Source of the DNA: a bacterium
GTDB lineage: Bacteria > Patescibacteriota > Minisyncoccia > Minisyncoccales > DG-74-3
Length of the DNA stretch: 64,000 bases
NCBI GenBank assembly: GCA_030603245.1
Contig: JAUVYE010000001.1
Coordinates: 1,418-65,417, forward strand
Direction: 5' to 3'
The notes under the pieces are model-generated. The model ran no database searches. It worked only from the letters and a program-made list of their open reading frames with translations, and was not told the DNA's origin. Below are positions 1 to 64,000 of this stretch, piece after piece (within the stretch, counting starts at the first letter, position 1; each line of letters begins with the position of its first letter). The position numbers and the translations under genes are program-made.

Positions 1-638
1 AGCGAGATTCATATCCTTCCTGGTCACCCGATGGAAAGAAGATTGTCTTTAGTTCGAGACGCGATGGTTACTGGCAAATCTACACCATGGACGCGGATGG
101 AGGTAATCAAGTTAGAATTACTAAAATTGATGGCTTTGACCCTGATTGGTCCCCTGATGGAAAAAAGATTGCCTTTGTTTCTAGCGGTCTAGTATGTAGT
201 GTTTGGATCATGAATGCCGACGGAAGCAATCCTACAGCAGTTATTGGGGCTATTGGTAGGCGTCCCAGATGGTCACCTGACGGAAAGAAGATTGTTTTTC
301 AATCTTTATACACTCACCAAGACCCTGATGAAAACCCTTATTATGCATGGGAAATTCTCGTGGCTCATATTCGCGAAGGCGATTTACCTCGGATAGTTAA
401 ATTAACTAACGAAAACCCGCTGAACCCTTATAACATGACCCATGTTAAAATTGGTAAAGGTTACCAGGGTCATCAGAATCCTTCCTGGTCATCTGATGGA
501 AAAAAGATTTTTTTCAATCTAGCCCTTCACGATGATATACAAATCTATGTTATGAATGCTGATGGAAGCAATCATGTCAAGCTTACAGAAAAAGGAACAA
601 ATCAGTACCCCATTTTTTTACCAACTCCTAAAAAATAA
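1..638 (+). CDS. TolB-like PD40 beta-propeller repeat protein (5'-partial; reading frame continues upstream of window start)
   Basis: Repeated WSPDGKKI(A/V)F motifs (at least 5 copies), typical of PD40/TolB-type beta-propeller blades. The frame is open from nt 1, so the true start lies outside the window. Confidence 0.6.
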   Translation, partial: RDSYPSWSPDGKKIVFSSRRDGYWQIYTMDADGGNQVRITKIDGFDPDWSPDGKKIAFVSSGLVCSVWIMNADGSNPTAVIGAIGRRPRWSPDGKKIVFQSLYTHQDPDENPYYAWEILVAHIREGDLPRIVKLTNENPLNPYNMTHVKIGKGYQGHQNPSWSSDGKKIFFNLALHDDIQIYVMNADGSNHVKLTEKGTNQYPIFLPTPKK

Positions 639-656
639 GGAGTAAACCAACCCTAA

Positions 657-690
657 AACCCTAAGCAAAAAGCCTAGGGATTTTTTTAAT
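657..690. terminator. Putative bidirectional intrinsic terminator between convergent genes
   Basis: Short GC stem (CCCTA...TAGGG) followed by a TTTTTTT run, lying between the stop of the + strand gene and the stop of minus-strand clpP. Confidence 0.35.
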
Positions 691-724
691 TTCAAGCTTT
701 ACGAAAAATCAAGTTTATTTTGGC

Positions 725-1312
725 TTATTTCTTTTTGGCTTTAATCACCTCATCAACAATACCATATTTTTTAGCATCTTCGGCTGATAAATAAAAATCT
801 CGGTCAGTATCTTTTTCAATCTTTTTCAATGATTGACCAGTATGTTGAGCTAAAATCTGATTTAATTTATTCTTAATTTTCATAATCTGCTTAGCAGTAA
901 TCTCAATTTCTACTGCTTGTCCTTTTACACCCCCAGCTACTTGATGCAAGAGAATCTCGGAGTTGGGAAGAGTAAATCTTTTGCCCTTATTGCCGGCTGC
1001 TAATAAAACAGCGCCCATTGAACCAGCTAAACCAACACAAACAGTAGAAATAGGACATTCAATATATTGCATTGTGTCGTAAATAGCTAAACCTGCTGTG
1101 ACTGAGCCGCCAGGAGTATTAATATAGAGCTTAATGTCTTTTTTCGGATCTTTAGAAGCTAAAAATAAAAGTTGAGCAATAACTGAGTTGGCTAAATTAT
1201 CATCTACCATACCACCCAAAAAAATTATTCTGTCTTTTAAAAGACGGGAGTAAATATCATATGCTCTTTCTCCGCGACTAGTTTTTTCAATTACAGTTGG
1301 AATTAAGATCAT
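725..1312 (-). CDS. clpP: ATP-dependent Clp protease proteolytic subunit
   Basis: Strong full-length ClpP-like sequence ([31 protein letters not shown], about 195 aa). Confidence 0.9.
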
Positions 1313-1330
1313 TTTCTAAAAATTTCTTAC

Positions 1331-2206
1331 TTAATCTTTAAGAAAGCTTTCTAATAAACTAAATGCTTTCTCATGCTTTAATATTTCTTTAGTATAGCTT
1401 TTTAGCCTTTCAGAATCAATGTCTTTTTGGAACCCAAAACCTGGGCTTTTTTTCAATTCTTCCTCTATCTCTTGATCACTAACCAAGATTTTTTCTTTTT
1501 CTCCAATCTGTTTTAAGACTAAAGAGCTTTTAACTCTTTTTTCCACTTCAGGACCAAAAGAATCTAAAAGCTGTTTTTCTGTTTTATTAATTTTCTTTAA
1601 ATATTCTTCAAAACTAATCTGTAATGTTTGCAACACTCCTGTTTTAACGTTCTGAAGCATTCTTTTTTTTTCTTGTTCAACCAAAATTTCAGGAATCTCT
1701 AATTTACATTTTTCAGCTATTTTTTCCAATATTTCTTGGCGCAATCTTTCTTTCTCCCATCTTTCCTTTTCCTGTCTCATCTTTTCTATTTCCTCCCTGG
1801 TCACTTCAACTTTTTTTCTTTTAATTCCAGAAATAATCTTTTGATAATCAGGCAATTCAATTTCAGACATAACCCAAACTTTTGCTTTGAATTCAAAAGC
1901 ATTGTTTTTAGCTATTTTAAGAATCTCAATTTCTGGAGCAGCAATTGCTTCAATATTTTTTTCAGAAATTGCTTTAGCATAATTTTCCTGAATTGCATAA
2001 TCAGCAGCTGTCGTTAAAATCCTTTCCTGACTAATGCTTTTTTCAATCATTTCTTTGGGTGCTTTGCCTTTTCTAAAACCCTCAATCTCTAAATCTTTGC
2101 CCAAGCTTAAAATAGCTTTTTCTATAAAACCATTAAATTCCTCGATTGGAACTTCAATTCTCAATTCAATTTGAGATTTGGCAAGTTGTTGAACAGATAT
2201 TTTCAT
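1331..2206 (-). CDS. tig: Trigger factor, short form (N-terminal ribosome-binding and C-terminal domains; PPIase domain apparently absent)
   Basis: GFRKGKAP signature of the trigger factor N-domain and the conserved tig-clpP arrangement. At 291 aa it is well below the usual ~430 aa. Confidence 0.7.
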   Translation of the reverse strand: MKISVQQLAKSQIELRIEVPIEEFNGFIEKAILSLGKDLEIEGFRKGKAPKEMIEKSISQERILTTAADYAIQENYAKAISEKNIEAIAAPEIEILKIAKNNAFEFKAKVWVMSEIELPDYQKIISGIKRKKVEVTREEIEKMRQEKERWEKERLRQEILEKIAEKCKLEIPEILVEQEKKRMLQNVKTGVLQTLQISFEEYLKKINKTEKQLLDSFGPEVEKRVKSSLVLKQIGEKEKILVSDQEIEEELKKSPGFGFQKDIDSERLKSYTKEILKHEKAFSLLESFLKD

Positions 2207-4188
2207 TAGCCAAACAAACTATATTTTACAATTAAAGGCGCAAACACAGTAGCTACTAAAGACATAACAGTGATTAAGGTATTGATAGTGGGACCAGCTG
2301 TGTCTTTAAACGGATCTCCAACAGTATCGCCAATAACAGCTGCTATATGAGCTTTAGAACCTTTTCCTCCCAAATTTCCATCTTCAATATATTTCTTGGC
2401 ATTGTCCCAAGCTCCTCCTGCATTTGACATGAAAAGAGCAAAAACTATTCCGCTAACAATACTCCCCCCTAAAAATCCTCCTAAAGCATATTTCCCCAAC
2501 AAAAAGCCAACAGCTAATGGGAAAGCTATTGACAAAAAGCCAGGCAAAACTAATTCCTTTAAAGCTCCCTTAGTTGCAATATCTACACATCTTGCATAGT
2601 CTGGTTTTGCTTTTCCTTCCATTAAGCCTGGAATTTCTCTAAACTGCCTTCTAACTTCTTCAATCATACGAGCTGCATTTTTTTGAACTCCTAAAATTAA
2701 AAGAGCAGAAAGAAATGGCGGTGCCATGGCTCCAATAAATAAACCAACCATAACATCAGATTTCATTAAATTTAAACTCTTAATATCAACCAATTCAGAA
2801 TAAGCTGCAAAAATAGAAAGAACAGTTAAAGCCGCAGCTCCAATAGCAAAACCTTTAGTAATTGCTTTTGCAGTGTTGCCGGCTGCATCTAATTTATCAG
2901 CTATTTTAACCACTTCTTCTCCCAAACCTGATTGTTCAGCAATTCCTTTAGCATTATCAACAATAGGACCGTAAGCATCAGTTGAAATTATCATTCCAAC
3001 AATAGACAACATGCCTACAGCTGAAATTGAAACCCCATAAACACCAACCAAATTAAAAGAAATTAGAATTGCAGCACAAACTCCAATTATTGGAGGTAAA
3101 ATACTCATTAAGCCATAAGAAAAGCCAGACAAAATATTCATGGCTGCTCCGGTTTTTGAAGCCTCAGCGATTTTTAGAACTGGTGCTTTATCAATTGAAG
3201 TAAAGTAGTCAGTCGTAATTCCAATAATGACTCCGGCAATTAGTCCTGAAATAGTAGCTAAGAAAATTTTGAATCCTTGATCTTCAAGACCTAAATAATT
3301 AATCAGTAAAAATGCCAAAATAGCAAAGAAAAAGCAAGTTAAATAAGTTCCATTATTAAGAGCTGCTCCTGGATCCTGGTTTTTAGTTCTAACAAAAAAA
3401 GTTCCGATTAAAGAAGCAAATATTCCAATTGCTCCAATTAAAAGAGGTAAAATAATAAAATCTATTCCCAAAGTTCTTCCCAAAATCATTGATGCCACCA
3501 CACAAGCAATGTAAGAATCAATTAAGTCAGCGCCTGTTCCAGCAACATCACCAACATTATCTCCTACATTATCAGCAATAACAGCTGGGTTTCTAGGATC
3601 ATCTTCTGGAATTCCTAATTCTACCTTTCCAACCAAGTCTGCTCCAATATCAGCAGTTTTAGTAAAAATTCCTCCGCCTGCCTTAGCAAAAAGGGCTAAA
3701 GCTGAGGCTCCAAAGCTGAAACCCAATATAATATCTAATCCCTCTGGTCCAAAAATAAAATACAGAGTGCTTATTGCCAGTAATGCCATCCCAACAATTG
3801 ATAATCCCATAATTGCTCCGCCATAAAAAGCAACCTTAAAAGCATCATCTAAACTTCCTCGAGCAGCATTAGCAGTTATAACATTCGCCCTTACGGCAGC
3901 TGCCATGCCTAAAAAACTAGCTAATGCTGTACAAACTGCTCCTAAAACATAAGCTACAGCAACTTGAAAACTCAACAAAATCCAAAGTAAAACAGCCATG
4001 ATTAAAACAAAAACAGCTAAGGTTTGATTTTGTCTTTTTAAATAGGCATTAGATCCTTCCCTAATAGCATCCGCAATCTCAATCATTTTTTCTGTCCCTT
4101 TTTCCTGTTTAACTAAGTTAGAAAAGAGATAAAGTGCGGCTAAGATTGAAATAATACCAGAGATTGGAGCAATTATTAGTGCTTGCAT
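2206..4188 (-). CDS. hppA: Membrane-bound proton-translocating pyrophosphatase (H+-PPase)
   Basis: Polytopic 660-aa protein with conserved H+-PPase motifs ([43 protein letters not shown]). Confidence 0.9.
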
Positions 4189-4201
4189 ATTTTTTGTTTT
4201 T

Positions 4202-5404
4202 TTATTTATTTTTTATTTTTTTCTTTTTTGATTTCTTTTTAGGAGTTGTTTCTTTTTTTTCCTCTTTTTTTTCTTCCTCCTGTTTTTCTTCCAACTCTAC
4301 CTCAGAACCCCTAACATCAATTTTCCAGCCCGTAAGTTTGGCAGCCAATCTTACATTTTGACCGTCTTTACCAATAGCTAAAGATAATTGATCTTCTGGA
4401 ACAACACAAAGAACTTTATTTTTGGGTAAAACTTTTACCTCTAAAACCTTGGCTGGAGATAAAGCATTAGCAATAAATTTTTCTGGGTCTTCTGACCACT
4501 CAATAATATCAATTTTCTCTCCGCCCAACTCATTGATCACTGCCTGAACTCTTGTTCCCCTTTGACCTACAGATGCTCCAATCGGATCAATTTCTTCAAT
4601 AGTGGAAGCAACCGCAATTTTAGTTCGAGAACCAGGCTCTCGAGCAATAGACTTTATCTCAACCTGACCAGCTGCAATCTCAGGAACCTCTAATTCAAAC
4701 AGTTTTGAAATTAATTTAGGATAAGCTCTTGATAAAAAAATTTTAGGACCCTTGCTCGTATCTTCCACCTTAAGAACAAAAACTTTTAATCTTTGACCAG
4801 GCCGATAAAACTCTCCAGGAACTTGCTCTTCTCTAATTAAAATTCCCAAGGCCTTACCAATATCAAAAAAAACATTTCTGCCTTCAATACGTTGAACAAT
4901 TCCAGAAACAATTTCTCCTTGCTTATCTTGATATTCTTCAAAAATACTTTCTCGTTCTGCCTCTCTTAATTTCTGCATTATTACTTGTTTAGCAGTTTGG
5001 GCAGCAATCCGACCATAATCTTTTTGGGCTTTAAGAGAAATTTTAAGCTCGTCGCCAGGTTTAATCTTTTTCTTTATTTTCTTTGCTTCATCAATCATAA
5101 TATGTTTTTCTGGATTAAACTTGATTTTCTTGTCTTCCTCTTCTTTTACTTTTTCGCTTTTAATCTCTTCTAATTCTTCCTCCGAATAAATCATACTTTC
5201 ATCAACCACTATTTTAATTTGTAAAAACTTAACTTTACCTGATTCTGAATCAAGTTTGGCTTGGATAATTTGTCCCCTTTTTCCGTAGTCTTTTTTATAA
5301 GCAGCAGCAATTGCCTGTTCAATGGTTTCTAAAACCTTTTCTGAAGAAATACCTTTTTCTTCAGCAATCTGCTTAACTGCTGATGCAAAATCTTTTAAAT
5401 CCAT
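4202..5404 (-). CDS. nusA: Transcription termination/antitermination factor NusA with Lys-rich C-terminal tail
   Basis: NusA N-domain, S1 and tandem KH-like regions (GQRLKVFVLKV..., IGKDGQNVRLAAKLTGWKIDV). Confidence 0.85.
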   Translation of the reverse strand: MDLKDFASAVKQIAEEKGISSEKVLETIEQAIAAAYKKDYGKRGQIIQAKLDSESGKVKFLQIKIVVDESMIYSEEELEEIKSEKVKEEEDKKIKFNPEKHIMIDEAKKIKKKIKPGDELKISLKAQKDYGRIAAQTAKQVIMQKLREAERESIFEEYQDKQGEIVSGIVQRIEGRNVFFDIGKALGILIREEQVPGEFYRPGQRLKVFVLKVEDTSKGPKIFLSRAYPKLISKLFELEVPEIAAGQVEIKSIAREPGSRTKIAVASTIEEIDPIGASVGQRGTRVQAVINELGGEKIDIIEWSEDPEKFIANALSPAKVLEVKVLPKNKVLCVVPEDQLSLAIGKDGQNVRLAAKLTGWKIDVRGSEVELEEKQEEEKKEEKKETTPKKKSKKKKIKNK

Positions 5405-5422
5405 GTTGTTTTTAATAAAAGC

Positions 5423-5440
5423 GTCCGTTTTTTAACGGAC
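5423..5440 (-). terminator. Putative intrinsic terminator downstream of plsY-like gene
   Basis: Perfect 7-bp stem GTCCGTT/AACGGAC with a 4-nt loop. On the minus strand it is followed by a U-rich stretch, and it sits between the plsY stop and the nusA start. Confidence 0.35.
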
Positions 5441-5462
5441 CTGCCTTTAAGTATAACAAAGT

Positions 5463-6116
5463 CTATTTACTTGTCAACTTTTTAACTATTTTCTTTATTC
5501 TAAAGTCCTTAGTAACATCATCATCAAAAATTAAACGATTTCTGAATAAACGACACTTGTCTTTAGATTGTTTTAATTCCTGTATTGGACTTAAACGCTT
5601 TAAGAAAATAGGAAGAAGAGATAAAACAGCAAACAACCTAATATATGATAAACCAAGCTTATCACTATAATAAATTACTGTAGCTAAAGCCACAATAGTA
5701 CCAATACAAAGATTCCAAATTATTCCTAATGAAATAAGAGGAATTAAGAAAAGTTTTAAAAACTCAGGATTAAAAGCCAAAAGCGCTCCCCCAAAAGTTC
5801 CTATGCCCCTGCCTCCATTAAAACTTAAAAACAAAGACCAATTATGTCCTATCACAACTGCTACTCCGCATAAAACCTGAACTAAAGCCGGCTCTCCATA
5901 ATGTTGAGCTATTTTGACTGAAATATATCCTTTTAAAATATCAAAGAGGCCGGTAAAAAATCCTTGCAAAAACCCTATATTCTTGAAAACATTAGAGCCA
6001 GATGTTTTTCTCCATCCAATTTCTAAAATGTTTTTTCTGGTTGAAACTTTAGTAAAAATATATCCAAAAGGAATAGAGCCTAAAATATAAGATAAGAATA
6101 TATATAAAATACTCAT
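5463..6116 (-). CDS. plsY: Glycerol-3-phosphate acyltransferase PlsY-family membrane protein
   Basis: N-terminal (Y)ILGSIPFGYIFTK motif and a polytopic 217-aa membrane protein typical of PlsY (acyl-phosphate:G3P acyltransferase). Confidence 0.6.
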   Translation of the reverse strand: MSILYIFLSYILGSIPFGYIFTKVSTRKNILEIGWRKTSGSNVFKNIGFLQGFFTGLFDILKGYISVKIAQHYGEPALVQVLCGVAVVIGHNWSLFLSFNGGRGIGTFGGALLAFNPEFLKLFLIPLISLGIIWNLCIGTIVALATVIYYSDKLGLSYIRLFAVLSLLPIFLKRLSPIQELKQSKDKCRLFRNRLIFDDDVTKDFRIKKIVKKLTSK

Positions 6117-6895
6117 TTTTTCTTTAATTTTAATCTTCCCTTTTCTTTAACAGCTTTTACAAACTGTTTAACTAATTTTTTAACATCTTTGGTTTTTTCA
6201 GCCGCTGTTCCAACAAAAATACAATCAGCACCTGCCTCAATAACCTTACCTGCCTGAGCTGGGGTTCTGATCCCGCCCCCAACAATATAAACCATATCAC
6301 CAATTGTTTTTCTTACAGCTTTTATTATTTCAACAGGAATATGATCAAAAGCAGCTGAACCAGCATCAGTAAAAACAAATCTTTTACCTGATAATCTGGC
6401 AGCTAAAGCTAAAGCAGCAGCAATGTTTGGTTTGTTTCTGGGAACCAAATTCGCATCTCCTACCCAGCCAGCTGTTCCTCCTGGATCAAACAAAATATAA
6501 CCCAAAGGCAATGGCTCTATGCCTAATTTCTGAATAATAGGAGCTGAAAGCGTTTGAACTTCAGAAATCCAATAAGGATTCCGAGAATTTAATAAACTCA
6601 TAAATAAAATGGCGTCAGCATAACGAGAAATAGTAGCAATGTTGCCTGGAAATAAGACTATTGGAATATCTGTTTTCTGCTTAATCCCCTTAATTACTGT
6701 GTCTAAAAGCTCACCCTGAGCTTGAGTACTACCTCCCACACTTAAAAAATCAACCCCTGCTTCAACCGCAGCTAAAGCAGTGTTTATTGCTTTTTGAGTA
6801 GAAGTATAGTCGCAAGGGTCAATCAAAATTGACAGTAAAGCACCCTCTTTCTTGATTTTTTCTTTAATATATTTTTCAACTTTTCCTATTTTCAT
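6113..6895 (-). CDS. Geranylgeranylglyceryl phosphate synthase family (GGGPS/PcrB-like prenyl-glycerol-phosphate ether synthase)
   Basis: TIM-barrel GGGPS/PcrB features: C-terminal VGGGIRTPAQAGKVIEAGADCIFVGTAAE and central FDPGGTAG. Overlaps the neighbouring polyprenyl synthase by 4 bp (operon). Confidence 0.75.
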   Translation of the reverse strand: MKIGKVEKYIKEKIKKEGALLSILIDPCDYTSTQKAINTALAAVEAGVDFLSVGGSTQAQGELLDTVIKGIKQKTDIPIVLFPGNIATISRYADAILFMSLLNSRNPYWISEVQTLSAPIIQKLGIEPLPLGYILFDPGGTAGWVGDANLVPRNKPNIAAALALAARLSGKRFVFTDAGSAAFDHIPVEIIKAVRKTIGDMVYIVGGGIRTPAQAGKVIEAGADCIFVGTAAEKTKDVKKLVKQFVKAVKEKGRLKLKKK

Positions 6896-7983
6896 ATTTT
6901 TCTTTCAATCAAATAATTAACAAATTCGTTCAACCTTTCTTTGGCAGGAGAAGCAACTAACAATTTATCTGTTTCAGCCCAAGCTTGTTTCATAATCTCT
7001 CTAGCTCTTTTTTGGGCATATTCTACACTGCCATATTTTTTTATTATTTCTATTGCCTCTGTTCTTTCTTTTGTATCATCGGTGTGTTTGTTCAAAATTT
7101 CTATCAACCTTTTTCTATCTTCTTCTGTTGCTTTTTCCAGAGTATGAATAACCATTAAAGTTCTTTTTCCCTCAGTTATATCCATTCCAAGCCCACCCTT
7201 TCCTTTAGCAAATTTCTCTCCCACAATATCAAGAATATCGTCTTGAATCTGAAAAGCAACACCCATGGCTTCAGCAACCTTGCCAGCTGCTTCAGCCAAT
7301 TCATCGCTCGCACCAGCTAAAATAACAGCTAATTTAGCTGACATTCTAGAAAGACAACCTGTTTTAAAAGCGCACATTTGCAAATACTCTTCTTCTTTTA
7401 TATCTTCTACACCTCCCCGATGCCAATAAATATCAGTTCCCTGGCCCAAACTTAAATTAATCATTTCCTGAACATATATTTCGTAAGCTTTAACTAAAAT
7501 TTCTGGTTTAAATTTATCTCTATTCTTTGATAATGCTAATAAGGGGAAAAAATAAAGAAAATTACCAGCATTTAAAGCAATATCAATGCCAAAAATCTTA
7601 TGAAGAACAGTCTTGCCCCTTCTTAACTCCCCGTCATCTTCAATATCATCAATAATAATTGTTCCGTTATGAATCAATTCTGGAATAATAACAATGTCTT
7701 TAATTTTTTCCATGTCTCCATTAACGGCCTGGGTAATCAAAAGGAATAAAATTGGACGCCATCTTTTTCCTCCACGACTAATAAAGTCCCAGGTAGGCCT
7801 TACTAAAGATTTATCAGCTGCATCTAGGCTGTAAGAGTAGCGGGGAACACCAAAGGTGAACTCAAGCCACTTTTTATCTATATTTTTGGGAATGTATTTT
7901 TCGATAATTCCATCAATCTCGGGCTTCATTTTCTCTAAATACTCTATAAAGTTTCCTTTTTTTATTTCGTCTGAATTAGACAT
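6892..7983 (-). CDS. Polyprenyl (geranylgeranyl) diphosphate synthase
   Basis: Both Asp-rich motifs of trans-isoprenyl diphosphate synthases are present: DDIEDDGELRRGK (first DDxxD) and FQIQDDILD (second). Confidence 0.8.
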   Translation of the reverse strand: MSNSDEIKKGNFIEYLEKMKPEIDGIIEKYIPKNIDKKWLEFTFGVPRYSYSLDAADKSLVRPTWDFISRGGKRWRPILFLLITQAVNGDMEKIKDIVIIPELIHNGTIIIDDIEDDGELRRGKTVLHKIFGIDIALNAGNFLYFFPLLALSKNRDKFKPEILVKAYEIYVQEMINLSLGQGTDIYWHRGGVEDIKEEEYLQMCAFKTGCLSRMSAKLAVILAGASDELAEAAGKVAEAMGVAFQIQDDILDIVGEKFAKGKGGLGMDITEGKRTLMVIHTLEKATEEDRKRLIEILNKHTDDTKERTEAIEIIKKYGSVEYAQKRAREIMKQAWAETDKLLVASPAKERLNEFVNYLIERKI

Positions 7984-8077
7984 AGGTTTAATTTTGAATT
8001 TTTTATTTTATAATTAATAATTATACTTTGACAAAAGTTTACTTGCAATTGTTAAAATTTTGTTTATCATCTAACTT

Positions 8078-8872
8078 ATGAATGCTTGGATAGAAATAAT
8101 TCGTCCTGCCACGTCATTATTAGCTGCTATAGGAGCTGTGGTCGGTGCTGTAATTGCTGGAGTTCCTTTTTCTATTGATTTTGTTTATGTGTTTTTAGCT
8201 GTTTGGTTTGTTACTGGGGCTGGCATGGTAATTAATGATTATTATGATATAGAAATAGACAGAATTAATGCTCCTCATCGGCCATTGCCCAGTGGCAGAA
8301 TATCAAGAAAAAATGCTTTGTCCTATAGTGTTTTCTTGTTTTGTTTAGGCCTTGTTTTTTCCGCTTTCTTAAATATTTATTGTTTTGTTCTTGTGCTTTT
8401 TAATGGCTTGATTGAATTCTTTTACGCTAAAATCTATAAAAAATGGTGGCTGTTCGGAAATATACTGGTTAGCTGGTTAGCAGGCTCTGTTTTCATTTTT
8501 GGGGGTCTGATTACTTTTGACTTTAGACTAATCTGGATTGTATCCTTATTAGCATTTTTGTCAAACATGGGAAGAGAAATTTTCAAGTCGATTGAGGATG
8601 TAAGAGGAGATAAAAAAATGAAGTTAGATACCCTTCCCGTATCTTCGGGCACTAAAACAGCCAAAGAAATTGCCCAGGGATTTATTGCTTCAGCTATTTT
8701 ATTTTCCAATCTTCCCTATTTATCAGGGCTATTAAGGGCAAGCTATCTCAAAATTGCTGCTTTTGGAAATGCTATCTTTTTTTATTCTCTTTATGAAAAA
8801 CCCAATAAAATTAAATTAATGACCAAGATAGCAATGCTAATTATTGTCTTGGCTATCCTATTTAGTTTTTAA
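8078..8872 (+). CDS. UbiA-family prenyltransferase, digeranylgeranylglyceryl phosphate synthase (DGGGPS)-like
   Basis: UbiA signature NDYYDIEIDRINAPHRPLPSGRIS and a polytopic 264-aa membrane protein. Sits in the GGGPS/GGPPS/GGR context. Confidence 0.7.
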   Translation: MNAWIEIIRPATSLLAAIGAVVGAVIAGVPFSIDFVYVFLAVWFVTGAGMVINDYYDIEIDRINAPHRPLPSGRISRKNALSYSVFLFCLGLVFSAFLNIYCFVLVLFNGLIEFFYAKIYKKWWLFGNILVSWLAGSVFIFGGLITFDFRLIWIVSLLAFLSNMGREIFKSIEDVRGDKKMKLDTLPVSSGTKTAKEIAQGFIASAILFSNLPYLSGLLRASYLKIAAFGNAIFFYSLYEKPNKIKLMTKIAMLIIVLAILFSF

Positions 8873-10006
8873 TTATCCAAAGCTTGTTCCGCTTTTACGT
8901 AAAATAAAAAATAACTTTGTAATCTTAAAAGCGTTTCTTCTTAATTCTGGTTTAGAAACAAGATTAAAAACACCAGAAAGGGTTTCAAACGCAGATAACC
9001 CTTTTTTGTTTAGAGCTTCTACTAATTCATCTAAAACTGAATTAGAAAGAGAATATAATATTTTTTGAGCAACGATTAAATCACGACTCAAAAACGGTAA
9101 AGACTTAATTTTCTTTTCAAAAACATGAGGCGTATTAGAAAGAATACATTGAGCAGCAATCTTGGCTGAAACCATGGCATTGTTTATTCCTCCTCCTAAA
9201 ACTGGATCCACAAGAGCAGCAGCATCTCCTACTAAAAAAACCTTATCTTTATACAATTTTATTTTAGCTCCGCCCCAGGTAATGGTGCCACTTCTATTTT
9301 CTAAAAGCTTATAATTACCAAATTCTGGTTTTACAAACTTCTCCATAAAATATTTAAATCTTTGGTCAAGATTGCTCTTCCCTCCTAAACCAATATTGGC
9401 TCTGTTTTTAGATTTAGGAAATATCCAGACATAACCCTCTGGAAATCTTTCTTTATCAAAATACATCTTTATTACTGATACTGGTATTTCTTTCTCCAAT
9501 TCAACCAAATATTCATAAGTGGGCAAAACTTCAATCTTTTCTTTTGGAAAAAGCTTTGTTCTAACAATTGAAAGGGGACCATCAGCCCCAATTAAATATT
9601 CACTTTGAAAAACCTCTTCTTGGGCTGTTTTAACTTTCCAAAAACCACCTCCTTTTTCAATATTAACCACTTTAGTATTAAGCTTAATCTCAGCTTTACA
9701 TTTTTGAGCTAGAGCTTTTTCAAAAGCCGGTCTATTGATGATATATCCCAATTTCTCACCTTTAAAACTGGCTTTCCTTCCTGAAGCAATGTAAACCTCA
9801 ATTGTATCAATAGTTGTAGAAATCCAGGCAGGATTTGGTTCAATGCCATTTCTTTCCAATGATTCCTGACTAATGCCCTCAGCGCATTGAACTGGTATTC
9901 CAATCTCTTTTTCCTTTTCCAAAATTAAAGCATCCTTTAAATATATTCCAGCTGTTAAACCAGCTGGACCTGCTCCAATAATGATTGTTTTAAATACATT
10001 CTTCAT
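8873..10006 (-). CDS. FAD-dependent geranylgeranyl reductase family protein
   Basis: N-terminal Rossmann FAD motif IIIGAGPAGLTAG and overall geranylgeranyl reductase-family layout (377 aa). Confidence 0.7.
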   Translation of the reverse strand: MKNVFKTIIIGAGPAGLTAGIYLKDALILEKEKEIGIPVQCAEGISQESLERNGIEPNPAWISTTIDTIEVYIASGRKASFKGEKLGYIINRPAFEKALAQKCKAEIKLNTKVVNIEKGGGFWKVKTAQEEVFQSEYLIGADGPLSIVRTKLFPKEKIEVLPTYEYLVELEKEIPVSVIKMYFDKERFPEGYVWIFPKSKNRANIGLGGKSNLDQRFKYFMEKFVKPEFGNYKLLENRSGTITWGGAKIKLYKDKVFLVGDAAALVDPVLGGGINNAMVSAKIAAQCILSNTPHVFEKKIKSLPFLSRDLIVAQKILYSLSNSVLDELVEALNKKGLSAFETLSGVFNLVSKPELRRNAFKITKLFFILRKSGTSFG

Positions 10007-10638
10007 TTATTTTTCCCTCTAAAATACCATTTAGGTCTGGCTCCTTTTAGAACTGGGATAAAGTGGGGCCATTGCTTAATAAAAATAGGTGTGGCTATTA
10101 AAACGCAAAGTAAAAAATATTCTGGAACTAAAAAATAACCGATTAAAGGCAAGAAAATATTTCCCATAAATTGACCGAAAAAAAACGTCTGAGTAGCTAA
10201 AACAAACAAAAGACAACTCAAAGCCCAGGGCAAAAATAACCACTTAAAGTTTAGGGTCATCAAAACTCCGGCTAAACATGCTTGGGCTTTGCCGCCAGAA
10301 AACTTATTGTCTTTAATCTTAAAATAAAGAGAAAAACAATGACCTAAAACTACTCCAAAACCAGCTAAGCTAATTGCCCAAACAAGATTATAATTTAAAC
10401 AAGTAAATTTTTGAGGAATTAAAACAGACAAAGCTCCTTTTCCTGTATCTACAAAAACAGTTAAAAGAAATAATAAAGGTTTTCCTGTTATTCGCATCAC
10501 ATTCATTGCTCCTACATTTTTAGATTCTTGCTTTCTAACATCTTTATTAACAGATTCTTTAACAATCAAATAAGCTGTGGGAAAAGAACCCAAAACATAG
10601 GCAAGGATAAAAAATAAAATTAAATAAATATTGAACAT
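10003..10638 (-). CDS. Second, divergent PlsY-family membrane protein
   Basis: LGSFPTAYLIVK N-terminal motif and a (S)KNVGAMNVMRITGK region resembling the PlsY GSGNxGATNxxR motif. 211-aa polytopic protein. Confidence 0.5.
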   Translation of the reverse strand: MFNIYLILFFILAYVLGSFPTAYLIVKESVNKDVRKQESKNVGAMNVMRITGKPLLFLLTVFVDTGKGALSVLIPQKFTCLNYNLVWAISLAGFGVVLGHCFSLYFKIKDNKFSGGKAQACLAGVLMTLNFKWLFLPWALSCLLFVLATQTFFFGQFMGNIFLPLIGYFLVPEYFLLCVLIATPIFIKQWPHFIPVLKGARPKWYFRGKNK

Positions 10639-10643
10639 ATTTT

Positions 10644-12317
10644 TTAGTGGTTATTAATAACGGTCCAGGAAACAATTAAACTCCCAGAATCCATGTCCAA
10701 AGAGCTGGAATTGGTAAAAGAAACTTCGGCCTGAATCTCTTTAAGTTTATTTTTCAATTTCTTTGCTTCTTCTAAATTCTCACAATGAGTAATAACTATT
10801 CTGATTTTTCTGCCCTGTTTTCGATACTTTCTGCTTCTTAGTTTTATTTCCCTGAATATTGCGTTTGAAACATCTTTTGTCATTAGGTGAATTCCATTCT
10901 TAATTATTTTTCCTCTCTTAATGCCGAACAATGGTTGAGCTCCAATTCTTTGTAATCTTTTTGCCCACCTAACTTGAGAGTATGAAATTTTGCTTATTTT
11001 TTTTATTTTCTCAAGTTTGGACAAAAACAAATAAGTATGAATATGAGAAATTGTTTTGTTTAATTCTTTAATAACCTCTTGGATTTCTCTTTGTTCTTTA
11101 ATCAGTTCAATTGCTCTTAAAATTAAAAGGGCTTGGCCAGAACTAATATTAAAAGAGTTTAAAACATAAATTTTTGAAGGATCTTCTAATTTTGACCTTA
11201 CTTCCATGGCTTGATTATAGTCTGAAGAATCAGTAATGATTAAAACTTTTTTAAAGCTTTTGAGTTGTTCTTTATAAACTTCAAGAAAATTTTGAGACCT
11301 AACTATCTTAATTTTGTATCTTTCAATAATTTTTGCTGTTAAATCAGCTGTTTGATCAGTAATAATGCCAATAGAAACATCTTTTAATGAATCTTCCCCA
11401 ACTGCTTCTTTGGCCATATCTTCAATCCTCATATTTTCAATTCGACCAGCCTGTCTTATAAATTCTTTAACCTCGTCTATTAAATCAGTGTGAATATGAA
11501 TTTTCATTTTATTTTTAACCGTAACTATGTCTAAAGAATTGCCCAATTTTGACAATTTATCTTTAATCTCTTTTTCGCTAAATTTTGGATTCTTAATCAA
11601 AGCCACAATTTCATAACGGTTAGAAATAGTTTGAATAAACCTTTTTGCTTTTTCTGATGGTTTTTCTTTCCCCAACTCACGGATCGTTTTTATGTCTTTC
11701 TCTCCCTCAACTTCCAAAACTTCTAGAAAACTTTCAAGAATGATTAAAAAACCAAGGCCTCCAGCATCAACCACATTTGCTTTTTTCAAAATCTCCAGTT
11801 TTTCCTGAGTTTCTAACAATGCTTGATGAGCTTCTCCAGCTGCTTTTTCAAGAATAACAGCAATGTCTTTTTCGTTCTCAACCTGTTTTTCAAGACTTTG
11901 AGCAGTAGCTTTCATTACATCTAAAATAGTTCCCTCTTTTGGATTTTGAATGCTTTTCTCAGCCCTTTCAAACCCTTGCTTAAAAGCTTGGGTTAATTTA
12001 TGGGCATTAATTGATTTTTCGTTTCCAAAAACAGGCAAAAATCCAGCTAAAAAGCCGGTATAAATTATACCAGCGTTTCCTTGGGCTGCGATCATGGCTC
12101 CATCTAAAATAGCTTCTGAAATTTCGCCCAAATTATTAAAATCCCTGTTTTCAATTTGTTGTTTTATTCCTAATAAGGTATAAGCCAGGTTGGTTCCTGT
12201 ATCTTGGTCTGGCACTGGGAAAACATTAATCTTATTAATTTCTTGTTTTTCTTTCTCAACCCTTTCCCAGGAAAAAAGCATCATCTTTTTCAATTCCCTT
12301 TGAGTCAAATAATCCAT
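10644..12317 (-). CDS. DAK2-domain fatty acid kinase FakA / YloV-like protein
   Basis: Dak2 motif VFPVPDQDTGTN near the N-terminus and ~557-aa length, typical of the FakA/YloV family. Confidence 0.7.
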   Translation of the reverse strand: MDYLTQRELKKMMLFSWERVEKEKQEINKINVFPVPDQDTGTNLAYTLLGIKQQIENRDFNNLGEISEAILDGAMIAAQGNAGIIYTGFLAGFLPVFGNEKSINAHKLTQAFKQGFERAEKSIQNPKEGTILDVMKATAQSLEKQVENEKDIAVILEKAAGEAHQALLETQEKLEILKKANVVDAGGLGFLIILESFLEVLEVEGEKDIKTIRELGKEKPSEKAKRFIQTISNRYEIVALIKNPKFSEKEIKDKLSKLGNSLDIVTVKNKMKIHIHTDLIDEVKEFIRQAGRIENMRIEDMAKEAVGEDSLKDVSIGIITDQTADLTAKIIERYKIKIVRSQNFLEVYKEQLKSFKKVLIITDSSDYNQAMEVRSKLEDPSKIYVLNSFNISSGQALLILRAIELIKEQREIQEVIKELNKTISHIHTYLFLSKLEKIKKISKISYSQVRWAKRLQRIGAQPLFGIKRGKIIKNGIHLMTKDVSNAIFREIKLRSRKYRKQGRKIRIVITHCENLEEAKKLKNKLKEIQAEVSFTNSSSLDMDSGSLIVSWTVINNH

Positions 12318-12325
12318 ACAATGGT

Positions 12326-12979
12326 TTAGCGAATTTTTTCCTCAAACTCTTTTAAGATTTTAGCTGCTATGTCTTTACCCCCCAAACCAAAAGCAACACC
12401 AACAGCTATTACTATAGCGCCCACAAAACCAACAAAAATAGTTAAGATCAATGTAGGAGCTATCTGAAGCTGGTAAAGAATAGCTAAGGTAGCTAGGCTC
12501 CAAATTATCCAACGAATTATTCTTCCTAAAAACCGGGAGTAAGTTATTTTTTCTTCCTCTAAAACAGCAAACATAATCTTTTGAGAAAAATCAGCCAGAA
12601 AAACAGCAATAATAAAAATTAAACAAGCAACAAAAATATTAGGGAAATAACTGATTGTCTCACCTAAAAGCTGACTAAATTGAGGAAGCCCAATAATCTC
12701 AACTGAAGTCATTAAAAAGAGAATGACAAAAAAGCATCTAACTATATTTCCAAAAAACTGCACAGCATTAAAACGAATATCTGTCTCAAATAAACTTTCT
12801 TCAAAATTCAATCTTTTCAAAGCCTGATTCAAACGGATTTTGTCTAAGAATCGAACAACAATATTACCAGCCCACTTAGAAACTAAAAGACCAGTCAGAA
12901 AAACTAAGATTGCCCATAAAAGCTGGGGGAGATTTTCAACAAAGCTTTCTAAAAATAAGTTTAAAAAATCTTGTGCCAT
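12326..12979 (-). CDS. Hypothetical polytopic membrane protein (possible conserved-TM-helix / MscS-related)
   Basis: Several predicted TM helices and no recognisable catalytic motif. Confidence 0.3.
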   Translation of the reverse strand: MAQDFLNLFLESFVENLPQLLWAILVFLTGLLVSKWAGNIVVRFLDKIRLNQALKRLNFEESLFETDIRFNAVQFFGNIVRCFFVILFLMTSVEIIGLPQFSQLLGETISYFPNIFVACLIFIIAVFLADFSQKIMFAVLEEEKITYSRFLGRIIRWIIWSLATLAILYQLQIAPTLILTIFVGFVGAIVIAVGVAFGLGGKDIAAKILKEFEEKIR

Positions 12980-12994
12980 ATTTATTATTTTACC

Positions 12995-13552
12995 CTACCA
13001 TTTATTCTTAGACAAGCCCATTCTAAATCCTATTTGAGTAGCAGCAATGTGCAATACAAAAGTTAAAACTAAAAGCATTGTCCAAACTTTAAAATCAATT
13101 TTAATCTCAGAAAAAAGATTTAAGAAAAAACCTGCTCCAATCACATAATTAATCTGATCAAAAGGCATAAATTTTGCTCCTGGTTTTAAGTCTAAGCGTC
13201 TTTTAATAAAAGCAAAGAACAAGTCCCCAAAAACTGCGCCAAAAACCATTAAAAGGCCAAAATACAGGCCTATTTCTTGATAATTTAAAAGACTGATTTC
13301 TCTGGTTGAAACACAATTATTAAAAAGCCATTTTTGAAGAAAAAGAATTAAAATGCCAGCAATTGGACCCAAAATAAGACCACGCCAAGTTTTATGATTA
13401 CCCAATAAAGGACGCCCCTTAAACTCTTTTCCATTATCAATTGGTCGGTCAAAACAATTAAAAACCCTTAACGACGCGGTTAAAGAGGGGATCATATTAG
13501 TAAAGTAAGCTGGGAGAAAAAAATAAAAACAAGATAGGATAAATTTAAACAT
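12995..13552 (-). CDS. CDP-archaeol synthase (CarS)-like / CdsA-like CTP:lipid cytidylyltransferase, short form
   Basis: 185-aa polytopic protein with GNHKTWRGL and GDLFFAFIKRRL motifs resembling the K-x-W-x-G and GDL..S..KR signatures of CdsA/CarS cytidylyltransferases. Its length fits CarS rather than the ~270-aa bacterial CdsA. Confidence 0.5.
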   Translation of the reverse strand: MFKFILSCFYFFLPAYFTNMIPSLTASLRVFNCFDRPIDNGKEFKGRPLLGNHKTWRGLILGPIAGILILFLQKWLFNNCVSTREISLLNYQEIGLYFGLLMVFGAVFGDLFFAFIKRRLDLKPGAKFMPFDQINYVIGAGFFLNLFSEIKIDFKVWTMLLVLTFVLHIAATQIGFRMGLSKNKW

Positions 13553-13596
13553 AAAATTTCTTGAAATTAATATTTTCTAAAGGTAAAATAAAAAAG

Positions 13597-14277
13597 ATGA
13601 AAGCAGACTTACACGTTCATACTTGCTATTCTTACGATAGTATATCTTTGCCGCAAGAGATAGTCAAAGCTGCTCTTAAAAATGGTTTAAACTGCATTGC
13701 TATTTGTGATCATGGAGAAATAAAAGGTGCTCTTGAGGCCATTAAATTTGCTTTTAACAAACCAATTTTAATTATTCCTGGGATTGAAATAAGAAGTAAA
13801 CAGGGAGATATTTTGGGCTTGAATATTAGAAAAATAATTCCTAATGGGCTTTCAGTAAAGCAAACAATTAAACAAATTAAAAAAGCAGGAGGCTTTGTTG
13901 TTATTCCTCATCCTTTTGGATTTAATTGCTCTTTTAAAGGAATATTGGAAGATTTTATTGACTCAATCGATGCAGTAGAAGTTTTAAATACTAATATTTT
14001 TAAAAAAGACAATCAAAAAGCTTTAAAGTTTGCTAAAAAACATAATTTAGCCTTTATAGCTAGTTCTGATGCCCATAGTCCAGAATTTGTAGGTAGGGGA
14101 TATCTTGAAATTCCAGGTGACCAACTTTCTGTCCAACAAATTTTTCAACAAATTAAAAATAAAAATGTTAGAATCATTGGTCGAGAAACTAATATTTTTG
14201 AAAAGGGAATTGCTTTTTTAAAAAGAAATTTATGTAAAATTGAATATTATGTTAGCAGAAAAAAGAAAAAGCTTTAA
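13597..14277 (+). CDS. PHP-domain metal-dependent phosphoesterase (ORF may start at 13561)
   Basis: MKADLHVHTCYSYDS N-terminal His motif plus downstream His/Asp positions typical of the PHP family. Confidence 0.65.
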   Translation: MKADLHVHTCYSYDSISLPQEIVKAALKNGLNCIAICDHGEIKGALEAIKFAFNKPILIIPGIEIRSKQGDILGLNIRKIIPNGLSVKQTIKQIKKAGGFVVIPHPFGFNCSFKGILEDFIDSIDAVEVLNTNIFKKDNQKALKFAKKHNLAFIASSDAHSPEFVGRGYLEIPGDQLSVQQIFQQIKNKNVRIIGRETNIFEKGIAFLKRNLCKIEYYVSRKKKKL

Positions 14278-14848
14278 AAAGCTTGAAAACATGGTTGGGA
14301 AATTCTTTTCTAAGTTCTTAAATCCTAATCAGTATTCTTATTTGGCAATCTTAATGGCTTTATTGTGTCTTAGGTTTTTAATAAAAAACAATTTAAAGAT
14401 TGCTTTGATTTTTCTATTCACAGCTTCTTTTTTAGATTTTATAGATGGAGCAGTGGCCAGAAAAACCAATACTGCTTCTAAAAAAGGAGCTTATTTAGAC
14501 ACAATTTTAGATCGCTATGTTGAGGGAATGGTTTTGCTTGGATTTTTGTTTTTACCTTTGCCCAAAATATTTTTACCTGCCCATGTTTGGATATATCTGG
14601 CTTTATTTGGTTCTTTAATGACAACTTATGCTAAAGCTGCTGGAAAAGAAAAGGGAATACTACAAACAGAATTAAAAAAAGGAGTGATTGGTAGGGGAGA
14701 AAGAATGATTTTAGAGTTTTTAGCTATATTTTTAGGAATATTTAATCTCCAGTGGACATTGTATTTAATTATTGTCCTATCTGTCCTATCTAATCTGACT
14801 GCTGTCCAAAGAATTTGTCTTATTCTGCATACCAAGCAACAGCCATAG
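14240..14848 (+). CDS. CDP-alcohol phosphatidyltransferase family protein (polar head-group transferase)
   Basis: Perfect signature D-x2-D-G-x2-A-R-x8-G-x3-D-x3-D in DFIDGAVARKTNTASKKGAYLDTILD. Membrane protein. Confidence 0.8.
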   Translation: MNIMLAEKRKSFKKLENMVGKFFSKFLNPNQYSYLAILMALLCLRFLIKNNLKIALIFLFTASFLDFIDGAVARKTNTASKKGAYLDTILDRYVEGMVLLGFLFLPLPKIFLPAHVWIYLALFGSLMTTYAKAAGKEKGILQTELKKGVIGRGERMILEFLAIFLGIFNLQWTLYLIIVLSVLSNLTAVQRICLILHTKQQP

Positions 14849-15701
14849 ATCCGGGCCCAACAATGCTTCCTATTATCTCATCAAGTAGATTTGCTGCAAC
14901 TATTTCTGTATTTTCCATATCTTTTTGAATCAAGTCTTGTAGTTTTTGACAAGCTTCAGGTGCTAAAGCATGAGAAATAAATATTTGAATTCTTTTACCC
15001 TCTTTTCTGTATTTTCTTGATTTTGACTCTATTTCCTTAAAAAGCGCTTCAGCTACATCTTTTACTCCTATTTTAATGCTTATTGGTTTAAGCACTCCTT
15101 TTTTCATGCCTAACAAGGGCCTTAACCCAATATTAGACATTTTACGAATCCAATTAGCTATAATTGAAGATATTCTGCCTGATGCTTCTAACCATTTAGG
15201 ATCTTTAAGCGCAACATAAAGAAAAGTTTTTGGAATAAGTTGTTCAAGTTCTTTTACAATTTCTTCTATTGGCTTATCTTGATTCACAAGATCAATTGCT
15301 TTTAAAACAATCAACCCCTCTCCAGCAGCAGCACTAAGCGTATCAACAATGAAAACTTTATTCTCTTGTTCTTCTGGTAAAAAACTTTTTGCCTGAATAG
15401 CTGAATTATATGTTCCTGACAGTTTTGAGGTAACAGTAATACAAATAAGCTTTTCGAATTTTTCTAATTGTTTCTTATAAAGATCCAAGTAAGCTTTTGG
15501 AGATGGTTGAGAGGTTTTACAGAAAACCTTTATTCCTCTCTTATCTGCTTCTTTCATTCTGTGAAAAACAGTCTCGCCTGGCAGACCTTCTATTTCTGGG
15601 GGCCATTCTACCTTAAGAGGAACCACTGCTATTTGATGTTTTTCTATAATATCTGGAGTTAAATCAGCCCCTTCGTCAATAACTAAACCAATTTTATTCA
15701 T
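14820..15701 (-). CDS. DegV-family fatty-acid-binding protein (FakB-like)
   Basis: DegV fold signature: N-terminal IGLVIDEGADL... and ~290 aa. Confidence 0.8.
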   Translation of the reverse strand: MNKIGLVIDEGADLTPDIIEKHQIAVVPLKVEWPPEIEGLPGETVFHRMKEADKRGIKVFCKTSQPSPKAYLDLYKKQLEKFEKLICITVTSKLSGTYNSAIQAKSFLPEEQENKVFIVDTLSAAAGEGLIVLKAIDLVNQDKPIEEIVKELEQLIPKTFLYVALKDPKWLEASGRISSIIANWIRKMSNIGLRPLLGMKKGVLKPISIKIGVKDVAEALFKEIESKSRKYRKEGKRIQIFISHALAPEACQKLQDLIQKDMENTEIVAANLLDEIIGSIVGPGSMAVAWYAE

Positions 15702-15731
15702 AGTTTTTTAATTATTAATTATTATTTATTG

Positions 15732-15803
15732 TGGACCCGAGGGGAGTTGAACCCCTGACCCCTGCAATGCGAGTGCAGTGCTCTGCCACTGAGCTACAGG
15801 CCC
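15732..15803 (-). tRNA. tRNA-Ala (anticodon CGC)
   Basis: 72-nt cloverleaf on the minus strand with a G3:U70 pair in the acceptor stem (the Ala identity element) and anticodon loop CTCGCAT. No CCA is encoded. Confidence 0.8.
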
Positions 15804-15805
15804 TG

Positions 15806-17254
15806 CTACTTTACCCAGTATTTGTCTTTAGTCATTTTATCCTGTTTCATTTCAACATTTTCAACCTCTTTTTTAGCTTTTTGGGCAACAAGTTTTAATT
15901 CTTTTTCCGACAATTTACCTAACTTTTTAATTTCTTTTTCTAAAAATTCTTTTTTATTCTTGTTTGGCTCTTCTAGGACATAACCTAATAAGACATTCAA
16001 AATTTGTCCTATTTGAGGTCCTGGTTTAATATTCAGGATTTTCATTATATCATTACCTGAAACTTTTAACATTTTGACTGAAATTGGATCTTGAGACACT
16101 TTTTCAATAACATACTCTAAATGTCTTAATTTATATGGTTTGGCCTTGGGACAACCAGAACCAATACGATCAGCCATTCTTAATTGAATCAACTCCTCTA
16201 TATTTTCTAAACCAACATTTCTTACTAATTTCCTAACTGAACTTTGTCCTACCTCATCTGGATGATAATAAAAAAGATGATATCTTACTAATTTAGTAAT
16301 TTTTTTAATATCTTTTTCAGAGAATTTTAAACGTTTTAAAATCTGCTTTGTCATTTTTGCGCCCTCTATTTCATGGGAATAAAAAGTAGCTTCCAATCCT
16401 TTACCTCTTTTTGTTTTGGGCTTTCCAATATCATGAAATAAAGCAGCTAATCTAACATATTTGTTAAAGTTTTTTTGGGCTGCATATTCTAAAGAACGCA
16501 AATAATGATCATAACAATCATAAATATGATGTTTATTCTGAGCTATGTTATAGCCCTGCTCTAATTCAGGAACAATATATTTTAAAAGATTAAGCTTTCT
16601 TAAAAGCTCAATACCTTTGGCTGCGCTTTCAGACATAATGATTTTTAAAAACTCATCTCTTATCCTTTCTTGAGAAATGTGTTTAAGTAAAGCAGAATTC
16701 TTTTTGATTGCTTGACCTGTTTTTTCTTCAATTTTAAAGTTTAAACTGGTAGCAAATCTTACTGCTCTTATCATTCTTAAAGCGTCTTCTGAAAATCTTT
16801 TTTCTGGATTACCAACCGCTCTAATTGTTTGCTTTTTTAAATCTTTTTGGCCCTCAAAAGGATCAATAACCTTTAATTCACTATCCATTGCCATGGCATT
16901 AATAGTAAAATCTCTTCGAGCTAAATCTTGTTTAAGACTCTGAGCAAACTTAACTATATCAGGATGGCGTTTGTCACTATATTTTGCTTCAGAACGATAA
17001 GTGGTAATTTCAATTTCTTTTAATTTAGGATTCTTACTTTTGGTCTGGACAGTAACGGTTAAAAACTTATTTTCGCAGAAACTTTGTGGGAATATTTTTT
17101 GAATCTTTTTTGGCTTAGCATCAGTAGTAACATCCCAATCATTTGGTTCTTTTTCTATTAAAAAATCCCGAACACAGCCCCCAACAATATAAGCTTCAAA
17201 CCCAGCTTTTTTTAGTTTAGAAACAATAGATTGTACTTGTTTGGGAATTAACAT
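15806..17254 (-). CDS. cca: CCA-adding enzyme / tRNA nucleotidyltransferase with HD domain
   Basis: N-terminal polymerase-beta-type nucleotidyltransferase motif GGCVRDFLI...DWDV and a downstream HD-domain His/Asp pattern. Confidence 0.8.
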   Translation of the reverse strand: MLIPKQVQSIVSKLKKAGFEAYIVGGCVRDFLIEKEPNDWDVTTDAKPKKIQKIFPQSFCENKFLTVTVQTKSKNPKLKEIEITTYRSEAKYSDKRHPDIVKFAQSLKQDLARRDFTINAMAMDSELKVIDPFEGQKDLKKQTIRAVGNPEKRFSEDALRMIRAVRFATSLNFKIEEKTGQAIKKNSALLKHISQERIRDEFLKIIMSESAAKGIELLRKLNLLKYIVPELEQGYNIAQNKHHIYDCYDHYLRSLEYAAQKNFNKYVRLAALFHDIGKPKTKRGKGLEATFYSHEIEGAKMTKQILKRLKFSEKDIKKITKLVRYHLFYYHPDEVGQSSVRKLVRNVGLENIEELIQLRMADRIGSGCPKAKPYKLRHLEYVIEKVSQDPISVKMLKVSGNDIMKILNIKPGPQIGQILNVLLGYVLEEPNKNKKEFLEKEIKKLGKLSEKELKLVAQKAKKEVENVEMKQDKMTKDKYWVK

Positions 17255-17255
17255 A

Positions 17256-17326
17256 CCCCGTAGTAGAATTTTGACAAATTATTATTTATTGCGTTGCCCC
17301 GCAACAGTCAAAATTTCACTACGGGG
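17256..17326. repeat. Long near-perfect inverted repeat (20-bp arms, 31-nt spacer containing a nested GC hairpin) abutting the cca start codon
   Basis: Arm CCCCGTAGTAGAATTTTGAC pairs with GTCAAAATTTCACTACGGGG (one dinucleotide swap). The spacer contains GTTGCCCCGCAAC. The element ends 2 nt from the minus-strand AUG of cca. Confidence 0.5.
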
Positions 17327-17349
17327 CATAATTTTATTCTAACTCCAAA

Positions 17350-17365
17350 CCTTGCTTTTTTCAAT
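17350..17365. promoter_or_regulatory. Copy 1 of the repeated 16-mer CCTTGCTTTTTTCAAT (on minus strand TTGAAA -35-like, 17-nt spacer, TAGAAT -10-like)
   Basis: An identical 16-mer occurs again at 18961-18976. Both copies lie upstream of minus-strand transcription units. Confidence 0.35.
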
Positions 17366-17439
17366 TATTTCAATTTATTTATTAATAAAAAAATAGGTCG
17401 AATATTGTTTGTTATTTCGACCTTATTTTGGATGGAGCT

Positions 17440-18150
17440 TTAGATTTTCTTTTCCTCTATCCTTAACCCAGTCTCAAATGGAAGCATTGGTTTCTTTTCA
17501 GCAAGAATGGCAAACTTTTTTGGCAGCTTTGAGATATCCTCTACTCTTAAATATTTACCACCAGTAATTTTAGCAATTTCTTTAAGTAGATCTTCATCGA
17601 AGCTCTCACTCCCTTCACCTATCCCAATAGTATCGACAATCACGCCAAATTTTTTAAGAAGCTGGGCTTCTTCAAGGCTTCTTCCTGGATCACCCGGACC
17701 GTTGGCACAGCCATCAGAGAGAAGAATAATTCGAGGTTGCTTTCTCGCTTTTCTGCTATGGCTAAGAATTTCTCTAGACAGGGAGAGAGCATGACCCATT
17801 GCTGTTGCACCACTGATTTCAAGCTCTGAAACTTCTTTCTTGATTGAATTTTGATTATTGGTGAGATCGAAGAGTTTGCGGGCAGGATCATCAAAGACCA
17901 CTATTGCTGTTTGATCACGGATATCAATTCCAATTTTAGCCAAAACAAACTTTAGGATTGCTTTCTTGAGAGTTTTTATCTTCTCTCCTGTCATGCTACT
18001 TGAAATGTCGAGGCAAAGTACTACATCTTCTACTCTTTCCTGTAATCTATCGATAACATCTAGGCTTCGGGTTCTTAATCCTGCTAAGATTTCTCTTTGT
18101 TGAACTTTGACTATTGCTTTGCTCTTTTTTCTTTTCACTATCGCCCTCAT
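17440..18150 (-). CDS. von Willebrand factor type A (vWA) domain protein
   Basis: MIDAS motif DISSSMTG plus downstream vWA-fold features. Confidence 0.75.
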   Translation of the reverse strand: MRAIVKRKKSKAIVKVQQREILAGLRTRSLDVIDRLQERVEDVVLCLDISSSMTGEKIKTLKKAILKFVLAKIGIDIRDQTAIVVFDDPARKLFDLTNNQNSIKKEVSELEISGATAMGHALSLSREILSHSRKARKQPRIILLSDGCANGPGDPGRSLEEAQLLKKFGVIVDTIGIGEGSESFDEDLLKEIAKITGGKYLRVEDISKLPKKFAILAEKKPMLPFETGLRIEEKKI

Positions 18151-18155
18151 TGAAA

Positions 18156-18890
18156 TTACATCCTTATCCCGATTTTTAGATCGTACTCTCTTCTCTTTGC
18201 TGGATTACTTAGAACCTTGTAAGCTTCAGTAATTTTTTTCATCATTTCCTCAGCCTGTTTTTTAACCCATTCTTTTGAACCTGGTGATTGACTGTCTGGG
18301 TGATATTCCTTGGTCTTTTGGTGGTATCTTTGCTTAATTTCTTCTTGATTAGCTTCCGGAGAAATATCTAAAATCTCATAATAGGTCTCTTTCAGCCTTT
18401 CTTCTTCTTTTGAAATTGGAATATTTAGGATTTCTGCCTGTTCTTGAAAACTTAGAATCATTGCCTTAGCTTCTTCATAGGAAGTTTCTTCAGCCTCAAA
18501 CTCTTGAAGAGAATTGAGAAGTTCTACCTCCAAGATTTTCAGTCCAGCCAGAATCTCTGGTCTTCTAGTGGTCAAGATAGCTTTTTTAATCAAGCTCTTT
18601 GTTGTAGAAAAGAGATTTTTGATCTCCTTTCTTTCTCTTTCTCTTTGTCTCTCTATTCTTTTTATCAAGGAAGAAATCTCTGCTTCAGCCCTTGCCAGTC
18701 CTCCTGGAACCTGAAGTCTTGAAACTATTGAAGATAGCTCTTGGCCAAATCCATCAGAATTTAAGGACCCCAGCTCCTCTTTTAGTTCCTCGAGTCTAGA
18801 AGTCCTTATCTGGTACTCTTTAAGTATTTCTTCGAAACGCTCCATCGGTGTTTTCTTAAATTTCCCTATCACATCCCGAACCCTCTGCAT
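18156..18890 (-). CDS. J-domain (DnaJ-like) protein with N-terminal coiled-coil region
   Basis: C-terminal J domain YYEILDISPEANQEEIKQRYHQKTKEYHPD with the invariant HPD tripeptide. No Zn-finger or DnaJ C-terminal domains. Confidence 0.7.
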   Translation of the reverse strand: MQRVRDVIGKFKKTPMERFEEILKEYQIRTSRLEELKEELGSLNSDGFGQELSSIVSRLQVPGGLARAEAEISSLIKRIERQRERERKEIKNLFSTTKSLIKKAILTTRRPEILAGLKILEVELLNSLQEFEAEETSYEEAKAMILSFQEQAEILNIPISKEEERLKETYYEILDISPEANQEEIKQRYHQKTKEYHPDSQSPGSKEWVKKQAEEMMKKITEAYKVLSNPAKRREYDLKIGIRM

Positions 18891-18960
18891 ATCTTTCTCC
18901 TCTTTTTTTGTAAAGGTCTATTTTCAGTCTAAGTATTTTAAAATTTTTGTCAATTTCAAG

Positions 18961-18976
18961 CCTTGCTTTTTTCAAT
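18961..18976. promoter_or_regulatory. Copy 2 of the repeated 16-mer CCTTGCTTTTTTCAAT, upstream of the J-domain/vWA operon
   Basis: Exact repeat of 17350-17365. Confidence 0.35.
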
Positions 18977-19014
18977 CAATCTGATACAATATTTTAATAA
19001 TGTTTATCTATTAT

Positions 19015-19090
19015 GCCCCTGTGGTCTAATGGATATGACGCTGCGCTTCGGACGCAGAGATTGTGGGTTCGACTCCTACCAGGGGTACCA
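19015..19090 (+). tRNA. tRNA-Arg (anticodon TCG), CCA encoded
   Basis: Cloverleaf with acceptor stem GCCCCTG/CAGGGGT, anticodon stem CTGCG/CGCAG, loop CTTCGGA and T-loop TTCGACT. A 3' CCA is present. Confidence 0.75.
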
Positions 19091-19102
19091 AAAAAGCGTA
19101 AA

Positions 19103-19561
19103 GTGAAAAACGTAAAGCATAAAACAAAAAGAAGAAGTCAAGTATTGTTTATAGCAACTCTTTTGCTTTTTTTGTTTTTTTGTTTAATTCCTGATTATAC
19201 TGAAGCTGGTTTAGTACCTTGTGGTCGTAGCGTAGACGATCCTAATACTCGAGACATAGATGAAACTGATTTTTGTACACTATGCCATCTTTTTATTCTT
19301 CTCAATAATATTTTCACTTACTTTTTCAAATTTATTCTGCCAGTCGTAGCTACTGGTTTAATTGCTTGGGGAGGATTTACTTTACTCATAGCTGGAGAAA
19401 GTAAAACTAAGTTTGAACAAGCAAAAAACATAATAACAGCTGCAGTAGTAGGATTAGTCATTATTTTGGCTTCCTGGATATTTTTAAATATGTTTTTATC
19501 TTCTATCGGAGTAGCTGAATGGACTAGATTGGGAAGCTGGTGGAAAATTGAATGCCCCTAA
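19103..19561 (+). CDS. Small VirB2/TrbC-like pilin-family membrane protein with LVPCGR...PNT...HLFIL motif (start uncertain: GTG 19103 or TTG 19145)
   Basis: The given ORF's ATG (19013) lies inside tRNA-Arg, so a downstream start is required. The protein has a basic N-region, a hydrophobic signal-like segment, the GLVPCGRSVDDPNTRDIDETDFCTLCHLFILLNNI motif and two TM helices separated by AGESKTKFEQAKNII. The same motif occurs at the C-terminus of the 880-aa protein at 27584-30226. Confidence 0.5.
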   Translation: MKNVKHKTKRRSQVLFIATLLLFLFFCLIPDYTEAGLVPCGRSVDDPNTRDIDETDFCTLCHLFILLNNIFTYFFKFILPVVATGLIAWGGFTLLIAGESKTKFEQAKNIITAAVVGLVIILASWIFLNMFLSSIGVAEWTRLGSWWKIECP

Positions 19562-19562
19562 G

Positions 19563-19635
19563 GCCCTCATAGCTCAATTGGCAGAGCAGTTGCCTCTTAA
19601 GCAATTGGTTTCAGGTTCGAGTCCTGATGGGGGCA
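19563..19635 (+). tRNA. tRNA-Lys (anticodon CTT)
   Basis: Cloverleaf with acceptor stem GCCCTCA/TGGGGGC, anticodon loop CTCTTAA and T-loop TTCGAGT. It begins 2 nt after the pilin-like gene stop. Confidence 0.8.
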
Positions 19636-19654
19636 CAAAACTAAAATTAAAACT

Positions 19655-19927
19655 ATGTTAACAATTGAACAAAAAGAAAAAATCATTAAAAAATACAAAC
19701 TGCATAAATCAGACACTGGTTCTCCTGAAGTTCAGGTTGCCTTATTAAGTGATGAAATCAATCGTCTTCTTTTACATCTTAAAAAGCATAAAAAAGATCT
19801 TCATTCTAAAAGAGGACTTTTAAAAATGGTGGTAAAAAGAAGGTCTCTTTTAAATTATTTAAAAGACAAAAATACTAGAAGATACAACAGTATTATTAAA
19901 AAGGTTGGTCTAAAAACTAAAAAGTAA
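19655..19927 (+). CDS. rpsO: 30S ribosomal protein S15
   Basis: Typical S15 sequence ([13 protein letters not shown]...[16 protein letters not shown]...[12 protein letters not shown]). Confidence 0.9.
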
Positions 19928-20443
19928 ATGGTAACCGCTAAACACAAAGGCCAAAGAATAGCTGTCTTAATTGACGTTCAAAACCTCTATCACTCAGCTA
20001 AAAATCTTTATCGGGCCCGAGTTAATTTCAGGGCTGTTTTAAAATTAGCAGTAGGTGACAGAAACCTTATTAGAGCTTTTGCTTATGTAATTAAAACAAA
20101 AACAGGAGAAGAAAAAGCTTTTTTTGAAGCTTTAATAAAACTTGGGATAGAAACTAGGGTGAAAGAGTTACAGGAATTTTATGGAGGATTTAAAAAGGGT
20201 GATTGGGATGTAGGAATAACTATTGATGCTATTAGGATCTCTCCATCTGTTGATACTATTGTTTTAGCTTCAGGAGATGGTGATTTTCTTCAATTGGTTG
20301 AATATTTAAAAAATCAAGGAAAAAGAGTAGAAATGATTGCTTTTGGCAGATCTTCTTCGGCAAAATTAAAAGAAGCTGTTGATGAGTTTACAGATTTGGA
20401 AAAAAATACTCGAAAATATCTTTTAAAAATATTAAAAAAATAA
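19928..20443 (+). CDS. NYN-domain (LabA-like PIN-type) protein
   Basis: IAVLIDVQNLYHSAKNL start and a later ASGDGDF motif, both characteristic of NYN/LabA domains. Confidence 0.65.
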   Translation: MVTAKHKGQRIAVLIDVQNLYHSAKNLYRARVNFRAVLKLAVGDRNLIRAFAYVIKTKTGEEKAFFEALIKLGIETRVKELQEFYGGFKKGDWDVGITIDAIRISPSVDTIVLASGDGDFLQLVEYLKNQGKRVEMIAFGRSSSAKLKEAVDEFTDLEKNTRKYLLKILKK

Positions 20444-20446
20444 TTA

Positions 20447-22543
20447 ATGGAAAAATTTAAATTAAAACTTGGGGATAAAGATTTAATTGTTGAAATAAGT
20501 GATTTGGCAGAACAAGCTTCAGGTTCTTGTTTGGTTCAGTATGGAGACACCTTGGTTTTAGCTACTGCAGTTATGTCAGAACAAAAAAGAGAAGGCATAG
20601 ATTATTTTCCTTTATCAGTTAATTATGAAGAAAGACATTATGCGGCTGGAAAAATTTTGGGTTCAAGATATATGAGAAGAGAGGGAAGGCCTTCGGACGA
20701 AGCTATTTTAGCTTCTAGATTAATTGATAGGGCCATCAGACCTCTTTTTCCTAAAAGCCTTAAAAAAGACGTTCAGGTTATTATTACTTGTCTTTCCTGG
20801 GATAAAGAAAACGATCCAGATATTCTTGGCCTTTTAGCTGCATCTATTTCTCTCTTAATTTCAGATATTCCCTGGTTAGGACCAGTTGCTCCTCTTAGAA
20901 TTGGCCAGGAAAAAGAAAATTTTGTTATTAACCCCACCTATGCCCAAAGAGAGCAAAGTGATTTAGATTTAATCATTTCAGCTGTTGAGCGGAACAATGA
21001 AATCTTGATTAATATGATTGAAGCAGAAGCTAAAGAAATAGACGAAAAAACAGTTTTAAAAGCTATTGAATGGTCAAAACCTTCTCTTAAAAAATTAATT
21101 AATTTTCAAAATCAAATAGTTAAAAGGGTGGCTAAAAAGAAACAAGCTATTGAACTGGTTGATATTCAACCAAAATTACAAAAAGAAATTAAAGATTTTC
21201 TGGGAAACAAGTTTGAAAAAGCTTTAGCTCAAAAAATCAAAGAAGAGCAAGCTCAAGCAATAAAGCTTGTTAATCAAGAAGTATTAGATTTTGTGGCTGA
21301 AAAAGATCCAGAACAAAAACAAGCTGTTGTTAAAGAGTTTTTAGAACAAGAATTAAAAGATTTAATTAATCAAAATATTATTTTAAAAGAAAAAAGGCCT
21401 GATAATAGAAAATTAGATCAGGTTAGAAAAATCTCTTGTCGGGCCGGGCTTTTACCAAGAACCCATGGCTCTGGTCTTTTTTGCCGGGGTAGAACAAAAA
21501 CTCTTTCTATTCTCACTCTTGGTTCGCCAGGTGACGTTAAACTTTTTGCAAACATGGAAATGGTTGGAGAAAAGAAATTTATGCATCATTATAATTTTCC
21601 GCCATATTCAGTTGGAGAAGTAAGACCTATTAGAGGACCAGGTAGAAGAGAAATTGGACATGGTATGTTGGTTGAAAAAGCTTTAAAGCCAATTATTCCC
21701 AATTCTGAAAACTTTCCTTATACTATTAGAGTAGTTTCAGAAATCCTATCTTCTAATGGCTCAACCTCAATGGCTGCTGTTTGTGCTTCTTCTTTGGCTT
21801 TAATGGATGCTGGGGTACCAATTAAAGCCCCAGTGGCTGGAATCTCTTTGGGTTTAATAAAAAAGGGGGAAGATTACAAAATTTTAACAGATATTCAGGG
21901 GTTAGAAGATCATTATGGAAGTATGGATTTTAAAATAACTGGAACCAAAAAAGGAATTACTGCTATTCAAATGGACGTTAAAATTGATGGAATTCCAACT
22001 AAGATTTTGAAAGAAAGTTTTGCCCAGGCTCAAAAAGCAAGGTTTCAAATTTTAGACGAAATGAAAAAAACAATTTCCAAGTCAAGGCCAGAACTTTCTC
22101 CTTTTGCTCCTAGAATTTTAACTATCCAAATTAATCCCGATAAAATTAGAGATGTTATTGGAAAAGGAGGAAAAATAATTAATGAAATCATACAAGAATG
22201 TAATGTTTCAATTGATATTGAGGATACAGGTCAGGTTTTTATTACTTCAGAATCACAAGAATCAGCTCAAAAAGCAGTTGAATGGATAGAAAAACTTACC
22301 CGAGAAGCTAAGGTGGGAGAATCTTTTCAGGGAACAGTAAAAAAGATTTTAGATTTTGGAGCTTTTGTTGAAATTCTTCCTGGTCAAGAAGGGCTAATTC
22401 ATATTTCAAAACTGTCTCCGGGAAGAGTAGGAAAAGTAACTGATGTTGTCAAACTCAATGATATTGTAGAGGTTAAAGTAATTTCTATTGATGAACAAGG
22501 TAGAATAAATCTTTTGCTCAATAAGGTAATTAAAAAAGCTTAG
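20447..22543 (+). CDS. pnp: Polyribonucleotide nucleotidyltransferase (PNPase)
   Basis: Two RNase PH-like domains followed by KH (IGKGGKIINEI) and S1 (GTVKKILDFGAFVEI) domains. Conserved rpsO-pnp synteny. Confidence 0.9.
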   Translation: MEKFKLKLGDKDLIVEISDLAEQASGSCLVQYGDTLVLATAVMSEQKREGIDYFPLSVNYEERHYAAGKILGSRYMRREGRPSDEAILASRLIDRAIRPLFPKSLKKDVQVIITCLSWDKENDPDILGLLAASISLLISDIPWLGPVAPLRIGQEKENFVINPTYAQREQSDLDLIISAVERNNEILINMIEAEAKEIDEKTVLKAIEWSKPSLKKLINFQNQIVKRVAKKKQAIELVDIQPKLQKEIKDFLGNKFEKALAQKIKEEQAQAIKLVNQEVLDFVAEKDPEQKQAVVKEFLEQELKDLINQNIILKEKRPDNRKLDQVRKISCRAGLLPRTHGSGLFCRGRTKTLSILTLGSPGDVKLFANMEMVGEKKFMHHYNFPPYSVGEVRPIRGPGRREIGHGMLVEKALKPIIPNSENFPYTIRVVSEILSSNGSTSMAAVCASSLALMDAGVPIKAPVAGISLGLIKKGEDYKILTDIQGLEDHYGSMDFKITGTKKGITAIQMDVKIDGIPTKILKESFAQAQKARFQILDEMKKTISKSRPELSPFAPRILTIQINPDKIRDVIGKGGKIINEIIQECNVSIDIEDTGQVFITSESQESAQKAVEWIEKLTREAKVGESFQGTVKKILDFGAFVEILPGQEGLIHISKLSPGRVGKVTDVVKLNDIVEVKVISIDEQGRINLLLNKVIKKA

Positions 22544-22556
22544 AATTTAATTTTTT

Positions 22557-24440
22557 ATGCCAGAACAAAAAAAGGAAAAACTAGATTTCTTAAAAAGAGA
22601 GGAGATTAAAACAATGGCTAAAGATTTAGCTCTTTTAAGAGAATTAGAGGCTAAAAAACAGAGAGAAAAAATTGCTTCAATAAAGCTAAAAGAAGATCGT
22701 TTGGCTCAGGAAAAAAAATTAGAACAGATTCCAAAACAAGTCAAAGACAAACCTAAAAAAATATTCTCAATTTCAAAAAAACCCAAAATACCTTCTCGGT
22801 CTAAAAAAATATTAGTAAGGGGAATAATTATTCTTCTTTTTGTTTTGTTTTTGGGTGTAATTGCCTGGGTTTTTTGGCCCAAAGAAAAACCTTACATTCC
22901 TGAGTCTGAACAAGAGGTTGAAGAAGAGTTAGAAATACGAATTCCTGTTTCTTTAATTCCAATAGAAAAGACTAAAACCCCTGAGATTTCTAATGTTGAA
23001 GAAATCTCAACAATTCTTAATCAAATAATGCAGGAAGAAATAGTTCAAGGTGAATTTTTAAGAGTTGCGATTAAAAATATTGAAGAAGAAAGATTAGTTT
23101 CTTTTCAAGAACTTTCAGCTGGTCTTGGTATTGAAGTGCCTGAAGAAATGTATCAAAAAATAGATCAAGATTATACTTTGGCTTTTTATTCACAAGACAA
23201 AGAAAAAAGAGTGGTTTTAATAGCAAGGGTTAAAGAACATCAGGGCCTAATTGAGATATTAAAAAGCTGGGAAACACAAATACTTCAAAAAGGCATTGTA
23301 ATTTCAGAAGAACAGTATCCATCCTTAGCGCCCAGCTTTAAAGCTTCTTTTTATAAAGATATTGATTTTCGTTATTTAACTGTTTCAGAAGCTGATCTTG
23401 ATCTTTGTTATGCCTATTTTGATAACTATTTCTTAGTAACATCTTCTTTTGAGAGCTTTAAAAAAGTAATTGATGAAATAGAAAAACAAGAAACAAACAA
23501 TCAGATTGGTCAATTGTTTATTGTTGGTTTTGAGGGAAAAATTGTAACGCCTGAATTAGAAGAGTTTTTTAAAAAATACAAACCAGGTGGAGTGCTTTTG
23601 CTTTCTAAAAACATTGAGAGCGAAGCTCAATTAAAGAAATTAAACTCAGACTTACAAGCCCTTTCTTTAAGGGAAAGCGGATTGCCTCTTTTTATTGCTG
23701 TAGATCAAGAAGGGGGAATTATTTCCAGGGTTGATTTTTTAGAAGAGAAAACTGCTCAATCTGAAATTGAAACTACAGAACAAGCATTTTTGATTGGTCA
23801 AAAAAGAGGTGAAGCATTGAAAGAGTTGGGTATAAACCTTAATTTAGCCCCTGTTTTAGATTCTATTGAAACAGGAGATTTTCTTTTTGAGCGCTCTTTT
23901 CAAAAACCAATTGAAGAGATTGGCGAGTTAGGAAAAGCACTAATTCAAGGACAAAAAACAGCTGACATTTTAACAGCCATGAAACATTTTCCTGGATATG
24001 GAGCAATTTCTTTTCACCCAGAAGAAATTTTGGCTCGGGTTGAACAAATTCCTGAAATTTCTCAATTTAAAAAAGCAATGGAAGCCAATCCTGAATTAGT
24101 AATGACTTCAAATGTTGTTTATAAAGAAATTGATGCTTCTTTACCTTTTATTTTTTCTCCGGATGGAATTCAATTTTTAAGAAATAACTTGGGTATTAAT
24201 GTTTTAATAGTTTCTGATGACCTAGATCAAAACTCTCTTTTGAACAATTTTTCTTTAAAAGAAATGGTTGTTAAACCAATTGAAGCTGGAGTTGATATTA
24301 TGATTTTTTCTGGTTGGCGAAGTTCAGTAGAACAAGCATTAGAAGCATTTTTATCAGCGTTTGAAATTGGTGAAATTTCAGAAACAAGTGTTAATAATGC
24401 TGTTTCAAAGATTATTAACTTTAAACAAGACAATCTTTAA
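22557..24440 (+). CDS. Membrane-anchored glycoside hydrolase family 3 (NagZ-like beta-N-acetylhexosaminidase) with long N-terminal extension
   Basis: GH3 N-domain motifs (FIVGFEGK, KHFPGYGA) in the C-terminal ~330 aa, plus an N-terminal Lys-rich region and a TM segment. Confidence 0.65.
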   Translation: MPEQKKEKLDFLKREEIKTMAKDLALLRELEAKKQREKIASIKLKEDRLAQEKKLEQIPKQVKDKPKKIFSISKKPKIPSRSKKILVRGIIILLFVLFLGVIAWVFWPKEKPYIPESEQEVEEELEIRIPVSLIPIEKTKTPEISNVEEISTILNQIMQEEIVQGEFLRVAIKNIEEERLVSFQELSAGLGIEVPEEMYQKIDQDYTLAFYSQDKEKRVVLIARVKEHQGLIEILKSWETQILQKGIVISEEQYPSLAPSFKASFYKDIDFRYLTVSEADLDLCYAYFDNYFLVTSSFESFKKVIDEIEKQETNNQIGQLFIVGFEGKIVTPELEEFFKKYKPGGVLLLSKNIESEAQLKKLNSDLQALSLRESGLPLFIAVDQEGGIISRVDFLEEKTAQSEIETTEQAFLIGQKRGEALKELGINLNLAPVLDSIETGDFLFERSFQKPIEEIGELGKALIQGQKTADILTAMKHFPGYGAISFHPEEILARVEQIPEISQFKKAMEANPELVMTSNVVYKEIDASLPFIFSPDGIQFLRNNLGINVLIVSDDLDQNSLLNNFSLKEMVVKPIEAGVDIMIFSGWRSSVEQALEAFLSAFEIGEISETSVNNAVSKIINFKQDNL

Positions 24441-24444
24441 AAAT

Positions 24445-24813
24445 ATGGATAAAAAATTAATTCAAGAATTAAAAAACAATTTAGAAAAAGAAAAGGACAA
24501 ATTAGAAAAAATACTTGGCTCTTTTGCTCAAAAAGATGAAAAAGTGCCCGGGGACTGGGATACAAAATTTCCTTCTATGGGCCAGGGATCTGAAGGAGTT
24601 GATTTAGAAAGAGAGGCTGATGAGGTAGAAAAATACAGCACTCTTTTGCCAATTGAGCACAGCTTGGAAAAAAGACTTAAGAATGTGGATTTAGCTCTGG
24701 AAAATATTAAAAAAGGAAAATACGGGATTTGTGAAAAATGCAAAAAACCAATTAGCATTCAAAGATTAAAGGTTTCTCCCGAAGCAAGGATTTGTTTAAA
24801 GTGTAAAAATTAA
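24445..24813 (+). CDS. DksA/TraR-family C4-type zinc-finger protein (start at internal ATG rather than 24361)
   Basis: Coiled-coil N-terminus and C-terminal CEKC...(17 aa)...CLKC zinc finger. Confidence 0.6.
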   Translation: MDKKLIQELKNNLEKEKDKLEKILGSFAQKDEKVPGDWDTKFPSMGQGSEGVDLEREADEVEKYSTLLPIEHSLEKRLKNVDLALENIKKGKYGICEKCKKPISIQRLKVSPEARICLKCKN

Positions 24814-24826
24814 TTCTAAAAAACAT

Positions 24827-25012
24827 ATGTCAGACGAAATTAAACGTGCAATCAATAATTTAAAAGATGATTTAAAAAGAGAAGTGTCTAAATCAATTGA
24901 CATGCTTTACAATATTCAATCTCGGCTTGAAAGATTAGAAGAAGAATCAAAAAGAGAATTAAAGAATATAAAATACACCCTTAAAGACATTAAAGATAAG
25001 ATTAATAAATAG
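24827..25012 (+). CDS. Small coiled-coil hypothetical protein
   Basis: 61-aa charged helical ORF. Plus-strand operon context is the only support. Confidence 0.3.
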   Translation: MSDEIKRAINNLKDDLKREVSKSIDMLYNIQSRLERLEEESKRELKNIKYTLKDIKDKINK

Positions 25013-25026
25013 GATTTTCTGAAAAC

Positions 25027-25056
25027 TAAAAACCGCTTTTTAATGCGGTTTTTTAA
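25027..25056. terminator. Bidirectional intrinsic terminator between convergent genes
   Basis: AAAAACCGC-TTTTAAT-GCGGTTTTTT: a hairpin flanked by an A run and a T run. Confidence 0.6.
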
Positions 25057-25070
25057 TAATCAGTAATTAT

Positions 25071-26102
25071 TTATTGAGCGAATGGGTTTCGAGCTCCGCT
25101 TACTCCAAAATGAACGTGACAACCAGTAGATAATCCTGAACCAGGCATACCCCATCCACCACCCATTAAAGCAATACGATCACCCTGAGAAACTTTCTGT
25201 CCAACATTAACCAAGCTTTTAGCAATATGTCCATACATTGTTACAACTCCATTAGGATGTAAAATTTTAATATAGTTCCCCGCTCCTCCAAAAGCCCATT
25301 TAGAAGTAGAAGTGGTTAATTTTACTCTTAAAACCTCGCCTCCTGCAGCAGCATAAATTAGCTCATTGCATTTACCGTGACTAAAGTCAATTGCATTATA
25401 CCAGTGAAGTCCTTGAGTAATTCTGCACGGCAAAGCAATCGGACAAATAAAATAACTGGAGGCTAAAGGAACATATTGGGACACATAAAGAACAGATGGC
25501 GCAGGCATTATTCCATTAGGAATAACAAGAATATCACCAATAAAAATATCTCCTTCTGAGGAAAGACTATTAAATGCTATAATTTCTGATGTTTTTCCTT
25601 TATAAGTTTGAGCAATGTTTGAAATTATGTCTCCACTCTTAACATGATAAATCACTCCTGAAATTGGAGGAATAATCAGTTTTTTACCAAGTCTCAAAAC
25701 TGTATTTTCATTTAAATCATTAGCCCAAAGCAAACTCTTTAAAGAAATCTTAAATCTTCGGGCAATTGTTGAAAGATTGTCGCCAGACTCAACAACATAT
25801 TCAATAATTCCTTGTCTAATTTCTGACAAATCTACAGAACCAACCAAAGCTCCTAAAACCTGAGGGGACAGAGTGGTTGGAGGCAGAGAGGCTTTTAAAC
25901 TGTTTCTTTGAATTAAAAGAAAATCTGGGGATTCTAAAGAAAACTTGTTTGATGGACCTAAAAACAAATCATGTTGGCTTTTAACCTCAAAATTCTCCAT
26001 TGTAATTGGAGAATCATTGCCCAAAAGAATCAAAGATATCAATCCTAATAAGATAATCGCACTTGTGAAAATCTTTTTTCGCGACATATTTGAACTAAAC
26101 AT
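25071..26102 (-). CDS. LysM-domain M23-family peptidoglycan endopeptidase
   Basis: Two LysM repeats (YVVESGDNLSTIARRF, YHVKSGDIISNIAQTY) and C-terminal M23 motifs including HVHFGVS. Confidence 0.8.
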   Translation of the reverse strand: MFSSNMSRKKIFTSAIILLGLISLILLGNDSPITMENFEVKSQHDLFLGPSNKFSLESPDFLLIQRNSLKASLPPTTLSPQVLGALVGSVDLSEIRQGIIEYVVESGDNLSTIARRFKISLKSLLWANDLNENTVLRLGKKLIIPPISGVIYHVKSGDIISNIAQTYKGKTSEIIAFNSLSSEGDIFIGDILVIPNGIMPAPSVLYVSQYVPLASSYFICPIALPCRITQGLHWYNAIDFSHGKCNELIYAAAGGEVLRVKLTTSTSKWAFGGAGNYIKILHPNGVVTMYGHIAKSLVNVGQKVSQGDRIALMGGGWGMPGSGLSTGCHVHFGVSGARNPFAQ

Positions 26103-26220
26103 TGACCCTTTTAGGTCTAACTTTAGGATATCTTAGCAAGACTAAAAGTCAAGTGGATAAAAAAAAGCCAGAAATAATTCTGACATTGTGGTTAGGAGTT
26201 GAAAGTTAGTTCTTTCATCA

Positions 26221-26652
26221 TTATTCTTTCATCCTCTCTTTTATTTCCCCTAAAAGATCTTTTACGTCCTCTAGTGTTGTGGTTCTTCCTCCTGATCCTC
26301 CCTCGAAGCCCATTTCAAGAGAAAACATCACTATTCCTATTCCTATCCAGAATAACGATAGAAAGATTCCCTGTTCATATGATAGGCCAAAATCAAAGAG
26401 TTGAAAACAGAATAGACCGAATATTGTAAATCCTGTCCAGATTGCGGAGAGATTACCAAACAATGCTACCCCAATACATATTATGATGCTTAACGGAAGA
26501 AGCATCCTGATTCTTTCTGGGGCAAGAGTCCAAGTAGTCTCAATAAAATCTGATTTGATGGGACGGTCCATCACATACACAGAAACAATGGTTGCTAACA
26601 AAGCAATCCATACTCCTATCAACTTTCTTTTTTCTTCAGAACTAATTTCCAA
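26221..26652 (-). CDS. Hypothetical small membrane protein
   Basis: 143 aa with 3-4 predicted TM helices and no motifs. Confidence 0.3.
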   Translation of the reverse strand: MEISSEEKRKLIGVWIALLATIVSVYVMDRPIKSDFIETTWTLAPERIRMLLPLSIIICIGVALFGNLSAIWTGFTIFGLFCFQLFDFGLSYEQGIFLSLFWIGIGIVMFSLEMGFEGGSGGRTTTLEDVKDLLGEIKERMKE

Positions 26653-26759
26653 AGAACATCACATCCTCTAATTAAATAATAAAATGTTTCTAATAAAAAG
26701 TCAAGGGAAGGGTTCTAATGATAAGCATCACAATTTCTGTGATAGAATAAAATATATTT

Positions 26760-27584
26760 ATGAATCTCATATCAAAAAGTGTAGTTAAACAAGTTTTAGA
26801 CAAATACCAAGTTAGACCTTTAAAAAGATTGGGGCAGAATTTTTTAGTTAATAAAAAAGCTCTCAATGATTTTATTAATGCTTGTGATTTGAGAAAAAGT
26901 GATGTTGTTTTGGAAATTGGCCCTGGACTTGGAACAATAACTCAAGAAATAGCCAAAAAAGTAAAAACAGTTATTGCAATAGAAAAAGACAAGAAAATGT
27001 GCGAAATCATGAAAGAAACATTATCTGATTTAAATAATATAGAAATAATTAATCAAGATGTGTTGAAAATTTTCAATTCCCAATTTTCAATTTCCAATTA
27101 TAAAGTAGTAGGAAATCTTCCTTTTTATATCACAGCGCCTGTTATTAGAAAATTCTTAGAAACCAAAAATCAACCAAAAGAAATGATTTTCATGATTCAA
27201 AAAGAAGTAGGGCAAAGAATTTGTGCAAAGCCGCCGAAAATGAGTCTTTTAGCTGTATCAGTTCAATTTTATGCTAAGCCAAAAATTGTTTCGTATCTTC
27301 CAAAAAATTCTTTTTGGCCTCAACCAAAAGTAAACTCAACTATTATTAAAATAATTCCTCAAAAACAAACTATTGTTAATGCAAAATTATTTTTTGAGGT
27401 TGTAAAAGCAGGATTCGCTCATCCCAGAAAACAATTAAGAAACAATCTTTCAAAACGATTAAAAATGAACAAAGAAAAAACTGAACAATGGCTTTTGAGA
27501 AACAATATTCAGCCCAATCAAAGAGCAGAAACTTTAAAAGTTCAAGATTGGATAAATCTCACAAAAACAATTAAAATGAATTAA
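26760..27584 (+). CDS. rsmA: 16S rRNA (adenine1518/1519-N6)-dimethyltransferase
   Basis: KsgA motifs LGQNFLVN and the SAM-binding VLEIGPGLGTIT. Confidence 0.9.
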   Translation: MNLISKSVVKQVLDKYQVRPLKRLGQNFLVNKKALNDFINACDLRKSDVVLEIGPGLGTITQEIAKKVKTVIAIEKDKKMCEIMKETLSDLNNIEIINQDVLKIFNSQFSISNYKVVGNLPFYITAPVIRKFLETKNQPKEMIFMIQKEVGQRICAKPPKMSLLAVSVQFYAKPKIVSYLPKNSFWPQPKVNSTIIKIIPQKQTIVNAKLFFEVVKAGFAHPRKQLRNNLSKRLKMNKEKTEQWLLRNNIQPNQRAETLKVQDWINLTKTIKMN

Positions 27585-30226
27585 TGTCAAAAAAATCTTT
27601 TTTAAAATTTCTGTTTTTTTTGTTCTTAGTCCTCAATTTTTTAAGCTTTGGGGAATTTGTTTTAGCTTGCGAGGAAGGAGAAACTCAAGATTGCGAAACC
27701 TGCGGAGTTCAAACCTGTGATGATTGTTATGAGAAAGAAATTGATTTCGGCATAGAAATAATAATAATGACTGTTTGTGATTGGGGAAACTGTGACCCTG
27801 ATAGTCAAACTCAAGACTGTGACATTTGTGGTGTTCAAGAATGCCAGTGTGAGGGCAACTCTTGTTGGTGGGACGATTGTGATGAAACATCAAAGCCAAG
27901 GACAAAAAGAACAAGCAATTGGACTGAATACCGCTGCCAGGAAGATGGATGTGGTCAAGAATATATCCAAAAAAGAAAATGTGAAGAAACTTGTACTAGA
28001 ACTTGTTGGTGTATAGGCGGAGGGGAATGGGAATGTTCAAGCTACTCGGATTGTGATACGGATTGCGACAGCCCAGAGCCTGTAGAAGAATGTGACTTAG
28101 ATTGGCAGCTTTGTTATGGAAGCAATGAATGGAGTAGATCTGCTCGTAGTTGTAATTGTGCAGGAACATGTTTAGAAACACCAAAAAATCCAAGATACTA
28201 TAATAACCCGAACTATCCAACTGATCCTTATGAACCAGAAGAATCAGAAGATGCTAATAATATTTTTTTGCCAGTTAAATTAGATTGGGACAATGTTAAA
28301 GCATGGAAAAATGATTGGGAAGAAAATGGAGAATTAAAAGAATGTTCAGAAGATTGTTTTCAATCATATTTGATTGAAATAAGCAATACAGCTTCTGGTA
28401 ATTTCTCAAAAGCTTTGACTCAAGATTCTGAATATAATCCAACACAAGACCAAGGAGCTTGTTTCTTAAAATCGGGAATAACTCATAATTTGGACGTAAG
28501 CGCTTGTTGTAATACAAACGGTACTAATTGCAGTTCTAAAAGCAACTGGAGTTTTGATACTAAATCTGCTCCAGAACCCATTTTGCCGGCTGATTTTGAT
28601 TGGAAAGAAGAAGAAATTAAATCTGGAGTTGAAATCCCAGTATTCCTTGATTGGTGCGATGTTAATAATGCCAAATCTTTTAGAATAAAAATTCATTATA
28701 TTAAAGATGGTCAAGAACTATGCCATCCCTGGCTTGTGTCAGGACAAAGCTGTGACTCTGAGATAATTACAACAGAAAACAGGCCTCCCCCATATTATGA
28801 TCCCACTAAAGATATTCTATATTCTGATTTTCAAGATAATGAGGGATTTTTTACTAAAGATACAGAATACAGGTGGGAATTAGCAACTTGTTTTAATGAA
28901 AATGGAACAAATTGTAGTGATTTTGGTCAAAAATGGGGATTTGATACTACTTTGGTTTCATTACCCTATCTTCAATTAGAGTCTCCGCCCAATGACCCTA
29001 ATGGTAAACAAGCAGTAGGTTTTCCAGTCATTTTAGAATGGAAACATGAACCAGGAATGAATTCTTTTGTTTATGATGTTTATAAAGAAAATCCAGGAGA
29101 ACTTACTGGCAATCTTAATCTTTCCCAAAAAGTTTTTGATTATCCAACGCTTTCTTTAAATACTTTTTATACTTGGAGAGTTAAGCCTTGTTGGGATTAT
29201 GAAGGATTAGATTGCGAAGATTGGCCAGCAGGCCAAGAATGGGTTTTTAAAACCACTGGAGCTGCACCAAATTTAATTTATCCAGAAAATAATGATTCTA
29301 ATGTTCCAATTCCAATAAAATTAGAGTGGGAAGGTATGTCAGGCGCTAAATCATATAAATATTGGGTATATTCTAGTGGAGAGTTAATTGCAAACAACAT
29401 TGTTGAAGACAGTTCTGTTTTAATTAAATACGATCCTGTTTCAAAAGAACCCAAGCAAGAAACTAATTATTCCTGGCAAATTGCAACCTGTGCTGATGAA
29501 AAGGGGGAAATTTGTGGCCTTCCTACAAGTCTGTGGAAATTTACAACCTTTAAACTTTCTCCTCCATCAAACTTATTACCAGAAAATAATGAAACAGTTT
29601 TTACCTATCAAATGCCTAAAAGCTTTTCTTGGGATTCAGATGCAAAATATTTTAGATTTACTTTAGATTATATTCAAAAAGCAGAACAAGAGGTTGGGAA
29701 TTGTGCTCTTGAAAGACAAAAAAAAATCACTGATAATAATCTTTATTCTCTTTCTTTAAGTTGCTTGGGAGAATACCAATGGCAAGTTCAAGCTTGTTTA
29801 GATGAAAACTGCGATCAAGAAGGAACCGCAAGCTCTGTTCAGAATTTCATCTTAGATCAAGCTACTCCTCCCACTCAATTTGGTTTAGTTCCTTGTGGCA
29901 GAAATTCAGACAATCCAAACACTCCTTGGAATGAAAGAGACAGTTGTCAATTTAAGCATCTTTTTATTCTTTTTAAAAATATTATTGATTTTCTTTTATG
30001 GAGAGTAACTTTGATTATTTTGCTTTTACTAGTCATAGCTACAGCAATAATATTTTACTTCTCAATAGGCGCCCCTGCTCTTATAATTGACATCAGAGGT
30101 GTTTGGAGAGCAGCTGGAAAGGGTTATGCAATTATTTTTATGTCTTGGATAATTATTAATCTTGTTTTAAATATTTTAGGATATCAAATTGGAATTTTTG
30201 GCCAGTGGTGGCAAATTAATTTCTAA
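27584..30226 (+). CDS. Secreted 880-aa Cys-rich repeat protein (putative adhesin/tip module) fused to a C-terminal VirB2-like pilin domain
   Basis: Signal peptide, then an N-terminal CxxC-rich region with duplicated TQDC(E/D)(T/I)CGVQxC. About 5 tandem ~100-aa modules follow, each ending W-x-[VI]-x-[AP]-C-x3-G-x2-C...W-x-F-x-T (FN3-like by pattern). The last ~115 aa are GLVPCGRNSDNPNTPWNERDSCQFKHLFILFKNI plus two TM helices, a paralogue of the 19103-19561 protein. Confidence 0.5.
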   Translation: MSKKSFLKFLFFLFLVLNFLSFGEFVLACEEGETQDCETCGVQTCDDCYEKEIDFGIEIIIMTVCDWGNCDPDSQTQDCDICGVQECQCEGNSCWWDDCDETSKPRTKRTSNWTEYRCQEDGCGQEYIQKRKCEETCTRTCWCIGGGEWECSSYSDCDTDCDSPEPVEECDLDWQLCYGSNEWSRSARSCNCAGTCLETPKNPRYYNNPNYPTDPYEPEESEDANNIFLPVKLDWDNVKAWKNDWEENGELKECSEDCFQSYLIEISNTASGNFSKALTQDSEYNPTQDQGACFLKSGITHNLDVSACCNTNGTNCSSKSNWSFDTKSAPEPILPADFDWKEEEIKSGVEIPVFLDWCDVNNAKSFRIKIHYIKDGQELCHPWLVSGQSCDSEIITTENRPPPYYDPTKDILYSDFQDNEGFFTKDTEYRWELATCFNENGTNCSDFGQKWGFDTTLVSLPYLQLESPPNDPNGKQAVGFPVILEWKHEPGMNSFVYDVYKENPGELTGNLNLSQKVFDYPTLSLNTFYTWRVKPCWDYEGLDCEDWPAGQEWVFKTTGAAPNLIYPENNDSNVPIPIKLEWEGMSGAKSYKYWVYSSGELIANNIVEDSSVLIKYDPVSKEPKQETNYSWQIATCADEKGEICGLPTSLWKFTTFKLSPPSNLLPENNETVFTYQMPKSFSWDSDAKYFRFTLDYIQKAEQEVGNCALERQKKITDNNLYSLSLSCLGEYQWQVQACLDENCDQEGTASSVQNFILDQATPPTQFGLVPCGRNSDNPNTPWNERDSCQFKHLFILFKNIIDFLLWRVTLIILLLLVIATAIIFYFSIGAPALIIDIRGVWRAAGKGYAIIFMSWIIINLVLNILGYQIGIFGQWWQINF

Positions 30227-30230
30227 AACA

Positions 30231-30911
30231 ATGAGTAAAGTAATAAAAATCCTTGTCGTTTTAGTAATTGTTCTTTTGCTTATTATTGTTTTGGGCAATT
30301 ATTTTTTACAACAACAACTAAAACAAGTAGGAGGAGTAGATTTTTCAGAAATAATATCCCAAATTGAAGGATTGTCATCTGAGCAAATTTTAAAATCTCA
30401 AGCAGAAAAAGAGAGTAGTAAAAAATTCATTAGTCCAGATAAAAAACTAAAAATAGAGTATTCTTTGAGGTGGATAGAAACACCGAGCGAAAGTTTGGAA
30501 AGAATCGTTCCGAATGAACAAATTCAAAAATACAACTTAACCAATTTGCTTTTAGCTCAACGATTCGAAATTAGTGGAGAATTTGCTCAATTAATTATTG
30601 ACCAGGCATTTTTTGACATCCAAAAGTCTTTTGAGCAAATTATTGATGAAATGCAGAAAGCTAATCTTGAACAGGGATGGAATATGGAAGTTATTGAATC
30701 AAAAACTGAAAACAATGAAATTATTTTTGAAGCAAGGTATGAAAAAAGCAAAAGCCATAGTGTTTATTCCAAAGAAAAGATAATATTTCTTGAACCAGAA
30801 GAAAACAATAAAAAAGCTTATTTAATTAGCTTTATTACTCTTAATAAAGATTGGTTAAAATTTAAAGAAGAGGCAAACAAAATCTTTGAATCTGTTGAAA
30901 TAAGTCAATAA
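30231..30911 (+). CDS. Hypothetical N-terminally membrane-anchored protein
   Basis: Single N-terminal TM (ILVVLVIVLLLIIVLG) followed by a soluble domain. The listed ORF start at 30189 overlaps the upstream gene, so the ATG at 30231 is preferred. Confidence 0.35.
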   Translation: MSKVIKILVVLVIVLLLIIVLGNYFLQQQLKQVGGVDFSEIISQIEGLSSEQILKSQAEKESSKKFISPDKKLKIEYSLRWIETPSESLERIVPNEQIQKYNLTNLLLAQRFEISGEFAQLIIDQAFFDIQKSFEQIIDEMQKANLEQGWNMEVIESKTENNEIIFEARYEKSKSHSVYSKEKIIFLEPEENNKKAYLISFITLNKDWLKFKEEANKIFESVEISQ

Positions 30912-30972
30912 ATTGCTTTATTCTTGACAAATATAAAAAATAAGGTAAAAAGAGAGTAGAAAGTGTTAAAAA

Positions 30973-31707
30973 TTGAATAAAGGAAAGCAAGATAAAACAT
31001 TTGGCAATTTCAACAAATCCACGATGATTACAGCTATTGTTATAACAATTATCGCAATAGGCAGTATTGGTTACTACACCATATTCTACAAACCAAGCCC
31101 ATCAGGACCACCCACCATTCCAGCAACCTCACCAGCCAACATTGGTAAACAAACGGATCCTACTACAGAAAGCACTGAAACAACCTCTGAGCTAATAAAT
31201 ACAACCTCTCCCGAGCCTGAGATATCTAATATTACAGATACTTCTACTGTTTCTGAAGATGAACTAAATGCAACTCAACCCGAAATACCAGAACCTGATT
31301 CTGCAATCATCACAATGAACGTTTCTGATCTCCATGATCTCTATATAGATGCTTATTTCACCTACGACAGAAGAGAAGCGAAAGACAAGATAGAAAATCT
31401 AACTGGTAAGGTCATTAGAGTAAGAGGGGTTTTCAGGATGTCGGCAAGAAAAAAAGCAGAAAACAATGAAACCTATGAAATAGTAATCCTGTTTGGAACG
31501 AATAATGAAAGTAATCCCAAAGACATCTTTATCTACTTACCTTTTACCGAGGAGGTCCTCCAAGAAGTAGCTGCTATAAAATATCCAGATGTAGTTGTTG
31601 TCCAGGGAGAATTCTATCCAGGACCACCTGAACCTTTGCCATTTTATCCTCCTAAGATTGGATACAGTATAGTTGCACGTTTGAAGAATTGCCAATTAGT
31701 ACCTTAA
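30973..31707 (+). CDS. Membrane-anchored Thr/Ser/Pro-rich surface protein with C-terminal OB-fold (tRNA_anti-like/BOF-type) domain
   Basis: TM anchor, a low-complexity T/S/P/E linker, then a domain with LTGKVIRVRGVF...YEIVILFG typical of OB-fold BOF/tRNA_anti-like modules. Start is TTG at 30973 or ATG at 31022. Confidence 0.4.
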   Translation: MNKGKQDKTFGNFNKSTMITAIVITIIAIGSIGYYTIFYKPSPSGPPTIPATSPANIGKQTDPTTESTETTSELINTTSPEPEISNITDTSTVSEDELNATQPEIPEPDSAIITMNVSDLHDLYIDAYFTYDRREAKDKIENLTGKVIRVRGVFRMSARKKAENNETYEIVILFGTNNESNPKDIFIYLPFTEEVLQEVAAIKYPDVVVVQGEFYPGPPEPLPFYPPKIGYSIVARLKNCQLVP

Positions 31708-31794
31708 GGACTTTACAGTCCTGTTTTTTTATTTCTAAAAAAAAGTGATATAATAATTATAGAATGAGATTTTTTGTTATGATATAATATTAAA

Positions 31795-32736
31795 ATGAAA
31801 AAGCTTTACATAAGTAAAAAACTCTTTTTCTTTTTAACACTATTGGTGGTTTTGGGTATTGCTTCTAATGCTTTGGCTTTAGAGTTAAATTGGCCTGTTT
31901 CCCCAGGAAAAACTGAACTGACTGAAAAAAGCAATATTTCAGAAATGGTTAAATACTTCTATGAGTGGGGAATATCTTTGGGTGGAATAGCAGTATTTTT
32001 TTCTTTAATAATGGCTGGTTTTAAATATTTAACTTCAGTGGGAAACGAAAACAAAATGAGAGAGGCTAGAGACAGAATTAACTCTTCTCTTTTGGGACTT
32101 TTGCTTCTTTTATCTTCCTTTCTTATTCTTAATACTATTAACCCTGAACTAACTACTTTAAGAATGCCTGATGATATAAAATCTGCTTCTCAAAATCTGA
32201 TACCTATAGACGTAGGTAAACCAGATACTTCTGATCCTTGTAAAAAAGTAATTGTCTATAGTGAGACTAATTTTCAAGGTAATTCATTTGAGATTCTACC
32301 GGGACTAACGTCTGGGGACCTATCTGCTACTGCTAAAATAGGAGGGGAAGCTCTCTCAATTGAGATTTTTGGCTTTTGTAAGGCAGAACTATATTCATCA
32401 AAAAACTGTTGGTGGAAAGCAGACCTAATGACCACAATTTACACTAGCTTGCCTGATATTGCTTCTGTATACCTAAACGATCCTGTTGTTTGTGTTAGAA
32501 ATTTAGCAGGAATCACTTCTTCGCCATGTGATGAGAACTGTTCTAAGTGTAGTAAAGAAATAGATTGTATAACTAGTTCTTCTAATTGTATTTGGCAAAA
32601 CTACCTTTGTATTGAATCAACATGCGATACAAATTGTAGTGAATGTACTACGTTCGCGGACTGTATTTCGAGTTGGGCTGAGTCTGGTTGTGTCTGGACC
32701 CCTTATGAAACATGTGAGCCAGAACTGTTTGAGTAA
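31795..32736 (+). CDS. VirB2/TrbC-like pilin-family protein with C-terminal Cys-rich duplicated module
   Basis: Signal peptide, then a two-TM hairpin (GGIAVFFSLIMAGFKYLTSVGNENKMREARDRINSSLLGLLLLLSSFLIL) matching the TM1-AG-loop-TM2 pattern of the other two pilin-like domains. C-terminal ~190 aa contain repeated C(D)xNCS(K/E)C...DCI(T/S)S...C(I/V)W units. Confidence 0.45.
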   Translation: MKKLYISKKLFFFLTLLVVLGIASNALALELNWPVSPGKTELTEKSNISEMVKYFYEWGISLGGIAVFFSLIMAGFKYLTSVGNENKMREARDRINSSLLGLLLLLSSFLILNTINPELTTLRMPDDIKSASQNLIPIDVGKPDTSDPCKKVIVYSETNFQGNSFEILPGLTSGDLSATAKIGGEALSIEIFGFCKAELYSSKNCWWKADLMTTIYTSLPDIASVYLNDPVVCVRNLAGITSSPCDENCSKCSKEIDCITSSSNCIWQNYLCIESTCDTNCSECTTFADCISSWAESGCVWTPYETCEPELFE

Positions 32737-32763
32737 TAAAACAACAAAAAAATAAATTAAAAA

Positions 32764-35700
32764 ATGCCCGAAAAATTCAAAAGTTTTTTCTCTAAAATAA
32801 TAACAGATAAAAGATTAAAAATTGCTCTTTTCTCTTTTATTGTTTTATTCAGTATTTTTATTCCTTTAAAACGCGCTGATGCTATTTGGGGAATCGGAGA
32901 TATCGGGCTTTTTGATTTGGCTCAAACGCAATTAGATGCTTTAGATTTTGTAGATAGCGTAATTTTGAGATTAGTTATCTTTATTTTTGTCCTTATTGTA
33001 GAATCAGAGATTTTTATTTTTACCGCAGCCAATCTTTTACAATGGGCAATGAATCTACCAATAAATATTGGGATCGGTGCCACAAAAAACCTTCTTGTTG
33101 CCTCGGGCTGGCAATTTACTCTTGGTCTAACTAATCTCTTCTTCATTTTAGCCCTCGTGATTATTGCCTTAGCTCATATTTTGGGATTAAGTACTTTTGA
33201 AATGAAAAAAGCTCTGCCAAAGCTAATTATAATTGCTCTTTTGGTGAATTTTAGTTTAGTTTTTATTGGAATGTTTGTAGATATTGTCAATATCTTTCAG
33301 AATGCTATTTTAGATGCGCTCGGAAAAGATTTGGTTACCTTAGCTATCCAGCCACTTATAACTAGCGCTAAAAGCGTTGCTGCCTGGTTTGTTCTTATTC
33401 CTACCACCTATTTGATTACTGCTCTAATTCCTTTTGGCAATGTTATTGCAGCTGTAGCGGTTGGAAGCACAATCCTTACTGATATTGTATCTGGCGGTAT
33501 CTTGCTTAAGGGTCTGTTTTTAATAATTATAAATTTGCTTATTGGAACCATCTTCTTATTCTATTTCGTCTTTTTCTTAATGAGAATAGCTATGATTTGG
33601 ATTTTGGCTATTTTTGCTCCTTTGGCTTTTTTCAGCTATATTCTGCCTCAAACTCAAGGTGTTTGGAGAGAATGGCTCAAAACTCTCTCAGAATGGTTAA
33701 CCTTAGGAATAGTTGCAATTTTCCTAACAGGTTTAGGATTAAAATTATTTGCAACAACCGGAGACAATGCTATTCTTGACTGGGGAGGAGATATAAATAC
33801 AGGAAGAGGTTCTTTACCAGCTTTTATTTATAATTATCTGTTTTTGCTTGTTTATATGGGAATAGCTGCTTATTACAGTATAAAATATACTCCCCAAATG
33901 GCTAATACCTTATTAGATTATGGAAAAGGTTTTGCAGGTGGTGTTAGAAAAATAGCAACTACAAGAACAATGAAAAGAGATGTTTGGGGGCCAGCAGCAG
34001 AACAATTGGCTGATACGGAAAAGTGGGGTCAACGATTAATAGGAAGGGCTAAAGAAGCAGAAATAGAGGGGAAAATAGGAAGGGCAATGTTTATGAGATG
34101 GGCTGGGAGAGGTGCTGGGGGATTAGGCAAAGCGGTTGGTACAGCCACCAAACCGTTTAGACCAGGTCTGATTGAATATGCGGCTCAACAAAGAAGAACT
34201 GCCAAACCAAAGGGCTGGGATCAAATGTCTGTTGCTGATAAGTCCAATTATATTAATGCTCTAACACAAGATAAAGAAAAAATGGTTTTAGCAAGTCAAA
34301 TGGCGACCGAAGGCACTTTTGCTCATGCTGGAAATGAATTCCAAGAGCAAATACTTGGAATAGCAAAAGGTTTTTCAAAAGATGATAGAAATAAGGCGTT
34401 GTATGGAAAAGAAATTGGAGATATTTATGATGTAATTCCAGACGGTGTTACTCTAGAGTCTGAACTCGATCTTAAAGCAACAAAACAAGACAAAGAAGAA
34501 CTCAGAAAAAAAATAGAAGGTAAGGCAAAAGAAATAACCGCCAATGCTGGTTTACCAGAAGATCAATATACGCAGAATTTGGATTTAGCTGCTGCCGTTC
34601 TAAGAATAAAAGCAATGAAAACAGCTGATTTGGTTAAGATGAAAAAAGCTTCTCTTACCTCCATGGCTGGCAGATTAGCTTCTCATGAAATGACCAGTCA
34701 ACAAATACAAAGAATTTATAATACCTTTGGCAGAGATACAATAGATGATATATTCAAGGGCGATGGCGGGCTTAATGATATCTTTGAAAACAAAAAACAA
34801 AAAGAAGGACAAAAACTCCTTGATCAAGCGTATCGCCGAAATCCTGCACTTGTTCACTTTTTTGCTAATACTCCTGCAGGTAGAGCGATGAACTGGAGCG
34901 GACTTAAATATATGGATAGGAACGAAAACAATAAAATAGATTTTGATAAATTTAAAGAAAGATTGTCAGAAGAAGAAAGAGAAAGAGAAGAAGAAAAAGA
35001 AAAAGAAGCAGCAGTAGTGCCTAAACCAGTTTCTAGAGTAAAGCAATTTGAAAAAGATATATTGTCAAAATTAGCAGAACAAAAGGAAATCAAGGCACAA
35101 ATTTCAGAACATAAAAAGGAATTGAGAGGGGTAAAAACAGCTGCAACAAGAATAGACGTAGAAAATAATATTAAAGAAAAAGAAAAAACCCTTAAAATTA
35201 ATCAGGCAGAAATTAAAAAACTTCAAAAGAGTTATTCAGAAGAATGGAAAGCAGAAAAAATAGCACTCACCGAGGCAGCAGCTGAAACTGAAGAACCAAA
35301 AGCAAAACTTTTGAGCGAGGTTGAAAAACTAAAAGCATTAGATAAAGCAGCTGAAAAAATAGAGTCTGATAACGCTCTCTTTATATCTAAGTTAGAAGAT
35401 AGGGAGAAGGTTTCTAAATTAACAGAAAAAGAACAAGAAGCATATAAACAATACAAAGAAGCCTATAATAGCGCGTTTACCGAAAGAAAAGAAATAAAGA
35501 GCAAACTTGATGCATCAGAAAAGTATGCTAATAAAATATCTCTAAGACTAAAGAATATTCGAGGCATAGAAAACAATTTAGAAATAACTAAGAAAGAAGC
35601 TTTGACCTCTGGAAATTTAGAAAAAGTGAAAAATGCAGAGCTTGCCATGGAACATCTGAAACAAGAAAAAACTTCTATCGAAAAGATTTTAGCAACATCA

Positions 35701-36555
35701 ACCCCAGAAGAAATGCTTAATAAAGAAAAAGGAGTTGATATTATGCAGGAGAGATTAAAAGAATTTAATCAAAATCCATTAGTAGTACAAGCCAAAAGAG
35801 ATGTACGAAAGCTGAAACAAAAAATAAGGTTAACTCAAGATAAAACAGAAAAAACTAGACTCCGAAAAGATTTATCTAGTCATAAAGAAAGATATTCTTC
35901 AGTATTCGAAATTGCTCCAAAACTAGAAAAAGCTTACAGAGAACAAAAAAGAGGATTGCCAAAGACAAAAGGTGCACTAGAAAAATTACAAACCCAAAAA
36001 TTAACAGCAATTAGTAATCTGAATTTGAAAAAATCAAAAGATTTAGAATTAAAAATAGAAAATCAGGAAAAATTAGCAGATAGTTCACGCTACAGATTGT
36101 CTGTATTGTTACCAGGCGAGATTGACAGATTGATGGACGTCGTACAAGAAGAAAAAGTAAAAGGCACCGTTCCGTTTATTCCGCGACCGTCAAAAACTCC
36201 TCCGTCGACAACAACACCAACCACACCATCAGATCCACAGTCTCCGCCACCCCTATCCTCACCGCCACCACCAGACGAAATTCCTCCTGAGGATTTAGAA
36301 AAAATCAGGAAAGAATTCAAAACAAAAACAGAAAGAGTACTGAAAGACATCTCCAGCTTCGAAGAACTGAATAAGGCGCTAGATGATCTTGGAGAGATAC
36401 AGGGCAGCAAAAAACTTTATTCGACAAAAGAACTTAAAGAAATAATTAAGGATATTAGAATTGGAAAGAAAACTCTCTCTCATGTAACAAGAGAGGGAGG
36501 GCTAAGAAGAGTGGTAAGAAAATTGATTAGCTTAGAAAAAAAGAATACACGTTAA
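32764..36555 (+). CDS. Giant VirB6/TrbL-like polytopic membrane protein with ~800-aa coiled-coil and Pro-rich C-terminal extension
   Basis: The first ~390 aa carry at least 8 TM helices; the VirB6-like call rests on this topology and the neighbouring T4SS genes. Long K/E-rich heptad coiled coil follows. Pro/Thr/Ser-rich segment TPPSTTTPTTPSDPQSPPPLSSPPPPDEIPPE at about nt 36180-36300. Confidence 0.45.
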   Translation: MPEKFKSFFSKIITDKRLKIALFSFIVLFSIFIPLKRADAIWGIGDIGLFDLAQTQLDALDFVDSVILRLVIFIFVLIVESEIFIFTAANLLQWAMNLPINIGIGATKNLLVASGWQFTLGLTNLFFILALVIIALAHILGLSTFEMKKALPKLIIIALLVNFSLVFIGMFVDIVNIFQNAILDALGKDLVTLAIQPLITSAKSVAAWFVLIPTTYLITALIPFGNVIAAVAVGSTILTDIVSGGILLKGLFLIIINLLIGTIFLFYFVFFLMRIAMIWILAIFAPLAFFSYILPQTQGVWREWLKTLSEWLTLGIVAIFLTGLGLKLFATTGDNAILDWGGDINTGRGSLPAFIYNYLFLLVYMGIAAYYSIKYTPQMANTLLDYGKGFAGGVRKIATTRTMKRDVWGPAAEQLADTEKWGQRLIGRAKEAEIEGKIGRAMFMRWAGRGAGGLGKAVGTATKPFRPGLIEYAAQQRRTAKPKGWDQMSVADKSNYINALTQDKEKMVLASQMATEGTFAHAGNEFQEQILGIAKGFSKDDRNKALYGKEIGDIYDVIPDGVTLESELDLKATKQDKEELRKKIEGKAKEITANAGLPEDQYTQNLDLAAAVLRIKAMKTADLVKMKKASLTSMAGRLASHEMTSQQIQRIYNTFGRDTIDDIFKGDGGLNDIFENKKQKEGQKLLDQAYRRNPALVHFFANTPAGRAMNWSGLKYMDRNENNKIDFDKFKERLSEEEREREEEKEKEAAVVPKPVSRVKQFEKDILSKLAEQKEIKAQISEHKKELRGVKTAATRIDVENNIKEKEKTLKINQAEIKKLQKSYSEEWKAEKIALTEAAAETEEPKAKLLSEVEKLKALDKAAEKIESDNALFISKLEDREKVSKLTEKEQEAYKQYKEAYNSAFTERKEIKSKLDASEKYANKISLRLKNIRGIENNLEITKKEALTSGNLEKVKNAELAMEHLKQEKTSIEKILATSTPEEMLNKEKGVDIMQERLKEFNQNPLVVQAKRDVRKLKQKIRLTQDKTEKTRLRKDLSSHKERYSSVFEIAPKLEKAYREQKRGLPKTKGALEKLQTQKLTAISNLNLKKSKDLELKIENQEKLADSSRYRLSVLLPGEIDRLMDVVQEEKVKGTVPFIPRPSKTPPSTTTPTTPSDPQSPPPLSSPPPPDEIPPEDLEKIRKEFKTKTERVLKDISSFEELNKALDDLGEIQGSKKLYSTKELKEIIKDIRIGKKTLSHVTREGGLRRVVRKLISLEKKNTR

Positions 36556-36607
36556 GTACTTAAAATAATAAAAAGTGCGGTAAAATGCTTTTGTAGCTTT
36601 TTACCGC

Positions 36608-37048
36608 TTAGGGTGAGGGAGGTGGCAGGAAAGGACGAACGTTCAGTAACCAGGCTGGCATTGGATGTGGACTAGTGAGTTCTGGTATGATGCCACGATC
36701 TACATCAACCTTATTGGCCAAGTTCTGAAGTGCAGTACAATCCTGAAGAGTCTTTTCAAACTCCTGATAAGTATCTGCCATTTCTTGCAGTAAAGTATCA
36801 AGTCGAGTTTTTAGTAAATCTTCTGCTGTCTGGGCTTGCCGGAAAGCCCAAGGAACATGTCTTTTAACTTGTTCTTTGAACTTGTCCTTCTCTGGAGCCA
36901 CAAAGAGCGCTATAACCTGATTTGTTGGACCATCCAAGATTTCGTCAAGATCAGAAGGATTCTCCATTACTGTTCTTGCAATCTCTACTAGTTTGGCCCT
37001 AAATTTTCCTACTCCGATACTCTTATCATAATTCACCATTCTTTTCAC
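36608..37048 (-). CDS. Hypothetical protein, reverse-oriented, in a compositionally distinct (about 50% GC) island
   Basis: The only minus-strand gene inside a plus-strand locus. The local sequence is visibly GC-rich relative to the ~30% GC flanks. No recognisable motifs. Confidence 0.35.
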   Translation of the reverse strand: MKRMVNYDKSIGVGKFRAKLVEIARTVMENPSDLDEILDGPTNQVIALFVAPEKDKFKEQVKRHVPWAFRQAQTAEDLLKTRLDTLLQEMADTYQEFEKTLQDCTALQNLANKVDVDRGIIPELTSPHPMPAWLLNVRPFLPPPSP

Positions 37049-37086
37049 CTATTTAATTATACATATTATATCAAACAAGATAAAAT

Positions 37087-37533
37087 TTGTCAATAGTTAT
37101 GACTAACAAATATACATCAGAACAATTTTGGAAATTATATGACAAACTTCCTCAGGAATTAAAGGATGCTCTTTTTGCTGAGGAAACGGGTACTAATATT
37201 TATGATACTTGCAAAAGAAATGATTGTTTAGAATACCACAGTGAAATTATTGAATATGTTGGTCAAGTTTTAATTGGGGTCTTGGCTCCCGAGGATTTTA
37301 TGGCTGTACTAAAGAAAAACCTAAAATTAACTAAAGAAACTGCCAAAAAAGTTGTCCAAGAAATTAATCGTTTTATTTTTTATCCGGTTAGGCCTTTATT
37401 AGAAAAACTGTATAAAATGAAAATGACACCTTCTTCTTTGGAAAAACCTGGTTTAGTTACTAAAACTCCTGCTCCAAAAAAAGAAGAGTCAGCTCCTCCC
37501 AGAAAAGACACTTATAGAGAACCTATTAAATAA
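37087..37533 (+). CDS. Hypothetical protein (T4SS-locus associated)
   Basis: 148-aa soluble ORF in operon position ahead of the PrgI-like gene. Confidence 0.35.
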   Translation: MSIVMTNKYTSEQFWKLYDKLPQELKDALFAEETGTNIYDTCKRNDCLEYHSEIIEYVGQVLIGVLAPEDFMAVLKKNLKLTKETAKKVVQEINRFIFYPVRPLLEKLYKMKMTPSSLEKPGLVTKTPAPKKEESAPPRKDTYREPIK

Positions 37534-37537
37534 ATAT

Positions 37538-37945
37538 ATGAGATTTACTGTTCCTCAATTTATTGAGCGCGAAGCAAAAATAGTTGGTCCATTAACTTTT
37601 AGACAGTTTATTTTTATTGCAATTGCTGGCGCTATTTGCTTTTTTATTTATAGTATTGCTCCTTTTTATGTGTTTGTAATAGCCTGTGTTATTTTTGGTG
37701 GGAGTTCCTTGGCTTTGGCATTTTTAAAAGTACAAGGAAGATCCTTGCCCGTTGTTTTATCAAATCTTCTAAGGTTTAATTTTGCTCCCAAAATGTATCT
37801 TTGGAAAAAAAGCCAAGTCCCAATAAAAATTTTGAAAAAAGAAACAGTGGTGCAATCAGAAAAAGAACAAGAAACCCCTTTAAAAATAGCTGAAAAGAGT
37901 CAATTAAAAAAAATAAGGACTGAAATTGAAACAAGACCAGAATAA
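37538..37945 (+). CDS. PrgI-family / VirB3-like small membrane protein
   Basis: N-terminus MRFTVPQFIEREAKIVGPLTFRQFIFIAIAG matches the PrgI-family consensus (VPkdl...ki.g.LTfRQfiyl) followed by a TM hairpin. Confidence 0.55.
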   Translation: MRFTVPQFIEREAKIVGPLTFRQFIFIAIAGAICFFIYSIAPFYVFVIACVIFGGSSLALAFLKVQGRSLPVVLSNLLRFNFAPKMYLWKKSQVPIKILKKETVVQSEKEQETPLKIAEKSQLKKIRTEIETRPE

Positions 37946-38579
37946 TATGGTTAAAGCATCAACTCAACAATTTTTAGAAGTTAAAGAAATTAAACAAGGA
38001 GTCGTTGTTTTAAAAAACAAAGCTTTGAGAGGAGTATTAATGGTTTCCTCTTTAAACTTTGCCTTGAAATCTAAAGATGAACAAAATGCTACTATTTACC
38101 AATTCCAAAGCTTTTTGAATTCCTTAGACTTTCCTCTTCAAACATTAGTTCAATCTCGAAAACTCAATATTACTGGATATTTAGATAAATTAAAGGAATT
38201 AGAAAAAGAGCAAAAAAACGAACTCTTAAAAACTCAAACAGCGGAATACAGAAATTTTATTAAAGAATTGATTGTTGGGAGCTCTATTATGTCTAAAAAT
38301 TTCTTTGTTATAGTTCCTTTTGTTTCAATTAAAATTCCTGGCATTACTTCAAAGGGCTCTGGAAAAACACTTGCTAAATCAATCGATGATCAATTTCAAA
38401 GAGCAAAATCTCAACTTTGGCAAAGAATGGAATTTGTATCTATGGGATTAAGAAGGTGTGGATTAAAGTGTATTCCCTTAAATACCACTGAGTTAATTGA
38501 GCTTTTCTGGTCATTACATCATCCAGAAGAAGCTGAAATAGGATATTATCCTGAAATACCTCCTGAATTAATAAAATGA
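37926..38579 (+). CDS. Hypothetical T4SS-associated protein
   Basis: 217 aa. Overlaps the upstream gene by 20 nt and the downstream VirB4 by 4 nt (translational coupling). No motifs. Confidence 0.35.
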   Translation: MKQDQNNMVKASTQQFLEVKEIKQGVVVLKNKALRGVLMVSSLNFALKSKDEQNATIYQFQSFLNSLDFPLQTLVQSRKLNITGYLDKLKELEKEQKNELLKTQTAEYRNFIKELIVGSSIMSKNFFVIVPFVSIKIPGITSKGSGKTLAKSIDDQFQRAKSQLWQRMEFVSMGLRRCGLKCIPLNTTELIELFWSLHHPEEAEIGYYPEIPPELIK

Positions 38580-40378
38580 AAATACCTTTTTTAAAAAAGA
38601 AAAGAACATATCAATTGGTTAAGGAAGATACCAGTAAGATTTTTGAAAAAAAGGCAATGGAGCTTAACGACATCATTGCCCCTTCTTCAATTACTATTTC
38701 TTCTGACAACTTAAAGCTTGGCAAAATGTTTGCTAAATCTTTTTTCATTTTTTCCTATCCCAGATATTTAAGTACTGGCTGGTTTTCTCCAATCATTAAC
38801 CTTGACGATCCAATGGATATTTCCATTTTTGTTCACCCGATTGAAACAGGAACGATTTTAAAACAATTAAGAAGAAGGGTGACTGAAGTTCAGGCCGAGA
38901 TTTCAGAAAGACAGGAAAAGGGATTAATCAGAGATCCTGTTTTACAAACAGCTTATCAGGATTTAGAAACTTTAAGAGACCGGCTCCAGACAGCTCAAGA
39001 AAGAATGTTTAAATTAGGCATCTATTTAACTACTTATGGCAAATCAGAACAAGAATTAAAAAACATTGAGAACACGCTAAGGTCAATGTTAGAATCTCGC
39101 TTAATATACATTAAACCTGCTCTTTATCAACAAAGAGAAGGTTTTAATTCTTGTGCTCCTTATGGATTAGATCAACTTCAAGTTCATACTTCAATGAACA
39201 CAGGACCTCTTTCTTCTGTTTTTCCTTTTGCTTCATTTGATTTAAGTTCAAACGAAGGAATCTTATATGGAATAAACAGACATAACAATTCTTTAATTCT
39301 TTTTGATAGATTTAGTTTAGAAAATGCGAATAGTATTTTATTTGCGAAGAGTGGAAGTGGAAAGTCATATGCAGTCAAATTAGAAGTTCTACGCTCTTTA
39401 ATGATAGGGGTTGATGTAATTATCCTTGATCCTGAAAATGAATATGAATTCTTATCTGATGCTGTGGGTGGTTCTTTCTTTAATATTTCTTTAGGATCTG
39501 CAAATCACATTAATCCTTTTGATTTGCCCACTCCAAGAAAAGATGAAAAACCATCTGATATTTTAAGATCTAATATTATTAATTTAGTTGGTTTAATACG
39601 AGTTATGTTAGGAGGGTTAACTCCTGAAGAAGATTCTATTATGGACCAAGCTCTTACTGAAACCTATGCTGCTAAAGACATTACTATTAAAAGCGATCCA
39701 AGTACTTGGAAAGAGAATGTTCCCTTAATGGAAGATTTAGAAGCAATTCTCAACACTATGGAAGGAACTGATTCTTTAGTAAGAAGATTAAGAAAATTTA
39801 CCAAAGGCACATTCAGTGAATTCTTTAATCAAAAAACTAATATTTCAACTGACAATCCTTTAATTGTATTTGGAATCAGAGATATGGAAGACGAATTAAG
39901 GCCAATCGCAATGTTTATTGTTATGCGTTATATCTGGAATAAAATCAGGTCTGAGCTTAAAAAAAGAATTTTGGTCGTAGATGAAGCCTGGTGGATAATG
40001 CAATCAGAAGATGGAGCTTCCTTTTTATATGGTATGGCTAAAAGAGCCAGAAAATATTGGCTAGGGGTAACCACTATTACCCAGGATGTGGGAGATTTTA
40101 TGAAATCTGAATATGGAAAACCTATTATTACTAACTCTTCTTTACAAATTTTATTAAAACAATCTCCAGCCACAATTGATTTGGTAAAGAAAACCTTTAA
40201 TCTGACTGAAGAAGAAAAATATTTATTATTAGAAGCTGAAGTGGGGGAAGGTATATTTTTTGCAGGACAAAAACATGTAGCAATTAAAGTAGTTGCTTCG
40301 TATACTGAAGATCAAATTATTACCACTGACCCAGAACAGGTATTGAAAATTAAAAAAGCAAAAGAAGAATCAATTTAA
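38576..40378 (+). CDS. VirB4/TrbE/CagE-family type IV secretion ATPase (short, Gram-positive/archaeal-type form)
   Basis: N-terminal VirB4 region (IAPSSITISSDNLKLGKMF...YPRYLSTGW), Walker A FAKSGSGKSYAVK, Walker B with the VirB4-typical DEAW (ILVVDEAWWIM), and downstream GVTTITQD. Confidence 0.8.
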   Translation: MKIPFLKKKRTYQLVKEDTSKIFEKKAMELNDIIAPSSITISSDNLKLGKMFAKSFFIFSYPRYLSTGWFSPIINLDDPMDISIFVHPIETGTILKQLRRRVTEVQAEISERQEKGLIRDPVLQTAYQDLETLRDRLQTAQERMFKLGIYLTTYGKSEQELKNIENTLRSMLESRLIYIKPALYQQREGFNSCAPYGLDQLQVHTSMNTGPLSSVFPFASFDLSSNEGILYGINRHNNSLILFDRFSLENANSILFAKSGSGKSYAVKLEVLRSLMIGVDVIILDPENEYEFLSDAVGGSFFNISLGSANHINPFDLPTPRKDEKPSDILRSNIINLVGLIRVMLGGLTPEEDSIMDQALTETYAAKDITIKSDPSTWKENVPLMEDLEAILNTMEGTDSLVRRLRKFTKGTFSEFFNQKTNISTDNPLIVFGIRDMEDELRPIAMFIVMRYIWNKIRSELKKRILVVDEAWWIMQSEDGASFLYGMAKRARKYWLGVTTITQDVGDFMKSEYGKPIITNSSLQILLKQSPATIDLVKKTFNLTEEEKYLLLEAEVGEGIFFAGQKHVAIKVVASYTEDQIITTDPEQVLKIKKAKEESI

Positions 40379-40833
40379 GAAGGTTTAACAACCACCTTTC
40401 TTTCATCTCTTTCACCAATACTCTCTGTAATAACCCCACTTCTTTCAGCCAACTCCATATGAACAATTCTTCTTTCAAAAGCGCGCATTGGACTTAGCGC
40501 TTTTTCTTTTTTGGTCAAAACCACATCATCAGCAACAGAATTGGCTAATTCTTTCAAATACTCGGCTTTCTTTTTCTTGTAATCATTAATATCAACGTTA
40601 ACATAGAATAATTCTTCTGTTTTTTTTCTTAAAATAATTTTCAAAAGATGCTGAATGTCAGCCAAGGTTTGACCTCTTTCTCCAATCAAAATTTGAGGGT
40701 CTTCAGTTTTAACCTTAATCAAAAGAGTATTTTCTTCTTGGGTCGAAAAATCAAGACTAACGTCAAAAGTGGTTTTTTGAAAAAACTCTTTAGTAATTTT
40801 TCTTATTTTTTCCAAACCTTCTTTTGAAATCAT
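40375..40833 (-). CDS. jag: KhpB/Jag RNA-binding protein (KH + R3H)
   Basis: KH-like (ILIGERGQTLADIQHLL) and R3H-like C-terminal regions. Conserved position downstream of yidC. Confidence 0.7.
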   Translation of the reverse strand: MISKEGLEKIRKITKEFFQKTTFDVSLDFSTQEENTLLIKVKTEDPQILIGERGQTLADIQHLLKIILRKKTEELFYVNVDINDYKKKKAEYLKELANSVADDVVLTKKEKALSPMRAFERRIVHMELAERSGVITESIGERDERKVVVKPS

Positions 40834-41516
40834 GCTTTTCTAAAGATTAAATATTGTTGGCCGATTGAAAGAACAGTAGTTGTTATCCAGTATAAAGCAA
40901 CTGCAGACGGCATTCTAATAAGAATAAAAATTGTTAAAAAAGGAAACATAAAAATCATTTGATTAGAAACTGCGCTTGCTGCTTGCCCCGCTTTTTCTTT
41001 ATTGCTTTTCATTTGAATGAGTTGGGCAAAACCAGCTAATATTGCTAAAAAAAGACTTGGTTGAGAAAGATCTATTAAATTCAAAAAACTAAAGCTTATT
41101 ATTTCAGGTCTTGGAATAAAACTATAAAGATTACTTAACTCTTCTGATTGTAATCCTCTCCAAAATACACGATAAAGAGCAATTAAAAGCGGTAACTGAA
41201 TTAAAACAGGAATAAGACTATTAAGAGGATTAATCTTTTCTTTTTGGTAAAGCTCTAAGATTTCTTGCATTTGCTTTTCCTTATTGTCTTTGTGATTATT
41301 TTGAATCACTTTCACTTTTTCTTGAATTCCGGATAGAGCTTTTTGTGATTTTAAAGATTGAGCCATCAAAGGAGACAAAACTAATCTGATTAAAGCTGTT
41401 AAAACAATTACTGCTATTCCAAAATCGCGTCCTGGCAAAAATTGATATAAAAAAAATAAAGCATTAAACAATGGTTGATACAATATTTTGTTAAAAAATT
41501 CGGTTAAAAAATTCAT
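40830..41516 (-). CDS. yidC: Membrane protein insertase YidC (short form)
   Basis: Typical short YidC/Oxa1 core (LTALIRLVLSPL, 5 TM). rnpA-yidC synteny. Confidence 0.85.
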   Translation of the reverse strand: MNFLTEFFNKILYQPLFNALFFLYQFLPGRDFGIAVIVLTALIRLVLSPLMAQSLKSQKALSGIQEKVKVIQNNHKDNKEKQMQEILELYQKEKINPLNSLIPVLIQLPLLIALYRVFWRGLQSEELSNLYSFIPRPEIISFSFLNLIDLSQPSLFLAILAGFAQLIQMKSNKEKAGQAASAVSNQMIFMFPFLTIFILIRMPSAVALYWITTTVLSIGQQYLIFRKA

Positions 41517-41863
41517 TATTTATTATTAATTATTTTCGCTTTTTTAAAAAGCTTACTAATCATTTCTTTTATCTCTTTAAAATCTTTTAACTCTAATCCT
41601 GGACTTGCTATGATAATGACGTCTACTCCTTTTTGGATTTTTTTAAGATTCAAATAAACTATTTCTCTAAGTTTTCTTTTTATTTTATTTCTAGTAACAG
41701 CTTTTTTAGAAAACTTTTTAGATACTACAAAGGTAAAGCGCGATTCGTTTAAATCATTGGATAATATTTTTAAGATTAAAAGATCTTGTTTAAAAATCCT
41801 TCCTTTTTCAAATACTTTTTGAATATCTTTATTTTTTTTGAGTCGGTTAATCTTTGCTAACAT
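41516..41863 (-). CDS. rnpA: Ribonuclease P protein component
   Basis: 115-aa basic protein with the RnpA-like RNR-type motif (FTFVVSKKFSKKAVTRNKIKRKLRE). rpmH-rnpA synteny. Confidence 0.8.
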   Translation of the reverse strand: MLAKINRLKKNKDIQKVFEKGRIFKQDLLILKILSNDLNESRFTFVVSKKFSKKAVTRNKIKRKLREIVYLNLKKIQKGVDVIIIASPGLELKDFKEIKEMISKLFKKAKIINNK

Positions 41864-41884
41864 TTCTATAATAAAAACATTAGC

Positions 41885-42019
41885 CTAAACTGTAAGCTTT
41901 TTTCTTTTTTTTCTTCTTCTGTTCACTAAAACTCTTTGGCCTGATTTTGTTTCTTGCCTCTTTCTAAAACCGTGGGTTCGTTTTCTTTTTCTTTTTTTAG
42001 GCTTATAAGTTATTGACAT
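41885..42019 (-). CDS. rpmH: 50S ribosomal protein L34 (absent from the supplied ORF track because <60 aa)
   Basis: Minus-strand translation gives MSITYKPKKRKRKRTHGFRKRQETKSGQRVLVNRRRKKRKKLTV, a clear L34 with the KRTHGFR core. Confidence 0.85.
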   Translation of the reverse strand: MSITYKPKKRKRKRTHGFRKRQETKSGQRVLVNRRRKKRKKLTV

Positions 42020-42184
42020 GTTTTTATTTTATATTGTTTTAATCTTAAAATCAACCTTAGATGAATTCCACAAAATATCCACAGGTTATTAACTTTAATA
42101 ATCTTATTGTGTTTATTTTGATTTTAGCTTGGTTATAAGATATAATAATTTATTATTTATAAAAGATTAAGGATTTATAATAAC
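42020..42184. promoter_or_regulatory. dnaA upstream region with DnaA-box-like sequences (candidate oriC part 1 / dnaA promoter)
   Basis: ATATCCACA (8/9 match to TTATCCACA) at about 42076-42084, with an adjacent TTCCACA at 42066-42074. AT-rich. Confidence 0.45.
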
Positions 42185-43546
42185 ATGAACAACCAAGAAT
42201 TGTGGCAAGCAACTTTGGCCCAAATTCAACTTAATATTTCTCCTGCCAGTTTTGCTACTTGGTTTAAAAATACCAGCATTGTTAGTCAAAAAGAAGGCAA
42301 GACAATTGTTTCGGTAACTAATTCTTTTGCCAAAGAATGGCTTCAAAATAAATATGGAAAAACTATTTTAAAAATTTTACACGAATTAGATTCTAAGATT
42401 AAAGAGGTTAAATATGAGGTCAAGCATAAAGCAAATAAAAATGAAGCGAGGGTTTTGGATAAAAGCTCTTTTCTTTTTTCTAGAAAAAGACAGCTTGATC
42501 TTCAGAGATTTAAAGCTCAAAAAGAAACAAATATTAATCCAAGATATACATTTGAAAGTTTTATTGTTGGCCCTTTTAATGAATTAGCTCAGGCTGCAAG
42601 TTGGGCAATATCAAAAGAACCAGGTAAGGTTTATAATCCTCTTTTTATTTATGGAAAAGTGGGTTTAGGTAAAACTCATCTCTTGCAAGCCATTGGAAAT
42701 GAGATTGTAAAAAACTTTTCGAAAAAAAAGGTTAAATATATTCCATCTGAAACATTTACTTCTGGGATGGTTTCGGCAATCAGAAAACAGAGTATTGAAA
42801 ATTTTAAAACAAAATATAGAAACATTGATGTTTTAATTTTAGATGATGTTCAGTTTTTAGCTGGAAAAGAAAAAACTCAAGAAGAATTTTTTCATATATT
42901 TAACCATTTGTATGAACAGAACAAACAAATCATTCTTTCCTCTGATAGACCACCTAAAGCAATTTCTGCTTTAGCTGAGAGACTAAGATCTCGCTTTGAA
43001 GGAGGAATGATAGCTGATATTAGTTATCCTGATTATGAAACAAGAATGGCTATTTTAAAAATAAAATGTGAGGAAAGAAAAATAGTTCTTCCAGAAAATA
43101 TTTTAGATTATATTGCTTCTAGTATTCAAAAAAATATCAGAGAATTAGAAGGAGCACTAACTCGTGTCTCAGCTTATCAAAAATTAAATAATAAAACTCC
43201 TGATACTGAAACAGTAAAATCTCTTCTTAAAAATCTTATTTTTTCACCCAAACAAAGAATTACTCCTAAAAAAATAATTAAGATAGTAGCTGATTTTTAC
43301 GACTTAAAAGAGAAAGAGATTTTATCTTCTTCAAGAAAAAGAGAAATTGTCAGACCTCGTCAAATAGCAATGTATCTTTTAAGGGAAGAACTTAAAAGTT
43401 CTTATCCTTTTATTGGCCGAAGGTTTGGAGGAAGAGATCATACTACAGCTATCCATGCTTATGAAAAAATTGTAAAAGAGATCAATAAAAATGAGAATAT
43501 TGCAGAAGAAATTAACCTTATTAAACAGAGAGTTTTTAGTGTTTAA
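42185..43546 (+). CDS. dnaA: Chromosomal replication initiator protein DnaA
   Basis: AAA+ Walker A GKVGLGKTHLL, sensor motifs and a C-terminal DNA-binding domain. Confidence 0.95.
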   Translation: MNNQELWQATLAQIQLNISPASFATWFKNTSIVSQKEGKTIVSVTNSFAKEWLQNKYGKTILKILHELDSKIKEVKYEVKHKANKNEARVLDKSSFLFSRKRQLDLQRFKAQKETNINPRYTFESFIVGPFNELAQAASWAISKEPGKVYNPLFIYGKVGLGKTHLLQAIGNEIVKNFSKKKVKYIPSETFTSGMVSAIRKQSIENFKTKYRNIDVLILDDVQFLAGKEKTQEEFFHIFNHLYEQNKQIILSSDRPPKAISALAERLRSRFEGGMIADISYPDYETRMAILKIKCEERKIVLPENILDYIASSIQKNIRELEGALTRVSAYQKLNNKTPDTETVKSLLKNLIFSPKQRITPKKIIKIVADFYDLKEKEILSSSRKREIVRPRQIAMYLLREELKSSYPFIGRRFGGRDHTTAIHAYEKIVKEINKNENIAEEINLIKQRVFSV

Positions 43547-43745
43547 TTATGGGAAATTTTGTGGAAAAATTGAGCAAAAACACTTATTAAAACATAAATA
43601 ATTATATTTATATAAAAAGAAAACACAATATCCCTACAATAAATCACTATTTTTACCCAATTAAATTGAATAAAAAAATACAATAATTCACAGACATAAT
43701 ATTAATAATAATTTAATAATTTAAATAATAATTAAAATAATTAAA
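43547..43745. promoter_or_regulatory. dnaA-dnaN intergenic region: DnaA-box-like 9-mer plus pure A/T stretch (candidate oriC with DNA unwinding element)
   Basis: TGTGGAAAA (8/9 to the box complement TGTGGATAA) at 43561-43569. About 55 nt of uninterrupted A/T at 43690-43745. Confidence 0.45.
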
Positions 43746-44879
43746 ATGAAATTATTAGTTTTACAAGAAAAATTAAAAGAAGGATTAAAAATAGTTAGTC
43801 GAGCTTCTTTTAAGTCTCTTTCTCTTCCTATTTTAAATAATATTTTATTAAGAACAGAAAAAAACTTTTTAGAATTAGCGGCTACCGATTTAGAAGTTGG
43901 AATAAAATGGTGGTCTTTAGCAAAAATAGAAAAAGAAGGAGAAATTATTGTTCCTACTCAAGTTTTTTCTAATTTTATTAGTTTTTTACCAAATAAAAAA
44001 GTTAAATTAGAGGTTGATAAATTAACTCTAAATATTGAATGCGAAAATTATAAAACTAGTTTAAAAGGATATAGTACAGAAGAGTTTCCTATTATTCCGC
44101 AAATATCTGAAGCAGAAATCGTTATTATAGATAGTGAAATTTTTTGCCAAGGATTAAATCAAGTGGTAAATATCACTAGTCCATCTACAACTAGACCGGA
44201 AATCTCTGGAGTTTATTTGATTTTTAAAGAAAATTCAATAAAAATGGTAGCCACAGATAGTTTTAGATTGGGAGAAAAAACAGTTATTCTTGAGAAGAAT
44301 ACAAAGCTACGTCAACAATATTCTTTAATCCTTCCTCAGAAAGCAGTTAAAGAAATTATTAATATTTTTGGAGAAAAAAAAGAGGAACTTAAAATTTATT
44401 TAACCCCTAATCAAATTTTATTTGAAAAAGTAATTCCTGAATTACCATCACATCCACAAATTCATTTAGTCTCAAGATTAATAGAAGGAGAATATCCAAA
44501 CTATCAAGAAATTATTCCTGAAAAATATAAAACCCAGATTATTCTTAAAAAAGAAGAATTCTTAAACCAAATTAAAACAGCTAGTATTTTTAGTGGTAAG
44601 ATAAACGAAATAAAACTAAAAATAGATCCTAAAGCACAAAAAATAACAGTGTTTAGTCAGAGTCCTGATTTAGGAGAATATAATAGTTTTTTCTCAGCTA
44701 AGATAAAAGGTAAGGCAATGGAGGTTGCCTTTAACCATCGATTTTTACTTGATGGACTTTTAAATATAAAAAGCTCACAAATCACTTTTGAGCTTAGTAG
44801 TGAAGATGGCCCAGGAGTTTTAAAACCAGTTGGAGATAAAAGTTATCTTTATATTGTAATGCCTATTAAGGCAAGTTAG
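43746..44879 (+). CDS. dnaN: DNA polymerase III beta sliding clamp
   Basis: 377-aa three-domain clamp in the conserved dnaA-dnaN arrangement. Confidence 0.9.
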   Translation: MKLLVLQEKLKEGLKIVSRASFKSLSLPILNNILLRTEKNFLELAATDLEVGIKWWSLAKIEKEGEIIVPTQVFSNFISFLPNKKVKLEVDKLTLNIECENYKTSLKGYSTEEFPIIPQISEAEIVIIDSEIFCQGLNQVVNITSPSTTRPEISGVYLIFKENSIKMVATDSFRLGEKTVILEKNTKLRQQYSLILPQKAVKEIINIFGEKKEELKIYLTPNQILFEKVIPELPSHPQIHLVSRLIEGEYPNYQEIIPEKYKTQIILKKEEFLNQIKTASIFSGKINEIKLKIDPKAQKITVFSQSPDLGEYNSFFSAKIKGKAMEVAFNHRFLLDGLLNIKSSQITFELSSEDGPGVLKPVGDKSYLYIVMPIKAS

Positions 44880-46836
44880 TATCAGAAGGTTTGGGTGGAG
44901 TAAAGTTTTCTTGAGGATATTTTTTTAAAGCCTGCTCCATGAAATTATGAAAAATAGGACCTGCTAAAACTACACCCGGTTTTTCTTTCATAGGAGTATT
45001 GTCATTATTCCCAACCCAGACACCAGTTACGATTGAAGGACTATAACCTATAGCCCAAGCATCTTGATAGTTCTGGGTTGTTCCTGTTTTAGCAGCTACT
45101 TGATAATCTTTAAAATAAAGTTGAGAGTTCCATCCAAACATAGGGGCTCTTGCCTCATTGTCTGATAAAATATTATTAATTATTCTACATGGTTGAATTG
45201 ATAAAACCCTTTTCTGGGTTTTTTTATTTTCTTCTATAATATTTCCTTTTGAATCTTCTATTCTTAAGATAGTAACTGGAGAAACCTTTAATCCTTCTGT
45301 AGCAAAAACCCCATAAGCAGAAACCATGTCTAAAAGCTTAACTTCCCATCCCCCTAAAACAATTGAGGGGCCATATGGTGGCTTTAGAGTGGTAATTCCA
45401 AGATCCTGTGCTGTTTTAACCGAGTTATCTATTTCTGGTCCAGCCATTTCTAAGAGAACCTTTACAGAAGCCACATTGATTGATTGAGAAAGAGCTTGTC
45501 TAAGAGTTATTTCTCCCCTATAAAATCCATCATAGTTTCCAGGTATATATTCTTTTCCTCCCCAGACTCCAAAGTTTGTTTCTTCATCAATTACAGTTGT
45601 ATCAGGAGTAAATCCATTTTTAAAAGCAGTAGCATAAACAAAAGGCTTAAAAGAAGACCCTGGTTGTCTTAATCCTAAAGTAGTTACATTAAATTGAGGG
45701 CTAAATTTACAAGTTTCTTCAGAAATACAGTTTGGAGGATAAGGGTCTTCAAAATAACCAGCACCTCCAACCATAGCTAAGATCTCACCAGTTTTAGGAT
45801 TAATTGATACCAAGGCAGCATTGTGAGCATTATTGTATTTATTTGCTTTTACTCCTTGCTCAATAATATATTCAGCTGCTTCTTGAAGCTCCCAGTCTAA
45901 AGAGGTATAAACCCTTAACCCGTTTTCTCTTAAAAAGTCTTGTCCATACTTATTATCAAGATAACTTTTAACATATAAGGTAAAATAAGGCGCTTTAAGA
46001 ATAATAGGCTTTTTAAACTCTAACTCTTCTTTTTTTATCAATTCAGCTTCTTGTTTAATTAAATACCCTTCTTGAACCATTCTGTTTAATACATAATCTT
46101 TTCTTTCAAGCAATTCTTGCTTGTTTTGATAAGGAGATAAGTAACTTGGAGCTTGGATTAAAGAGGTAAGAATAGCTGCTTGAGCTACAGAGATTTCTGA
46201 TACTGGTTTTTGAAAAAATGTTTGACTGGCAGCTTCTACTCCATAAGCATTTGAACCAAAAGGTACTTGATTTAAATACCATTCTAAAATCTGGTCTTTA
46301 GAATAGCGACGATCTAGTTCTAAAGCCAAAATAACCTCTCTGATTTTTCTTTGAGCTGTTTTTTCAAGAGATAGAAAACTTGATCTAATTAATTGTTGAG
46401 GGATTGTTGAACCTCCATAGACTGGTCTTCCTATTTTTAAGTCAGCTAATATTGATCTAATTATTCCTGGGATATCAATTCCGAAATGATTATAAAAATT
46501 AGCATCTTCGGTCGCAATAACAGCTTGTTTTAAATGTTCAGGCATTTCACTCAATGAGACATAAGTTCTTTTTTCTTCTCCGTAAATATCGTACAAAACT
46601 ATTTCTCCAGTTCGGTCATAAATTTTAGTAGACTCAATAAACTGTTTTTCGCTGAATTTTTCTGGCCGAGGCAGATCTTTTCCATAATAAATAAACAAGA
46701 ATAATGAAAAAAGAATAACAAATAAAGAACAATAAAAAAACAATTTAGCAATCTTAATAATTGAATCAAGGTTTATTCTTTTTTTAACCCTCTTTTTTCT
46801 TTTGTAGGTTTTTCTATAAATTCTTCTTTTTGCCAT
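44866..46836 (-). CDS. Class A penicillin-binding protein (bifunctional glycosyltransferase/transpeptidase, PBP1A-like)
   Basis: N-terminal TM, GT51 motifs (ATEDANFYNHFGID, GGSTIPQQL) and transpeptidase SxxK (SSFKP). Confidence 0.85.
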   Translation of the reverse strand: MAKRRIYRKTYKRKKRVKKRINLDSIIKIAKLFFYCSLFVILFSLFLFIYYGKDLPRPEKFSEKQFIESTKIYDRTGEIVLYDIYGEEKRTYVSLSEMPEHLKQAVIATEDANFYNHFGIDIPGIIRSILADLKIGRPVYGGSTIPQQLIRSSFLSLEKTAQRKIREVILALELDRRYSKDQILEWYLNQVPFGSNAYGVEAASQTFFQKPVSEISVAQAAILTSLIQAPSYLSPYQNKQELLERKDYVLNRMVQEGYLIKQEAELIKKEELEFKKPIILKAPYFTLYVKSYLDNKYGQDFLRENGLRVYTSLDWELQEAAEYIIEQGVKANKYNNAHNAALVSINPKTGEILAMVGGAGYFEDPYPPNCISEETCKFSPQFNVTTLGLRQPGSSFKPFVYATAFKNGFTPDTTVIDEETNFGVWGGKEYIPGNYDGFYRGEITLRQALSQSINVASVKVLLEMAGPEIDNSVKTAQDLGITTLKPPYGPSIVLGGWEVKLLDMVSAYGVFATEGLKVSPVTILRIEDSKGNIIEENKKTQKRVLSIQPCRIINNILSDNEARAPMFGWNSQLYFKDYQVAAKTGTTQNYQDAWAIGYSPSIVTGVWVGNNDNTPMKEKPGVVLAGPIFHNFMEQALKKYPQENFTPPKPSDTNLP

Positions 46837-46881
46837 AATTTTGATTTACAGATCCATGTTTTTATCTTAAAATAAAAATGT

Positions 46882-48078
46882 ATGAAAATAAATAGTCACT
46901 CTGAAAAAATTGATGAAGTTTTAACAAGAAGAGTAGACAAGATTCTACCCACTAAAGCAGAGCTCAAAAGTTTAATGCAAAAGAAAAAGATTAGACTTTA
47001 TTTGGGTATTGATCCTACTGGTACTAAACTTCATCTTGGCCATTCTGTTGCTTTAAGAAAGCTTCAAGAGTTTGCTGATTTAGGACATGAGGCCATTCTT
47101 TTGGTTGGGACAGGAACAGTTTTAGCCGGAGATCCCTCAGGTAGAGATAAAGCCCGCCCCTATATTACTGAAAAAGAAATTAAAAAGAATATTGCCACTT
47201 GGAAAAAACAAGCCAGTAAGATTTTAGATTTTTCTAAAATAAAAATTAAATACAACGGAGACTGGCTTTTAAAATTAGACCTTAAAGGACTTATTGAAAT
47301 TGCTTCCAATATATCATCTATCCAGCTTTTTAAAAGAGATATGTTCCAGAAGCGCATTAAAAGAGGAGATACTGTTTGGATGCATGAAACTTTGTATCCT
47401 TTGCTTCAAGGGTATGATTCAGTGGTCATGGGTGTTGACTTAGAAATTGGAGGAACAGATCAAACGTTTAATATGCTTATTGGTAGAGAGCTTCAACGAA
47501 AAATGAAGAACCGAGAAAAATTAGTCTTAACTGTTCCCATGGTTCTTGGTATAGATGGTAATCAAATGAGCAAAACTTCTGGCAACTGCGTTTGGTTATC
47601 CGACTCTCCGAAAGAAATGTTCGGAAGAATTATGTCCATTCCTGACAAGTTGATTGTTCCTTATTTTGAGATGTTAACTAATGTTCCAATTGATTTAGTT
47701 AAGCAATATAAAAAACAACTTAAGTTAAAGAAAGTAAATCCAATGATCCTAAAAGAGGAATTAAGCTTTGAAATTGTCCAAACCTATCATTCAAAAAGAA
47801 AGGCAAAAATTGCTCAATCAGAATTTACAAGAGTATTTAAACAAAAGAAACTGCCCCAAAAAATAGTAAAAGTTACAATTAAACAAAAGACAATTAATAT
47901 TCTTGACCTTTTAGTTAAAACAAAATTAGTTTCTTCAAAAACAGAAGCCAAAAGATTGATTTTACAAAAAGGAGTCAAAATAGACGGAAGAGTTAAAGAA
48001 GATTGGAAAGCAATTGTTAGGACTAAAAAAGGACAGGTTATTCAGGTTGGGAAAAGAAGATTTGCAAAGATTAAATAA
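46882..48078 (+). CDS. tyrS: Tyrosyl-tRNA synthetase with C-terminal S4 domain
   Basis: HIGH-type motif (TKLHLGHS), KMSKS-type motif (QMSKTSG) and an S4-like C-terminus. Confidence 0.9.
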   Translation: MKINSHSEKIDEVLTRRVDKILPTKAELKSLMQKKKIRLYLGIDPTGTKLHLGHSVALRKLQEFADLGHEAILLVGTGTVLAGDPSGRDKARPYITEKEIKKNIATWKKQASKILDFSKIKIKYNGDWLLKLDLKGLIEIASNISSIQLFKRDMFQKRIKRGDTVWMHETLYPLLQGYDSVVMGVDLEIGGTDQTFNMLIGRELQRKMKNREKLVLTVPMVLGIDGNQMSKTSGNCVWLSDSPKEMFGRIMSIPDKLIVPYFEMLTNVPIDLVKQYKKQLKLKKVNPMILKEELSFEIVQTYHSKRKAKIAQSEFTRVFKQKKLPQKIVKVTIKQKTINILDLLVKTKLVSSKTEAKRLILQKGVKIDGRVKEDWKAIVRTKKGQVIQVGKRRFAKIK

Positions 48079-48080
48079 CA

Positions 48081-48115
48081 AACCCGCCCCTTAAGTATGG
48101 GCGGGTTTTTCTTTT
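48081..48115. terminator. Intrinsic terminator after tyrS
   Basis: AACCCGCCC-loop-GGGCGGGTT followed by a TTTTTCTTTT run. Confidence 0.65.
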
Positions 48116-48405
48116 ATAACTATTCTTCTGAAGTCTCTTCAACACCTTCTTCTGGTGATTCTTCAGCTTCTTCCCCTGGTGTCTTCTCAGTCTCTTCTGA
48201 TGGTGTTTCTTCTGAACCTTCTTCTGAAGTTTCCTTAGTTTCTTCTTTTGTAGTTTCTTCTTGGTTTAAAATTTCTTCGTAAATCATTTTTATTAACTTG
48301 TTAAGATTTTTTAATTTCCCGACCTTTTCGGTTAATTAGAAAAGCCTATATTTTAGGCTCATAACAAGCATTATATATTTTCAAAAAGGGTTGTCAAGAG
48401 GAACT

Positions 48406-48705
48406 TTAAATCTTAACTTTTTCTTTTCTAAATTCTTTCTTCTTTTTATCCCAGCCCCAAATTTGGACTGACATTTCTATTTTAAATTTTTTAAGGAATT
48501 TTTGTATTTTTCTTCTTCTTGTAGAAATATTAGCTAAAGTGGTTAATTGGATTTTTTTCATTCTCTTTCCCTTAATAGCCAATAAATCAATAATCCCGAA
48601 AACGTCAGTTTGTTGATATTTTACTTTAGGGGCAAACCATACGATCCATCCTTTGTCTTTCAATATTTGAATTGCCTTTTTTCTAATAATGGCTTCTTTT
48701 GACAT
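48406..48705 (-). CDS. Small basic hypothetical protein, possible PD-(D/E)xK nuclease-like fold
   Basis: GWIVWFAPK...DVFGIIDLLAIKG resembles a D...(D/E)xK-type core. Weak evidence. Coupled to yebC (3-nt gap). Confidence 0.25.
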   Translation of the reverse strand: MSKEAIIRKKAIQILKDKGWIVWFAPKVKYQQTDVFGIIDLLAIKGKRMKKIQLTTLANISTRRRKIQKFLKKFKIEMSVQIWGWDKKKKEFRKEKVKI

Positions 48706-48707
48706 AT

Positions 48708-49439
48708 TTACAAAAGCTTGATATTAGAATAAATTTCTTGGACAGAATCGCTTTCATCCAAGCTTTCAAAAAGCTTTTCGCAAGCCTGTTTCTGCTTTTC
48801 TTCTATTTCAATTTCTTCTTTCGCAATCCATGCCAAAAAGACCGATTCAATTTTTTGTCCTTGTTTCTCTAAATCATTCTTTATATTTTCAAGATCATTT
48901 GCTTTTGTATAAATTTCTAAAAATCCATTACGCCAAAGCACATCTTCTGCTCCAGCCTCAATTGCCTTTAATTCTAACTCTTCTTTAAACTGGGGTGTTT
49001 GGTTTTCAGCTTTAATAATAACCACACCTTTTCTTTCAAAAAGCCATTTTACTGAACCTTCTCCAGCTAATTTTCCATTATGTTGATTTAAGATTTGTTT
49101 AATCTGGCCTAAAGCTCTGTTTTTATTGTCAGTAATTCCTTCAATAATAATGGCTATACCTCCAGGACCATAGGCTTCAAATAAAACTTCTTCTAATTGA
49201 GCTCCTTCTGTTTCCCCAACCCCCTTTTTGATAGCTCGCTCAATATTGTCTTTAGGAAGATTCATGGCCTTGGCTTGTTCAATTGTTAAACGCAACTTAG
49301 AATTAGTTTCAGGGTCTGCTCCTCCCTCGCGAGCTGCAATTGCAAGAACTCTTGCCATTTTTGAAAACACCTGACCTCTTTTAGCATCAGTGATAGATTT
49401 TTTATGTTTGATTTTTGAGAAATGAGAATGTCCACTCAT
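48708..49439 (-). CDS. yebC: YebC/PmpR-family transcriptional regulator
   Basis: MSGHSHFSKIKHKK...RGQVFSKMAR... N-terminus and ~243 aa, typical of YebC. Confidence 0.9.
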   Translation of the reverse strand: MSGHSHFSKIKHKKSITDAKRGQVFSKMARVLAIAAREGGADPETNSKLRLTIEQAKAMNLPKDNIERAIKKGVGETEGAQLEEVLFEAYGPGGIAIIIEGITDNKNRALGQIKQILNQHNGKLAGEGSVKWLFERKGVVIIKAENQTPQFKEELELKAIEAGAEDVLWRNGFLEIYTKANDLENIKNDLEKQGQKIESVFLAWIAKEEIEIEEKQKQACEKLFESLDESDSVQEIYSNIKLL

Positions 49440-49472
49440 GTTTTTTTATTCTATTCTAGTTTGTTTTTAAAA

Positions 49473-50417
49473 TCAATTAGACCTTATTCTTTTTCTAAAT
49501 ATTAGAATTATTATTCCTGAAGCAAAAGCAAGAACTATGGCAGAGGATAAAACATTAAGAAAATTGAAAGGCTCTATAATCTGCTCGCTGATTGCAGCCA
49601 GTTCTTTTTTAGAAAGATCATTGTCTGTTCCATTTTCAAGAGATATATTTTTTATCTCTACCTGAACAGATTCTTCTTTTATAACAATATTTTCTTTTCC
49701 TGGAGTAAGAGTTGAGCTCCAAAACCAGCCAGATTCGGTTTGATTATATGATTGCCCTAGACGAGCTTTTTCAAAATCTACTCTATCTATAGTTTTTCCA
49801 TCAGGCTGGATAAGATTTAATCCGTCACCACCATTGTTTAAAGTAATTTTTGTTATTTCTCTTGAGAGAACCAAGAATTCCTTAGCTAAAATCTGAGCTG
49901 TTTTTGAAAAGACAAAAGTATGAATACTACCTTTTGAATCTTTTATTTTCCAATCGGCAAGCGAAACTATAAAATTATTTTGGTTAAAAATCTCAATCCA
50001 TTCATTCTCTGTATCTGGTCCTTCGGGGGAGGGAAGAATTTCATTAATAATAATTCCAGAAGAATAGTTTATAGATTCTTGGGTTTGTGTTTCAATAATA
50101 GGTTCTTGAATGAGTTGCGATCCTGTAACCCAAGCTAGATCTTGTTTTTTAATATCCTGGACCCTAGCTTCACCTATACCTTTTATTCTAATAAGGTCAT
50201 CTAAGGAAGAGAACGGCCTTAAAGAAATTAACTCCAATGCTCTTTTTTCTCCTATATGGATAATTTTAACCAAGTCTTCCAGTGGTGCAGTATTAATGTC
50301 TATTTGAATAGCATTAAGAGGTTTATTGGATGGCAGTAAAAGCAAAAAAAGAGATAGCAAGCTTAAAAGAACAAATCCCTTTCTATTTTGCCTTGAAGCC
50401 CTTGACAAATTTTGCAT
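49473..50417 (-). CDS. ComEA-like helix-hairpin-helix DNA-binding protein fused to a lamin-tail domain, with C-terminal TM anchor
   Basis: Signal/TM N-terminus, HhH motif (LIRIKGIGEARVQDI), LTD-like region (IIINEILPSPEGPD...EWIEIFN) and a C-terminal hydrophobic helix. Confidence 0.6.
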   Translation of the reverse strand: MQNLSRASRQNRKGFVLLSLLSLFLLLLPSNKPLNAIQIDINTAPLEDLVKIIHIGEKRALELISLRPFSSLDDLIRIKGIGEARVQDIKKQDLAWVTGSQLIQEPIIETQTQESINYSSGIIINEILPSPEGPDTENEWIEIFNQNNFIVSLADWKIKDSKGSIHTFVFSKTAQILAKEFLVLSREITKITLNNGGDGLNLIQPDGKTIDRVDFEKARLGQSYNQTESGWFWSSTLTPGKENIVIKEESVQVEIKNISLENGTDNDLSKKELAAISEQIIEPFNFLNVLSSAIVLAFASGIIILIFRKRIRSN

Positions 50418-50447
50418 AATTTGCTATTATATTAATACTAACACACA

Positions 50448-50580
50448 AGCCCCATGGCTGGGGGTTTAGGAATTTCTCTTAGCCGGACAGTTTGGCTTAG
50501 GCGAAATTACTCCTCAGAGATGTTCCGCACTTATGTTCCAAATACTTGAGTTAGCCCCCAGCCATGGGGCTTTTTGTTTT
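50448..50580 (+). ncRNA. GC-rich structured element: perfect 17-bp terminal inverted repeats enclosing ~90 nt, followed by a U-tract (candidate small RNA or MITE-like repeat)
   Basis: AGCCCCATGGCTGGGGG at 50448-50464 and its exact reverse complement CCCCCAGCCATGGGGCT at 50555-50571, then TTTTTGTTTT. It lies between pilB-like and comEA-like genes, both on the minus strand. GC-rich arms in an AT-rich genome. Confidence 0.35.
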
Positions 50581-50581
50581 C

Positions 50582-51886
50582 TTAACCCATTACTTTTTCT
50601 ATTTCTTCTATTGTTGTTATTCCTTCTAAAACTTTTATTAATCCATCTTGTTTCATAGTAACCATCCCTTTTTTAATTGCTTTTTCTTCCAAAGAAGCTA
50701 TTGAAGGATTGGTTAGTATGAATTTTTCCATTTCATTATCAATAAAAAATGCTTCAAAAATTCCTATTCTTCCTCTAAAACCAGTAGAATTACAATCTTT
50801 GCAACCTACAGTTTCGGGGATTTTAAATCCTTTAATCAATTTCGGTATTTTTATTTGCTTAGAAAGTCCCCGTAAATCTTTTTTAATCTTTTTTAATTCT
50901 TGATCTGAGATACTTCTTAATTTCGAACACTTTTTACAAACTTTTCTTACTAATCTTTGAGCAATAGCTATATTAATAGCTGGGCCAATATTACTTGTTT
51001 TAGCTCCTAAGCTAATTAATCTGGCTACTGTTCCAGCAGCATCATTGGTATGTAAAGTAGTGAAAACCAGGTGACCCGTTAGGGCAGCCTGAAGAGCTAT
51101 TTGAGCTGTTTCTAAATCTCTAATTTCCCCTACCAAAATAACATCAGGATCTTGTCTCATAATAGATCTTAAGCCATTGGCAAAGTCATAACCCTTTTTA
51201 GGATTTGTTTGAGTTTGAGAAATTCCTTTTAGATGATATTCAATCGGATCTTCAATAGTGATAATTTTATTTTCTGGGCTTTGCAGTTTTTTCAAGAAAG
51301 CATAAAGAGTAGTAGTTTTTCCGGAACCAGTTGGTCCAGTAACAATAATCATTCCATTTGGTTTTTTAATTTCTTTATTAAAAGAAGTTTGTAAATCTTT
51401 TCTTAGGCCCAAAGTTTCAATGCCCATCAAGTTTTTTGGATTTAAAATTCTTAAAACAATTGATTCTCCATGTTCAGCAGGTAAGCTTGAGGCCCTAATT
51501 TCAATTAAGTTTTGTCCCCAAAAAACAGAAAATCGACCATCTTGAGGTCGATCACTAATATTCAGTTTAAGTCCAGAAAGAAGTTTAATTCTACTTAGAA
51601 TTCCTTGAAAGATTTCTAAATCAAAAATTATAATGTCTTGAAGAACTCCATCAATTCTTGCTCTTAGGCGAGCTTGTTTTTCCGTAGGTTCAATATGAAT
51701 GTCAGAAGTTTCAAGTAAAATTGCTCCACCTAAAATTATTTCTAAAATATCAGTAATTCTTTCTTTTGAGGCTTTTTCAATCTTTTTTCCAAATTCAGAA
51801 ATATTTTTTATTTCTTTTTCAATCTCTTCAACAATTTCAGGAGAAATTTCTACACTACCTGTAATTTTTTTTGAAACTTTCTCCAT
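50582..51886 (-). CDS. GspE/PilB-family type II/IV secretion ATPase (short form, C-terminal zinc-binding)
   Basis: Walker A VTGPTGSGKTTTLYA, Asp and His boxes, and a CKKCSK...CKDCNSTGFRGRIGIFE tetracysteine region typical of PilB/GspE. Confidence 0.8.
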   Translation of the reverse strand: MEKVSKKITGSVEISPEIVEEIEKEIKNISEFGKKIEKASKERITDILEIILGGAILLETSDIHIEPTEKQARLRARIDGVLQDIIIFDLEIFQGILSRIKLLSGLKLNISDRPQDGRFSVFWGQNLIEIRASSLPAEHGESIVLRILNPKNLMGIETLGLRKDLQTSFNKEIKKPNGMIIVTGPTGSGKTTTLYAFLKKLQSPENKIITIEDPIEYHLKGISQTQTNPKKGYDFANGLRSIMRQDPDVILVGEIRDLETAQIALQAALTGHLVFTTLHTNDAAGTVARLISLGAKTSNIGPAINIAIAQRLVRKVCKKCSKLRSISDQELKKIKKDLRGLSKQIKIPKLIKGFKIPETVGCKDCNSTGFRGRIGIFEAFFIDNEMEKFILTNPSIASLEEKAIKKGMVTMKQDGLIKVLEGITTIEEIEKVMG

Positions 51887-51949
51887 TAAAAGATAAAATT
51901 AAATAAGCTTTTGATTTTTTAATTTATCTTAAATTCTATTGAAAGTCAA

Positions 51950-52384
51950 ATGATAACAAATAGTGTCTTAGAAACAAAAAAAATAGGGAGTAATTTAGCT
52001 CACCAAATCCTAAAAAACAAACTTTCAAAACAAGCAATTGTAATTGGATTAGAAGGAAGTTTAGGTGGAGGAAAAACAAGTTTTGCTCAGGGTTTTGCTA
52101 AAGGATTAGGAATCAAAGAAAAGATTTTAAGCCCTACTTTTGTTATTATGAAGCGATTTGCGATTCAGAATCTACAATTTACAAACTTATATCATTTTGA
52201 TTGTTATCGAATTGACAAACCCTCAGAACTTTTAGAATTAGGATTTAAAAAAATTATTCAAAATCCTAATAATATTGTTATTATTGAGTGGGCAGACAAA
52301 ATTAAAAAAATATTACCTCAAAGAATAATACGAGTTACATTTGATTTTTTAGCTGAAAAGAAAAGAAAGATTATTATTAAATAA
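51950..52384 (+). CDS. tsaE: tRNA threonylcarbamoyladenosine biosynthesis protein TsaE
   Basis: P-loop GLEGSLGGGKTSF and ~144 aa, typical of TsaE/YjeE. Confidence 0.75.
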   Translation: MITNSVLETKKIGSNLAHQILKNKLSKQAIVIGLEGSLGGGKTSFAQGFAKGLGIKEKILSPTFVIMKRFAIQNLQFTNLYHFDCYRIDKPSELLELGFKKIIQNPNNIVIIEWADKIKKILPQRIIRVTFDFLAEKKRKIIIK

Positions 52385-52393
52385 TATAAAATA

Positions 52394-53365
52394 ATGGCAC
52401 CCAAAAAGATAAAACGTCTTATTATCATAGATGCTAATTCAATAATTCATCGAGCTTTTCATGCCTTACCTCCTTTAACCAATAAAAAAGGCGAGCAAAT
52501 TGGTGCTGTCTACGGTTTTTTATTGGCTTTTTTTAAATCTATGAAAGATTTTAAACCAGACTTTGTTGCAGCCTGTTTTGATGTTCATGCCCCAACGTTT
52601 CGTCATAAAAAGTTTAAACAATATAAAGCCAAAAGGCCACCTGCTCCAAAAGAATTGTATAGTCAGATTCCTAAAGTGAAAGAAGTTTTAGCGACCCTGA
52701 AGGTGCCTGTTTTTGAAAAAGAAGGTTTTGAGGCAGACGATATTATAGGAACTATTGCTAAATTAGCTCCCCGAAAACAAGTGATTCCTAAGTTAGAAAC
52801 AATTATTTTAACTGGAGACAGAGATGCTTTACAATTAGTAAACTCTAAGACAAAGGTATTTGCCTTAAGCAGAGGAATTAAAAACGCTATTTTGTATAAC
52901 CAAAGTCAAGTGCAAGAAAAGTATGGGATTTCTTCTCAACAAATTATTGATTATAAAGCATTAAAGGGAGATGCCTCTGACAATATTCCCGGAGTTACTG
53001 GTATTGGAGATAAAACTGCTGTTAAGCTTCTTCAGCAATTTGAAAGCTTAGAGAATTTATATCAAGAACTTGAAACTAGTTCGGAAAAAGCCAAAGAAAT
53101 CAAACCCAAGTTAAGAGAGTTATTATTACAATACAAAGACCAGGCATTTTTAAGTAAATTCTTAGCTACTATTAATCAAAATGTCCAAATAGATTTTAAT
53201 TTGCAGAAATGTAAATGGGGGAGGTATGATATGAAACAAATTTCAAAAACATTTGAAGAAATAGGTTTGTATAGTTTAATAAAAAGATTATCAGAATTAG
53301 ACAATAATATTGTAAACCAGACAGAACCGAAAAAAAGAATTAAAAAGAACCTAAGATTATGGTAA
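52394..53365 (+). CDS. Stand-alone 5'-3' exonuclease / flap endonuclease (Pol I N-terminal domain-like)
   Basis: PIN-like 5'-nuclease motifs (LIIIDANSIIHRAFHA, TGDRDALQL) plus an HhH motif (IPGVTGIGDKTA). Confidence 0.8.
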   Translation: MAPKKIKRLIIIDANSIIHRAFHALPPLTNKKGEQIGAVYGFLLAFFKSMKDFKPDFVAACFDVHAPTFRHKKFKQYKAKRPPAPKELYSQIPKVKEVLATLKVPVFEKEGFEADDIIGTIAKLAPRKQVIPKLETIILTGDRDALQLVNSKTKVFALSRGIKNAILYNQSQVQEKYGISSQQIIDYKALKGDASDNIPGVTGIGDKTAVKLLQQFESLENLYQELETSSEKAKEIKPKLRELLLQYKDQAFLSKFLATINQNVQIDFNLQKCKWGRYDMKQISKTFEEIGLYSLIKRLSELDNNIVNQTEPKKRIKKNLRLW

Positions 53366-53387
53366 AATATGGTTAAAGAAAGAAAAA

Positions 53388-54221
53388 ATGAAAAACAATA
53401 ACAAGCAGTCATTTAAAGAATTCGAAGTTTTTACAGGAGAAGAAGAAAAACGATTTCTTAACCAACTTGCGCTCGGCGATCTTTTTTTCTTGGCAGCCAC
53501 TTTGATTTTGATGATTCTTTCTGAGAATATTTTTCATATGAATATTTTTGGTTGGAAACAATACTGGATTCTATTCTTTGCTAATGCGATATTTTTTAGT
53601 TATTTTATTTTGGCTTTGAAGAAGAATTTTAAGGTTTGGTTGCTAAAATATCTTTTAGCAATTTCTGTTCCCATACTATTTGGAGGATGGATTTATTTTT
53701 CAGATCCAGCATATGTTAAAGTATTGTTTGGCGGTCCTACAGTGGCGCTGGCAATGATTGGTTTTATTTTCTATAATTCCCAGCTTCTTTTAATAACTTC
53801 TTTAATAACCGCTGTTACGTATTGGTTTTTGATTTTCAATTTTTCGAGAGTTGGTTCTCCCTTAAAACCTTACGAGACTTACTTGATCTATATGTTTCTT
53901 ATGATGGGAACAATACTCTATTTTGCCCTAATAGAAAGAACCAAAATCTTTTTAAAAGAACTTTTAAAAATAAGAAGTGAGCTTCAGGGGGCAAAAACTG
54001 TGCTAGAAATAAAAGTTAAAGCAAGGACAGAAGAATTAGAAGAACTAACTAAAACACTTGACCAGAAAGTTGGGCAAAGAACCAAAGAGGTAGAAGAAAG
54101 TAAAAAGATTTTAGAAAAAAGAGTTGATGAGCTTGAAAGATTGCATAAGCTTACTGTTGGTAGAGAACTTAAGATGTTAGAGTTGAAAAAGGAAATTAAA
54201 ATATTAAAAGGAAAAAAATAA
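53388..54221 (+). CDS. Polytopic membrane sensor-like protein ending in a conserved signalling coiled-coil tail (no kinase domain)
   Basis: About 6 TM helices, then a ~70-aa helical tail ...KVGQRTKEVEESKKILEKRVDELERLHKLTVGRELKMLELKKEIKILK. This is near-identical in pattern to the tail of the 55066-55995 protein. Confidence 0.4.
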   Translation: MKNNNKQSFKEFEVFTGEEEKRFLNQLALGDLFFLAATLILMILSENIFHMNIFGWKQYWILFFANAIFFSYFILALKKNFKVWLLKYLLAISVPILFGGWIYFSDPAYVKVLFGGPTVALAMIGFIFYNSQLLLITSLITAVTYWFLIFNFSRVGSPLKPYETYLIYMFLMMGTILYFALIERTKIFLKELLKIRSELQGAKTVLEIKVKARTEELEELTKTLDQKVGQRTKEVEESKKILEKRVDELERLHKLTVGRELKMLELKKEIKILKGKK

Positions 54222-54249
54222 AAAATTAAAAATTAATATATTAAAAAAC

Positions 54250-55041
54250 ATGATAAAAAAAAGCACTATTTTAATAATCTTTGCAATTCTTATCAGCACA
54301 ATAATTCTCCTTAACAGGGACAAGCCATCTTTAGAAAATGCTCAAGATCCTCTTTTGAAAGCAATTCAAGACCGGGGTGAAATTATTATAGGCACTGATG
54401 CTACTTATCCACCCATGGAAAGTATTGATGAACTGGGAAATTTTTTAGGCATGGACATAGATATAGCTAATGAAATTGCATTAGATCTTAATGTGAAAGC
54501 AAGTTTTGTAAACATTGCCTGGGAAGATATTTTTGATGCAGTAAGAGAGAGCAGGGTAGACATAATAATATCTTCCATTACCATAACCAGCGAGAGGATT
54601 AGGATTATGGATTTTTCCGACCCTTATTTTAATGCCGGTCAAGTAGTTATTGTTAAAATAGGCATTAAAGATATTGAAGGAGTAGAAGACCTAAAGAACT
54701 ATAATGTAGGTGTTCAACTAGGAACAACTAGTGAGCAGGAAGTTAAAAAATATGTTAGTGACCCATCTTTTATAAAGACCTATGAAAATTATTATATAGC
54801 TAAAAATGATTTATTGAATGGAAAAATTGATGCTATTGTAACTGATTATCCAGGAGCAGTTGGATTAATAGCTCAAGAAGAAAGTTTAGAGATAGTAGGG
54901 GAACCTTTTACTCAAGAATTTTATGGTGTAGTTATACAAAAAGATCAACAGGTTTTGCTTACTCAAATTAATAACACTATAAGGCGCCTTAAAAGAGAAG
55001 GAAAGTTTAAGGTTTTAGAGCAAAAGTGGTTGGTTCAATAA
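54250..55041 (+). CDS. Family-3 solute-binding protein (amino-acid-type periplasmic binding domain), lipoprotein/anchored
   Basis: SBP_bac_3-type motifs (IIIGTDATYPPME, DIIISSITITSERI). No ABC transporter permease or ATPase gene is adjacent. Confidence 0.7.
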   Translation: MIKKSTILIIFAILISTIILLNRDKPSLENAQDPLLKAIQDRGEIIIGTDATYPPMESIDELGNFLGMDIDIANEIALDLNVKASFVNIAWEDIFDAVRESRVDIIISSITITSERIRIMDFSDPYFNAGQVVIVKIGIKDIEGVEDLKNYNVGVQLGTTSEQEVKKYVSDPSFIKTYENYYIAKNDLLNGKIDAIVTDYPGAVGLIAQEESLEIVGEPFTQEFYGVVIQKDQQVLLTQINNTIRRLKREGKFKVLEQKWLVQ

Positions 55042-55065
55042 ATAAAACCAAAATTTGTTTTTTTA

Positions 55066-55995
55066 ATGACAATTAAACTTAATCTTCAGTTTAAATTACT
55101 TATTGCTGTTGCTACAGTTATTATTGTGGCTCTAGTTAGCTTGGGTTATCTTACTATCAAGACCCAAGAAGAATTTTATCAGACTCTTTTTCAGGATTCA
55201 GCTATTACTTTGGCTCAGGCATTAGATGCTGGCATTGGTAGTAAAGAAGAACTAAAAGATATTAGTAAGCTGCAATCTGATATTTATAAAACCATATGGC
55301 TTAATTCTAATATTGTACAGATTAGTATTAGCTTACCTACGGATCATGGTTTCCGGATTGTGGCATCTAATAACACTTCTTTAATAAACACTATTGCAAT
55401 TCCAGAGTATCTATCCTCTTATCAAGAAGGAGTAATTTTAACGCATATCTTAACTGATATAGATGGGAAGAGAATATTTAGAGTGATTACTCCGGTTCAT
55501 GTAGGGGGTCAGCGAGTTGGGACATATGATTTAAGGTTGTCATTAGAGTCTTCGGAAAAAAACATTACTGAAACACAAAACATACTTTTATTTGGTGTAC
55601 TAATAACTATTTTAATAATTATCTATACACTTTCTCTTTTGATAAAAAAGACAGTAATAGTTCCGATTAAAGAATTAGAAAAAGGAATTAAAAGAATAGG
55701 TGCCGGTGATTTAGATTATAGAATAGATATTGGCGGAGGAGATGAAATGGAAAACTTGGCTTTTGGGCTTAATGTAATGGCTTCTAAATTAAAAAATAGA
55801 AAAGAAGACTTAGCAAGAGAAAAAACATATTTAGAAGAAAAAGTTAAACAAAGAACAAAAGAGCTTCAAGAAAGAGTTAACGAGCTAGAAAGTTTTCATA
55901 AATTAACCATAGACAGAGAGTTAAAAATGATAGAATTAAAAGATGAGATTAAGAGATTAAAAGTAAAAAAACAAAAAAGGTCGAAAAAATTATAA
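55066..55995 (+). CDS. Membrane sensor with extracytoplasmic domain and HAMP domain, ending in the same coiled-coil tail (no output domain)
   Basis: TM1, a ~150-aa extracytoplasmic region, TM2, a HAMP domain (GDLDYRIDIGGGDEMENLAFGLNVMASKL), then the tail KVKQRTKELQERVNELESFHKLTIDRELKMIELKDEIKRLK. Confidence 0.55.
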   Translation: MTIKLNLQFKLLIAVATVIIVALVSLGYLTIKTQEEFYQTLFQDSAITLAQALDAGIGSKEELKDISKLQSDIYKTIWLNSNIVQISISLPTDHGFRIVASNNTSLINTIAIPEYLSSYQEGVILTHILTDIDGKRIFRVITPVHVGGQRVGTYDLRLSLESSEKNITETQNILLFGVLITILIIIYTLSLLIKKTVIVPIKELEKGIKRIGAGDLDYRIDIGGGDEMENLAFGLNVMASKLKNRKEDLAREKTYLEEKVKQRTKELQERVNELESFHKLTIDRELKMIELKDEIKRLKVKKQKRSKKL

Positions 55996-56023
55996 TTAAA
56001 AGAAGAAATTTATAAATGTATAT

Positions 56024-57214
56024 ATGATTAAAGCAGGTATAGGAAAAAGTAATAATCCCGATGCTTTTAAAGCCGGAGCTGAAGCATGTGAGCAAGCTAT
56101 GAAGCAAATTAGTGGAGAACCAAAATTTATTCTAGCTTTTTCTACAGTTTCCTACGACCAAGAAAAGGCTCTTGAGGGAGTAAGATCCGTATCTGGTCAG
56201 GTCTCTTTGGTGGGATGTAGCGATGCTGGAGAAATTACTACTGAAGGACCAGTATTAAAACATATAGTTGTTATGGCCCTTGATTCATCTGATATTGGGT
56301 GGACAATTGGGGTGGGAAAAGGCACAATCAAAGATTCTTTTCAAGCAGGAAAAGAAGCAGCTGAAAGTGTGAAAAGTAATGCCAAGAAACCAATTTCTTT
56401 GTTTATAATGCTTTTAGATGGTTTGTCAGAAAATGGAGCAGCAGCAGTAAGAGGGGCTCAGGAGGTTTTAGGGAAAAATTTTCCCATTATGGGTGGTTCA
56501 GCGGGAGATGATTTTCTTTTTGAAAAAACCTATCAATATCACAATGATAAAGTTTTAAATGATACTGTTATAGGAATAGGGCTTTCTGGAGAATTCTCTT
56601 TTGGTGTAGGAGTGCGGCATGGTTGGGAACCAATTGGTCTACCAATGAAAGTCACAAAAGCCGAAGGAGCAAAATTAATTGAAATAGATGATCGTCCTGC
56701 CCTTTCTATTTACGAGGACTATTTTGGTAAAAAGGCCGAAGAATTAACTAAAGAGCCGATTGCCAAAATGGCTTATACTTATCCTTTGGGAATGAGCGTT
56801 AAGGGAAGTTCCGAGCTTTTGATTCGAGATGTGGTGATTGCTAATGAAAAAGGAGAAATTAATTGCGCGGCTGAAATTCCCCAAGGGGTTGAGATTCGAT
56901 TAATGTTAGGAGATTCAGAAAAAGCCATTCAAGCTGCTAGAGAAGCAGCAGAAGGAGCTCTAGCTCAACTTAAAGGAGTAAAACCAAAAGTGATTTTTGT
57001 ATTTAATTGCATAGCAAGATGGAAGCTCTTGGGACCAAAAATAGGGGAAGAGATTAAAGTTATTCAAGAAGTTTTAGGAAAAGAAGTTCCTTTGATTGGT
57101 TTTTATACTTATGGAGAGATAGCTCCGCTGGGAGGATTGTTAGGTTCAGAGTGCTTTTCCGTATTTCATAACGAAACAATGACTCTACTCGTCTTGGGAG
57201 AAAAAAATCAATAA
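56024..57214 (+). CDS. FIST-domain sensory protein (FIST_N + FIST_C)
   Basis: Begins GIGKSNNPDAFKAGAEA... with overall FIST architecture (~396 aa). Confidence 0.65.
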   Translation: MIKAGIGKSNNPDAFKAGAEACEQAMKQISGEPKFILAFSTVSYDQEKALEGVRSVSGQVSLVGCSDAGEITTEGPVLKHIVVMALDSSDIGWTIGVGKGTIKDSFQAGKEAAESVKSNAKKPISLFIMLLDGLSENGAAAVRGAQEVLGKNFPIMGGSAGDDFLFEKTYQYHNDKVLNDTVIGIGLSGEFSFGVGVRHGWEPIGLPMKVTKAEGAKLIEIDDRPALSIYEDYFGKKAEELTKEPIAKMAYTYPLGMSVKGSSELLIRDVVIANEKGEINCAAEIPQGVEIRLMLGDSEKAIQAAREAAEGALAQLKGVKPKVIFVFNCIARWKLLGPKIGEEIKVIQEVLGKEVPLIGFYTYGEIAPLGGLLGSECFSVFHNETMTLLVLGEKNQ

Positions 57215-57255
57215 ATTCTAAGGTTTTAGTGCAAGAAGATTAAAGCAAGAATATT

Positions 57256-58536
57256 ATGGTAAGGTTTTTAGGTTTTGGCTTCAACGGTAAAAAAACAAAA
57301 AAGCAGATTAAAACAATAGAAGAACTGGATAGAATTGCTAAAAAGCTTATCCGAAGGGATTTAGAATTGTCTTTAATACGAGAAAAAAGAGAAAAAGAAT
57401 TTAAAGAAATTGAAGCCAAGACAAAAGACTTAGAAGAGGCCAGAAAAGGATTGCTGAATATGTTGGAAGATGTAGCGGGGTCAAGGAGAGAAGTAGAAGA
57501 AGAAAGAAATAAAACCTTAGCAATTATTAGTAATTTTACTGACGGCCTTTTGGTTTTTGATGAACAAAAAAGACTTTCTTTAATTAATCCCCAGGCAGAG
57601 AAGTTTTTAGGAATTAAATCAAAGAAGGTTATTGGCAAAACAATAAGCGCAATAGGTAGAATGTCGAGTCTTAAAGGGTTAGTAAAACTGTTAGGTAAAG
57701 AAATTAATCCTATTTTTAGGAAAGAACTGGAAGTAAAAGACGATTTGGTTTTAGAGGTTTCTGTTCTTGCCATATCAAGAGAAGAGCAAATTGAAAACTT
57801 AGTGGTTTTGCACAACATTACTCGAGAGAAATTAGTTGAAAGAATGAAAACAGAGTTTGTTTCTATTACTGCCCATCAACTCAGGACTCCGTTGTCGGCA
57901 ATCAAGTGGACGCTTAAGATGTTATTAGATGAAGATTTAGGAAAAATTACCGAAGAGCAAAGAGAGTTTATTGAAAAAACATATCAATCAAATGAAAGAA
58001 TGATTAGTTTAATCAATGATCTTCTAAACGTTACTAGAATAGAAGAAGGTAGATATGTTTATAATCCTGTTTTGTCTAACATAACAAAGTTAGTTGAATC
58101 TTTAATAGACCAATATAAAGACGAGATTAGTATAAAAAATATTAATCTTGAGTTTAAAAAACCAAAGAAACAACTACCTAAAGTATTAATAGATGTTGAA
58201 AAAATCAATTTGGCTGTTCAAAATCTTTTAGACAACGCCATTCAATATAATAAGCTTGGAGGTAGTATAAAGATTTCTCTTAAATCTAATAAAAAGGAAA
58301 TTGAATTCAGTATTGAAGATTCTGGGGTTGGAATTCCTAAAAAACAAGAAAAAAGGATATTCACGAAATTTTTCCGCGCAGCCAATGTTATGAGAATGGA
58401 TACTAGAGGCTCAGGTCTCGGGCTGTTTATTGTTAAGAATATAATTGAAGCTCACAAGGGTAGAATTTGGTTTAAATCCAAAGAAAGAAAGGGTACAATT
58501 TTCTACTTCACCTTGCCTGTTCCTATTTACAAATAA
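57256..58536 (+). CDS. Soluble sensor histidine kinase (N-terminal coiled coil, PAS, HisKA, HATPase_c)
   Basis: H-box ITAHQLRTPLSAIKW. N, G1 and G2 boxes (LLDNAIQYN, DSGVGIP, GSGLGL). No TM segments. N-terminal LNMLEDV-type coiled coil. Confidence 0.85.
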   Translation: MVRFLGFGFNGKKTKKQIKTIEELDRIAKKLIRRDLELSLIREKREKEFKEIEAKTKDLEEARKGLLNMLEDVAGSRREVEEERNKTLAIISNFTDGLLVFDEQKRLSLINPQAEKFLGIKSKKVIGKTISAIGRMSSLKGLVKLLGKEINPIFRKELEVKDDLVLEVSVLAISREEQIENLVVLHNITREKLVERMKTEFVSITAHQLRTPLSAIKWTLKMLLDEDLGKITEEQREFIEKTYQSNERMISLINDLLNVTRIEEGRYVYNPVLSNITKLVESLIDQYKDEISIKNINLEFKKPKKQLPKVLIDVEKINLAVQNLLDNAIQYNKLGGSIKISLKSNKKEIEFSIEDSGVGIPKKQEKRIFTKFFRAANVMRMDTRGSGLGLFIVKNIIEAHKGRIWFKSKERKGTIFYFTLPVPIYK

Positions 58537-58562
58537 GTTTTAATAAATTAAAATGAATTAAT

Positions 58563-58934
58563 ATGGCTAAGAAAATTTTAATTATAGAAGACGAAAAAAT
58601 CATCTGTGATCTTCTGGAGAGAAAGTTAACAAGAGAAGGATATAGCGTGGTAATAGCCACTAATGGAATAGATGGTTTGGTTAAGATGAGAGAAGATCGA
58701 CCAGACATTGTTTTGTTAGATATTATCATGCCTAAAATGGGAGGGTTTGAAGTAATGGAAGAAATGAATAAAGATGAGACGTTAAAAGACATTCCAGTAA
58801 TTGTTGTTTCTAATTCTGGTCAGCCAGTAGAGATTGATCGGATTAAGAAAATGGGCGCTAAAGATTGGTTGATAAAAACTGAATTTGATCCTCAGGAGGT
58901 GCTGGAGAAAGTGAAAAAACAAATAGGAATTTAG
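58563..58934 (+). CDS. Single-domain response regulator (CheY-like receiver)
   Basis: Receiver motifs (ILIIEDE, DIVLLDIIMP, K in KDWLIK). No output domain. Confidence 0.8.
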   Translation: MAKKILIIEDEKIICDLLERKLTREGYSVVIATNGIDGLVKMREDRPDIVLLDIIMPKMGGFEVMEEMNKDETLKDIPVIVVSNSGQPVEIDRIKKMGAKDWLIKTEFDPQEVLEKVKKQIGI

Positions 58935-58942
58935 TTTATTTT

Positions 58943-59305
58943 ATGAAGAAAATTTTGATAGTTGAAGACGACAAGTTTTTAAGGGAGTTGATTGCTCGAA
59001 AGGTTATTGATGAAGGCTTTGATGTTTCTGAGGCGATTGGTGGAGAAGAAGGAATTAAAAAAATCAAAGAAGAAAAACCAGACATGGTTTTACTAGACCT
59101 TATTTTACCTGGTATAGATGGTTTTGAAGTGTTGGCCCGCATGAAAGAAGATCCAGCTTTATCTTCTATTCCGGTAATTATTTTCTCTAATTTGGGTCAA
59201 AAGGAAGATATAGAAAAGGGGTTGAAATTAGGAGCAATAGATTATCTAATTAAGGCCCATTTTACCCCTGGCGAAATTATTGAAAAGATTAAAGCTAATT
59301 TATAA
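58943..59305 (+). CDS. Single-domain response regulator (CheY-like receiver), second copy
   Basis: Receiver motifs (ILIVEDD, DMVLLDLILP). No output domain. Confidence 0.8.
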   Translation: MKKILIVEDDKFLRELIARKVIDEGFDVSEAIGGEEGIKKIKEEKPDMVLLDLILPGIDGFEVLARMKEDPALSSIPVIIFSNLGQKEDIEKGLKLGAIDYLIKAHFTPGEIIEKIKANL

Positions 59306-59314
59306 GGGTTTTGC

Positions 59315-60271
59315 ATGGTTATTTTTCTTTACGGACAAGATACTTACCGACTAACTCAAAAATTAAGGGAAATAATTGAAGAATATAAAAAAATCCACAA
59401 GAGTGGACTTAATTTAAGGTTTCTTGATTTTAGTGGGTTAGCCGAAGAGTTGAATTTTCAAGATTTTAAAGACGCTTTTCAGCAAAGGTCAATATTCAAG
59501 GAAAAAAGATTAATAGTCTTAACAAATATTTTTTCCAATAAAGATCTTAAACAAAGTTTTCTAAAAAACATTAAAAACCTTGCTGATTCCAAAGACGTGA
59601 TTGTCATTTCTGAGAAAAATAAAATCTTAGCTAATGATCCTTTATTTAAAATTTTAAAAAAGAAAGTAATCTGTCAAGAATTTAAACCTCTTGAGGGACA
59701 AAGTTTAGAAAATTGGGTCAAAAAAGAAATTCAGAAATATAGAGTAAAAATTGAACCAGAAGCACTACAACAAATAATTAATTTCATTGGCAATGATCTT
59801 TGGCGATTTTCTAATGAAATTAAAAAATTAGTTAACTATAAAGGTAAAAATTCAAATCTAATAATTACAAAACAAGATATTGAACTTTTAATTAGACCTA
59901 AGATTGAACCTGATATTTTTCAAACAATAAATTTTTTAGCATCAAAAAATAAAAAACAGGCATTGAGTTTATTGAAAAAACACTTAGAAAAAGGAGATAG
60001 TCCTCTGTATTTACTTTCAATGATTAGTTTTCAATTTAGAAATCTTTTGATGATTCGTGAGCTTATTGATAAAAATAGACCATATTTTGTTATTTCAAAA
60101 GAAACAAAACTCCATCCATATGTTGTTAAGAAAAGCCATGCTCAAGCTCAAAGATTTTCTCTTTCTGAATTGAAAAAAATCTACCAAAAAATATTTGAGG
60201 TAGATTTGAATATTAAGACCGGAAAATTAGAACCAGAAACAGCTCTTGAACTATTGATTACTCAAATTTAA
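59315..60271 (+). CDS. holA: DNA polymerase III delta subunit
   Basis: Start MVIFLYGQDTYRL, 318 aa with a C-terminal helical domain, typical of HolA. Confidence 0.6.
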   Translation: MVIFLYGQDTYRLTQKLREIIEEYKKIHKSGLNLRFLDFSGLAEELNFQDFKDAFQQRSIFKEKRLIVLTNIFSNKDLKQSFLKNIKNLADSKDVIVISEKNKILANDPLFKILKKKVICQEFKPLEGQSLENWVKKEIQKYRVKIEPEALQQIINFIGNDLWRFSNEIKKLVNYKGKNSNLIITKQDIELLIRPKIEPDIFQTINFLASKNKKQALSLLKKHLEKGDSPLYLLSMISFQFRNLLMIRELIDKNRPYFVISKETKLHPYVVKKSHAQAQRFSLSELKKIYQKIFEVDLNIKTGKLEPETALELLITQI

Positions 60272-60531
60272 GAGCTTTTACTTATTAGTTTAGTAATCCT
60301 TGATTTTTTTCTAGCAGCTGTATTTTTTTTGATCAATCCAGTTTTTGCTGCTTTATCTAATAATTTATAAATTTGAGACAGAATAGACTTTGCTTCTTTT
60401 ATCTTTTTTTCATCAAGAAATCTCCTTATTTTCTTAAAGGCTTTCTTGATCTTCTTTTTTTTCTGAACATTTCTAGCTTTTCTTGTTTCGCTTTGTCTCA
60501 AAGCTTTTTTTGCTGATTTAGTAATTGGCAT
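60268..60531 (-). CDS. rpsT: 30S ribosomal protein S20
   Basis: MPITKSAKKALRQSETRKARN... and a C-terminal AAKTGLIKKNTAARKKSR are typical of S20. The start is taken at the internal Met of the listed ORF. Confidence 0.85.
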   Translation of the reverse strand: MPITKSAKKALRQSETRKARNVQKKKKIKKAFKKIRRFLDEKKIKEAKSILSQIYKLLDKAAKTGLIKKNTAARKKSRITKLISKSS

Positions 60532-60590
60532 ATAAATTACCATTATCATTTTTTTTTATTTAAATCAACTCCTTATGTTTTGCCGAATAT

Positions 60591-61904
60591 ATGATTAGCA
60601 GATATAATGTTATTAGATACATGAAACATTTTCTTAAAAAATTTGTTCCTATATTTTTAATTGATAAATACCATTGGCTGCAAACATTTTTAGGGGCTTT
60701 TTGGTATAGATTTCCCTCTAAAAATATAAAGGTAATAGCAATTACAGGCACTAATGGGAAGTCTACAACGGTTGATCTCACAACCAGAATTTTAGAAGAA
60801 GCTGACTTTAAAGTGGCTTCTGCTTCTTCAATTAAGTTTAAAATTAAAAACAAAGATTGGCCAAATAAACTAAGAATGACCATGATGGGCGGTTTTCAAT
60901 TGCAAAAGTTTTTAAGGCAAGCAATAGATGCTGGTTGTGAATATGTTGTTTTAGAAATAACTTCAGAAGGAATAAAACAGTATCGCCACAAGTTTATCAA
61001 TTTTGAGTTAGCAGCTATAACCAACCTAACCCCAGAACATATTGAGTCCCACAAGGGGTTTGAGAATTATAAAAAAGCAAAAGGAAAACTATTTCAAGCA
61101 GTAAAAAACATTCATATTGTTAATTTAGACGATGAATATAGAAACTATTTTTTAAAATTTCCAGCAAATAAGAAATACGGTTATACAAAAGAATTAGGGG
61201 CACAGAGTACAAAGAGTAAAAAGACAACTCAAAACCTAAAAACTATTAAAGCAAAAAACTGTTCTGTGTTTGAGCAAGGAGTTAGTTTTTTTATTAATGA
61301 CGTGGAAATGAAATTAAATCTTTTAGGAGGTTTTAATATTTATAATGCTTTATTAGCAATTTGTATTGGGTTGTCTCAAGGAATTGATTTAAAAACCTGT
61401 CAAAAAGCATTAATTAAAACCAAAGGAATTCCTGGAAGAATGGAAACAGTAGTTTCTAAACCATTTAGAGTAATTGTTGATTATGCTTTTACTCCAAATG
61501 CTTTAGAACAAGTTTACAAAACAATTAAAAATAATTTTAATCCTCAAAAAATAATATGTGTCTTAGGTTCTTGTGGAGGAGGAAGAGATAAATGGAAAAG
61601 ACCTATTTTAGGGAAAATTGCAGCTAAATATTGTGATAAGATTATTGTTACTAATGAGGATTCGTATGATGAAGATCCAATGGAGATTATTAATCAAGTT
61701 TCTAAAGGCACTAAAGGAAAAGCGCTTAAGATATTAGAAAGGAGAGAAGCAATCAAAAAAGCTCTTAGTTTGGCAAAAGAAGATGACACAGTTATTATTA
61801 CAGGTAAGGGTTGTGAGCCCTCTATTTGTTTTGCTAAAGGAAAACAAATTCCCTGGGATGATAGAAAAGTAGCAAGAGAAGAGTTTAATTTATTGAAAAA
61901 ATAA
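60591..61904 (+). CDS. Mur ligase family protein (MurE/MurT-like; exact substrate unclear)
   Basis: ATP-binding loop IAITGTNGKSTT. Mur ligase central and C-terminal domains. Confidence 0.65.
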   Translation: MISRYNVIRYMKHFLKKFVPIFLIDKYHWLQTFLGAFWYRFPSKNIKVIAITGTNGKSTTVDLTTRILEEADFKVASASSIKFKIKNKDWPNKLRMTMMGGFQLQKFLRQAIDAGCEYVVLEITSEGIKQYRHKFINFELAAITNLTPEHIESHKGFENYKKAKGKLFQAVKNIHIVNLDDEYRNYFLKFPANKKYGYTKELGAQSTKSKKTTQNLKTIKAKNCSVFEQGVSFFINDVEMKLNLLGGFNIYNALLAICIGLSQGIDLKTCQKALIKTKGIPGRMETVVSKPFRVIVDYAFTPNALEQVYKTIKNNFNPQKIICVLGSCGGGRDKWKRPILGKIAAKYCDKIIVTNEDSYDEDPMEIINQVSKGTKGKALKILERREAIKKALSLAKEDDTVIITGKGCEPSICFAKGKQIPWDDRKVAREEFNLLKK

Positions 61905-61908
61905 ATCA

Positions 61909-63351
61909 ATGATATCAAAATCTAATTTTAAAAAAATAAATGATTATTTATGGGAAATACCCAGGAGTTTTAGATATGATATGAGAGTCCCAGCTAGGAT
62001 TTATACCTCAGAAAAAATGTTGGAAGATATTTTTCGAGACCGTTCTATTCCTCAATTAATAAATGGCACCACTCTACCAGGAATAATAAAATATGCTATT
62101 GCTATGCCTGATTGTCATGAGGGCTATAGTGTCCCAATTGGATTTGTCGGAGCAGTAAGAGTTTCAGATGGAGTTATATCGCCTGGAGCTTGTGGTTTTG
62201 ACATCAACTGTGGGATGAGAATATTAAAATCCAATTATACTGAACAAGAAATTAAACCACATTTAGATAAAATTGCCACTGAAATTCAAAGACAAGTGCC
62301 CTCTGGTTTGGGTAAAGGAAGAAAAATCAAATTAGGCGTTGATGAAGTTAATAAAATTTTAGAAATGGGCGTTCCCTATTTGGTTAAGAAGGGATACGGA
62401 GAAAAAGAAGACATTGAAAATTGTGAGTCTGAAGGAAGATTAGAACAAGCCGATGCCTCAACAGTTTCTGATAGGGCCAAGAACAGGGGAAGAGGACAGG
62501 TTGGTACTCTTGGATCTGGCAATCATTTTATGGAAATCCAGAAAGTGGAACAAATTTTTGATGAAAAAACAGCTAATGTATTTGGATTATTTCAAAATCA
62601 GGTAGTAATAATGATTCACACTGGTTCAAGGGGCTTAGGACACCAAGTTTGTACAGATTATTTAAGAACAATGATTCCAGCAATGCAAAGATATAAAATT
62701 AAGATGCCAGATAGAGAATTTGCTTGTGTTCCTTTTAAATCAGCTGAAGGGCAAAAATATTTTTCAGCCATGGCTGCGGCTGCTAATTATGCCTGGTCAA
62801 ATCGTCATATGATAGCTTATTATATAAGAGGGTCCTGGAAAAAAATATTAGGGGAGAAAGAGGAACTTGAATTATTATATGATGTTGCTCATAACATTAT
62901 TAAAAGAGAAAATCACTTAATTGATGGACAAGAAACAGAAGTTATTGTTCATCGAAAAGGTTCAACCCGTGCCTTTCCTCCTAAACATCCTGAAATTCCT
63001 GAAAAATACAAAGAGGTTGGACAGCCGGTTATAATTCCAGGGACCATGGGAACTGCTTCTTATATTTTAGCTGGTACAGAAAAATCTCAAGAAGCGTGGT
63101 ATACTGTAAATCATGGTGCTGGTCGAATAATGTCTCGAGGAGCAGCCAGAAGAAGATTTTCTGGCCAACAGGTTATTCAAGAGTTAGAAGCAAAAGGAAT
63201 TATAGTAAAATATCAAAGACCAAGAGGCATTGTTGAAGAAGCGCCTTTAGCTTATAAAGACGTTGATAGTGTGGTAGAAATAGTAGATAAAGCTGGTTTG
63301 GCTAAAAAAGTAGCTAAATTAATTCCTTTAGCAGTTATTAAAGGAGAATAA
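61909..63351 (+). CDS. rtcB: RNA-splicing ligase RtcB
   Basis: Metal-binding motifs of RtcB (AMPDCHEGYS, GSGNHF, HNI, TVNHGAGR). Confidence 0.9.
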   Translation: MISKSNFKKINDYLWEIPRSFRYDMRVPARIYTSEKMLEDIFRDRSIPQLINGTTLPGIIKYAIAMPDCHEGYSVPIGFVGAVRVSDGVISPGACGFDINCGMRILKSNYTEQEIKPHLDKIATEIQRQVPSGLGKGRKIKLGVDEVNKILEMGVPYLVKKGYGEKEDIENCESEGRLEQADASTVSDRAKNRGRGQVGTLGSGNHFMEIQKVEQIFDEKTANVFGLFQNQVVIMIHTGSRGLGHQVCTDYLRTMIPAMQRYKIKMPDREFACVPFKSAEGQKYFSAMAAAANYAWSNRHMIAYYIRGSWKKILGEKEELELLYDVAHNIIKRENHLIDGQETEVIVHRKGSTRAFPPKHPEIPEKYKEVGQPVIIPGTMGTASYILAGTEKSQEAWYTVNHGAGRIMSRGAARRRFSGQQVIQELEAKGIIVKYQRPRGIVEEAPLAYKDVDSVVEIVDKAGLAKKVAKLIPLAVIKGE

Positions 63352-63387
63352 TTAAAAGGTCGTAATATATTTTAAAATTTATTTTAT

Positions 63388-63942
63388 ATGGAAATAATTA
63401 ATATTATTTTAATCGTTGTTGCTGTTTTGATTCTTTGGGTTATTGGCATTTTTAACGCTTTAATAAAACTTCGCAATAGGACCAAAGAAGCCTGGGCAGA
63501 TATTGATGTTCAGTTAAAGCGCAGATATAATTTAATTCCTAATTTAGTAGAAGCAGTTAAGGGTTATGCAACTCACGAAAGAGAACTTTTTCAAAAAGTA
63601 ACTGAAGCCAGAAATAGAGCAATGGGAACTCAGAACCCTAAAGAAAAGGGAGAAGCAGAGAATACTTTAACTGGTACACTTAAAACCCTTTTTGCCGTAG
63701 CTGAAAATTATCCTCAATTGAGGGCCTCAGAAAACTTCCTTGAGCTTCAGAGAGAACTTAGAGATGCTGAAGACAAAATTCAAGCAGCCAGAAGATTTTA
63801 TAACAGCAATGTCAGAGATCTGAACATTAAAATTGAAAGCTTTCCAAATAGTATAATCGCTAAACTTTTCAATTTTAAACAAATGGAGTTGTTTGAATTA
63901 ACAGCAGTTGCTGAGAGAGAAGTGCCAACTGTAAAATTCTAA
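63388..63942 (+). CDS. lemA: LemA-family membrane protein
   Basis: N-terminal TM followed by a conserved LemA core (WADIDVQLKRRYNLIPNLVE...AENYPQLRASENF). Confidence 0.85.
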   Translation: MEIINIILIVVAVLILWVIGIFNALIKLRNRTKEAWADIDVQLKRRYNLIPNLVEAVKGYATHERELFQKVTEARNRAMGTQNPKEKGEAENTLTGTLKTLFAVAENYPQLRASENFLELQRELRDAEDKIQAARRFYNSNVRDLNIKIESFPNSIIAKLFNFKQMELFELTAVAEREVPTVKF

Positions 63943-64000
63943 ATCCGAAATCCTAAATTCTAAATAGGTTATGGCTACTCTTTATACTCAAGCAGATTCC

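Follow-up and report, generated by a model that had tools for sequence, protein, structure and literature searches.

The window analysed here, a stretch of 64,000 nucleotides, comes from a Paceibacterota/Parcubacteria (CPR) bacterium with a tiny, reduced genome. Its positions 5463 to 15701 were previously described as holding thirteen lipid-related genes. Counting open reading frames gives twelve, and every frame listed in that preliminary description is present at its coordinates. Families were assigned using Pfam, the curated cutoffs of NCBIfam, and solved PDB structures, and nearly all of the earlier family calls were borne out. The genes are as follows.

5463-6116, minus strand: PlsY family, PlsY1-type paralogue (PF02660, 100.6 bits)
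6113-6895, minus strand: GGGPS, archaeal-type group II (TIGR01769 and NF003198, both above cutoff)
6892-7983, minus strand: polyprenyl synthase, a trans-isoprenyl diphosphate synthase (IPPS; PF00348, 218.6 bits; motifs DDIED and DDILD)
8078-8872, plus strand: UbiA-family, DGGGPS-like prenyltransferase (NF009521; PDB 6m31)
8873-10006, minus strand: FAD-dependent GGR-family reductase (TIGR02032; PDB 3oz2)
10003-10638, minus strand: PlsY family, PlsY2-type paralogue (PF02660, 109.6 bits)
10644-12317, minus strand: FakA-like kinase catalytic subunit (Dak2, FakA middle and DegV-like domains)
12326-12979, minus strand: PF05552 membrane protein (59.2 bits)
12995-13552, minus strand: CarS-like protein (PF01864; PDB 5guf)
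13561-14277, plus strand: PHP-domain metallophosphoesterase (PF02811, PF13263)
14240-14848, plus strand: CDP-alcohol transferase (PF01066, 65 bits; intact signature)
14820-15701, minus strand: DegV/FakB-like fatty-acid-binding protein (PF02645, 181.4 bits)

The PF05552 and PHP genes lay outside the earlier lipid list, and NusA (4202-5404) lies just beyond the edge of the region. Start and stop codons overlap by 4 bp at the PlsY2/GGR, IPPS/GGGPS and GGGPS/PlsY1 junctions, and a terminator-like hairpin follows PlsY1 at 5440-5423. The DGGGPS-like gene is the only plus-strand member of the four-gene ether cassette, its 3′ end abutting that of GGR. The end of the PHP gene overlaps the start of the CDP-alcohol transferase gene. 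The G+C content is even over the block (0.31-0.34).

The protein at 6113-6895 scored above the cutoffs of two GGGPS models (TIGR01769, 200.7 versus 161.55; NF003198, 300.6 versus 247), against 28.5 for the HepGP synthase model. Its top PDB match is the M. thermautotrophicus GGGPS (4mm1, 232 bits), and no PcrB structure was matched at E ≤ 1e-5. These results rule out a PcrB identity and place the protein among the archaeal-type group II GGGPS. Its identity to the GGGPS of Aenigmarchaeota is 63-64%, and the CPR clade is sister to the Aenigmarchaeota in a neighbour-joining tree. It shows F-x-D where Y-x-E has been described as strictly conserved, a variant common to the Aenigmarchaeota. Similarly, the UbiA protein scored 235.3 bits with NF009521 (cutoff 296) against 91.9 for ChlG, and 167.5 bits with the M. 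jannaschii DGGGPS structure (6m31) against 52.8 for chlorophyll synthase. A chlorophyll or quinone prenyltransferase identity was therefore rejected and the DGGGPS-type assignment stands. The protein carries the motifs NDYYDIEID and EDVRGD, and its nearest named non-CPR relatives are again from Aenigmarchaeota (42-43%). Thus, both ether-bond enzymes of the locus have archaeal affinity.

The top NCBIfam matches of the prenyl synthase, IdsA (225) and GGPPS (181), are both below cutoff. A glycine lies five residues ahead of its first motif, as in the Aenigmarchaeota enzyme (53% identity), and we presume from its sequence that it is a GGPP synthase. The reductase exceeds the TIGR02032 cutoff (188.5 versus 158.8), contains the PF22578 GGR catalytic domain, and best matches the T. 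acidophilum digeranylgeranylglycerophospholipid reductase (3oz2, 113 bits). In such a route, the isoprenyl diphosphate synthase would supply prenyl chains, GGGPS and the DGGGPS-like enzyme would form the first and second ether bonds, respectively, and GGR would saturate the chains.

Both PlsY paralogues fall below the TIGR00023 cutoff of 137.2 (PlsY1, 96.9; PlsY2, 91.9). In PlsY1, motif 1 reads GWRKTSGSN, the counterpart in A. aeolicus PlsY being GSGNVGATN; K and R occupy the positions of R45 and K104 of that protein, and GW[RK]K is conserved in 51 of 51 PlsY1 orthologues. In PlsY2, motif 1 is ESKNVGAMN, and the Arg, His and GGK aligning to A. aeolicus PlsY are retained. The FakA-like protein contains all three expected Pfam domains (Dak2, 115.6; FakA-like_M, 52.4; DegV, 54.9) and matches the FakA structures 7rm7/8vip (~121 bits) and 7w7h (131 bits), and it does not reach the NCBIfam FakA and YloV cutoffs. 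The DegV/FakB-like protein scores 188.3 with TIGR00762 (cutoff 99.7) and is matched by DegV and FakB1 structures. FakA and DegV/FakB would convert free fatty acid to acyl-phosphate, with which the PlsY-family paralogues would acylate glycerol phosphate. A previous report on Nealsonbacteria found PlsY and PlsC without PlsX and raised the source of acyl-phosphate as a question (Probst et al., PMC7242380); a FakA/FakB pair adjoining PlsY would answer it. The fatty acids had been called host-derived. The Fak/PlsY module is indeed present, but a host origin is an assumption, as thiolase, FabG-like and carboxylase genes adjoin the lipid cluster in relatives.

The CarS-like protein scores 132.1 with NF003114, under the cutoff of 148. 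A truncated CdsA was rejected, since the protein matches the Pfam CarS family at 100.5 bits and its sole PDB match is ApCarS (5guf, 36.7 bits). Its motifs FDQIN and GDLFFAFIKRR stand in place of the DQ[IL]D and S-F-x-K-R-R of Nanoarchaeota relatives. The DQxN subtype occurs in 119 of its 120 closest database homologues, and by sequence the CPR proteins form a subfamily of their own with two signature substitutions (DQxD to DQxN and S to A). The neighbouring membrane protein has two PF05552 TM-helix repeats (NF033912, 68.9, below the cutoff of 100) and adjoins the CarS-like gene in 59 of 82 loci, as the PHP gene does in 39. The PHP protein (NF038032, 83.4 versus 80) is a candidate lipid-inositol-phosphate phosphatase. 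The CDP-alcohol transferase has an intact signature (DGAVARKTNTASKKGAYLDTILD, DG(x2)AR(x8)G(x3)D(x3)D). Its top NCBIfam match is archaetidylinositol phosphate synthase (130.1, below 180), and its best PDB matches are IPCT/DIPPS (4mnd) and PIP synthases, suggesting a putative inositol-phosphate-transferring enzyme of the AIPS/PIPS-like type.

Among the ~55 reading frames scanned in the 64-kb window, we found no FAS II genes, in agreement with the preliminary description, and no PlsX, PlsC, CdsA, G1PDH, MVA/MEP or inositol-1-phosphate synthase genes. The 10 kb around each CPR-type GGGPS locus hold no G1P dehydrogenase either, and a search seeded with the Aenigmarchaeota enzyme returned no CPR-labelled protein and none on known CPR contigs. 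Archaeal-type stereochemistry is thus only putative.

Comparison with ~160 related loci separated the region into two parts. For 28 CPR-type CarS loci flanked by 7 kb or more in both directions, FakA, the PF05552 protein and DegV were each found in 24, PlsY in 20-21, PHP in 11 and the CDP-alcohol transferase in 10, while GGGPS and DGGGPS were each found in one. PlsY-PlsY-FakA-membrane protein-CarS-like, PHP-CDP-alcohol transferase and DegV therefore constitute an ancestral unit across Paceibacterota, and the PF05552 protein belongs to its conserved core. The CarS-like protein, the CDP-alcohol transferase and PHP belong to this Fak/PlsY operon, so the former assignment to an ether-specific route cannot be kept. 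The archaeal-type addition consists of four genes only, GGR-DGGGPS-IPPS-GGGPS (6113-10006), whose closest named relatives by sequence are from DPANN (Aenigmarchaeota). It sits exactly between the two PlsY paralogues, is present or absent as a block, and is confined to one sub-clade. In a cassette-free locus (L029), the order is FakA-PlsY2-PlsY1-NusA, with 36 bp between the PlsY genes.

The full NusA-to-DegV order recurs in over a dozen independent contigs from metagenomes, and part or more of it on ~35 CPR-type contigs. GGGPS identity follows that of NusA, FakA and CarS (Spearman 0.83, 0.83 and 0.96, respectively), confirming co-conservation within a clade of CPR. Another CPR lineage (L085) has the same cassette set contiguous and adjoining mevalonate-pathway genes, and UbiA-GGR-IPPS sets without GGGPS occur a few kb from FakA in L014, L032 and L044. 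A relative was encoded in 352 species genomes; in the 80 species-genome loci kept from that scan, GGGPS/DGGGPS lay within 10 kb in only three. Gene presence, family, key motifs, operon-like coupling and co-inheritance in the clade are thus direct observations.

We favor, with a probability of roughly 60%, a two-layer membrane-lipid assembly in which ether and acyl products share CDP-activation and head-group enzymes. The conserved Fak/PlsY/CarS-like operon, widespread in Paceibacterota, would be the first layer and the four-gene block the second. Di-O-prenylglyceryl phosphate would enter the first layer, where the CPR-specific CarS-family enzyme would make a CDP-activated lipid, the AIPS/PIPS-like transferase would add inositol phosphate, and the overlapping PHP phosphoesterase would probably remove a phosphate. 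Acyl-ester and isoprenoid-ether inositol phospholipids could then be made side by side in the cell. Here, we infer all enzymatic activities, how long the prenyl chains are, which glycerol-phosphate stereoisomer is used, that the head group is inositol, and which of the two lipids, ether or acyl, the CarS-like enzyme accepts, if not both. A single such enzyme for both streams would be unusual, because CarS from archaea selects against phosphatidic acid (PMC9385802). The missing G1PDH, the lack of MVA/MEP, inositol-1-phosphate synthase, PlsC and CdsA genes in the window, the changed CarS-like residues, the sub-cutoff NCBIfam CarS score, the F-x-D variant of GGGPS, the lack of a canonical GSGN motif in both window PlsY paralogues, and the detection of only acylglycerol lipids in a CPR-enriched sample (PMC7242380) also weigh against this reading. 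A mixed membrane, as first proposed, is plausible: both gene sets are present, although a full ether-specific route through CDP activation and head group is not, as those genes track the Fak/PlsY operon. If the two-layer reading is true, a tiny CPR bacterium may make membranes of both kinds.

The two routes might instead never converge, which we consider rather unlikely. The CarS-like enzyme, the CDP-alcohol transferase and PHP would then serve the fatty-acid route only, with the CarS-like protein as a CdsA substitute making CDP-diacylglycerol. The membrane would stay acyl-based, and what the cassette yields would be minor or would not form bilayers, for example a prenylglyceryl phosphate that is never activated or an ether that has lost its phosphate, as with the Bacillus PcrB products. 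The acylglycerol-only sample and the missing G1PDH agree with this, as do the D-to-N and S-to-A changes that run through the whole family in the CarS/CdsA signature region and the tracking of FakA, DegV and PlsY, rather than GGGPS/DGGGPS, by the CarS-like gene. However, several features fit a bulk membrane function: a reductase and a prenyl diphosphate synthase of its own belong to the cassette, its translation is coupled to that of the PlsY genes, and it has been inherited together with the operon over a NusA divergence reaching down to ~70%. Moreover, the 64 kb examined holds no alternative canonical CarS or CdsA.

It is improbable that the CarS-like protein genuinely acts as a CDP-archaeol synthase in all Paceibacterota, with GGGPS/DGGGPS encoded elsewhere in cassette-free genomes, isoprenoid ether lipids widespread, and the Fak/PlsY neighbours mere syntenic company. 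Its Pfam family, ApCarS as the only solved relative, the UbiA-GGR-IPPS sets near FakA and the separate cassette site in L085 would suit such a view. But GGGPS/DGGGPS are rarely nearby, the alternative UbiA proteins of L014 and L085 match DGGGPS models weakly (42-90 bits), and published surveys of hundreds of CPR genomes reported no complete lipid pathway and described no ether route (PMC7242380). As for archaeal DNA fused to a bacterial contig during assembly or binning, only the high GGGPS identity to Aenigmarchaeota proteins would hint at it. Bacterial genes with 4-bp overlaps on both cassette sides, the same junctions in many independent assemblies (NCBI, ENA, JGI, Logan), the uniform G+C and the co-variation of cassette and flanking-gene identity effectively refute it.

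GGGPS-DGGGPS gene pairs have been reported in Ca. Cloacimonetes and other FCB-group bacteria (Villanueva et al. 2021, PMC7852524). The pair is not new to this kind of bacterium either, as the same study notes that a Ca. Parcubacteria genome carries the two; for the CarS link and the embedding in a Fak/PlsY operon, we found no description in the literature. As in Cloacimonetes/FCB, archaeal-type GGGPS and DGGGPS co-localise with a polyprenyl synthase and GGR, G1P dehydrogenase is undetected, and a mixed membrane is proposed. In contrast, the host here has a reduced CPR genome, and its putative enzymes group with DPANN (Aenigmarchaeota) rather than TACK. A CarS-family gene, absent from Cloacimonetes, is present, and the cassette lies inside a FakA/FakB/PlsY operon rather than alongside a full FAS II/PlsX pathway.

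Compared with the archaeal archaetidylinositol pathway (GGPPS, GGGPS, DGGGPS, CarS, AIP synthase, phosphatase and GGR), the locus has a homologue for each named step except G1P dehydrogenase, and the best structural matches are archaeal enzymes (4mm1, 6m31, 5guf and 3oz2). It differs in that the CPR CarS-like protein has DQxN and A-F-x-K-R-R instead of DQxD and S-F-x-K-R-R, several proteins score under NCBIfam equivalog cutoffs, and the CarS-like gene is associated with fatty-acid genes across CPR.

Firmicutes such as S. aureus and related bacteria incorporate exogenous fatty acids through FakA/FakB-PlsY. The locus shares the three-domain FakA, the DegV/FakB binding protein and the PlsY-family acyl-phosphate acyltransferase, whereas its scores are all far under the equivalog cutoffs for FakA, FakB1 and PlsY, there are two or three PlsY copies with an altered motif 1, PlsX/PlsC are not nearby, and the downstream activation enzyme is of the CarS family, not CdsA. 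Finally, the GGGPS shares its Pfam family (PF01884) and TIM-barrel prenyltransferase fold with Bacillales PcrB; PcrB systems have no DGGGPS partner, whereas this locus encodes one.

The genes at 5463-15701 form a conserved CPR phospholipid-assembly operon that already contains a CarS-family enzyme, and in one sub-clade a four-gene, DPANN-related ether-lipid cassette lies inside it. A preliminary description, made from the sequence alone, had proposed a mixed membrane built by an isoprenoid ether route and a FakA/FakB/PlsY route. Both gene sets are indeed there; however, the locus is not an archaeal pathway placed next to a fatty-acid module, since among 28 CPR-type loci flanked by 7 kb or more on each side FakA was found in 24 and PlsY in 20 to 21, whereas GGGPS and DGGGPS (within 7 to 10 kb) occurred in one each. 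All the open reading frames (ORFs) named earlier are present, but the block holds 12 genes rather than 13. They are listed here with the next gene beyond the block.

4202-5404, NusA
5463-6116 (-), PlsY1
6113-6895, GGGPS
6892-7983 (-), polyprenyl synthase (IPPS)
8078-8872, DGGGPS-like UbiA protein
8873-10006, geranylgeranyl reductase (GGR)
10003-10638 (-), PlsY2
10644-12317, FakA-like protein
12326-12979 (-), 217-aa membrane protein with two PF05552 'mechanosensitive channel conserved TM helix' repeats
12995-13552, CarS-like protein
13561-14277 (+), PHP/CehA-McbA-type metallophosphoesterase
14240-14848 (+), CDP-alcohol transferase
14820-15701, separate DegV/FakB-family protein

The block is set among bacterial genes; ClpP, trigger factor, and H+-pyrophosphatase lie on the same side as NusA, and the opposite side has a CCA-adding enzyme, tRNAs, and PNPase. 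The G+C content is about 0.33 throughout. Source-named homologues of the CarS-like protein, GGGPS, and other proteins are Patescibacteria, Parcubacteria, Nealsonbacteria or Paceibacterales, which places the organism in the Paceibacterota/Parcubacteria group of CPR. The gene order recurs at 92 to 98% identity in independent assemblies (L001, L003, and L087 among the numbered related loci). A promoter scan of 4000-17500 gave 46 sites against 49.8 in shuffles and was left unused, as the number was no higher than in the shuffles.

Species genomes (185,579) were scanned with a CarS-like alignment query. Relatives were found in 352 genomes, and the best 80 loci, which were analyzed, are almost all from Patescibacteria, together with three archaeal (DPANN-type) MAGs at 41 to 42% identity. 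A search of 82 loci with 15 window proteins matched the PF05552 membrane protein in 59, DegV in 57, FakA in 56, PlsY in 40, PHP in 39, and the CDP-alcohol transferase in 31 of them; the corresponding numbers were eight for GGR, six for IPPS, and four each for GGGPS and DGGGPS. The PF05552 protein, encoded between FakA and the CarS-like gene, keeps this place in 59 of the 82 loci and in 24 of the 28 well-flanked ones, a linkage to the lipid operon as tight as that of FakA.

Locus L029 lacks the cassette; its order is FakA-PlsY2-PlsY1-NusA, and 36 bp separate the two PlsY genes. In the window, GGR-DGGGPS-IPPS-GGGPS occupies exactly this inter-PlsY position, with 4-bp overlaps with the PlsY genes at both ends. 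A metagenome scan with GGGPS retrieved about 35 CPR-type contigs carrying, whole or in part, NusA-PlsY1-GGGPS-IPPS-(DGGGPS)-GGR-PlsY2-FakA-...-DegV. In these contigs, GGGPS identity to the window tracks that of NusA, FakA, and CarS (Spearman 0.83, 0.83, and 0.96, respectively); thus, the cassette has been inherited together with the operon in a sub-clade whose NusA is at least about 70% identical. The broader group, with NusA at about 60% (more than 20 loci), is without it, as are L007 and L029, which fall inside the range. Contigs and MAGs bearing the cassette include SDBU01000003.1 (358 kb), Ga0247841_10000006 (584 kb), ERZ23486233 scaffold_43 (196 kb), and LJNG01 (Parcubacteria DG_74_3); the complete genomes CP179887.1 and CP179889.1 have the CarS-like gene with no cassette at its locus. 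An assembly chimera can be ruled out by the even G+C, by the order repeated in independent assemblies, and by the covariation of cassette identity with that of its flanks. In a different CPR lineage, named Nealsonbacteria (L085), HMG-CoA reductase and mevalonate kinases adjoin a GGR-UbiA-IPPS-GGGPS unit, whose UbiA and GGR match the archaeal enzymes far less well.

Three assignments of the preliminary description held when weighed against their alternatives. The product of 6113-6895 is an archaeal-type GGGPS (group II) and not PcrB. It passes two curated GGGPS cutoffs (TIGR01769, 200.7 against 161.55; NF003198, 300.6 against 247), whereas the HepGP synthase model NF003197 gives 28.5 against a cutoff of 260. 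Among solved structures, the M. thermautotrophicus enzyme (group IIa; 4mm1) comes closest, at 232 bits, and no PcrB structure was matched among the PDB hits. The Mg-binding Asp of LIDP and the Ser of GGST are kept, and the beta8 loop has the group-II Thr (VGT). Chlorophyll- or quinone-type UbiA identity is likewise excluded for 8078-8872, a DGGGPS-like UbiA protein scoring 235.3 bits with NF009521 versus 92 for ChlG, 64 for heme o synthase, and 41 for UbiA, and 167.5 bits with M. jannaschii DGGGPS (PDB 6m31) versus 52.8 bits with chlorophyll synthase. Its NDYYDIEID and EDVRGD segments (the NDxxDxxxD and DxxxD motifs) align to those of the M. jannaschii enzyme; the score is below the equivalog cutoff of 296. 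At 12995-13552, a truncated CdsA is excluded in favor of a CarS-family protein, because PF01864 matches over the full length with 100.5 bits, against 31.8 bits for PF01148 over a partial stretch, and ApCarS of A. pernix is the sole PDB match; this protein, too, is under its NCBIfam equivalog cutoff (NF003114, 132.1 against 148).

A Tyr/Tyr/Glu triad has been proposed to set the stereospecificity and catalysis of GGGPS (review PMC9385802). The window protein keeps the first Tyr and has F-T-D at the Y-x-E position, as do nearly all members of the CPR clade and all five Aenigmarchaeota sequences. Y-x-E has been described as strictly conserved in GGGPS, yet it is F-[TL]-D across the CPR and Aenigmarchaeota clade and Y-T-D in a few CPR sequences (flagged loci: window, L083, and L084). 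The idea that F-x-D marks a CPR-specific switch to G3P was dropped, since the variant also occurs in Aenigmarchaeota, where a locus carries G1P dehydrogenase two genes from GGGPS. For the remaining cassette members, GGR passes its family cutoff, with a T. acidophilum lipid reductase as the nearest structure, and IPPS has both DDxxD motifs; the fifth residue ahead of the first one is Gly rather than an aromatic. The same Gly is present in a 53%-identical Aenigmarchaeota IPPS, and the window IPPS product is assumed to be C20.

The nearest named non-CPR relatives of both ether-bond enzymes are Aenigmarchaeota; both thus indicate that genes passed between the domains and that the partner was DPANN-like. 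Identity to the window GGGPS is 63 to 64% for named Aenigmarchaeota and 66 to 72% for named CPR proteins, and in a neighbor-joining tree, a quick distance tree, all CPR-context sequences fall together in a clade whose sister is Aenigmarchaeota. For DGGGPS, an exhaustive HMMER search returned a single 50%-cluster at 64% identity, with other relatives at or below 47%; the two named ones (42 to 43%) are Aenigmarchaeota. The uniform G+C and the overlapping genes speak for an old transfer. G1P dehydrogenase was not found in the window (Pfam, about 55 ORFs) or within 10 kb in the approximately 35 CPR-type GGGPS loci, and a homologue search seeded with the Aenigmarchaeota protein, which reaches close relatives only, returned nothing CPR-like.

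For the CPR CarS-like protein, the archaeal sequences nearest to it (41 to 42% identity) are in Nanoarchaeota-type DPANN MAGs (L066, L071, and L079) rather than in Aenigmarchaeota, so that its gene seems to have a history apart from that of the ether cassette. ApCarS and its Nanoarchaeota relatives share the signature G-D-x3-S-F-x-K-R-R and D-Q-x-D. The window protein has A-F-I-K-R-R and D-Q-I-N, so that A replaces S and N replaces the last D. Of the 120 closest homologues in the database, 119 have this N (107 of these also the A), and so do 82 collected loci. The canonical D/S-type was seen in eight collected loci, three of them archaeal and none with FakA nearby, and neither Fak nor ether genes were found near it in CPR-labelled genomes. 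Among the well-flanked loci, the CPR subtype (DQxN) is linked in about 86% to genes that activate fatty acids or use them in acylation, and in about 4% to ether-bond genes; in the window locus, the association with GGGPS and DGGGPS does hold. Given the altered signature and this linkage, the CPR subtype is most simply read as activating the product of the Fak/PlsY route. Archaeal CarS reportedly has a strong preference for DGGGP over phosphatidic acid and fails to rescue an E. coli cdsA mutant (review PMC9385802); the failure concerns the A. fulgidus enzyme and a conditional mutant.

The FakA-like protein has Dak2, FakA-like_M, and DegV-like domains and matches FakA structures. The FakA and FakB equivalog cutoffs are missed by the pair (FakA_VfrB, 158.6 against 975; FakB1, 103.7 against 350), and the YloV subfamily model gives 266.7 for the FakA-like protein against a cutoff of 396. 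PlsY1 and PlsY2 score 100.6 and 109.6 bits with PF02660 and 96.9 and 91.9 with the equivalog TIGR00023, below its 137.2. Both have the His and GG[KR] of motif 3 (GHNWS...GGRG and GHCFS...GGKA), and motif 1 reads GWRKTSGSN in PlsY1 and ESKNVGAMN in PlsY2 against the canonical GSGNxGATN. In alignment with A. aeolicus PlsY, Arg, His, and Lys are kept in PlsY2; the aligned residues of PlsY1 are Lys, His, and Arg. Paceibacterota operons hold three PlsY types, the canonical GSGNxGATN, [GE][ST]KN (window PlsY2), and GW[RK]K[TNS]SGSN (window PlsY1). The last is invariant in 51 of 51 PlsY1-type orthologues, whose gene usually adjoins NusA. Only the two non-canonical types are present in the window locus, whereas other Paceibacterota loci have a canonical GSGN paralogue; the non-canonical paralogues might act on lyso- or mono-ether intermediates.

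The CDP-alcohol transferase has an intact DG(x2)AR(x8)G(x3)D(x3)D signature. It matches best the NCBIfam AIP synthase (130.1 bits, under the equivalog cutoff of 180) and, in the PDB, the IPCT/DIPPS and PIP synthases. The PHP gene overlaps the start of the transferase gene, and the two adjoin the CarS-like gene as a pair in 31 to 39 of the 82 loci. The PHP protein is a candidate lipid-inositol-phosphate phosphatase.

The rest of the 64-kb window was covered by Pfam scans of ORFs of at least 100 aa, which brought the ORFs scanned in the window to about 55. The earlier statement that it contains no FAS II genes is borne out, and ACP, PlsX, PlsC, CdsA, G1P and G3P dehydrogenases, mevalonate/MEP genes, and inositol-phosphate synthase were likewise not found in it. 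Partial FAS-like sets occur in relatives: in L014 (12972-20059), FakA is followed by thiolase-DUF362-FabG-like SDR-UbiA-GGR-IPPS-NUDIX, and in L118 (3667-11457), biotin carboxylase-biotin ligase-carboxyltransferase precedes GGR-IPPS-GGGPS-PlsY-NusA. Other window content comprises dnaA and dnaN, type IV secretion and type IV pilus, cell-wall and translation genes, and a two-component system. A series of large ORFs, including ones of 880, 1263, and 600 aa and mostly without Pfam matches, occupies 27584-40378 (+); a PrgI-family protein and a TraG/VirB4-like ATPase in this run suggest a type IV secretion-like block. At 19013-19561 is a T4SS pilin ORF, whose true start must be further downstream, since the listed start overlaps a tRNA (19015-19087). 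The dnaA and dnaN genes (42185-44879) lie beside a G+C dip of 0.26, whereas the gene strand switches and the cumulative GC skew reaches its minimum at about 19 to 20 kb (18000-20000); therefore, dnaA does not lie where the skew turns.

Most descriptions of CPR bacteria hold that they cannot produce membrane lipids themselves. The operon would constitute a concrete phospholipid route from free fatty acids for a large CPR group. The FakA/DegV pair lies beside PlsY-family genes, and together these could convert free fatty acid to acyl-phosphate and then to lyso-phosphatidate or phosphatidate. If this route holds, the FakA/DegV step supplies the acyl-phosphate source missing in Nealsonbacteria, which have PlsY and PlsC without PlsX (Probst et al., PMC7242380), and thus fills the 'no PlsX' gap of the literature. 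The archaeal-type IPPS, GGGPS, DGGGPS, and GGR coupled to the PlsY genes would yield di-O-prenylglyceryl phosphate, which would then be saturated. The locus has only one CarS-family gene; its product, the CDP-alcohol transferase of inositol-phosphate type, and the PHP phosphoesterase encoded in overlap with it could form a common line on which one or both lipid classes are CDP-activated, receive inositol phosphate, and are then dephosphorylated. A further and less likely reading, at a probability of about 0.3, is that Paceibacterota recruited an archaeal-family cytidylyltransferase, the DQxN CarS, as a general lipid activator replacing CdsA, and that one sub-clade added DPANN-derived GGGPS, DGGGPS, GGR, and IPPS to that operon; the natural membrane of these bacteria would then be truly mixed, its acyl-ester and isoprenoid-ether phospholipids passing through one CDP-activation/inositol head-group line.

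Among the central problems of early cell evolution is the 'lipid divide' that separates Bacteria from Archaea, and a CarS accepting acyl lipids, if true, would blur one of the enzymatic gatekeepers of this divide. The locus also points to lipid-gene exchange between two ultra-small, co-occurring radiations, CPR and DPANN.

CPR lipid surveys have reported no complete lipid pathway, and acyl lipids alone were detected in the CPR-enriched sample analyzed (PMC7242380). Parcubacteria also appear in the distribution table of Coleman et al. (2019). In the literature searched, we found no description of a CarS-family gene, FakA/FakB, DegV, or this operon in CPR, although one may have been published elsewhere. 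Villanueva et al. (2021; PMC7852524) have shown that GGGPS and DGGGPS are active in Ca. Cloacimonetes, a group without CarS and G1PDH, and note in addition that close homologues co-occur 'in a genome of Ca. Parcubacteria', which may be DG_74_3 (L005 in our set). Thus, archaeal-type ether-lipid gene sets in bacteria are already known, and the embedding in a CPR operon is a variant of them. In contrast to Cloacimonetes, the window sub-clade has more archaeal-type ether-lipid genes, including the CarS-family gene, and its genes are wired into one operon and are nearest to DPANN enzymes, making this locus a more complete natural mixed-membrane candidate than Cloacimonetes.

What the first reader, a model, noticed from the sequence alone, without database searches (positions are those of the whole stretch)
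12995..14848. Short CarS-like cytidylyltransferase, PHP phosphoesterase and CDP-alcohol phosphatidyltransferase: possible head-group activation unit for ether lipids
The 185-aa polytopic protein carries K-T-W-R-G and GDL..AFIKRR motifs in a body length typical of archaeal CDP-archaeol synthase rather than ~270-aa bacterial CdsA. It sits divergently from a PHP-family phosphoesterase, which overlaps a CDP-alcohol phosphatidyltransferase. Together these could do CDP activation, head-group transfer and dephosphorylation (for example of a phospho-head-group intermediate), which would complete the ether-lipid pathway encoded upstream.
Basis: inference. Interest (0 to 1): 0.6.

Follow-up and report, generated by a model that had tools for sequence, protein, structure and literature searches.

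The report
Archaeal-type lipid head-group module in CPR bacterium
A tiny-genome (CPR/Patescibacteria) bacterium carries an archaeal-type CDP-lipid synthase next to a tightly coupled phosphatase and inositol-phosphate-type head-group transferase; together they probably make inositol phospholipids, from scavenged fatty acids and, in this lineage, probably also from archaeal-style ether lipids.

Summary
The window holds a 185-aa CarS-family cytidylyltransferase at 12995-13552 (-). Across a 44-bp spacer it faces a PHP phosphoesterase (true start 13597, end 14277, +). The PHP gene overlaps a CDP-alcohol phosphatidyltransferase by 29 nt (true start 14249, end 14848, +).

- **CarS, not CdsA:** full-length Pfam CarS match, and ApCarS 5GUF is the only significant fold match.
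- **Transferase:** it belongs with the inositol-phosphate users (AIPS, PIPS, DIPPS), not PgsA or PssA. It keeps their phosphate-binding arginines, so its product should need a phosphatase.
- **PHP as phosphatase candidate:** PHP precedes the transferase in 31 of 31 related species loci that have the transferase. A 39%-identical PHP lies beside a CAPT gene, with UbiA and CarS genes next to them, on a DPANN-type archaeal contig.

The ether-only reading is partly supported. The host is a Patescibacteria bacterium. In 80 related species the CarS gene is linked mainly to fatty-acid kinase, DegV and PlsY genes (50/80). GGGPS/DGGGPS-like genes appear in only 4/80. Gene order suggests a four-gene ether cassette was inserted into this older acyl-lipid locus.

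Substrates are inferred, not shown. No MIPS, G1PDH or CdsA gene was found in the window, and whole genomes could not be searched.

The parts
12995..13552 (-). CarS-family (archaeal-type) CTP:lipid-phosphate cytidylyltransferase, 185 aa, about 5 TM helices
   Evidence: Pfam PF01864 scores 100.5 bits over 1-175/175. NCBIfam NF003114 scores 132 bits, below its cutoff of 148. ApCarS 5GUF matches at E=3e-8 over residues 9-185. The AF2 model has pLDDT 87.7, and 5GUF is the only significant Foldseek hit, with TM 0.68/0.79.
13553..13596 (.). 44-bp divergent intergenic spacer between the CarS and PHP start codons; a promoter-like TTGAAA-17-TAAAAT lies at 13561-13589 (+)
   Evidence: Sequence read and consensus scan (10/12 match; consensus match only). 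A short divergent spacer is conserved, with a median of 43 nt in 39 species loci.
13597..14277 (+). PHP-family metal-dependent phosphoesterase, 226 aa, soluble, with an amphipathic and polybasic C-terminus; candidate lipid head-group phosphatase
   Evidence: Pfam PHP plus PHP_C; NF038032 scores 83 bits, above its cutoff of 80. H6, H8, D14, D38, H39, E64, H105, D158 and H160 are invariant. The AF2 model has pLDDT 93.2. The C-terminal helix has muH about 0.5, and the last 30 aa carry a net charge of +6.
14249..14848 (+). CDP-alcohol phosphatidyltransferase of the inositol-phosphate-using clade, 199 aa; overlaps the PHP gene by 29 nt
   Evidence: The best NCBIfam match is NF040950 (AIPS) at 130 bits, below its cutoff of 180. 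PIPS scores 73, pssA 39 and pgsA 27. The family profile against PDB gives DIPPS 65, AF2299 50 and PIPS 41-45 bits, but PgsA 19 and PssA 20. The motif DxxDGxxAR...G...D...D is intact.
12326..12979 (-). Small polytopic membrane protein with two MS_channel_1st_1 helices; constant downstream neighbour of CarS, function unknown
   Evidence: Pfam match. NF033912 scores 69 bits, below its cutoff of 100. It lies directly after CarS in 44 of 65 loci that have enough flank.
10644..12317 (-). FakA-like fatty-acid kinase (Dak2 + FakA middle domain) fused to a DegV domain
   Evidence: Pfam match. YloV TIGR03599 scores 267 bits and FakA NF038248 scores 159 bits; both are below their cutoffs.
10003..10638 (-). 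PlsY-family acyl-phosphate:glycerol-phosphate acyltransferase, paralogue 1; 4-nt overlap with GGR
   Evidence: Pfam G3P_acyltransf scores 109.6 bits. TIGR00023 scores 92 bits, below its cutoff.
8873..10006 (-). Geranylgeranyl reductase family flavoprotein
   Evidence: TIGR02032 scores 188.5 bits, above its cutoff of 158.8; Pfam GGR_cat also matches.
8078..8872 (+). UbiA prenyltransferase, closest to DGGGP synthase
   Evidence: NF009521 scores 235 bits, below its cutoff of 296.
6892..7983 (-). Short-chain (GGPP-type) polyprenyl diphosphate synthase
   Evidence: IdsA NF040698 scores 225 bits and GGPP_syn scores 181 bits; both are below their cutoffs.
6113..6895 (-). GGGP synthase (PcrB family)
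   Evidence: NF003198 scores 300.6 bits (cutoff 247) and TIGR01769 scores 200.7 bits (cutoff 161.6); both pass.
5463..6116 (-). PlsY-family paralogue 2; 4-nt overlap with GGGPS
   Evidence: TIGR00023 scores 96.9 bits, below its cutoff.
14820..15701 (-). DegV (FakB-like fatty-acid-binding protein), convergent with the transferase and overlapping its 3' end
   Evidence: Pfam DegV scores 181 bits. TIGR00762 scores 188 bits, above its cutoff.

Best explanation
The three genes are a conserved polar-head-group module of a Patescibacteria (CPR) membrane-lipid locus.

**Step 1 (family shown, substrate inferred).** The CarS-type enzyme condenses CTP with a membrane lipid phosphate to give a CDP-lipid.

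**Step 2 (family and pocket shown, acceptor inferred).** The CDP-alcohol phosphatidyltransferase transfers the lipid phosphate onto a phosphorylated alcohol. [quoted passage not shown] **Step 3 (inferred from gene coupling only).** The PHP metallophosphoesterase is translated from the same bicistron. Its amphipathic, polybasic C-terminus would hold it at the membrane. It removes the terminal phosphate to give an inositol phospholipid.

The module is not ether-specific. It is an old part of a locus built around fatty-acid kinase (FakA-like, DegV) and PlsY, so across CPR its usual substrate is most likely acyl-based phosphatidic acid made from scavenged fatty acids. In this lineage a four-gene ether cassette (GGR, DGGGPS-like UbiA, GGPPS, GGGPS) sits inside that locus. 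Here the same CarS-type enzyme probably also, or mainly, activates a DGGGP-type ether lipid.
For: **CarS identity.** Shown.

**CDP-lipid product.** In other lineages the CarS domain is fused to a CDP-alcohol transferase domain (P0489, Ca. Nomurabacteria). It is also fused to PAP2 or DUF212 membrane phosphatase domains (P0403, P0406, P0486, P0504).

**Transferase.**
- It scores far better against inositol-phosphate users than against PgsA or PssA.
- The MtPgsA1 residues that hold the inositol-phosphate phosphate are R94, S132, Y133, K135, R155 and R195 (PMC6506517).
- They align to R89, T126, Y127, K129, R152 and R188, which are invariant in the CPR family.

**PHP coupling.**
- In 31 of 31 species loci that have the transferase, PHP lies directly upstream on the same strand.
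- The two genes overlap in 17 loci and are at most 20 nt apart in 26.
- The pair stays together in 4 loci where it has moved relative to CarS.
- PHP and CarS are divergent neighbours in 39 loci.
- A 39%-identical PHP lies directly upstream of a CAPT gene, with UbiA and CarS genes next, on a DPANN-type contig whose SMC is archaeal-type.
- The PHP metal ligands are all conserved.
- None of the window ORFs put through Pfam is another lipid phosphatase (PgpA, PAP2); several mid-size and large ORFs were not scanned.

**Acyl context.**
- FakA, DegV or PlsY lie within 10 kb of CarS in 50 of 80 loci.
- The tight operon PlsY-CarS-MSTM-FakA-DegV-DegV-PlsY-PlsY has gaps of -8 to 39 nt in three of the four lineages printed; the fourth, L084, has one 946-nt gap.
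- Nealsonbacteria loci add thiolase, FabG, FabA/NMO and PlsC-like genes.
- Lipids of CPR-size cells were all acylglycerols (PMC7242380).

**Ether context here.** GGGPS passes its equivalog cutoff. GGR, a DGGGPS-like UbiA and GGPPS lie in the same interleaved operons.
Against: - The CarS-like and AIPS-like proteins both miss the NCBIfam equivalog cutoffs (132 against 148; 130 against 180).
- Archaeal CarS discriminates strongly against acyl phosphatidic acid and does not complement an E. coli cdsA mutant (review PMC9385802). An acyl substrate would therefore need a changed specificity.
- No inositol-1-phosphate synthase gene and no G1P dehydrogenase gene were found in the 64-kb window.
- The nearest characterised relatives of the PHP protein are nucleotide or RNA phosphoesterases (RNase AM, pAp phosphatase) at about 20-27% identity. 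None is a lipid enzyme.
- 28 of 80 related loci have no PHP within 10 kb, and 12 have PHP next to CarS with no adjacent transferase.
- On the DPANN contig the transferase next to PHP belongs to a different CAPT subfamily.
- The term searches run here on the one CPR lipidome paper read (PMC7242380) returned no inositol or ether lipids assigned to CPR; the paper was not searched for 'inositol'.
Confidence: 0.5

Rival explanations
1. One reading: the unit is dedicated to ether lipids. CarS makes CDP-archaeol from the DGGGP produced by the upstream genes. The transferase makes archaetidylinositol phosphate and PHP dephosphorylates it. The bacterium would then have a complete archaeal-type pathway.
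For: CarS-type fold and motifs. AIPS is the best transferase model. GGPPS, GGGPS, DGGGPS-like UbiA and GGR lie in the same cluster, with overlapping genes. Known CarS enzymes prefer DGGGP (PMC9385802). On the DPANN contig a PHP-CAPT pair is followed directly by UbiA and CarS genes.
Against: The same CarS/PHP/transferase module occurs in at least 27 species, of which only three have GGGPS/UbiA within 10 kb. The constant partners of CarS are FakA-like, DegV and PlsY. The ether genes look inserted between two PlsY genes; compare L012 and L034 with the window. No G1P dehydrogenase gene is in the window.
Confidence: 0.15
2. Acyl-only version: the CarS-type protein has replaced CdsA and serves only fatty-acyl phosphatidic acid made through FakA/DegV/PlsY. 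The ether cassette products are not phospholipid precursors, or they are handled otherwise.
For: Operon PlsY-CarS-MSTM-FakA-DegV-DegV-PlsY-PlsY. Acyl genes lie near CarS in 50 of 80 loci. No ORF resembling E. coli CdsA, other than CarS itself, was found in the window or in about 1.3 Mb of related loci. CPR-fraction lipids were all acylglycerols (PMC7242380).
Against: In this window GGR overlaps PlsY1 in the CarS operon and GGGPS overlaps PlsY2, so the ether and acyl genes are co-transcribed. Characterised CarS enzymes reject acyl substrates (PMC9385802). CdsA absence was tested only locally.
Confidence: 0.2
3. The transferase uses glycerol-3-phosphate (or glycerol-1-phosphate) rather than inositol phosphate. 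The pair would then be a PGP/AGP synthase with PHP as the PGP phosphatase.
For: The conserved pocket shows only that the acceptor carries a phosphate. No MIPS gene is in the window. Phosphatidylglycerols correlated with Parcubacteria abundance in PMC7242380. IMG annotates several homologues as phosphatidylglycerophosphate synthase.
Against: The PgsA models score 27 bits (NCBIfam) and 19 bits (PDB 7DRJ), against 130 and 41-65 bits for inositol-phosphate users. R89, next to the fourth Asp, is a feature of inositol-phosphate users (PMC6506517).
Confidence: 0.2
4. PHP has no role after the transferase. Either it is a nucleotide/RNA phosphoesterase kept nearby by inherited synteny, or it acts before CarS, stripping head groups or pyrophosphates from scavenged lipids to supply lipid phosphate.
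For: The closest characterised structures are RNase AM and pAp phosphatase. In 12 loci PHP sits next to CarS with no adjacent transferase. PAP2-CarS and DUF212-CarS fusions could equally mean that a phosphatase acts upstream.
Against: The PHP-transferase gene overlap is conserved, and the pair moves as a unit. The transferase product is predicted to carry a phosphomonoester. The amphipathic, polybasic C-terminus suits a membrane-surface enzyme.
Confidence: 0.2

Closest known systems
Archaeal CDP-archaeol synthase CarS (A. fulgidus CarS; A. pernix CarS, PDB 5GUF)
   Same: Same Pfam family over its full length and the same size (about 180 aa, 5 TM). The motifs G-x-x-K-T-x-x-G, GD...KRR and DQ are conserved. 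5GUF is the only significant fold match, with TM 0.68/0.79.
   Different: The host is a bacterium. The score falls below the NCBIfam equivalog cutoff. Its conserved gene partners are bacterial fatty-acid kinase, DegV and PlsY genes rather than GGGPS/DGGGPS. Substrate preference is unknown, whereas archaeal CarS rejects acyl phosphatidic acid (PMC9385802).
Two-step inositol phospholipid route: AIP synthase (Methanothermobacter) or PIP synthase (Mycobacterium PgsA1, Bacteroides BT_1523), followed by a phosphatase (BT_1525, PgpA family)
   Same: The transferase is closest to AIPS and PIPS and keeps their phosphate-binding residues. A phosphatase gene sits in the same cluster, as in Bacteroides (PMC6506517; PMC9246714).
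   Different: The adjacent phosphatase is a PHP-family enzyme, not PgpA. The review read here (PMC9385802) names no gene for the archaeal AIP phosphatase. No MIPS gene is seen nearby. The transferase misses the AIPS and PIPS equivalog cutoffs.
Bacteria with archaeal ether-lipid genes (Ca. Cloacimonetes and other FCB-group bacteria; Villanueva et al. 2021, PMC7852524)
   Same: The window has GGGPS plus a DGGGPS-like UbiA, a polyprenyl synthase and GGR in a bacterial genome, with no G1P dehydrogenase found. That paper already notes one Parcubacteria genome with GGGPS and DGGGPS.
   Different: Cloacimonetes lack CarS and are proposed to rely on bacterial CdsA, PgsA and Pgp. Here an archaeal-type CarS and an AIPS-like transferase are present, and no CdsA-like ORF is seen locally.
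PHP-family phosphoesterases (histidinol phosphatase HisJ, RNase AM/TrpH, Cv1693 pAp phosphatase, TM0559)
   Same: Same fold and the complete set of metal ligands.
   Different: About 20% identity to all solved members. It has an extra amphipathic, polybasic C-terminal helix. It forms a conserved bicistron with a membrane lipid transferase. No PHP enzyme acting on a lipid head group came up in the structure matches or in the papers read here.

Membership tests
CarS (CDP-archaeol synthase; PF01864 / NF003114) | Full-length profile match above the family threshold | tested here: inconclusive
   Pfam scores 100.5 bits against a cutoff of 22, over 1-175/175: met. The NCBIfam equivalog NF003114 scores 132.1 bits against a cutoff of 148: not met.
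CarS (CDP-archaeol synthase; PF01864 / NF003114) | Small five-helix membrane fold of ApCarS with a conserved CTP/metal site | tested here: met
   The AF2 model has pLDDT 87.7. Foldseek matches 5GUF at E=1.5e-4 with TM 0.68/0.79, and there is no other significant hit. K54-T55, G109-D110, K117-R118-R119 and D132-Q133 are invariant and align to ApCarS.
CarS (CDP-archaeol synthase; PF01864 / NF003114) | CTP:DGGGP cytidylyltransferase activity with preference for DGGGP over acyl phosphatidic acid | not testable with these tools
   This needs an enzyme assay. Gene context points to acyl partners in most relatives and ether partners in this window.
CdsA (bacterial CDP-diacylglycerol synthase; PF01148) | Full-length match to the ~270-aa, nine-helix CdsA core, including the C-terminal HGG..DR.D signature (signature recalled from own knowledge) | tested here: not met
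   Only a partial match of 31.8 bits, residues 52-130 against profile positions 168-238/264. TmCdsA 4Q2G scores E=0.095. Foldseek returns no CdsA hit. E. coli CdsA scores 20 bits or less against any relative.
Inositol-phosphate-using CDP-alcohol phosphatidyltransferases (AIPS NF040950, PIPS NF045883) | CAPT signature D-x2-D-G-x2-A-R-x8-G-x3-D-x3-D | tested here: met
   The signature reads DFIDGAVARKTNTASKKGAYLDTILD in the sequence. It is invariant in the family alignment.
Inositol-phosphate-using CDP-alcohol phosphatidyltransferases (AIPS NF040950, PIPS NF045883) | Score above the equivalog cutoff | tested here: not met
   AIPS scores 130.1 bits against 180 and PIPS scores 72.6 against 170. 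AIPS is still much the best model; pgsA scores 27 and pssA 39.
Inositol-phosphate-using CDP-alcohol phosphatidyltransferases (AIPS NF040950, PIPS NF045883) | Basic pocket that binds the inositol-phosphate phosphate (MtPgsA1 R94, K135, R155, R195) | tested here: met
   These align to R89, K129, R152 and R188, all invariant in the CPR family (residues from PMC6506517).
Inositol-phosphate-using CDP-alcohol phosphatidyltransferases (AIPS NF040950, PIPS NF045883) | A source of inositol-1-phosphate (MIPS) in the same genome | tested here: inconclusive
   No MIPS domain appeared in any window ORF scanned, nor in the neighbour ORFs tested. The rest of the genome is not available.
PHP metal-dependent phosphoesterases (PF02811 + PF13263) | PHP fold with a complete His/Asp/Glu metal-ligand set | tested here: met
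   Pfam PHP scores 49 bits and PHP_C 58 bits. NF038032 scores 83.4 bits, above its cutoff of 80. H6, H8, D14, H39, E64, H105, D158 and H160 are invariant. The model has pLDDT 93 and matches 2ANU, 7UG9 and 3E38.
Known phospholipid head-group phosphatases (PgpA including BT_1525, PgpB/PAP2, PgpC/HAD) | Homology to PgpA, PAP2 or HAD-type PGP phosphatases | tested here: not met
   The PHP protein has no such domain, and none of the window ORFs scanned has one. If it does this job, it is an analogue, not a member.

The most novel reading that the evidence does not exclude
Many Patescibacteria, and their DPANN archaeal counterparts, use an archaeal-type CarS as their only CDP-lipid synthase. In the bacteria it would accept fatty-acyl lipid phosphates, or mixed ether/ester ones, so it would be a natural enzyme working across the 'lipid divide'. 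The PHP protein coupled to the transferase would be the gene for archaetidyl/phosphatidyl-inositol-phosphate phosphatase, a step for which the archaeal-lipid review read here names no gene. This particular lineage, with its inserted GGGPS/DGGGPS/GGR cassette interleaved with PlsY genes, would then build a mixed or hybrid ether/ester membrane.
Probability: 0.3. Interest if true: 0.85.

Novelty: new variant of a known kind. Interest (0 to 1): 0.6.

Why it matters
CPR bacteria are usually described as unable to make their own membrane lipids. Which enzymes they use to assemble and re-head-group scavenged lipids is an open question.

- **Testable pathway.** This locus suggests FakA/DegV, then PlsY, then a CarS-type synthase, then an inositol-phosphate-type transferase, then a PHP phosphatase. 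It uses an enzyme family thought to be archaeal and selective for ether lipids.
- **If the CPR CarS accepts acyl substrates,** the CarS/CdsA split is not a strict barrier between the two membrane types.
- **If it makes CDP-archaeol here,** this is a bacterium with a more complete archaeal pathway than the FCB-group cases. Those lack CarS.
- **PHP as a candidate gene.** The conserved PHP-transferase bicistron, also seen beside CarS on a DPANN-type contig, offers a candidate for the phosphatase step of inositol lipid synthesis. Of the papers read here, only PMC9246714 identifies a gene for this step (a PgpA homologue in Bacteroides).

Tried and rejected
- **Genome-wide search for cdsA, MIPS, G1PDH, plsC and pgp genes.** This was not possible. 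Absence is therefore local only.
- **Function of PHP from structure.** The model is confident, but every close PDB neighbour is uncharacterised or a nucleotide/RNA enzyme at about 20% identity. No substrate call is possible.
- **Literature.** None found a paper discussing CarS in CPR. This library lacks most subscription journals, so prior description cannot be excluded. NCBI and IMG already auto-name these proteins CDP-archaeol synthase.
- **Naming the CarS representatives.** Only 1 of the 10 non-fusion representatives looked up and 3 of the 6 fusion proteins carried a name, so no labelled phylogeny was built.
- **'Pacearchaeota' labels.** Two loci carry this label. One of them, L044, carries bacterial RecA, so the label is probably wrong there. 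I did not count either locus as archaeal.
- **DIPP (compatible solute) synthesis.** I considered this because the top PDB hit is IPCT/DIPPS. I rejected it. No cytidylyltransferase domain for CDP-inositol is present, the AIPS model outscores the DIPPS model (130 against 72 bits), and CarS is the conserved partner.
- **CarS-like as a CTP-dependent lipid kinase.** I considered this and judged it unlikely because of the CAPT-CarS fusion.
Full report
**What is in the sequence.** The window is about 32% G+C and bacterial. It carries ClpP, trigger factor, NusA, DnaA, DnaN, a Mur ligase, YidC and RNase P protein.

The finding's three ORFs are present and belong to clear families:
- CarS-like: PF01864, 1.4e-28, covering the profile 1-175/175.
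- PHP plus PHP_C.
- CDP-OH_P_transf: 1.3e-17.

Homologue lengths correct two start codons. PHP starts at ATG 13597 (226 aa) and the transferase at ATG 14249 (199 aa). This leaves a 44-bp divergent spacer between CarS and PHP and a 29-nt PHP/transferase overlap. The TTG at 13561, which the ORF finder used as a start, is the -35-like hexamer of a promoter-like site. That site is a consensus match only.

- The CdsA Pfam model matches only residues 52-130, at 31.8 bits.
- By sequence, ApCarS (5GUF) matches over residues 9-185 at E=3e-8. Thermotoga CdsA reaches only E=0.095.
- The alignment shows GNHKTWRG/GDGKTIEG, GDLFFAFIKRRL/GDMAGSFVKRRL and FDQINY/LDQLDF.
- An AlphaFold model (pLDDT 87.7) has 5GUF as its only significant PDB fold match, with TM 0.68/0.79 and 27% identity. 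No CdsA appears among the hits.
- The one shortfall is the NCBIfam archaeal equivalog: 132 bits against a cutoff of 148.

It is a divergent member of the CarS family, not a short CdsA.

**The transferase.**
- The best NCBIfam model is archaetidylinositol-phosphate synthase at 130 bits, below its cutoff of 180. PIPS and DIPPS score about 72, pssA 39 and pgsA 27.
- A profile of 18 family members was run against PDB. It scores DIPPS 65, AF2299 50 and PIPS 41-45 bits, but PgsA 19 and PssA 20.
- In M. tuberculosis PgsA1 the inositol-phosphate phosphate is held by R94, S132, Y133, K135, R155 and R195 (PMC6506517).
- These align to R89, T126, Y127, K129, R152 and R188 here, all invariant in the family.

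The acceptor is therefore very probably a phosphorylated alcohol, most likely inositol-1-phosphate. The product would carry a phosphomonoester that has to be removed.

**The PHP protein.**
- All canonical PHP metal ligands are invariant, and the model is confident (pLDDT 93.2).
- Its nearest solved relatives are BVU_3505, TM0559, RNase AM and a pAp phosphatase, at about 20% identity. None is a lipid enzyme.
- It has no TM segment. It ends in an amphipathic helix (muH about 0.5) and a polybasic tail (net +6 in the last 30 residues). That suits a membrane-surface enzyme, but this is inference.

**Who has this, and with what neighbours.**
- Close homologues of all three proteins are Patescibacteria/CPR proteins: Parcubacteria, Nealsonbacteria, Paceibacterales and Minisyncoccales. 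NCBI and IMG already auto-name the first one 'CDP-archaeol synthase'.
- A scan of one genome per species found 166 species with a relative. I analysed the best 80 loci with ORF calling and HMMs built from the window's proteins.

Results for the 80 loci:
- The exact triad transferase<PHP<|>CarS occurs in 27.
- In 4 more, PHP>transferase is kept as a pair but has moved.
- The transferase never occurs without PHP (31/31).
- PHP precedes it on the same strand every time. The two genes overlap in 17 loci, by the same 29 nt in 14 of them, and are at most 20 nt apart in 26.
- PHP and CarS are divergent neighbours in 39 loci, with a median spacer of 43 nt.
- CarS>MSTM>FakA-like follows in 37 of 65 loci with enough flank.
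- FakA, DegV or PlsY lie within 10 kb in 50 of 80 loci.
- GGGPS/UbiA lie within 10 kb in 4 of 80, and any isoprenoid gene in 10 of 80.

In one set of lineages CarS sits inside a co-directional array, PlsY-CarS-MSTM-FakA-DegV-DegV-PlsY-PlsY. Gaps are -8 to 39 nt in three of the four lineages printed; L084 has one 946-nt gap, between FakA and the first DegV. In complete Nealsonbacteria genomes the module adjoins thiolase, FabG, FabA/NMO and two PlsC-like acyltransferases.

Compare L012 and L034 (FakA-...-PlsY-PlsY-NusA) with the window (FakA-PlsY1-GGR-UbiA-GGPPS-GGGPS-PlsY2-NusA). The four ether genes look like a cassette inserted between PlsY genes of an older acyl-lipid locus.

**Fusions and archaeal relatives.** An exhaustive profile search found 2107 CarS-like clusters. 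Among the top 150 are:
- a PAP2-CarS fusion;
- three DUF212 (divergent PAP2)-CarS fusions;
- a CAPT-CarS fusion from Ca. Nomurabacteria.

These tie the CarS domain to a CDP-alcohol transferase and to membrane phosphatases. That is the same three-activity logic as in the window, with a different phosphatase family.

The fourth-best cluster is from a 'Nanoarchaeota' MAG.
- Its contig reads PHP< PHP> CAPT> UbiA< CarS> CAPT< PgsA> PIG-L-like> GT4> ... SMC.
- Its SMC scores higher on the archaeal-type model (530 bits) than on the bacterial-type model (398 bits).
- Its second PHP is 39% identical to the window's.
- The transferase next to that PHP is a different CAPT subfamily, so only the PHP and CarS links carry across.

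Two further archaeal-type contigs show CAPT>DUF212-CarS, one of them with a PS decarboxylase.

**Interpretation.** The best-supported reading is a generic CDP-lipid head-group module: CarS-type activation, transfer to a phospho-alcohol, then PHP dephosphorylation.
- Across CPR it belongs to a fatty-acid salvage and assembly locus.
- In this lineage it is also positioned to serve an inserted ether-lipid cassette.
- This fits the report that lipids of CPR-size cells are acylglycerols. The same report noted that Nealsonbacteria have PlsY and PlsC but no PlsX (PMC7242380). The FakA-like/DegV genes seen here could supply the acyl-phosphate.

The reading conflicts with one piece of established knowledge. 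Archaeal CarS discriminates against acyl phosphatidic acid and cannot replace E. coli CdsA (PMC9385802). So either the CPR enzymes have changed specificity, or the acyl linkage is misleading.

Which lipid is activated, which alcohol is attached and what PHP hydrolyses are all inferences. No MIPS, G1PDH, PlsC or CdsA gene was found in the window. The only ORFs with any similarity to E. coli CdsA in the window plus about 1.3 Mb of related loci are the CarS-like proteins themselves. The rest of these genomes could not be searched.

**Novelty.**
- Bacterial GGGPS/DGGGPS are known in FCB-group bacteria, and one Parcubacteria genome has been noted. Those bacteria lack CarS (PMC7852524).
- Among the papers read here, the only gene identified for a bacterial PIP phosphatase is a PgpA homologue (PMC9246714). 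The archaeal-lipid review I read names no AIP phosphatase gene (PMC9385802).
- I found no paper discussing CarS in CPR, although databases auto-annotate it.

I rate this a new variant of a known pathway logic, of moderate to high interest. The main claims need biochemistry.

Noticed in passing
window 12326-12979 (-): A 217-aa polytopic protein with two 'MS_channel_1st_1' helices lies directly after the CarS gene in 44 of 65 related loci, usually between CarS and the FakA-like gene. Its function is unknown. It could be a membrane partner of the lipid pathway.
   Followed up: partly
window 5463-6116 (-) and 10003-10638 (-); loci L012, L071, L078, L081: There are two PlsY paralogues in the window, and three in several relatives' operons. 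None of the window ORFs put through Pfam is a PlsC or PlsX. In the window each PlsY overlaps an ether-lipid gene by 4 nt (GGGPS/PlsY2 and PlsY1/GGR). One paralogue might do the second acylation, or acylate GGGP to give a mixed ether/ester lipid. This was not tested.
   Followed up: partly
window 8078-10006 and 6113-7983, compared with L012 and L034: GGR, UbiA, GGPPS and GGGPS sit between two PlsY genes. In sister lineages those PlsY genes are adjacent. This suggests the ether cassette was inserted into an existing acyl-lipid locus.
   Followed up: partly
window 10644-12317 (-): The FakA-like kinase (Dak2 plus FakA middle domain) carries a C-terminal DegV-like domain where NCBI's FakA (FakA_VfrB) model matches only the N-terminal ~300 residues; separate DegV genes are also present. 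This could explain how PlsY gets acyl-phosphate in CPR genomes that lack PlsX, a gap noted in PMC7242380.
   Followed up: partly
proteins P0403, P0406, P0486, P0504, P0489, P0494; loci L090-L092: In other CPR and DPANN lineages the CarS domain is fused to PAP2, to DUF212 (divergent PAP2), to a CDP-alcohol transferase domain, or to a second CTP_transf-like domain.
   Followed up: yes
L089 (JBHPDN010000020.1, 'Nanoarchaeota archaeon') 1261-9371: This archaeal-type contig clusters two PHP genes, three CDP-alcohol transferases (one a bona fide PgsA type), UbiA, CarS, a PIG-L-like deacetylase and a GT4 glycosyltransferase. It also has a 509-aa radical SAM protein. It looks like a head-group diversification island in a DPANN genome.
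   Followed up: partly
window about 18900-19100 and 42185-43546: Gene orientation flips and cumulative GC skew reaches its minimum near 19-20 kb. dnaA/dnaN, with rnpA-yidC-jag upstream and a 26% G+C stretch, lie at 41-45 kb. The skew minimum and dnaA are therefore about 23 kb apart.
   Followed up: no
window 19013-19561 (+): The ORF finder's start for this T4SS-pilin-like protein overlaps tRNA-Arg (19015-19090). The real start must be further downstream. A homologous pilin gene is a frequent neighbour in related loci (32 of 80).
   Followed up: no
L044 and L064 (records labelled 'Candidatus Pacearchaeota archaeon'): Two records labelled as archaea carry the CPR-type CarS. L044 also carries a bacterial RecA and a ComM-like gene, so that taxonomic label is probably wrong. 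L064's neighbours were not annotated.
   Followed up: partly
L003 7684-8709 (-): In a close relative, a 341-aa ORF with no Pfam match overlaps the 3' end of the transferase gene. That position is occupied by DegV in the window.
   Followed up: no

Follow-up and report, generated by a model that had tools for sequence, protein, structure and literature searches.

The pilin genes and their surroundings

The window, meaning the whole stretch of DNA that we analyzed, comprises 64,000 nt with 452 ORFs, and all positions refer to its numbering. Copy A (19103–19561, plus strand) is a stand-alone LVPCG-type pilin of 152 amino acids with a GTG start, recognized through Pfam family PF18895, 43 homologues, and an AF2 model. 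It is sandwiched between two tRNA genes on the same strand: the 3' end of tRNA-Arg(TCG) (19015–19090, ARAGORN) lies 12 nt ahead of its start, and tRNA-Lys(CTT) (19563–19636) begins 1 nt past its stop codon, with rpsO (from 19655) 3' of the latter. The same arrangement of tRNA-Arg, pilin, and tRNA-Lys is also present in L001, L013, and L015. A longer ORF from 19013 is an artefact, since it reads through the tRNA-Arg gene. The protein consists of a signal peptide (residues 1–35, nt 19103–19207), a preamble (G36–C61, nt 19208–19285), a helix-loop-helix (residues 60–135, nt 19280–19507), and the tail GVAEWTRLGSWWKIECP (nt 19508–19558). The AF2 model (pLDDT 78.7) places the helices at residues 60–96 and 101–135, and the Cys residues of the mature protein are at positions 40, 58, 61, and 151.

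Copies B and C lie within an origin-proximal T4SS operon with the order ksgA, B, x1, x2, C, VirB6-like, PrgI, TrsD-like, VirB4. Just upstream of ksgA–B in nearly all related loci is the gene for a LysM/M23 peptidase (25071–26102, minus strand), whose L001 orthologue (89% identity) contains the Pfam domains LysM and Peptidase_M23. Its context makes it a candidate VirB1-like cell-wall hydrolase; VirB1 homologues containing M23/LysM have been reported, and Paceibacteria are the sole class whose VirB1 homologues are highly associated with virB4 (PMC12102498).

Copy B (27584–30226, plus strand), whose ATG overlaps the ksgA stop codon, encodes a giant pilin of 880 amino acids, identified by BLASTP against copy A and by the profile described below. 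A signal peptide (residues 1–28) is followed by an extracellular module (nt 27668–29872) made up of a variable Cys-rich head (residues 29–105), a beta domain (106–224), and five FN3-like domains (225–760), whose Foldseek matches are proteins with successive FN3 domains (gp130, at E 2e-14; fibronectin 1fnf, at E 4e-11). The pilin part (residues 764–880, nt 29873–30223) comprises the LVPCG preamble (764–793, nt 29873–29962), a hairpin (790–864, nt 29951–30175; AF2 helices 790–826 and 831–864, pLDDT 83.4), and a tail (865–880, nt 30176–30223). All 48 Cys residues are extracytoplasmic.

Most related loci have x1 (30189–30911, plus strand) between B and C; it is a single-pass membrane protein with no function assigned and a true start that is probably the Met at about 30231. 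The less conserved x2 (30973–31707, plus strand) also crosses the membrane once, has a Pro/Thr-rich linker, and belongs to no known family. Copy C (31795–32736, plus strand), directly 5' of the VirB6-like gene, is a WPxSP-type pilin of 313 amino acids detected through HMM and hhalign comparisons; it has a signal peptide (residues 1–28), a pilin domain without Cys (29–122, nt 31879–32160), and a C-terminal module of 16 Cys (123–313, nt 32161–32733) that holds two CxxxCxxCx5Cx6Cx6-8C mini-domains. The 1263-aa polytopic membrane protein that follows (32764–36555, plus strand), with a long coiled-coil and a Pro-rich C-terminus, has no match in Pfam or NCBIfam; we call it VirB6-like from its position, which is conserved in all related loci, and its topology. 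Further along the plus strand are the VirB3-like PrgI (37538–37945; PF12666, 36.1 bits, cut-off 27), a TrsD/TraC-like protein related to the N-terminal part of VirB4 (37926–38579; NF045975, E 5.5e-10; NF041427 TrsD, E 3.3e-5), whose L001 orthologue matches PF26593 TraC-like, and a VirB4 ATPase of the monoderm CD1110 type (38576–40378; NF045971, 371 bits, cut-off 325; PF19044).

Family membership and conservation of the three copies

A reading of this DNA from its sequence alone had proposed three paralogous pilin-like domains, two of them sharing a GLVPCGR motif. Copies A and B are indeed similar in BLASTP (E 2e-16, 35% identity over 126 aa) across an alignment that includes GLVPCGR..D.PNT...C...HLFIL, and the reported likeness at the DNA level (GGTTTAGT.CCTTGTGG and CATCTTTTTATTCTT) is real. 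The pairwise comparisons A–C and B–C gave no significance, so the link to C needs profiles. An HMM built from 24 outside homologues only, scored against the 452 ORFs of the window, recovered A, B, and C with whole-sequence scores of 168.5, 87.1, and 27.5 bits (for C, E 5e-8 and a best domain of 26.3) and no fourth family member. Aligned with hhalign, the A/B-type and C-type domains reached a probability of 97.9% (E 6e-13, score 72), far above the reversed control (score 16) and 20 column-shuffled controls (scores 6–23; control probability at most 13%). The similarity therefore exceeds hydrophobic composition, and motif columns are conserved, which removes the concern that the shared segment is only low-complexity hydrophobic similarity.

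Copy A scores 34.8 bits against PF18895, above the cut-off of 26.6, and the family is matched by 42 of 44 A-type sequences (copy A and its 43 relatives), 16 of which also match PF04956 TrbC/VirB2. Copy C remains below the cut-off (22.2 bits), and most of the 120 homologues listed for it are recorded with PF18895. B-type proteins are mostly missed (0 bits for copy B; 4 of 17 orthologues at E ≤ 0.01), so that surveys based on PF18895 would under-count them. The A-type profile itself matches 45,095 cluster representatives at E ≤ 1e-3. Judged from these sequence comparisons, A, B, and C are real, ancient paralogues within a family already known as PF18895 T4SS_pilin, the VirB2-like pilins of Patescibacteria, as the proposed assignment to VirB2/TrbC-type pilins had anticipated.

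All three copies combine a Sec signal peptide with a hairpin of two hydrophobic helices, joined by a loop that is short and basic (net charge +1 to +2), and the hairpin appears in the AF2 models of A and B. The suggested common loop pattern A(K/R)(N/D)(I/R)I is found in A (AKNII) and C (ARDRI) but not in B (DIRGVW). The modules are N-terminal in B and C-terminal in C, which places both termini outside and the loop in the cytoplasm, as in VirB2/TraA pilins. The mature Cys counts are all even (A 4, B 48, C 16). Modular decoration, also recognized in the sequence-only reading, is pervasive in the family: among the best 145 relatives, extracellular-type modules are C-terminal in 53 and N-terminal in 14.

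The order ksgA-B-x1-(x2)-C-VirB6-like...PrgI-TrsD-VirB4 is kept in about 17 of the 18 full-length Paceibacteria loci compared, including the complete genome CP179889.1, and A, B, and C each form a conserved orthologous group with a fixed chromosomal position across Paceibacteria/Parcubacteria genomes. This conservation reveals three old orthologous groups and not the lineage-specific expansion that had been suggested. Several divergent pilins per Patescibacteria T4SS have been published before (PMC12102498, PMC10633639).

The LVPCG motif and its cysteines

The motif follows just after an ordinary signal peptide in A-type proteins but lies 767 residues into copy B. In the 143 relatives with an N-terminal motif, it mostly starts 4–9 residues past the hydrophobic core of the signal peptide, the position of the mature N-terminus after ordinary cleavage. 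In copy B and about a dozen independent N-terminal fusions the motif is internal, with no signal peptide near, and the fusion junction is at most seven residues upstream of LVPC in 12 of 14 independent cases. G-LVPCG thus probably marks the start of the pilin domain proper.

The sequence-only reading had proposed the motif as a processing or cyclisation site. A dedicated peptidase that cuts G|LVPCG would free the stalk of B or give it the N-terminus of a standard pilin, and cyclisation as in TrbC/VirB2 might come next. Processing is classical for VirB2-type pilins, the Gly at position -1 is nearly invariant, the preamble is the best-conserved segment of B (66% identity), and Peptidase_C39_2, a papain-like domain, is present in two of 72 B-type homologues (P0194, from a direct scan; P0201, from the precomputed Pfam column). 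However, we consider this explanation improbable. The A-type cleavage contexts (AxA|G) already place the motif at the predicted signal-peptidase I product end, so that an extra protease is unneeded. To be cyclised like TrbC, a pilin must have a C-terminal propeptide that can be removed, which most short A-type proteins lack, as those of up to 200 aa that keep the tail motif mostly stop 1–6 residues beyond the conserved tail Cys. A weak test, the search for S26/TraF-type peptidase motifs in the window, found none.

The distribution of Cys residues fits disulfides better than a processing site. Of the 248 sequences, 247 have the LVPC Cys and all have the following one. The tail Cys and the second CxxC Cys occur together in 174 sequences and are both absent from 72 (one discordant case each way), although the latter class is nearly all a single clade (69 B-type and three others) and represents few independent events, which inflates Fisher's p. 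An optional N-terminal Cys also tends to go with a Cys at the beginning of TM1 (20/9/7/212). These patterns suggest a disulfide cap, with invariant Cys pairs that a cleavage signal would not explain, and GLVPCG is probably neither a cleavage nor a cyclisation site. The LVPCG Cys would pair with the invariant Cys about 8–40 residues on and close a loop ahead of helix 1; A-type proteins would have a further pair, in which the C-terminal '..CP' is bonded to the second CxxC Cys, so that the external N- and C-terminal ends are held to each other. A possible alternative pairing in copy A is C40–C151 with a bond inside CxxC; AF2 confidence in the preamble is only 57–71. Many of the organisms are anaerobes, which may count against extracytoplasmic disulfides.

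That the LVPCG Cys is lipidated as in a lipobox, or that the Cys/Cys/Cys/His of C...CxxCH bind a metal, is very improbable. L-V-x-C does resemble the first lipobox positions, and a His or Asp follows CxxC (CHLF or CDLF in A-type proteins; H792 is nearly invariant in the B type). Nevertheless, the invariant Pro at -1 (V38 P39) is disallowed in the canonical lipobox [LVI][ASTVI][GAS]C, so the motif does not belong to the lipoprotein signals with which it might have been confused. In copy A and its closest relatives, charged residues lie between the h-region and the Cys; in B and about 12 other fusions, hundreds of residues separate the motif from any signal peptide; and the two Cys of the B type would not suffice for a tetrahedral site. 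The window also yielded no Lgt or LspA motif, itself a weak test.

Decorated pilins of a monoderm secretion system

Patescibacteria are ultrasmall, host-dependent bacteria. VirB2-like arrays of the same Pfam family are known from Ca. Southlakia epibionticum (SEML1_0006-0019), where the T4SS with these pilins is essential, and Ca. Nanosynbacter lyticus TM7x; these genomes too encode several sequence-divergent pilin paralogues, with PrgI, TrsD, VirB4, and a VirB6-like protein nearby, near dnaA and with no relaxase close by (PMC10633639, PMC12102498, PMC12857230). In contrast to those tandem arrays, the genome studied here has three dispersed groups at fixed positions (A flanked by two tRNAs, B heading the operon, and C preceding the VirB6-like gene), and two copies bear large extracellular modules. 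The TrbC (RP4), VirB2 (Ti plasmid), and TraA (F) pilins of PF04956 likewise have a cleaved leader, two hydrophobic helices, a short basic loop between them, and outward ends, and are encoded with VirB3, VirB4, and VirB6. However, copy A scores only 11.4 bits against PF04956 (cut-off 27.9), the host here is a monoderm, and we see no evidence for TraF-dependent head-to-tail cyclisation; the predicted disulfide that joins N-cap and C-tail would serve a similar function. Classical VirB2 pilins are, to our knowledge, without large domains at either terminus. Like copy C, the pilin-like conjugal transfer protein Mbov_0395 / MMCAP2_0565 of Mycoplasma ICEs (NF045849) is a small two-helix protein of a wall-less/monoderm VirB4 system. 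Copy C aligns to 69 of the 80 profile positions, but at 21.4 bits, far below the cut-off of 40, it is not a member, and the locus here is not a mobile element.

We somewhat favor the explanation that A, B, and C are ancient VirB2-like pilin paralogues of a chromosomal, origin-proximal, monoderm-type T4SS in a Paceibacteria/Parcubacteria-like genome, with the functions of the copies as follows. Copy A, the only undecorated one, is encoded among tRNA and ribosomal-protein genes of one transcription unit, and an abundant major subunit is most plausibly sought in it; it lies 19 kb from virB4, so that family membership and conserved position are what connect it to the T4SS. Copy C appears to be a divergent pilin, marked by a conserved LExxWPxSP preamble of its own, and could provide a second minor subunit with decoration.

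A less likely explanation is that the hairpin serves as a membrane anchor for B and C, or as part of a T4SS translocon or stalk, and that no extracellular filament forms. Monoderm (MPF-FATA) T4SSs are generally without pili (PMC12102498, PMC12857230), big modules at either end fit poorly into a helical pilus, and family proteins with 4–8 concatenated hairpins per polypeptide resemble polytopic membrane proteins more than pilus subunits. However, the 8-hairpin protein P0236 matches PF04956 (51 bits), as do the 16 A-type sequences; the small paralogue without modules has been conserved together with the decorated ones; B is best conserved in its extracellular preamble, which is unexpected in a passive anchor; and a pilus is considered likely in reviews (PMC12857230).

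If the copies are pilins, then copy B, the first gene of the T4SS operon, is probably a pilin-anchored adhesin in which the LVPCG-type hairpin would form the base of a 735-residue fibronectin-like stalk presenting a hypervariable, host-binding head. Conservation in B-type proteins increases from the head (15% identity, 69% gapped) through the stalk (36–47%) to the hairpin (55%) and peaks in the preamble, and all 72 homologues keep the C-terminal pilin domain. Among function-unknown genes of Patescibacteria populations in methanogenic enrichment cultures, those for T4SS pilins have some of the highest expression levels (PMC10936435). FimH and PapG of chaperone-usher pili are two-domain tip adhesins whose N-terminal module binds the receptor and whose C-terminal pilin domain inserts into the fibre. 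Copy B would similarly combine a variable distal head with a conserved base; however, the two share no sequence or fold relationship, the pilin part of B being a membrane helical hairpin and not Ig-like. We know of no precedent for a 735-residue N-terminal load on a VirB2-type subunit among solved T4SS pili, and such a load could not sit on every subunit of a helical filament, which counts against an adhesin-pilin.

The B-type architecture, in which a pilin hairpin carries five FN3-like domains together with a variable Cys-rich head, seems undescribed; the published text consulted on Patescibacteria VirB2-like pilins yielded no mention of pilin-adhesin fusions or of an LVPCG cap. Adhesins have not been detected for Patescibacteria T4SSs (PMC12102498). 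Copy B thus represents a candidate host-binding adhesin for a secretion machine that previously had no known adhesin.

Homology of the three pilin-like copies

The sequence-only reading had placed three pilin-like hairpins in the window, and all three are located where it put them: copy A is the stand-alone protein at 19103-19561, copy B is the C-terminal part (residues 764-880) of the 880-aa protein at 27584-30226, and copy C corresponds to residues 29-122 of the protein at 31795-32736. Copies A and B are recognizably similar in a BLASTP comparison (E 2e-16, 35% identity over 126 residues). They have in common GLVPCGR..D.PNT...C...HLFIL and a tail of the form G..(F/L)G.WW.I, and the similarity is visible at the DNA level too. 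Pairwise BLASTP found nothing significant between A and C or between B and C, so the link to copy C had to come from profiles. An HMM built from 24 homologues of copy A, with the window sequences left out, was run on the 452 stop-to-stop ORFs of the window and scored A at 168.5, B at 87.1 and C at 27.5 bits (E 5e-8 for C); there was no fourth match among these ORFs. When the A/B-type domains (108 sequences) were aligned with the C-type domains (101) in hhalign, the probability was 97.9% with E 6e-13 and a score of 72 extending over helix 1, the loop and helix 2, as compared to 16 for the reversed C alignment and 6-23 for twenty column-shuffled versions. This score lies far above the controls, which argues that the shared hairpin is homologous and reflects more than hydrophobicity; the three copies belong to one family and are not joined by low-complexity similarity.

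The assignment as secretion-system pilins, already proposed from the sequence, holds up. Copy A passes the Pfam T4SS_pilin model PF18895 with 34.8 bits (35.4 from the GTG start) against a gathering cut-off of 26.6, and it falls below the cut-off of the TrbC/VirB2 model PF04956 (11.4 bits, E 0.39, versus 27.9). Among the A-type sequences, i.e., copy A and 43 relatives, 42 of 44 match PF18895 and 16 of 44 also match PF04956 at E<=0.01; the PF04956 scores of the relatives P0236 and P0078 are 51.2 and 32.3 bits. These relatives are a sequence link between the PF18895-type pilins and the PF04956 family. Copy B has no Pfam match at all, and its C-terminal 141 aa do not match PF18895 even at E<=10. 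Two B orthologues pass this model (P0214 with 27.4 bits, P0234 with 29.5 bits), and at E<=0.01 it is matched in only 4 of the 17 B-type sequences (copy B and 16 orthologues). Copy C scores 22.2 bits, below the PF18895 cut-off of 26.6, and 21.4 bits against NF045849, a Mycoplasma ICE pilin-like model with a cut-off of 40. A precomputed PF18895 match is recorded for most of its 120 listed homologues and, given the HMM and hhalign results as well, copy C is by profile similarity a divergent PF18895 member.

The architecture expected of PF04956-type proteins, in which a cleavable leader precedes two hydrophobic helices with a short positive loop between them, is present, as judged from the AF2 helices, a loop charge of +1 to +2 and the signal-peptide geometry. 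Extracellular-type domains occur on one or the other end among the relatives, which places the termini outward and the basic loop inward, probably as in VirB2 and TraA. Type IV (T4P) pilins were considered and rejected: by direct reading the class III signal motif G|F/M-x-x-x-E is absent, and there are two hydrophobic helices, not one. Searches by sequence and by fold gave no solved relative. The A-type profile found only chance membrane-protein matches among all PDB sequences (E>=0.01), and the Foldseek comparison of the copy A model with the PDB gave no match below E 2, a helical hairpin being too simple to be informative.

At E<=1e-3 the A-type profile matches 45,095 cluster representatives among 1.84 billion; 9,434 of them remain at E<=1e-10. 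The modular decoration suggested for the copies is a feature of the family at large: the top 145 relatives of copy A comprise 70 stand-alone proteins, 53 with C-terminal extensions (Ig, PKD, DUF4215), 14 with N-terminal modules such as a beta-helix, and eight concatemers. The latter (P0236, P0237, P0244, P0246, P0254, P0258, P0297 and P0342) are 471-933 aa long and contain 4-8 tandem hairpins without the LVPC motif; in P0236, PF18895 reaches 223 bits over 8 stretches. For a subunit of a filament, such an array of pilins within a single polytopic chain is unusual.

Copy C has a conserved preamble of its own, LExxWPxSPxG, followed by YFYEWGI..GG and LILNTINPELT, and its pilin part is without Cys. 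Its C-terminal module contains 16 Cys, including two CxxxCxxCx5Cx6Cx6-8C mini-domains. This six-Cys unit, about 30 residues long and in many cases containing a Trp, is present in two copies at the C-terminus (residues 245-307, 32527-32733), and similar Cys-rich modules are found N-terminal to the pilin domain in nine C-type proteins (P0068, P0072, P0075, P0138, P0145, P0149, P0150, P0155 and P0157). This distribution suggests that the six-Cys unit may be a mobile decoration module without a Pfam model. A beta/gamma-crystallin assignment for the C-terminal module was rejected as sub-threshold (PDB E 0.12; PF00030 12.4 bits versus a cut-off of 25).

Positions of the three genes and the T4SS locus

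The window has a G+C content of about 32% and carries dnaA at 42185 together with dnaN, rnpA and yidC; named homologues of its proteins come from Candidatus Nealsonbacteria, Paceibacterota and Parcubacteria. The genes of copies A and C are 13.6 kb apart, and the other genes of this interval are unrelated housekeeping genes (rpsO, a NYN protein, PNPase, a GH3 enzyme, a DksA-like protein, a LysM/M23 peptidase, ksgA). Copy C is followed by a 1263-aa polytopic protein (32764-36555), labelled VirB6-like from position and topology only, and then by PrgI (PF12666), a 217-aa TrsD/TraC-like protein related to the N-terminal part of VirB4 (37926-38579) and a CD1110-type VirB4, a 600-aa ATPase (38576-40378; 371 bits versus a cut-off of 325). 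Jag, YidC, rnpA and dnaA lie 3' of VirB4. Copies B and C thus share one operon-like block with PrgI, the TrsD-like protein and VirB4, and copy A lies 19 kb upstream in a conserved position. The company in which a PF04956-type pilin is expected to be encoded, VirB3, VirB4 and VirB6 of a T4SS, is present.

The order ksgA, B, x1, (x2), C, VirB6-like, ..., PrgI, TrsD, VirB4, in which x1 and x2 are single-pass membrane protein genes, is found in about 17 of the 18 full-length B-type loci from other genomes, among them the complete genome CP179889.1. In four loci the VirB6-like gene is directly 3' of B, one locus has a tandem pair of B-type genes, and another has a tandem pair of C-type genes. No Pfam or NCBIfam match was obtained for x1, x2 or the VirB6-like protein. 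The latter has a polytopic N-terminal third, then about 600 residues of Lys/Glu-rich coiled coil plus a Pro/Ser/Thr-rich stretch, and varies from about 750 to 1260 aa across the loci with a complete gene. VirB4 is split, the TrsD/TraC-like gene overlapping the start of the ATPase gene by 4 nt; the same arrangement has been reported for most Patescibacteria.

At the other end of the block, the ATG of copy B and the stop codon of ksgA (rRNA dimethyltransferase) form an ATGA overlap (27581-27587), and the same junction occurs in the related loci L002 (10001) and L003. The T4SS operon therefore seems to be translationally coupled to this housekeeping gene. The LysM/M23 peptidase (25071-26102, minus strand) is conserved directly upstream of ksgA-B in almost every related locus and is a plausible candidate for the VirB1-like wall hydrolase of this T4SS: M23 and LysM domains occur in VirB1 homologues, and Paceibacteria are the sole class in which VirB1 homologues are highly associated with virB4 (PMC12102498).

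The gene of copy A has a comparably fixed place. It begins with a GTG at 19103, the position at which its homologues start as well; the 182-aa ORF from the ATG at 19013 starts by translating the tRNA-Arg gene ('MPLWSNGYDAALRTQRLWVRLLPGVP'), and we reject this start as an ORF-calling artefact. An A-type gene is found between tRNA-Arg(TCG) and tRNA-Lys(CTT), with rpsO 3', in the window (19015-19636) and in the loci L001 (1859-2457), L013 (1312-1942) and L015 (226-868). In the window, the gaps are 12 nt from tRNA-Arg to the GTG and 1 nt after the stop codon. L002 (3218-3378) is without an A-type gene there, and its two tRNAs are adjacent, 13 nt apart. This arrangement suggests that copy A is co-transcribed with the tRNAs and that tRNA processing frees a nearly leaderless mRNA. 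The conserved positions in other genomes indicate that A, B and C are old, positionally fixed orthologous groups across loci; the lineage-specific expansion that had been envisaged is not borne out, at least not as a recent event.

The FN3-bearing protein and the LVPCG cysteine cap

The protein that ends in copy B begins with a signal peptide (1-28), followed in the AF2 model by a Cys-rich head of low confidence (29-105) and a beta domain (106-224). Residues 225-760 form five beta-sandwich domains with pLDDT above 90, which match strings of FN3 domains in Foldseek (gp130, E 2e-14; fibronectin FN3 7-10, E 4e-11). The protein ends with the LVPCG preamble, two helices (790-826 and 831-864) and the tail. 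The C-terminal pilin domain is kept in 72 of 72 B homologues of 708-1075 aa, with 68-101 bits. Identity among B-types rises from the distal end towards the membrane, from 15% in the head (69% gapped) over 36-47% in the stalk to 55% in the hairpin and 66% in the preamble. Two B-types have an extra papain-like Peptidase_C39_2 domain in the N-terminal region (P0194 in a direct scan, P0201 in the precomputed Pfam column), which could bear on self-processing or on attack of the host cell wall.

In copy A, a signal peptide (residues 1-35, predicted cleavage TEA|G) is followed by a coil with GLVPCG...C..C, by helices 60-96 and 101-135 with the loop GESK (AF2, pLDDT 78.7), and by the tail GVAEWTRLGSWWKIECP. 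In 143 relatives with an N-terminal motif, LVPCG begins at residue 20-40, mostly 4-9 residues past the hydrophobic core of the signal peptide, with a typical AxA|G. The motif should therefore mark the mature N-terminus after ordinary signal-peptidase cleavage. Cleavage at G|LVPCG itself is improbable, as the A-type motif is already at the end of the ordinary signal-peptidase product. In copy B and in 12 of 14 independent N-terminal fusions, LVPCG lies within 7 residues of the domain start and hundreds of residues from any signal peptide; its place at fusion boundaries shows it to be part of the pilin domain, not of the leader. It is highly unlikely that the motif is lipidated or binds a metal. 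A lipobox would read [LVI][ASTVI][GAS]C and come immediately behind the h-region of the signal peptide, but in LVPC the Pro at -1 is invariant, copy A and the relatives nearest to it have D/E residues separating h-region and Cys, and the motif has an internal position in B (residue 768) and about 12 other fusions. The same observations dispose of the lipoprotein signal that had been named as an alternative.

Two cysteines of this region are nearly invariant: that of LVPC is found in 247 of 248 sequences, and the one that follows in all 248. The second Cys of the CxxC and the Cys of the C-terminal tail occur together (174 with both, 72 with neither, 1+1 discordant), the class with neither being essentially one clade plus three sequences and thus representing few independent events. 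An optional Cys that precedes LVPC tends to be accompanied by one at the start of helix 1 (20/9/7/212), and the mature proteins have even Cys counts (4 in A, 48 in B, 16 in C). The simplest reading of these sequence patterns would be a disulfide-closed loop before helix 1 in A- and B-types, and in A-types a further disulfide between the N-terminal end of helix 1 and the C-terminal tail; an alternative pairing in A-types is possible. Of the short A-type proteins in which the tail motif is retained, most stop 1-6 residues past the tail Cys, with no C-terminal propeptide apparent. Motifs of TraF/LepB (S26), LspA, Lgt and thioredoxin-like CxxC proteins were absent from the window ORFs, a weak result from a regex search of 64 kb. 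The short tails and, weakly, the lack of an S26/TraF motif in the window speak against the suggestion that LVPCG is a cyclisation site.

Possible roles in the Paceibacteria T4SS

The T4SS of Patescibacteria is chromosomal, often dnaA-proximal and related to monoderm conjugation systems; it unusually includes VirB2-like pilins, detected by PF18895 and PF04956, with arrays of 2-11 divergent pilin genes in 383 assemblies, and in Ca. Southlakia epibionticum the pilin array is essential (PMC12102498, PMC12857230, PMC10633639). In the only genetically tractable patescibacterium, epibiotic life requires the T4SS, and host recognition and the product of a 'Gram-positive T4SS with pilins' are open questions (PMC10633639, PMC12857230). 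In methanogenic enrichment cultures, T4SS pilins ranked with the genes of unknown function that had the highest expression in Patescibacteria populations (PMC10936435).

We envisage that A, B and C would be exported by Sec, inserted as N-out/C-out hairpins and taken up as VirB2-type subunits by the VirB4/PrgI/VirB6-like machine. Copy A would be the best candidate for the abundant subunit, since it is a small protein without decoration, encoded within a tRNA/ribosomal-protein transcription unit. Copy B is best read as a putative pilin-anchored adhesin, given its variable head on an FN3 stalk, its extremely conserved base and its place at the head of the operon; in its logic it would be comparable to FimH-type two-domain tip adhesins. 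Copy C may be a second decorated minor subunit. Taken jointly, we tentatively propose that LVPCG-type proteins are a structural subclass of VirB2-like pilins in which disulfides (the N-cap loop and the helix 1/tail bond) replace the head-to-tail cyclisation of TrbC/VirB2, and that copy B is the adhesin so far missing from the Paceibacteria T4SS, acting as a tip or minor pilin in which the hypervariable Cys-rich head on a five-FN3 stalk would set host specificity; that all of this holds together is rather doubtful. The main alternative, itself unlikely, is that a filament is not made and that the hairpins are anchors or channel parts.

Both the PF18895 family and T4SSs with several pilins have been described before. 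Three features appear to be undescribed: the conserved giant FN3-pilin largely missed by Pfam, the LVPCG/Cys cap in its use as the signature of a subfamily and, in Paceibacteria, the fixed arrangement of the three loci. PMC12102498 states that adhesins were not detected and makes no mention of pilin fusions, FN3 domains or cysteine motifs, and a text search of the literature for 'LVPCG' returned nothing relevant. If the proposed subclass and adhesin reading is wrong, what remains is an ordinary case of a known family. For this large class the locus shows a pilin set that is a fixed trio rather than a variable array, and the GLVPCG...C(xxC) cap offers a simple disulfide-stapling hypothesis as well as a search motif for such proteins. 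The T4SS operon opens with a pilin-based protein of about 700-1075 aa that combines an FN3 stalk with a variable head, a concrete adhesin or host-range candidate that standard Pfam searches mostly miss.
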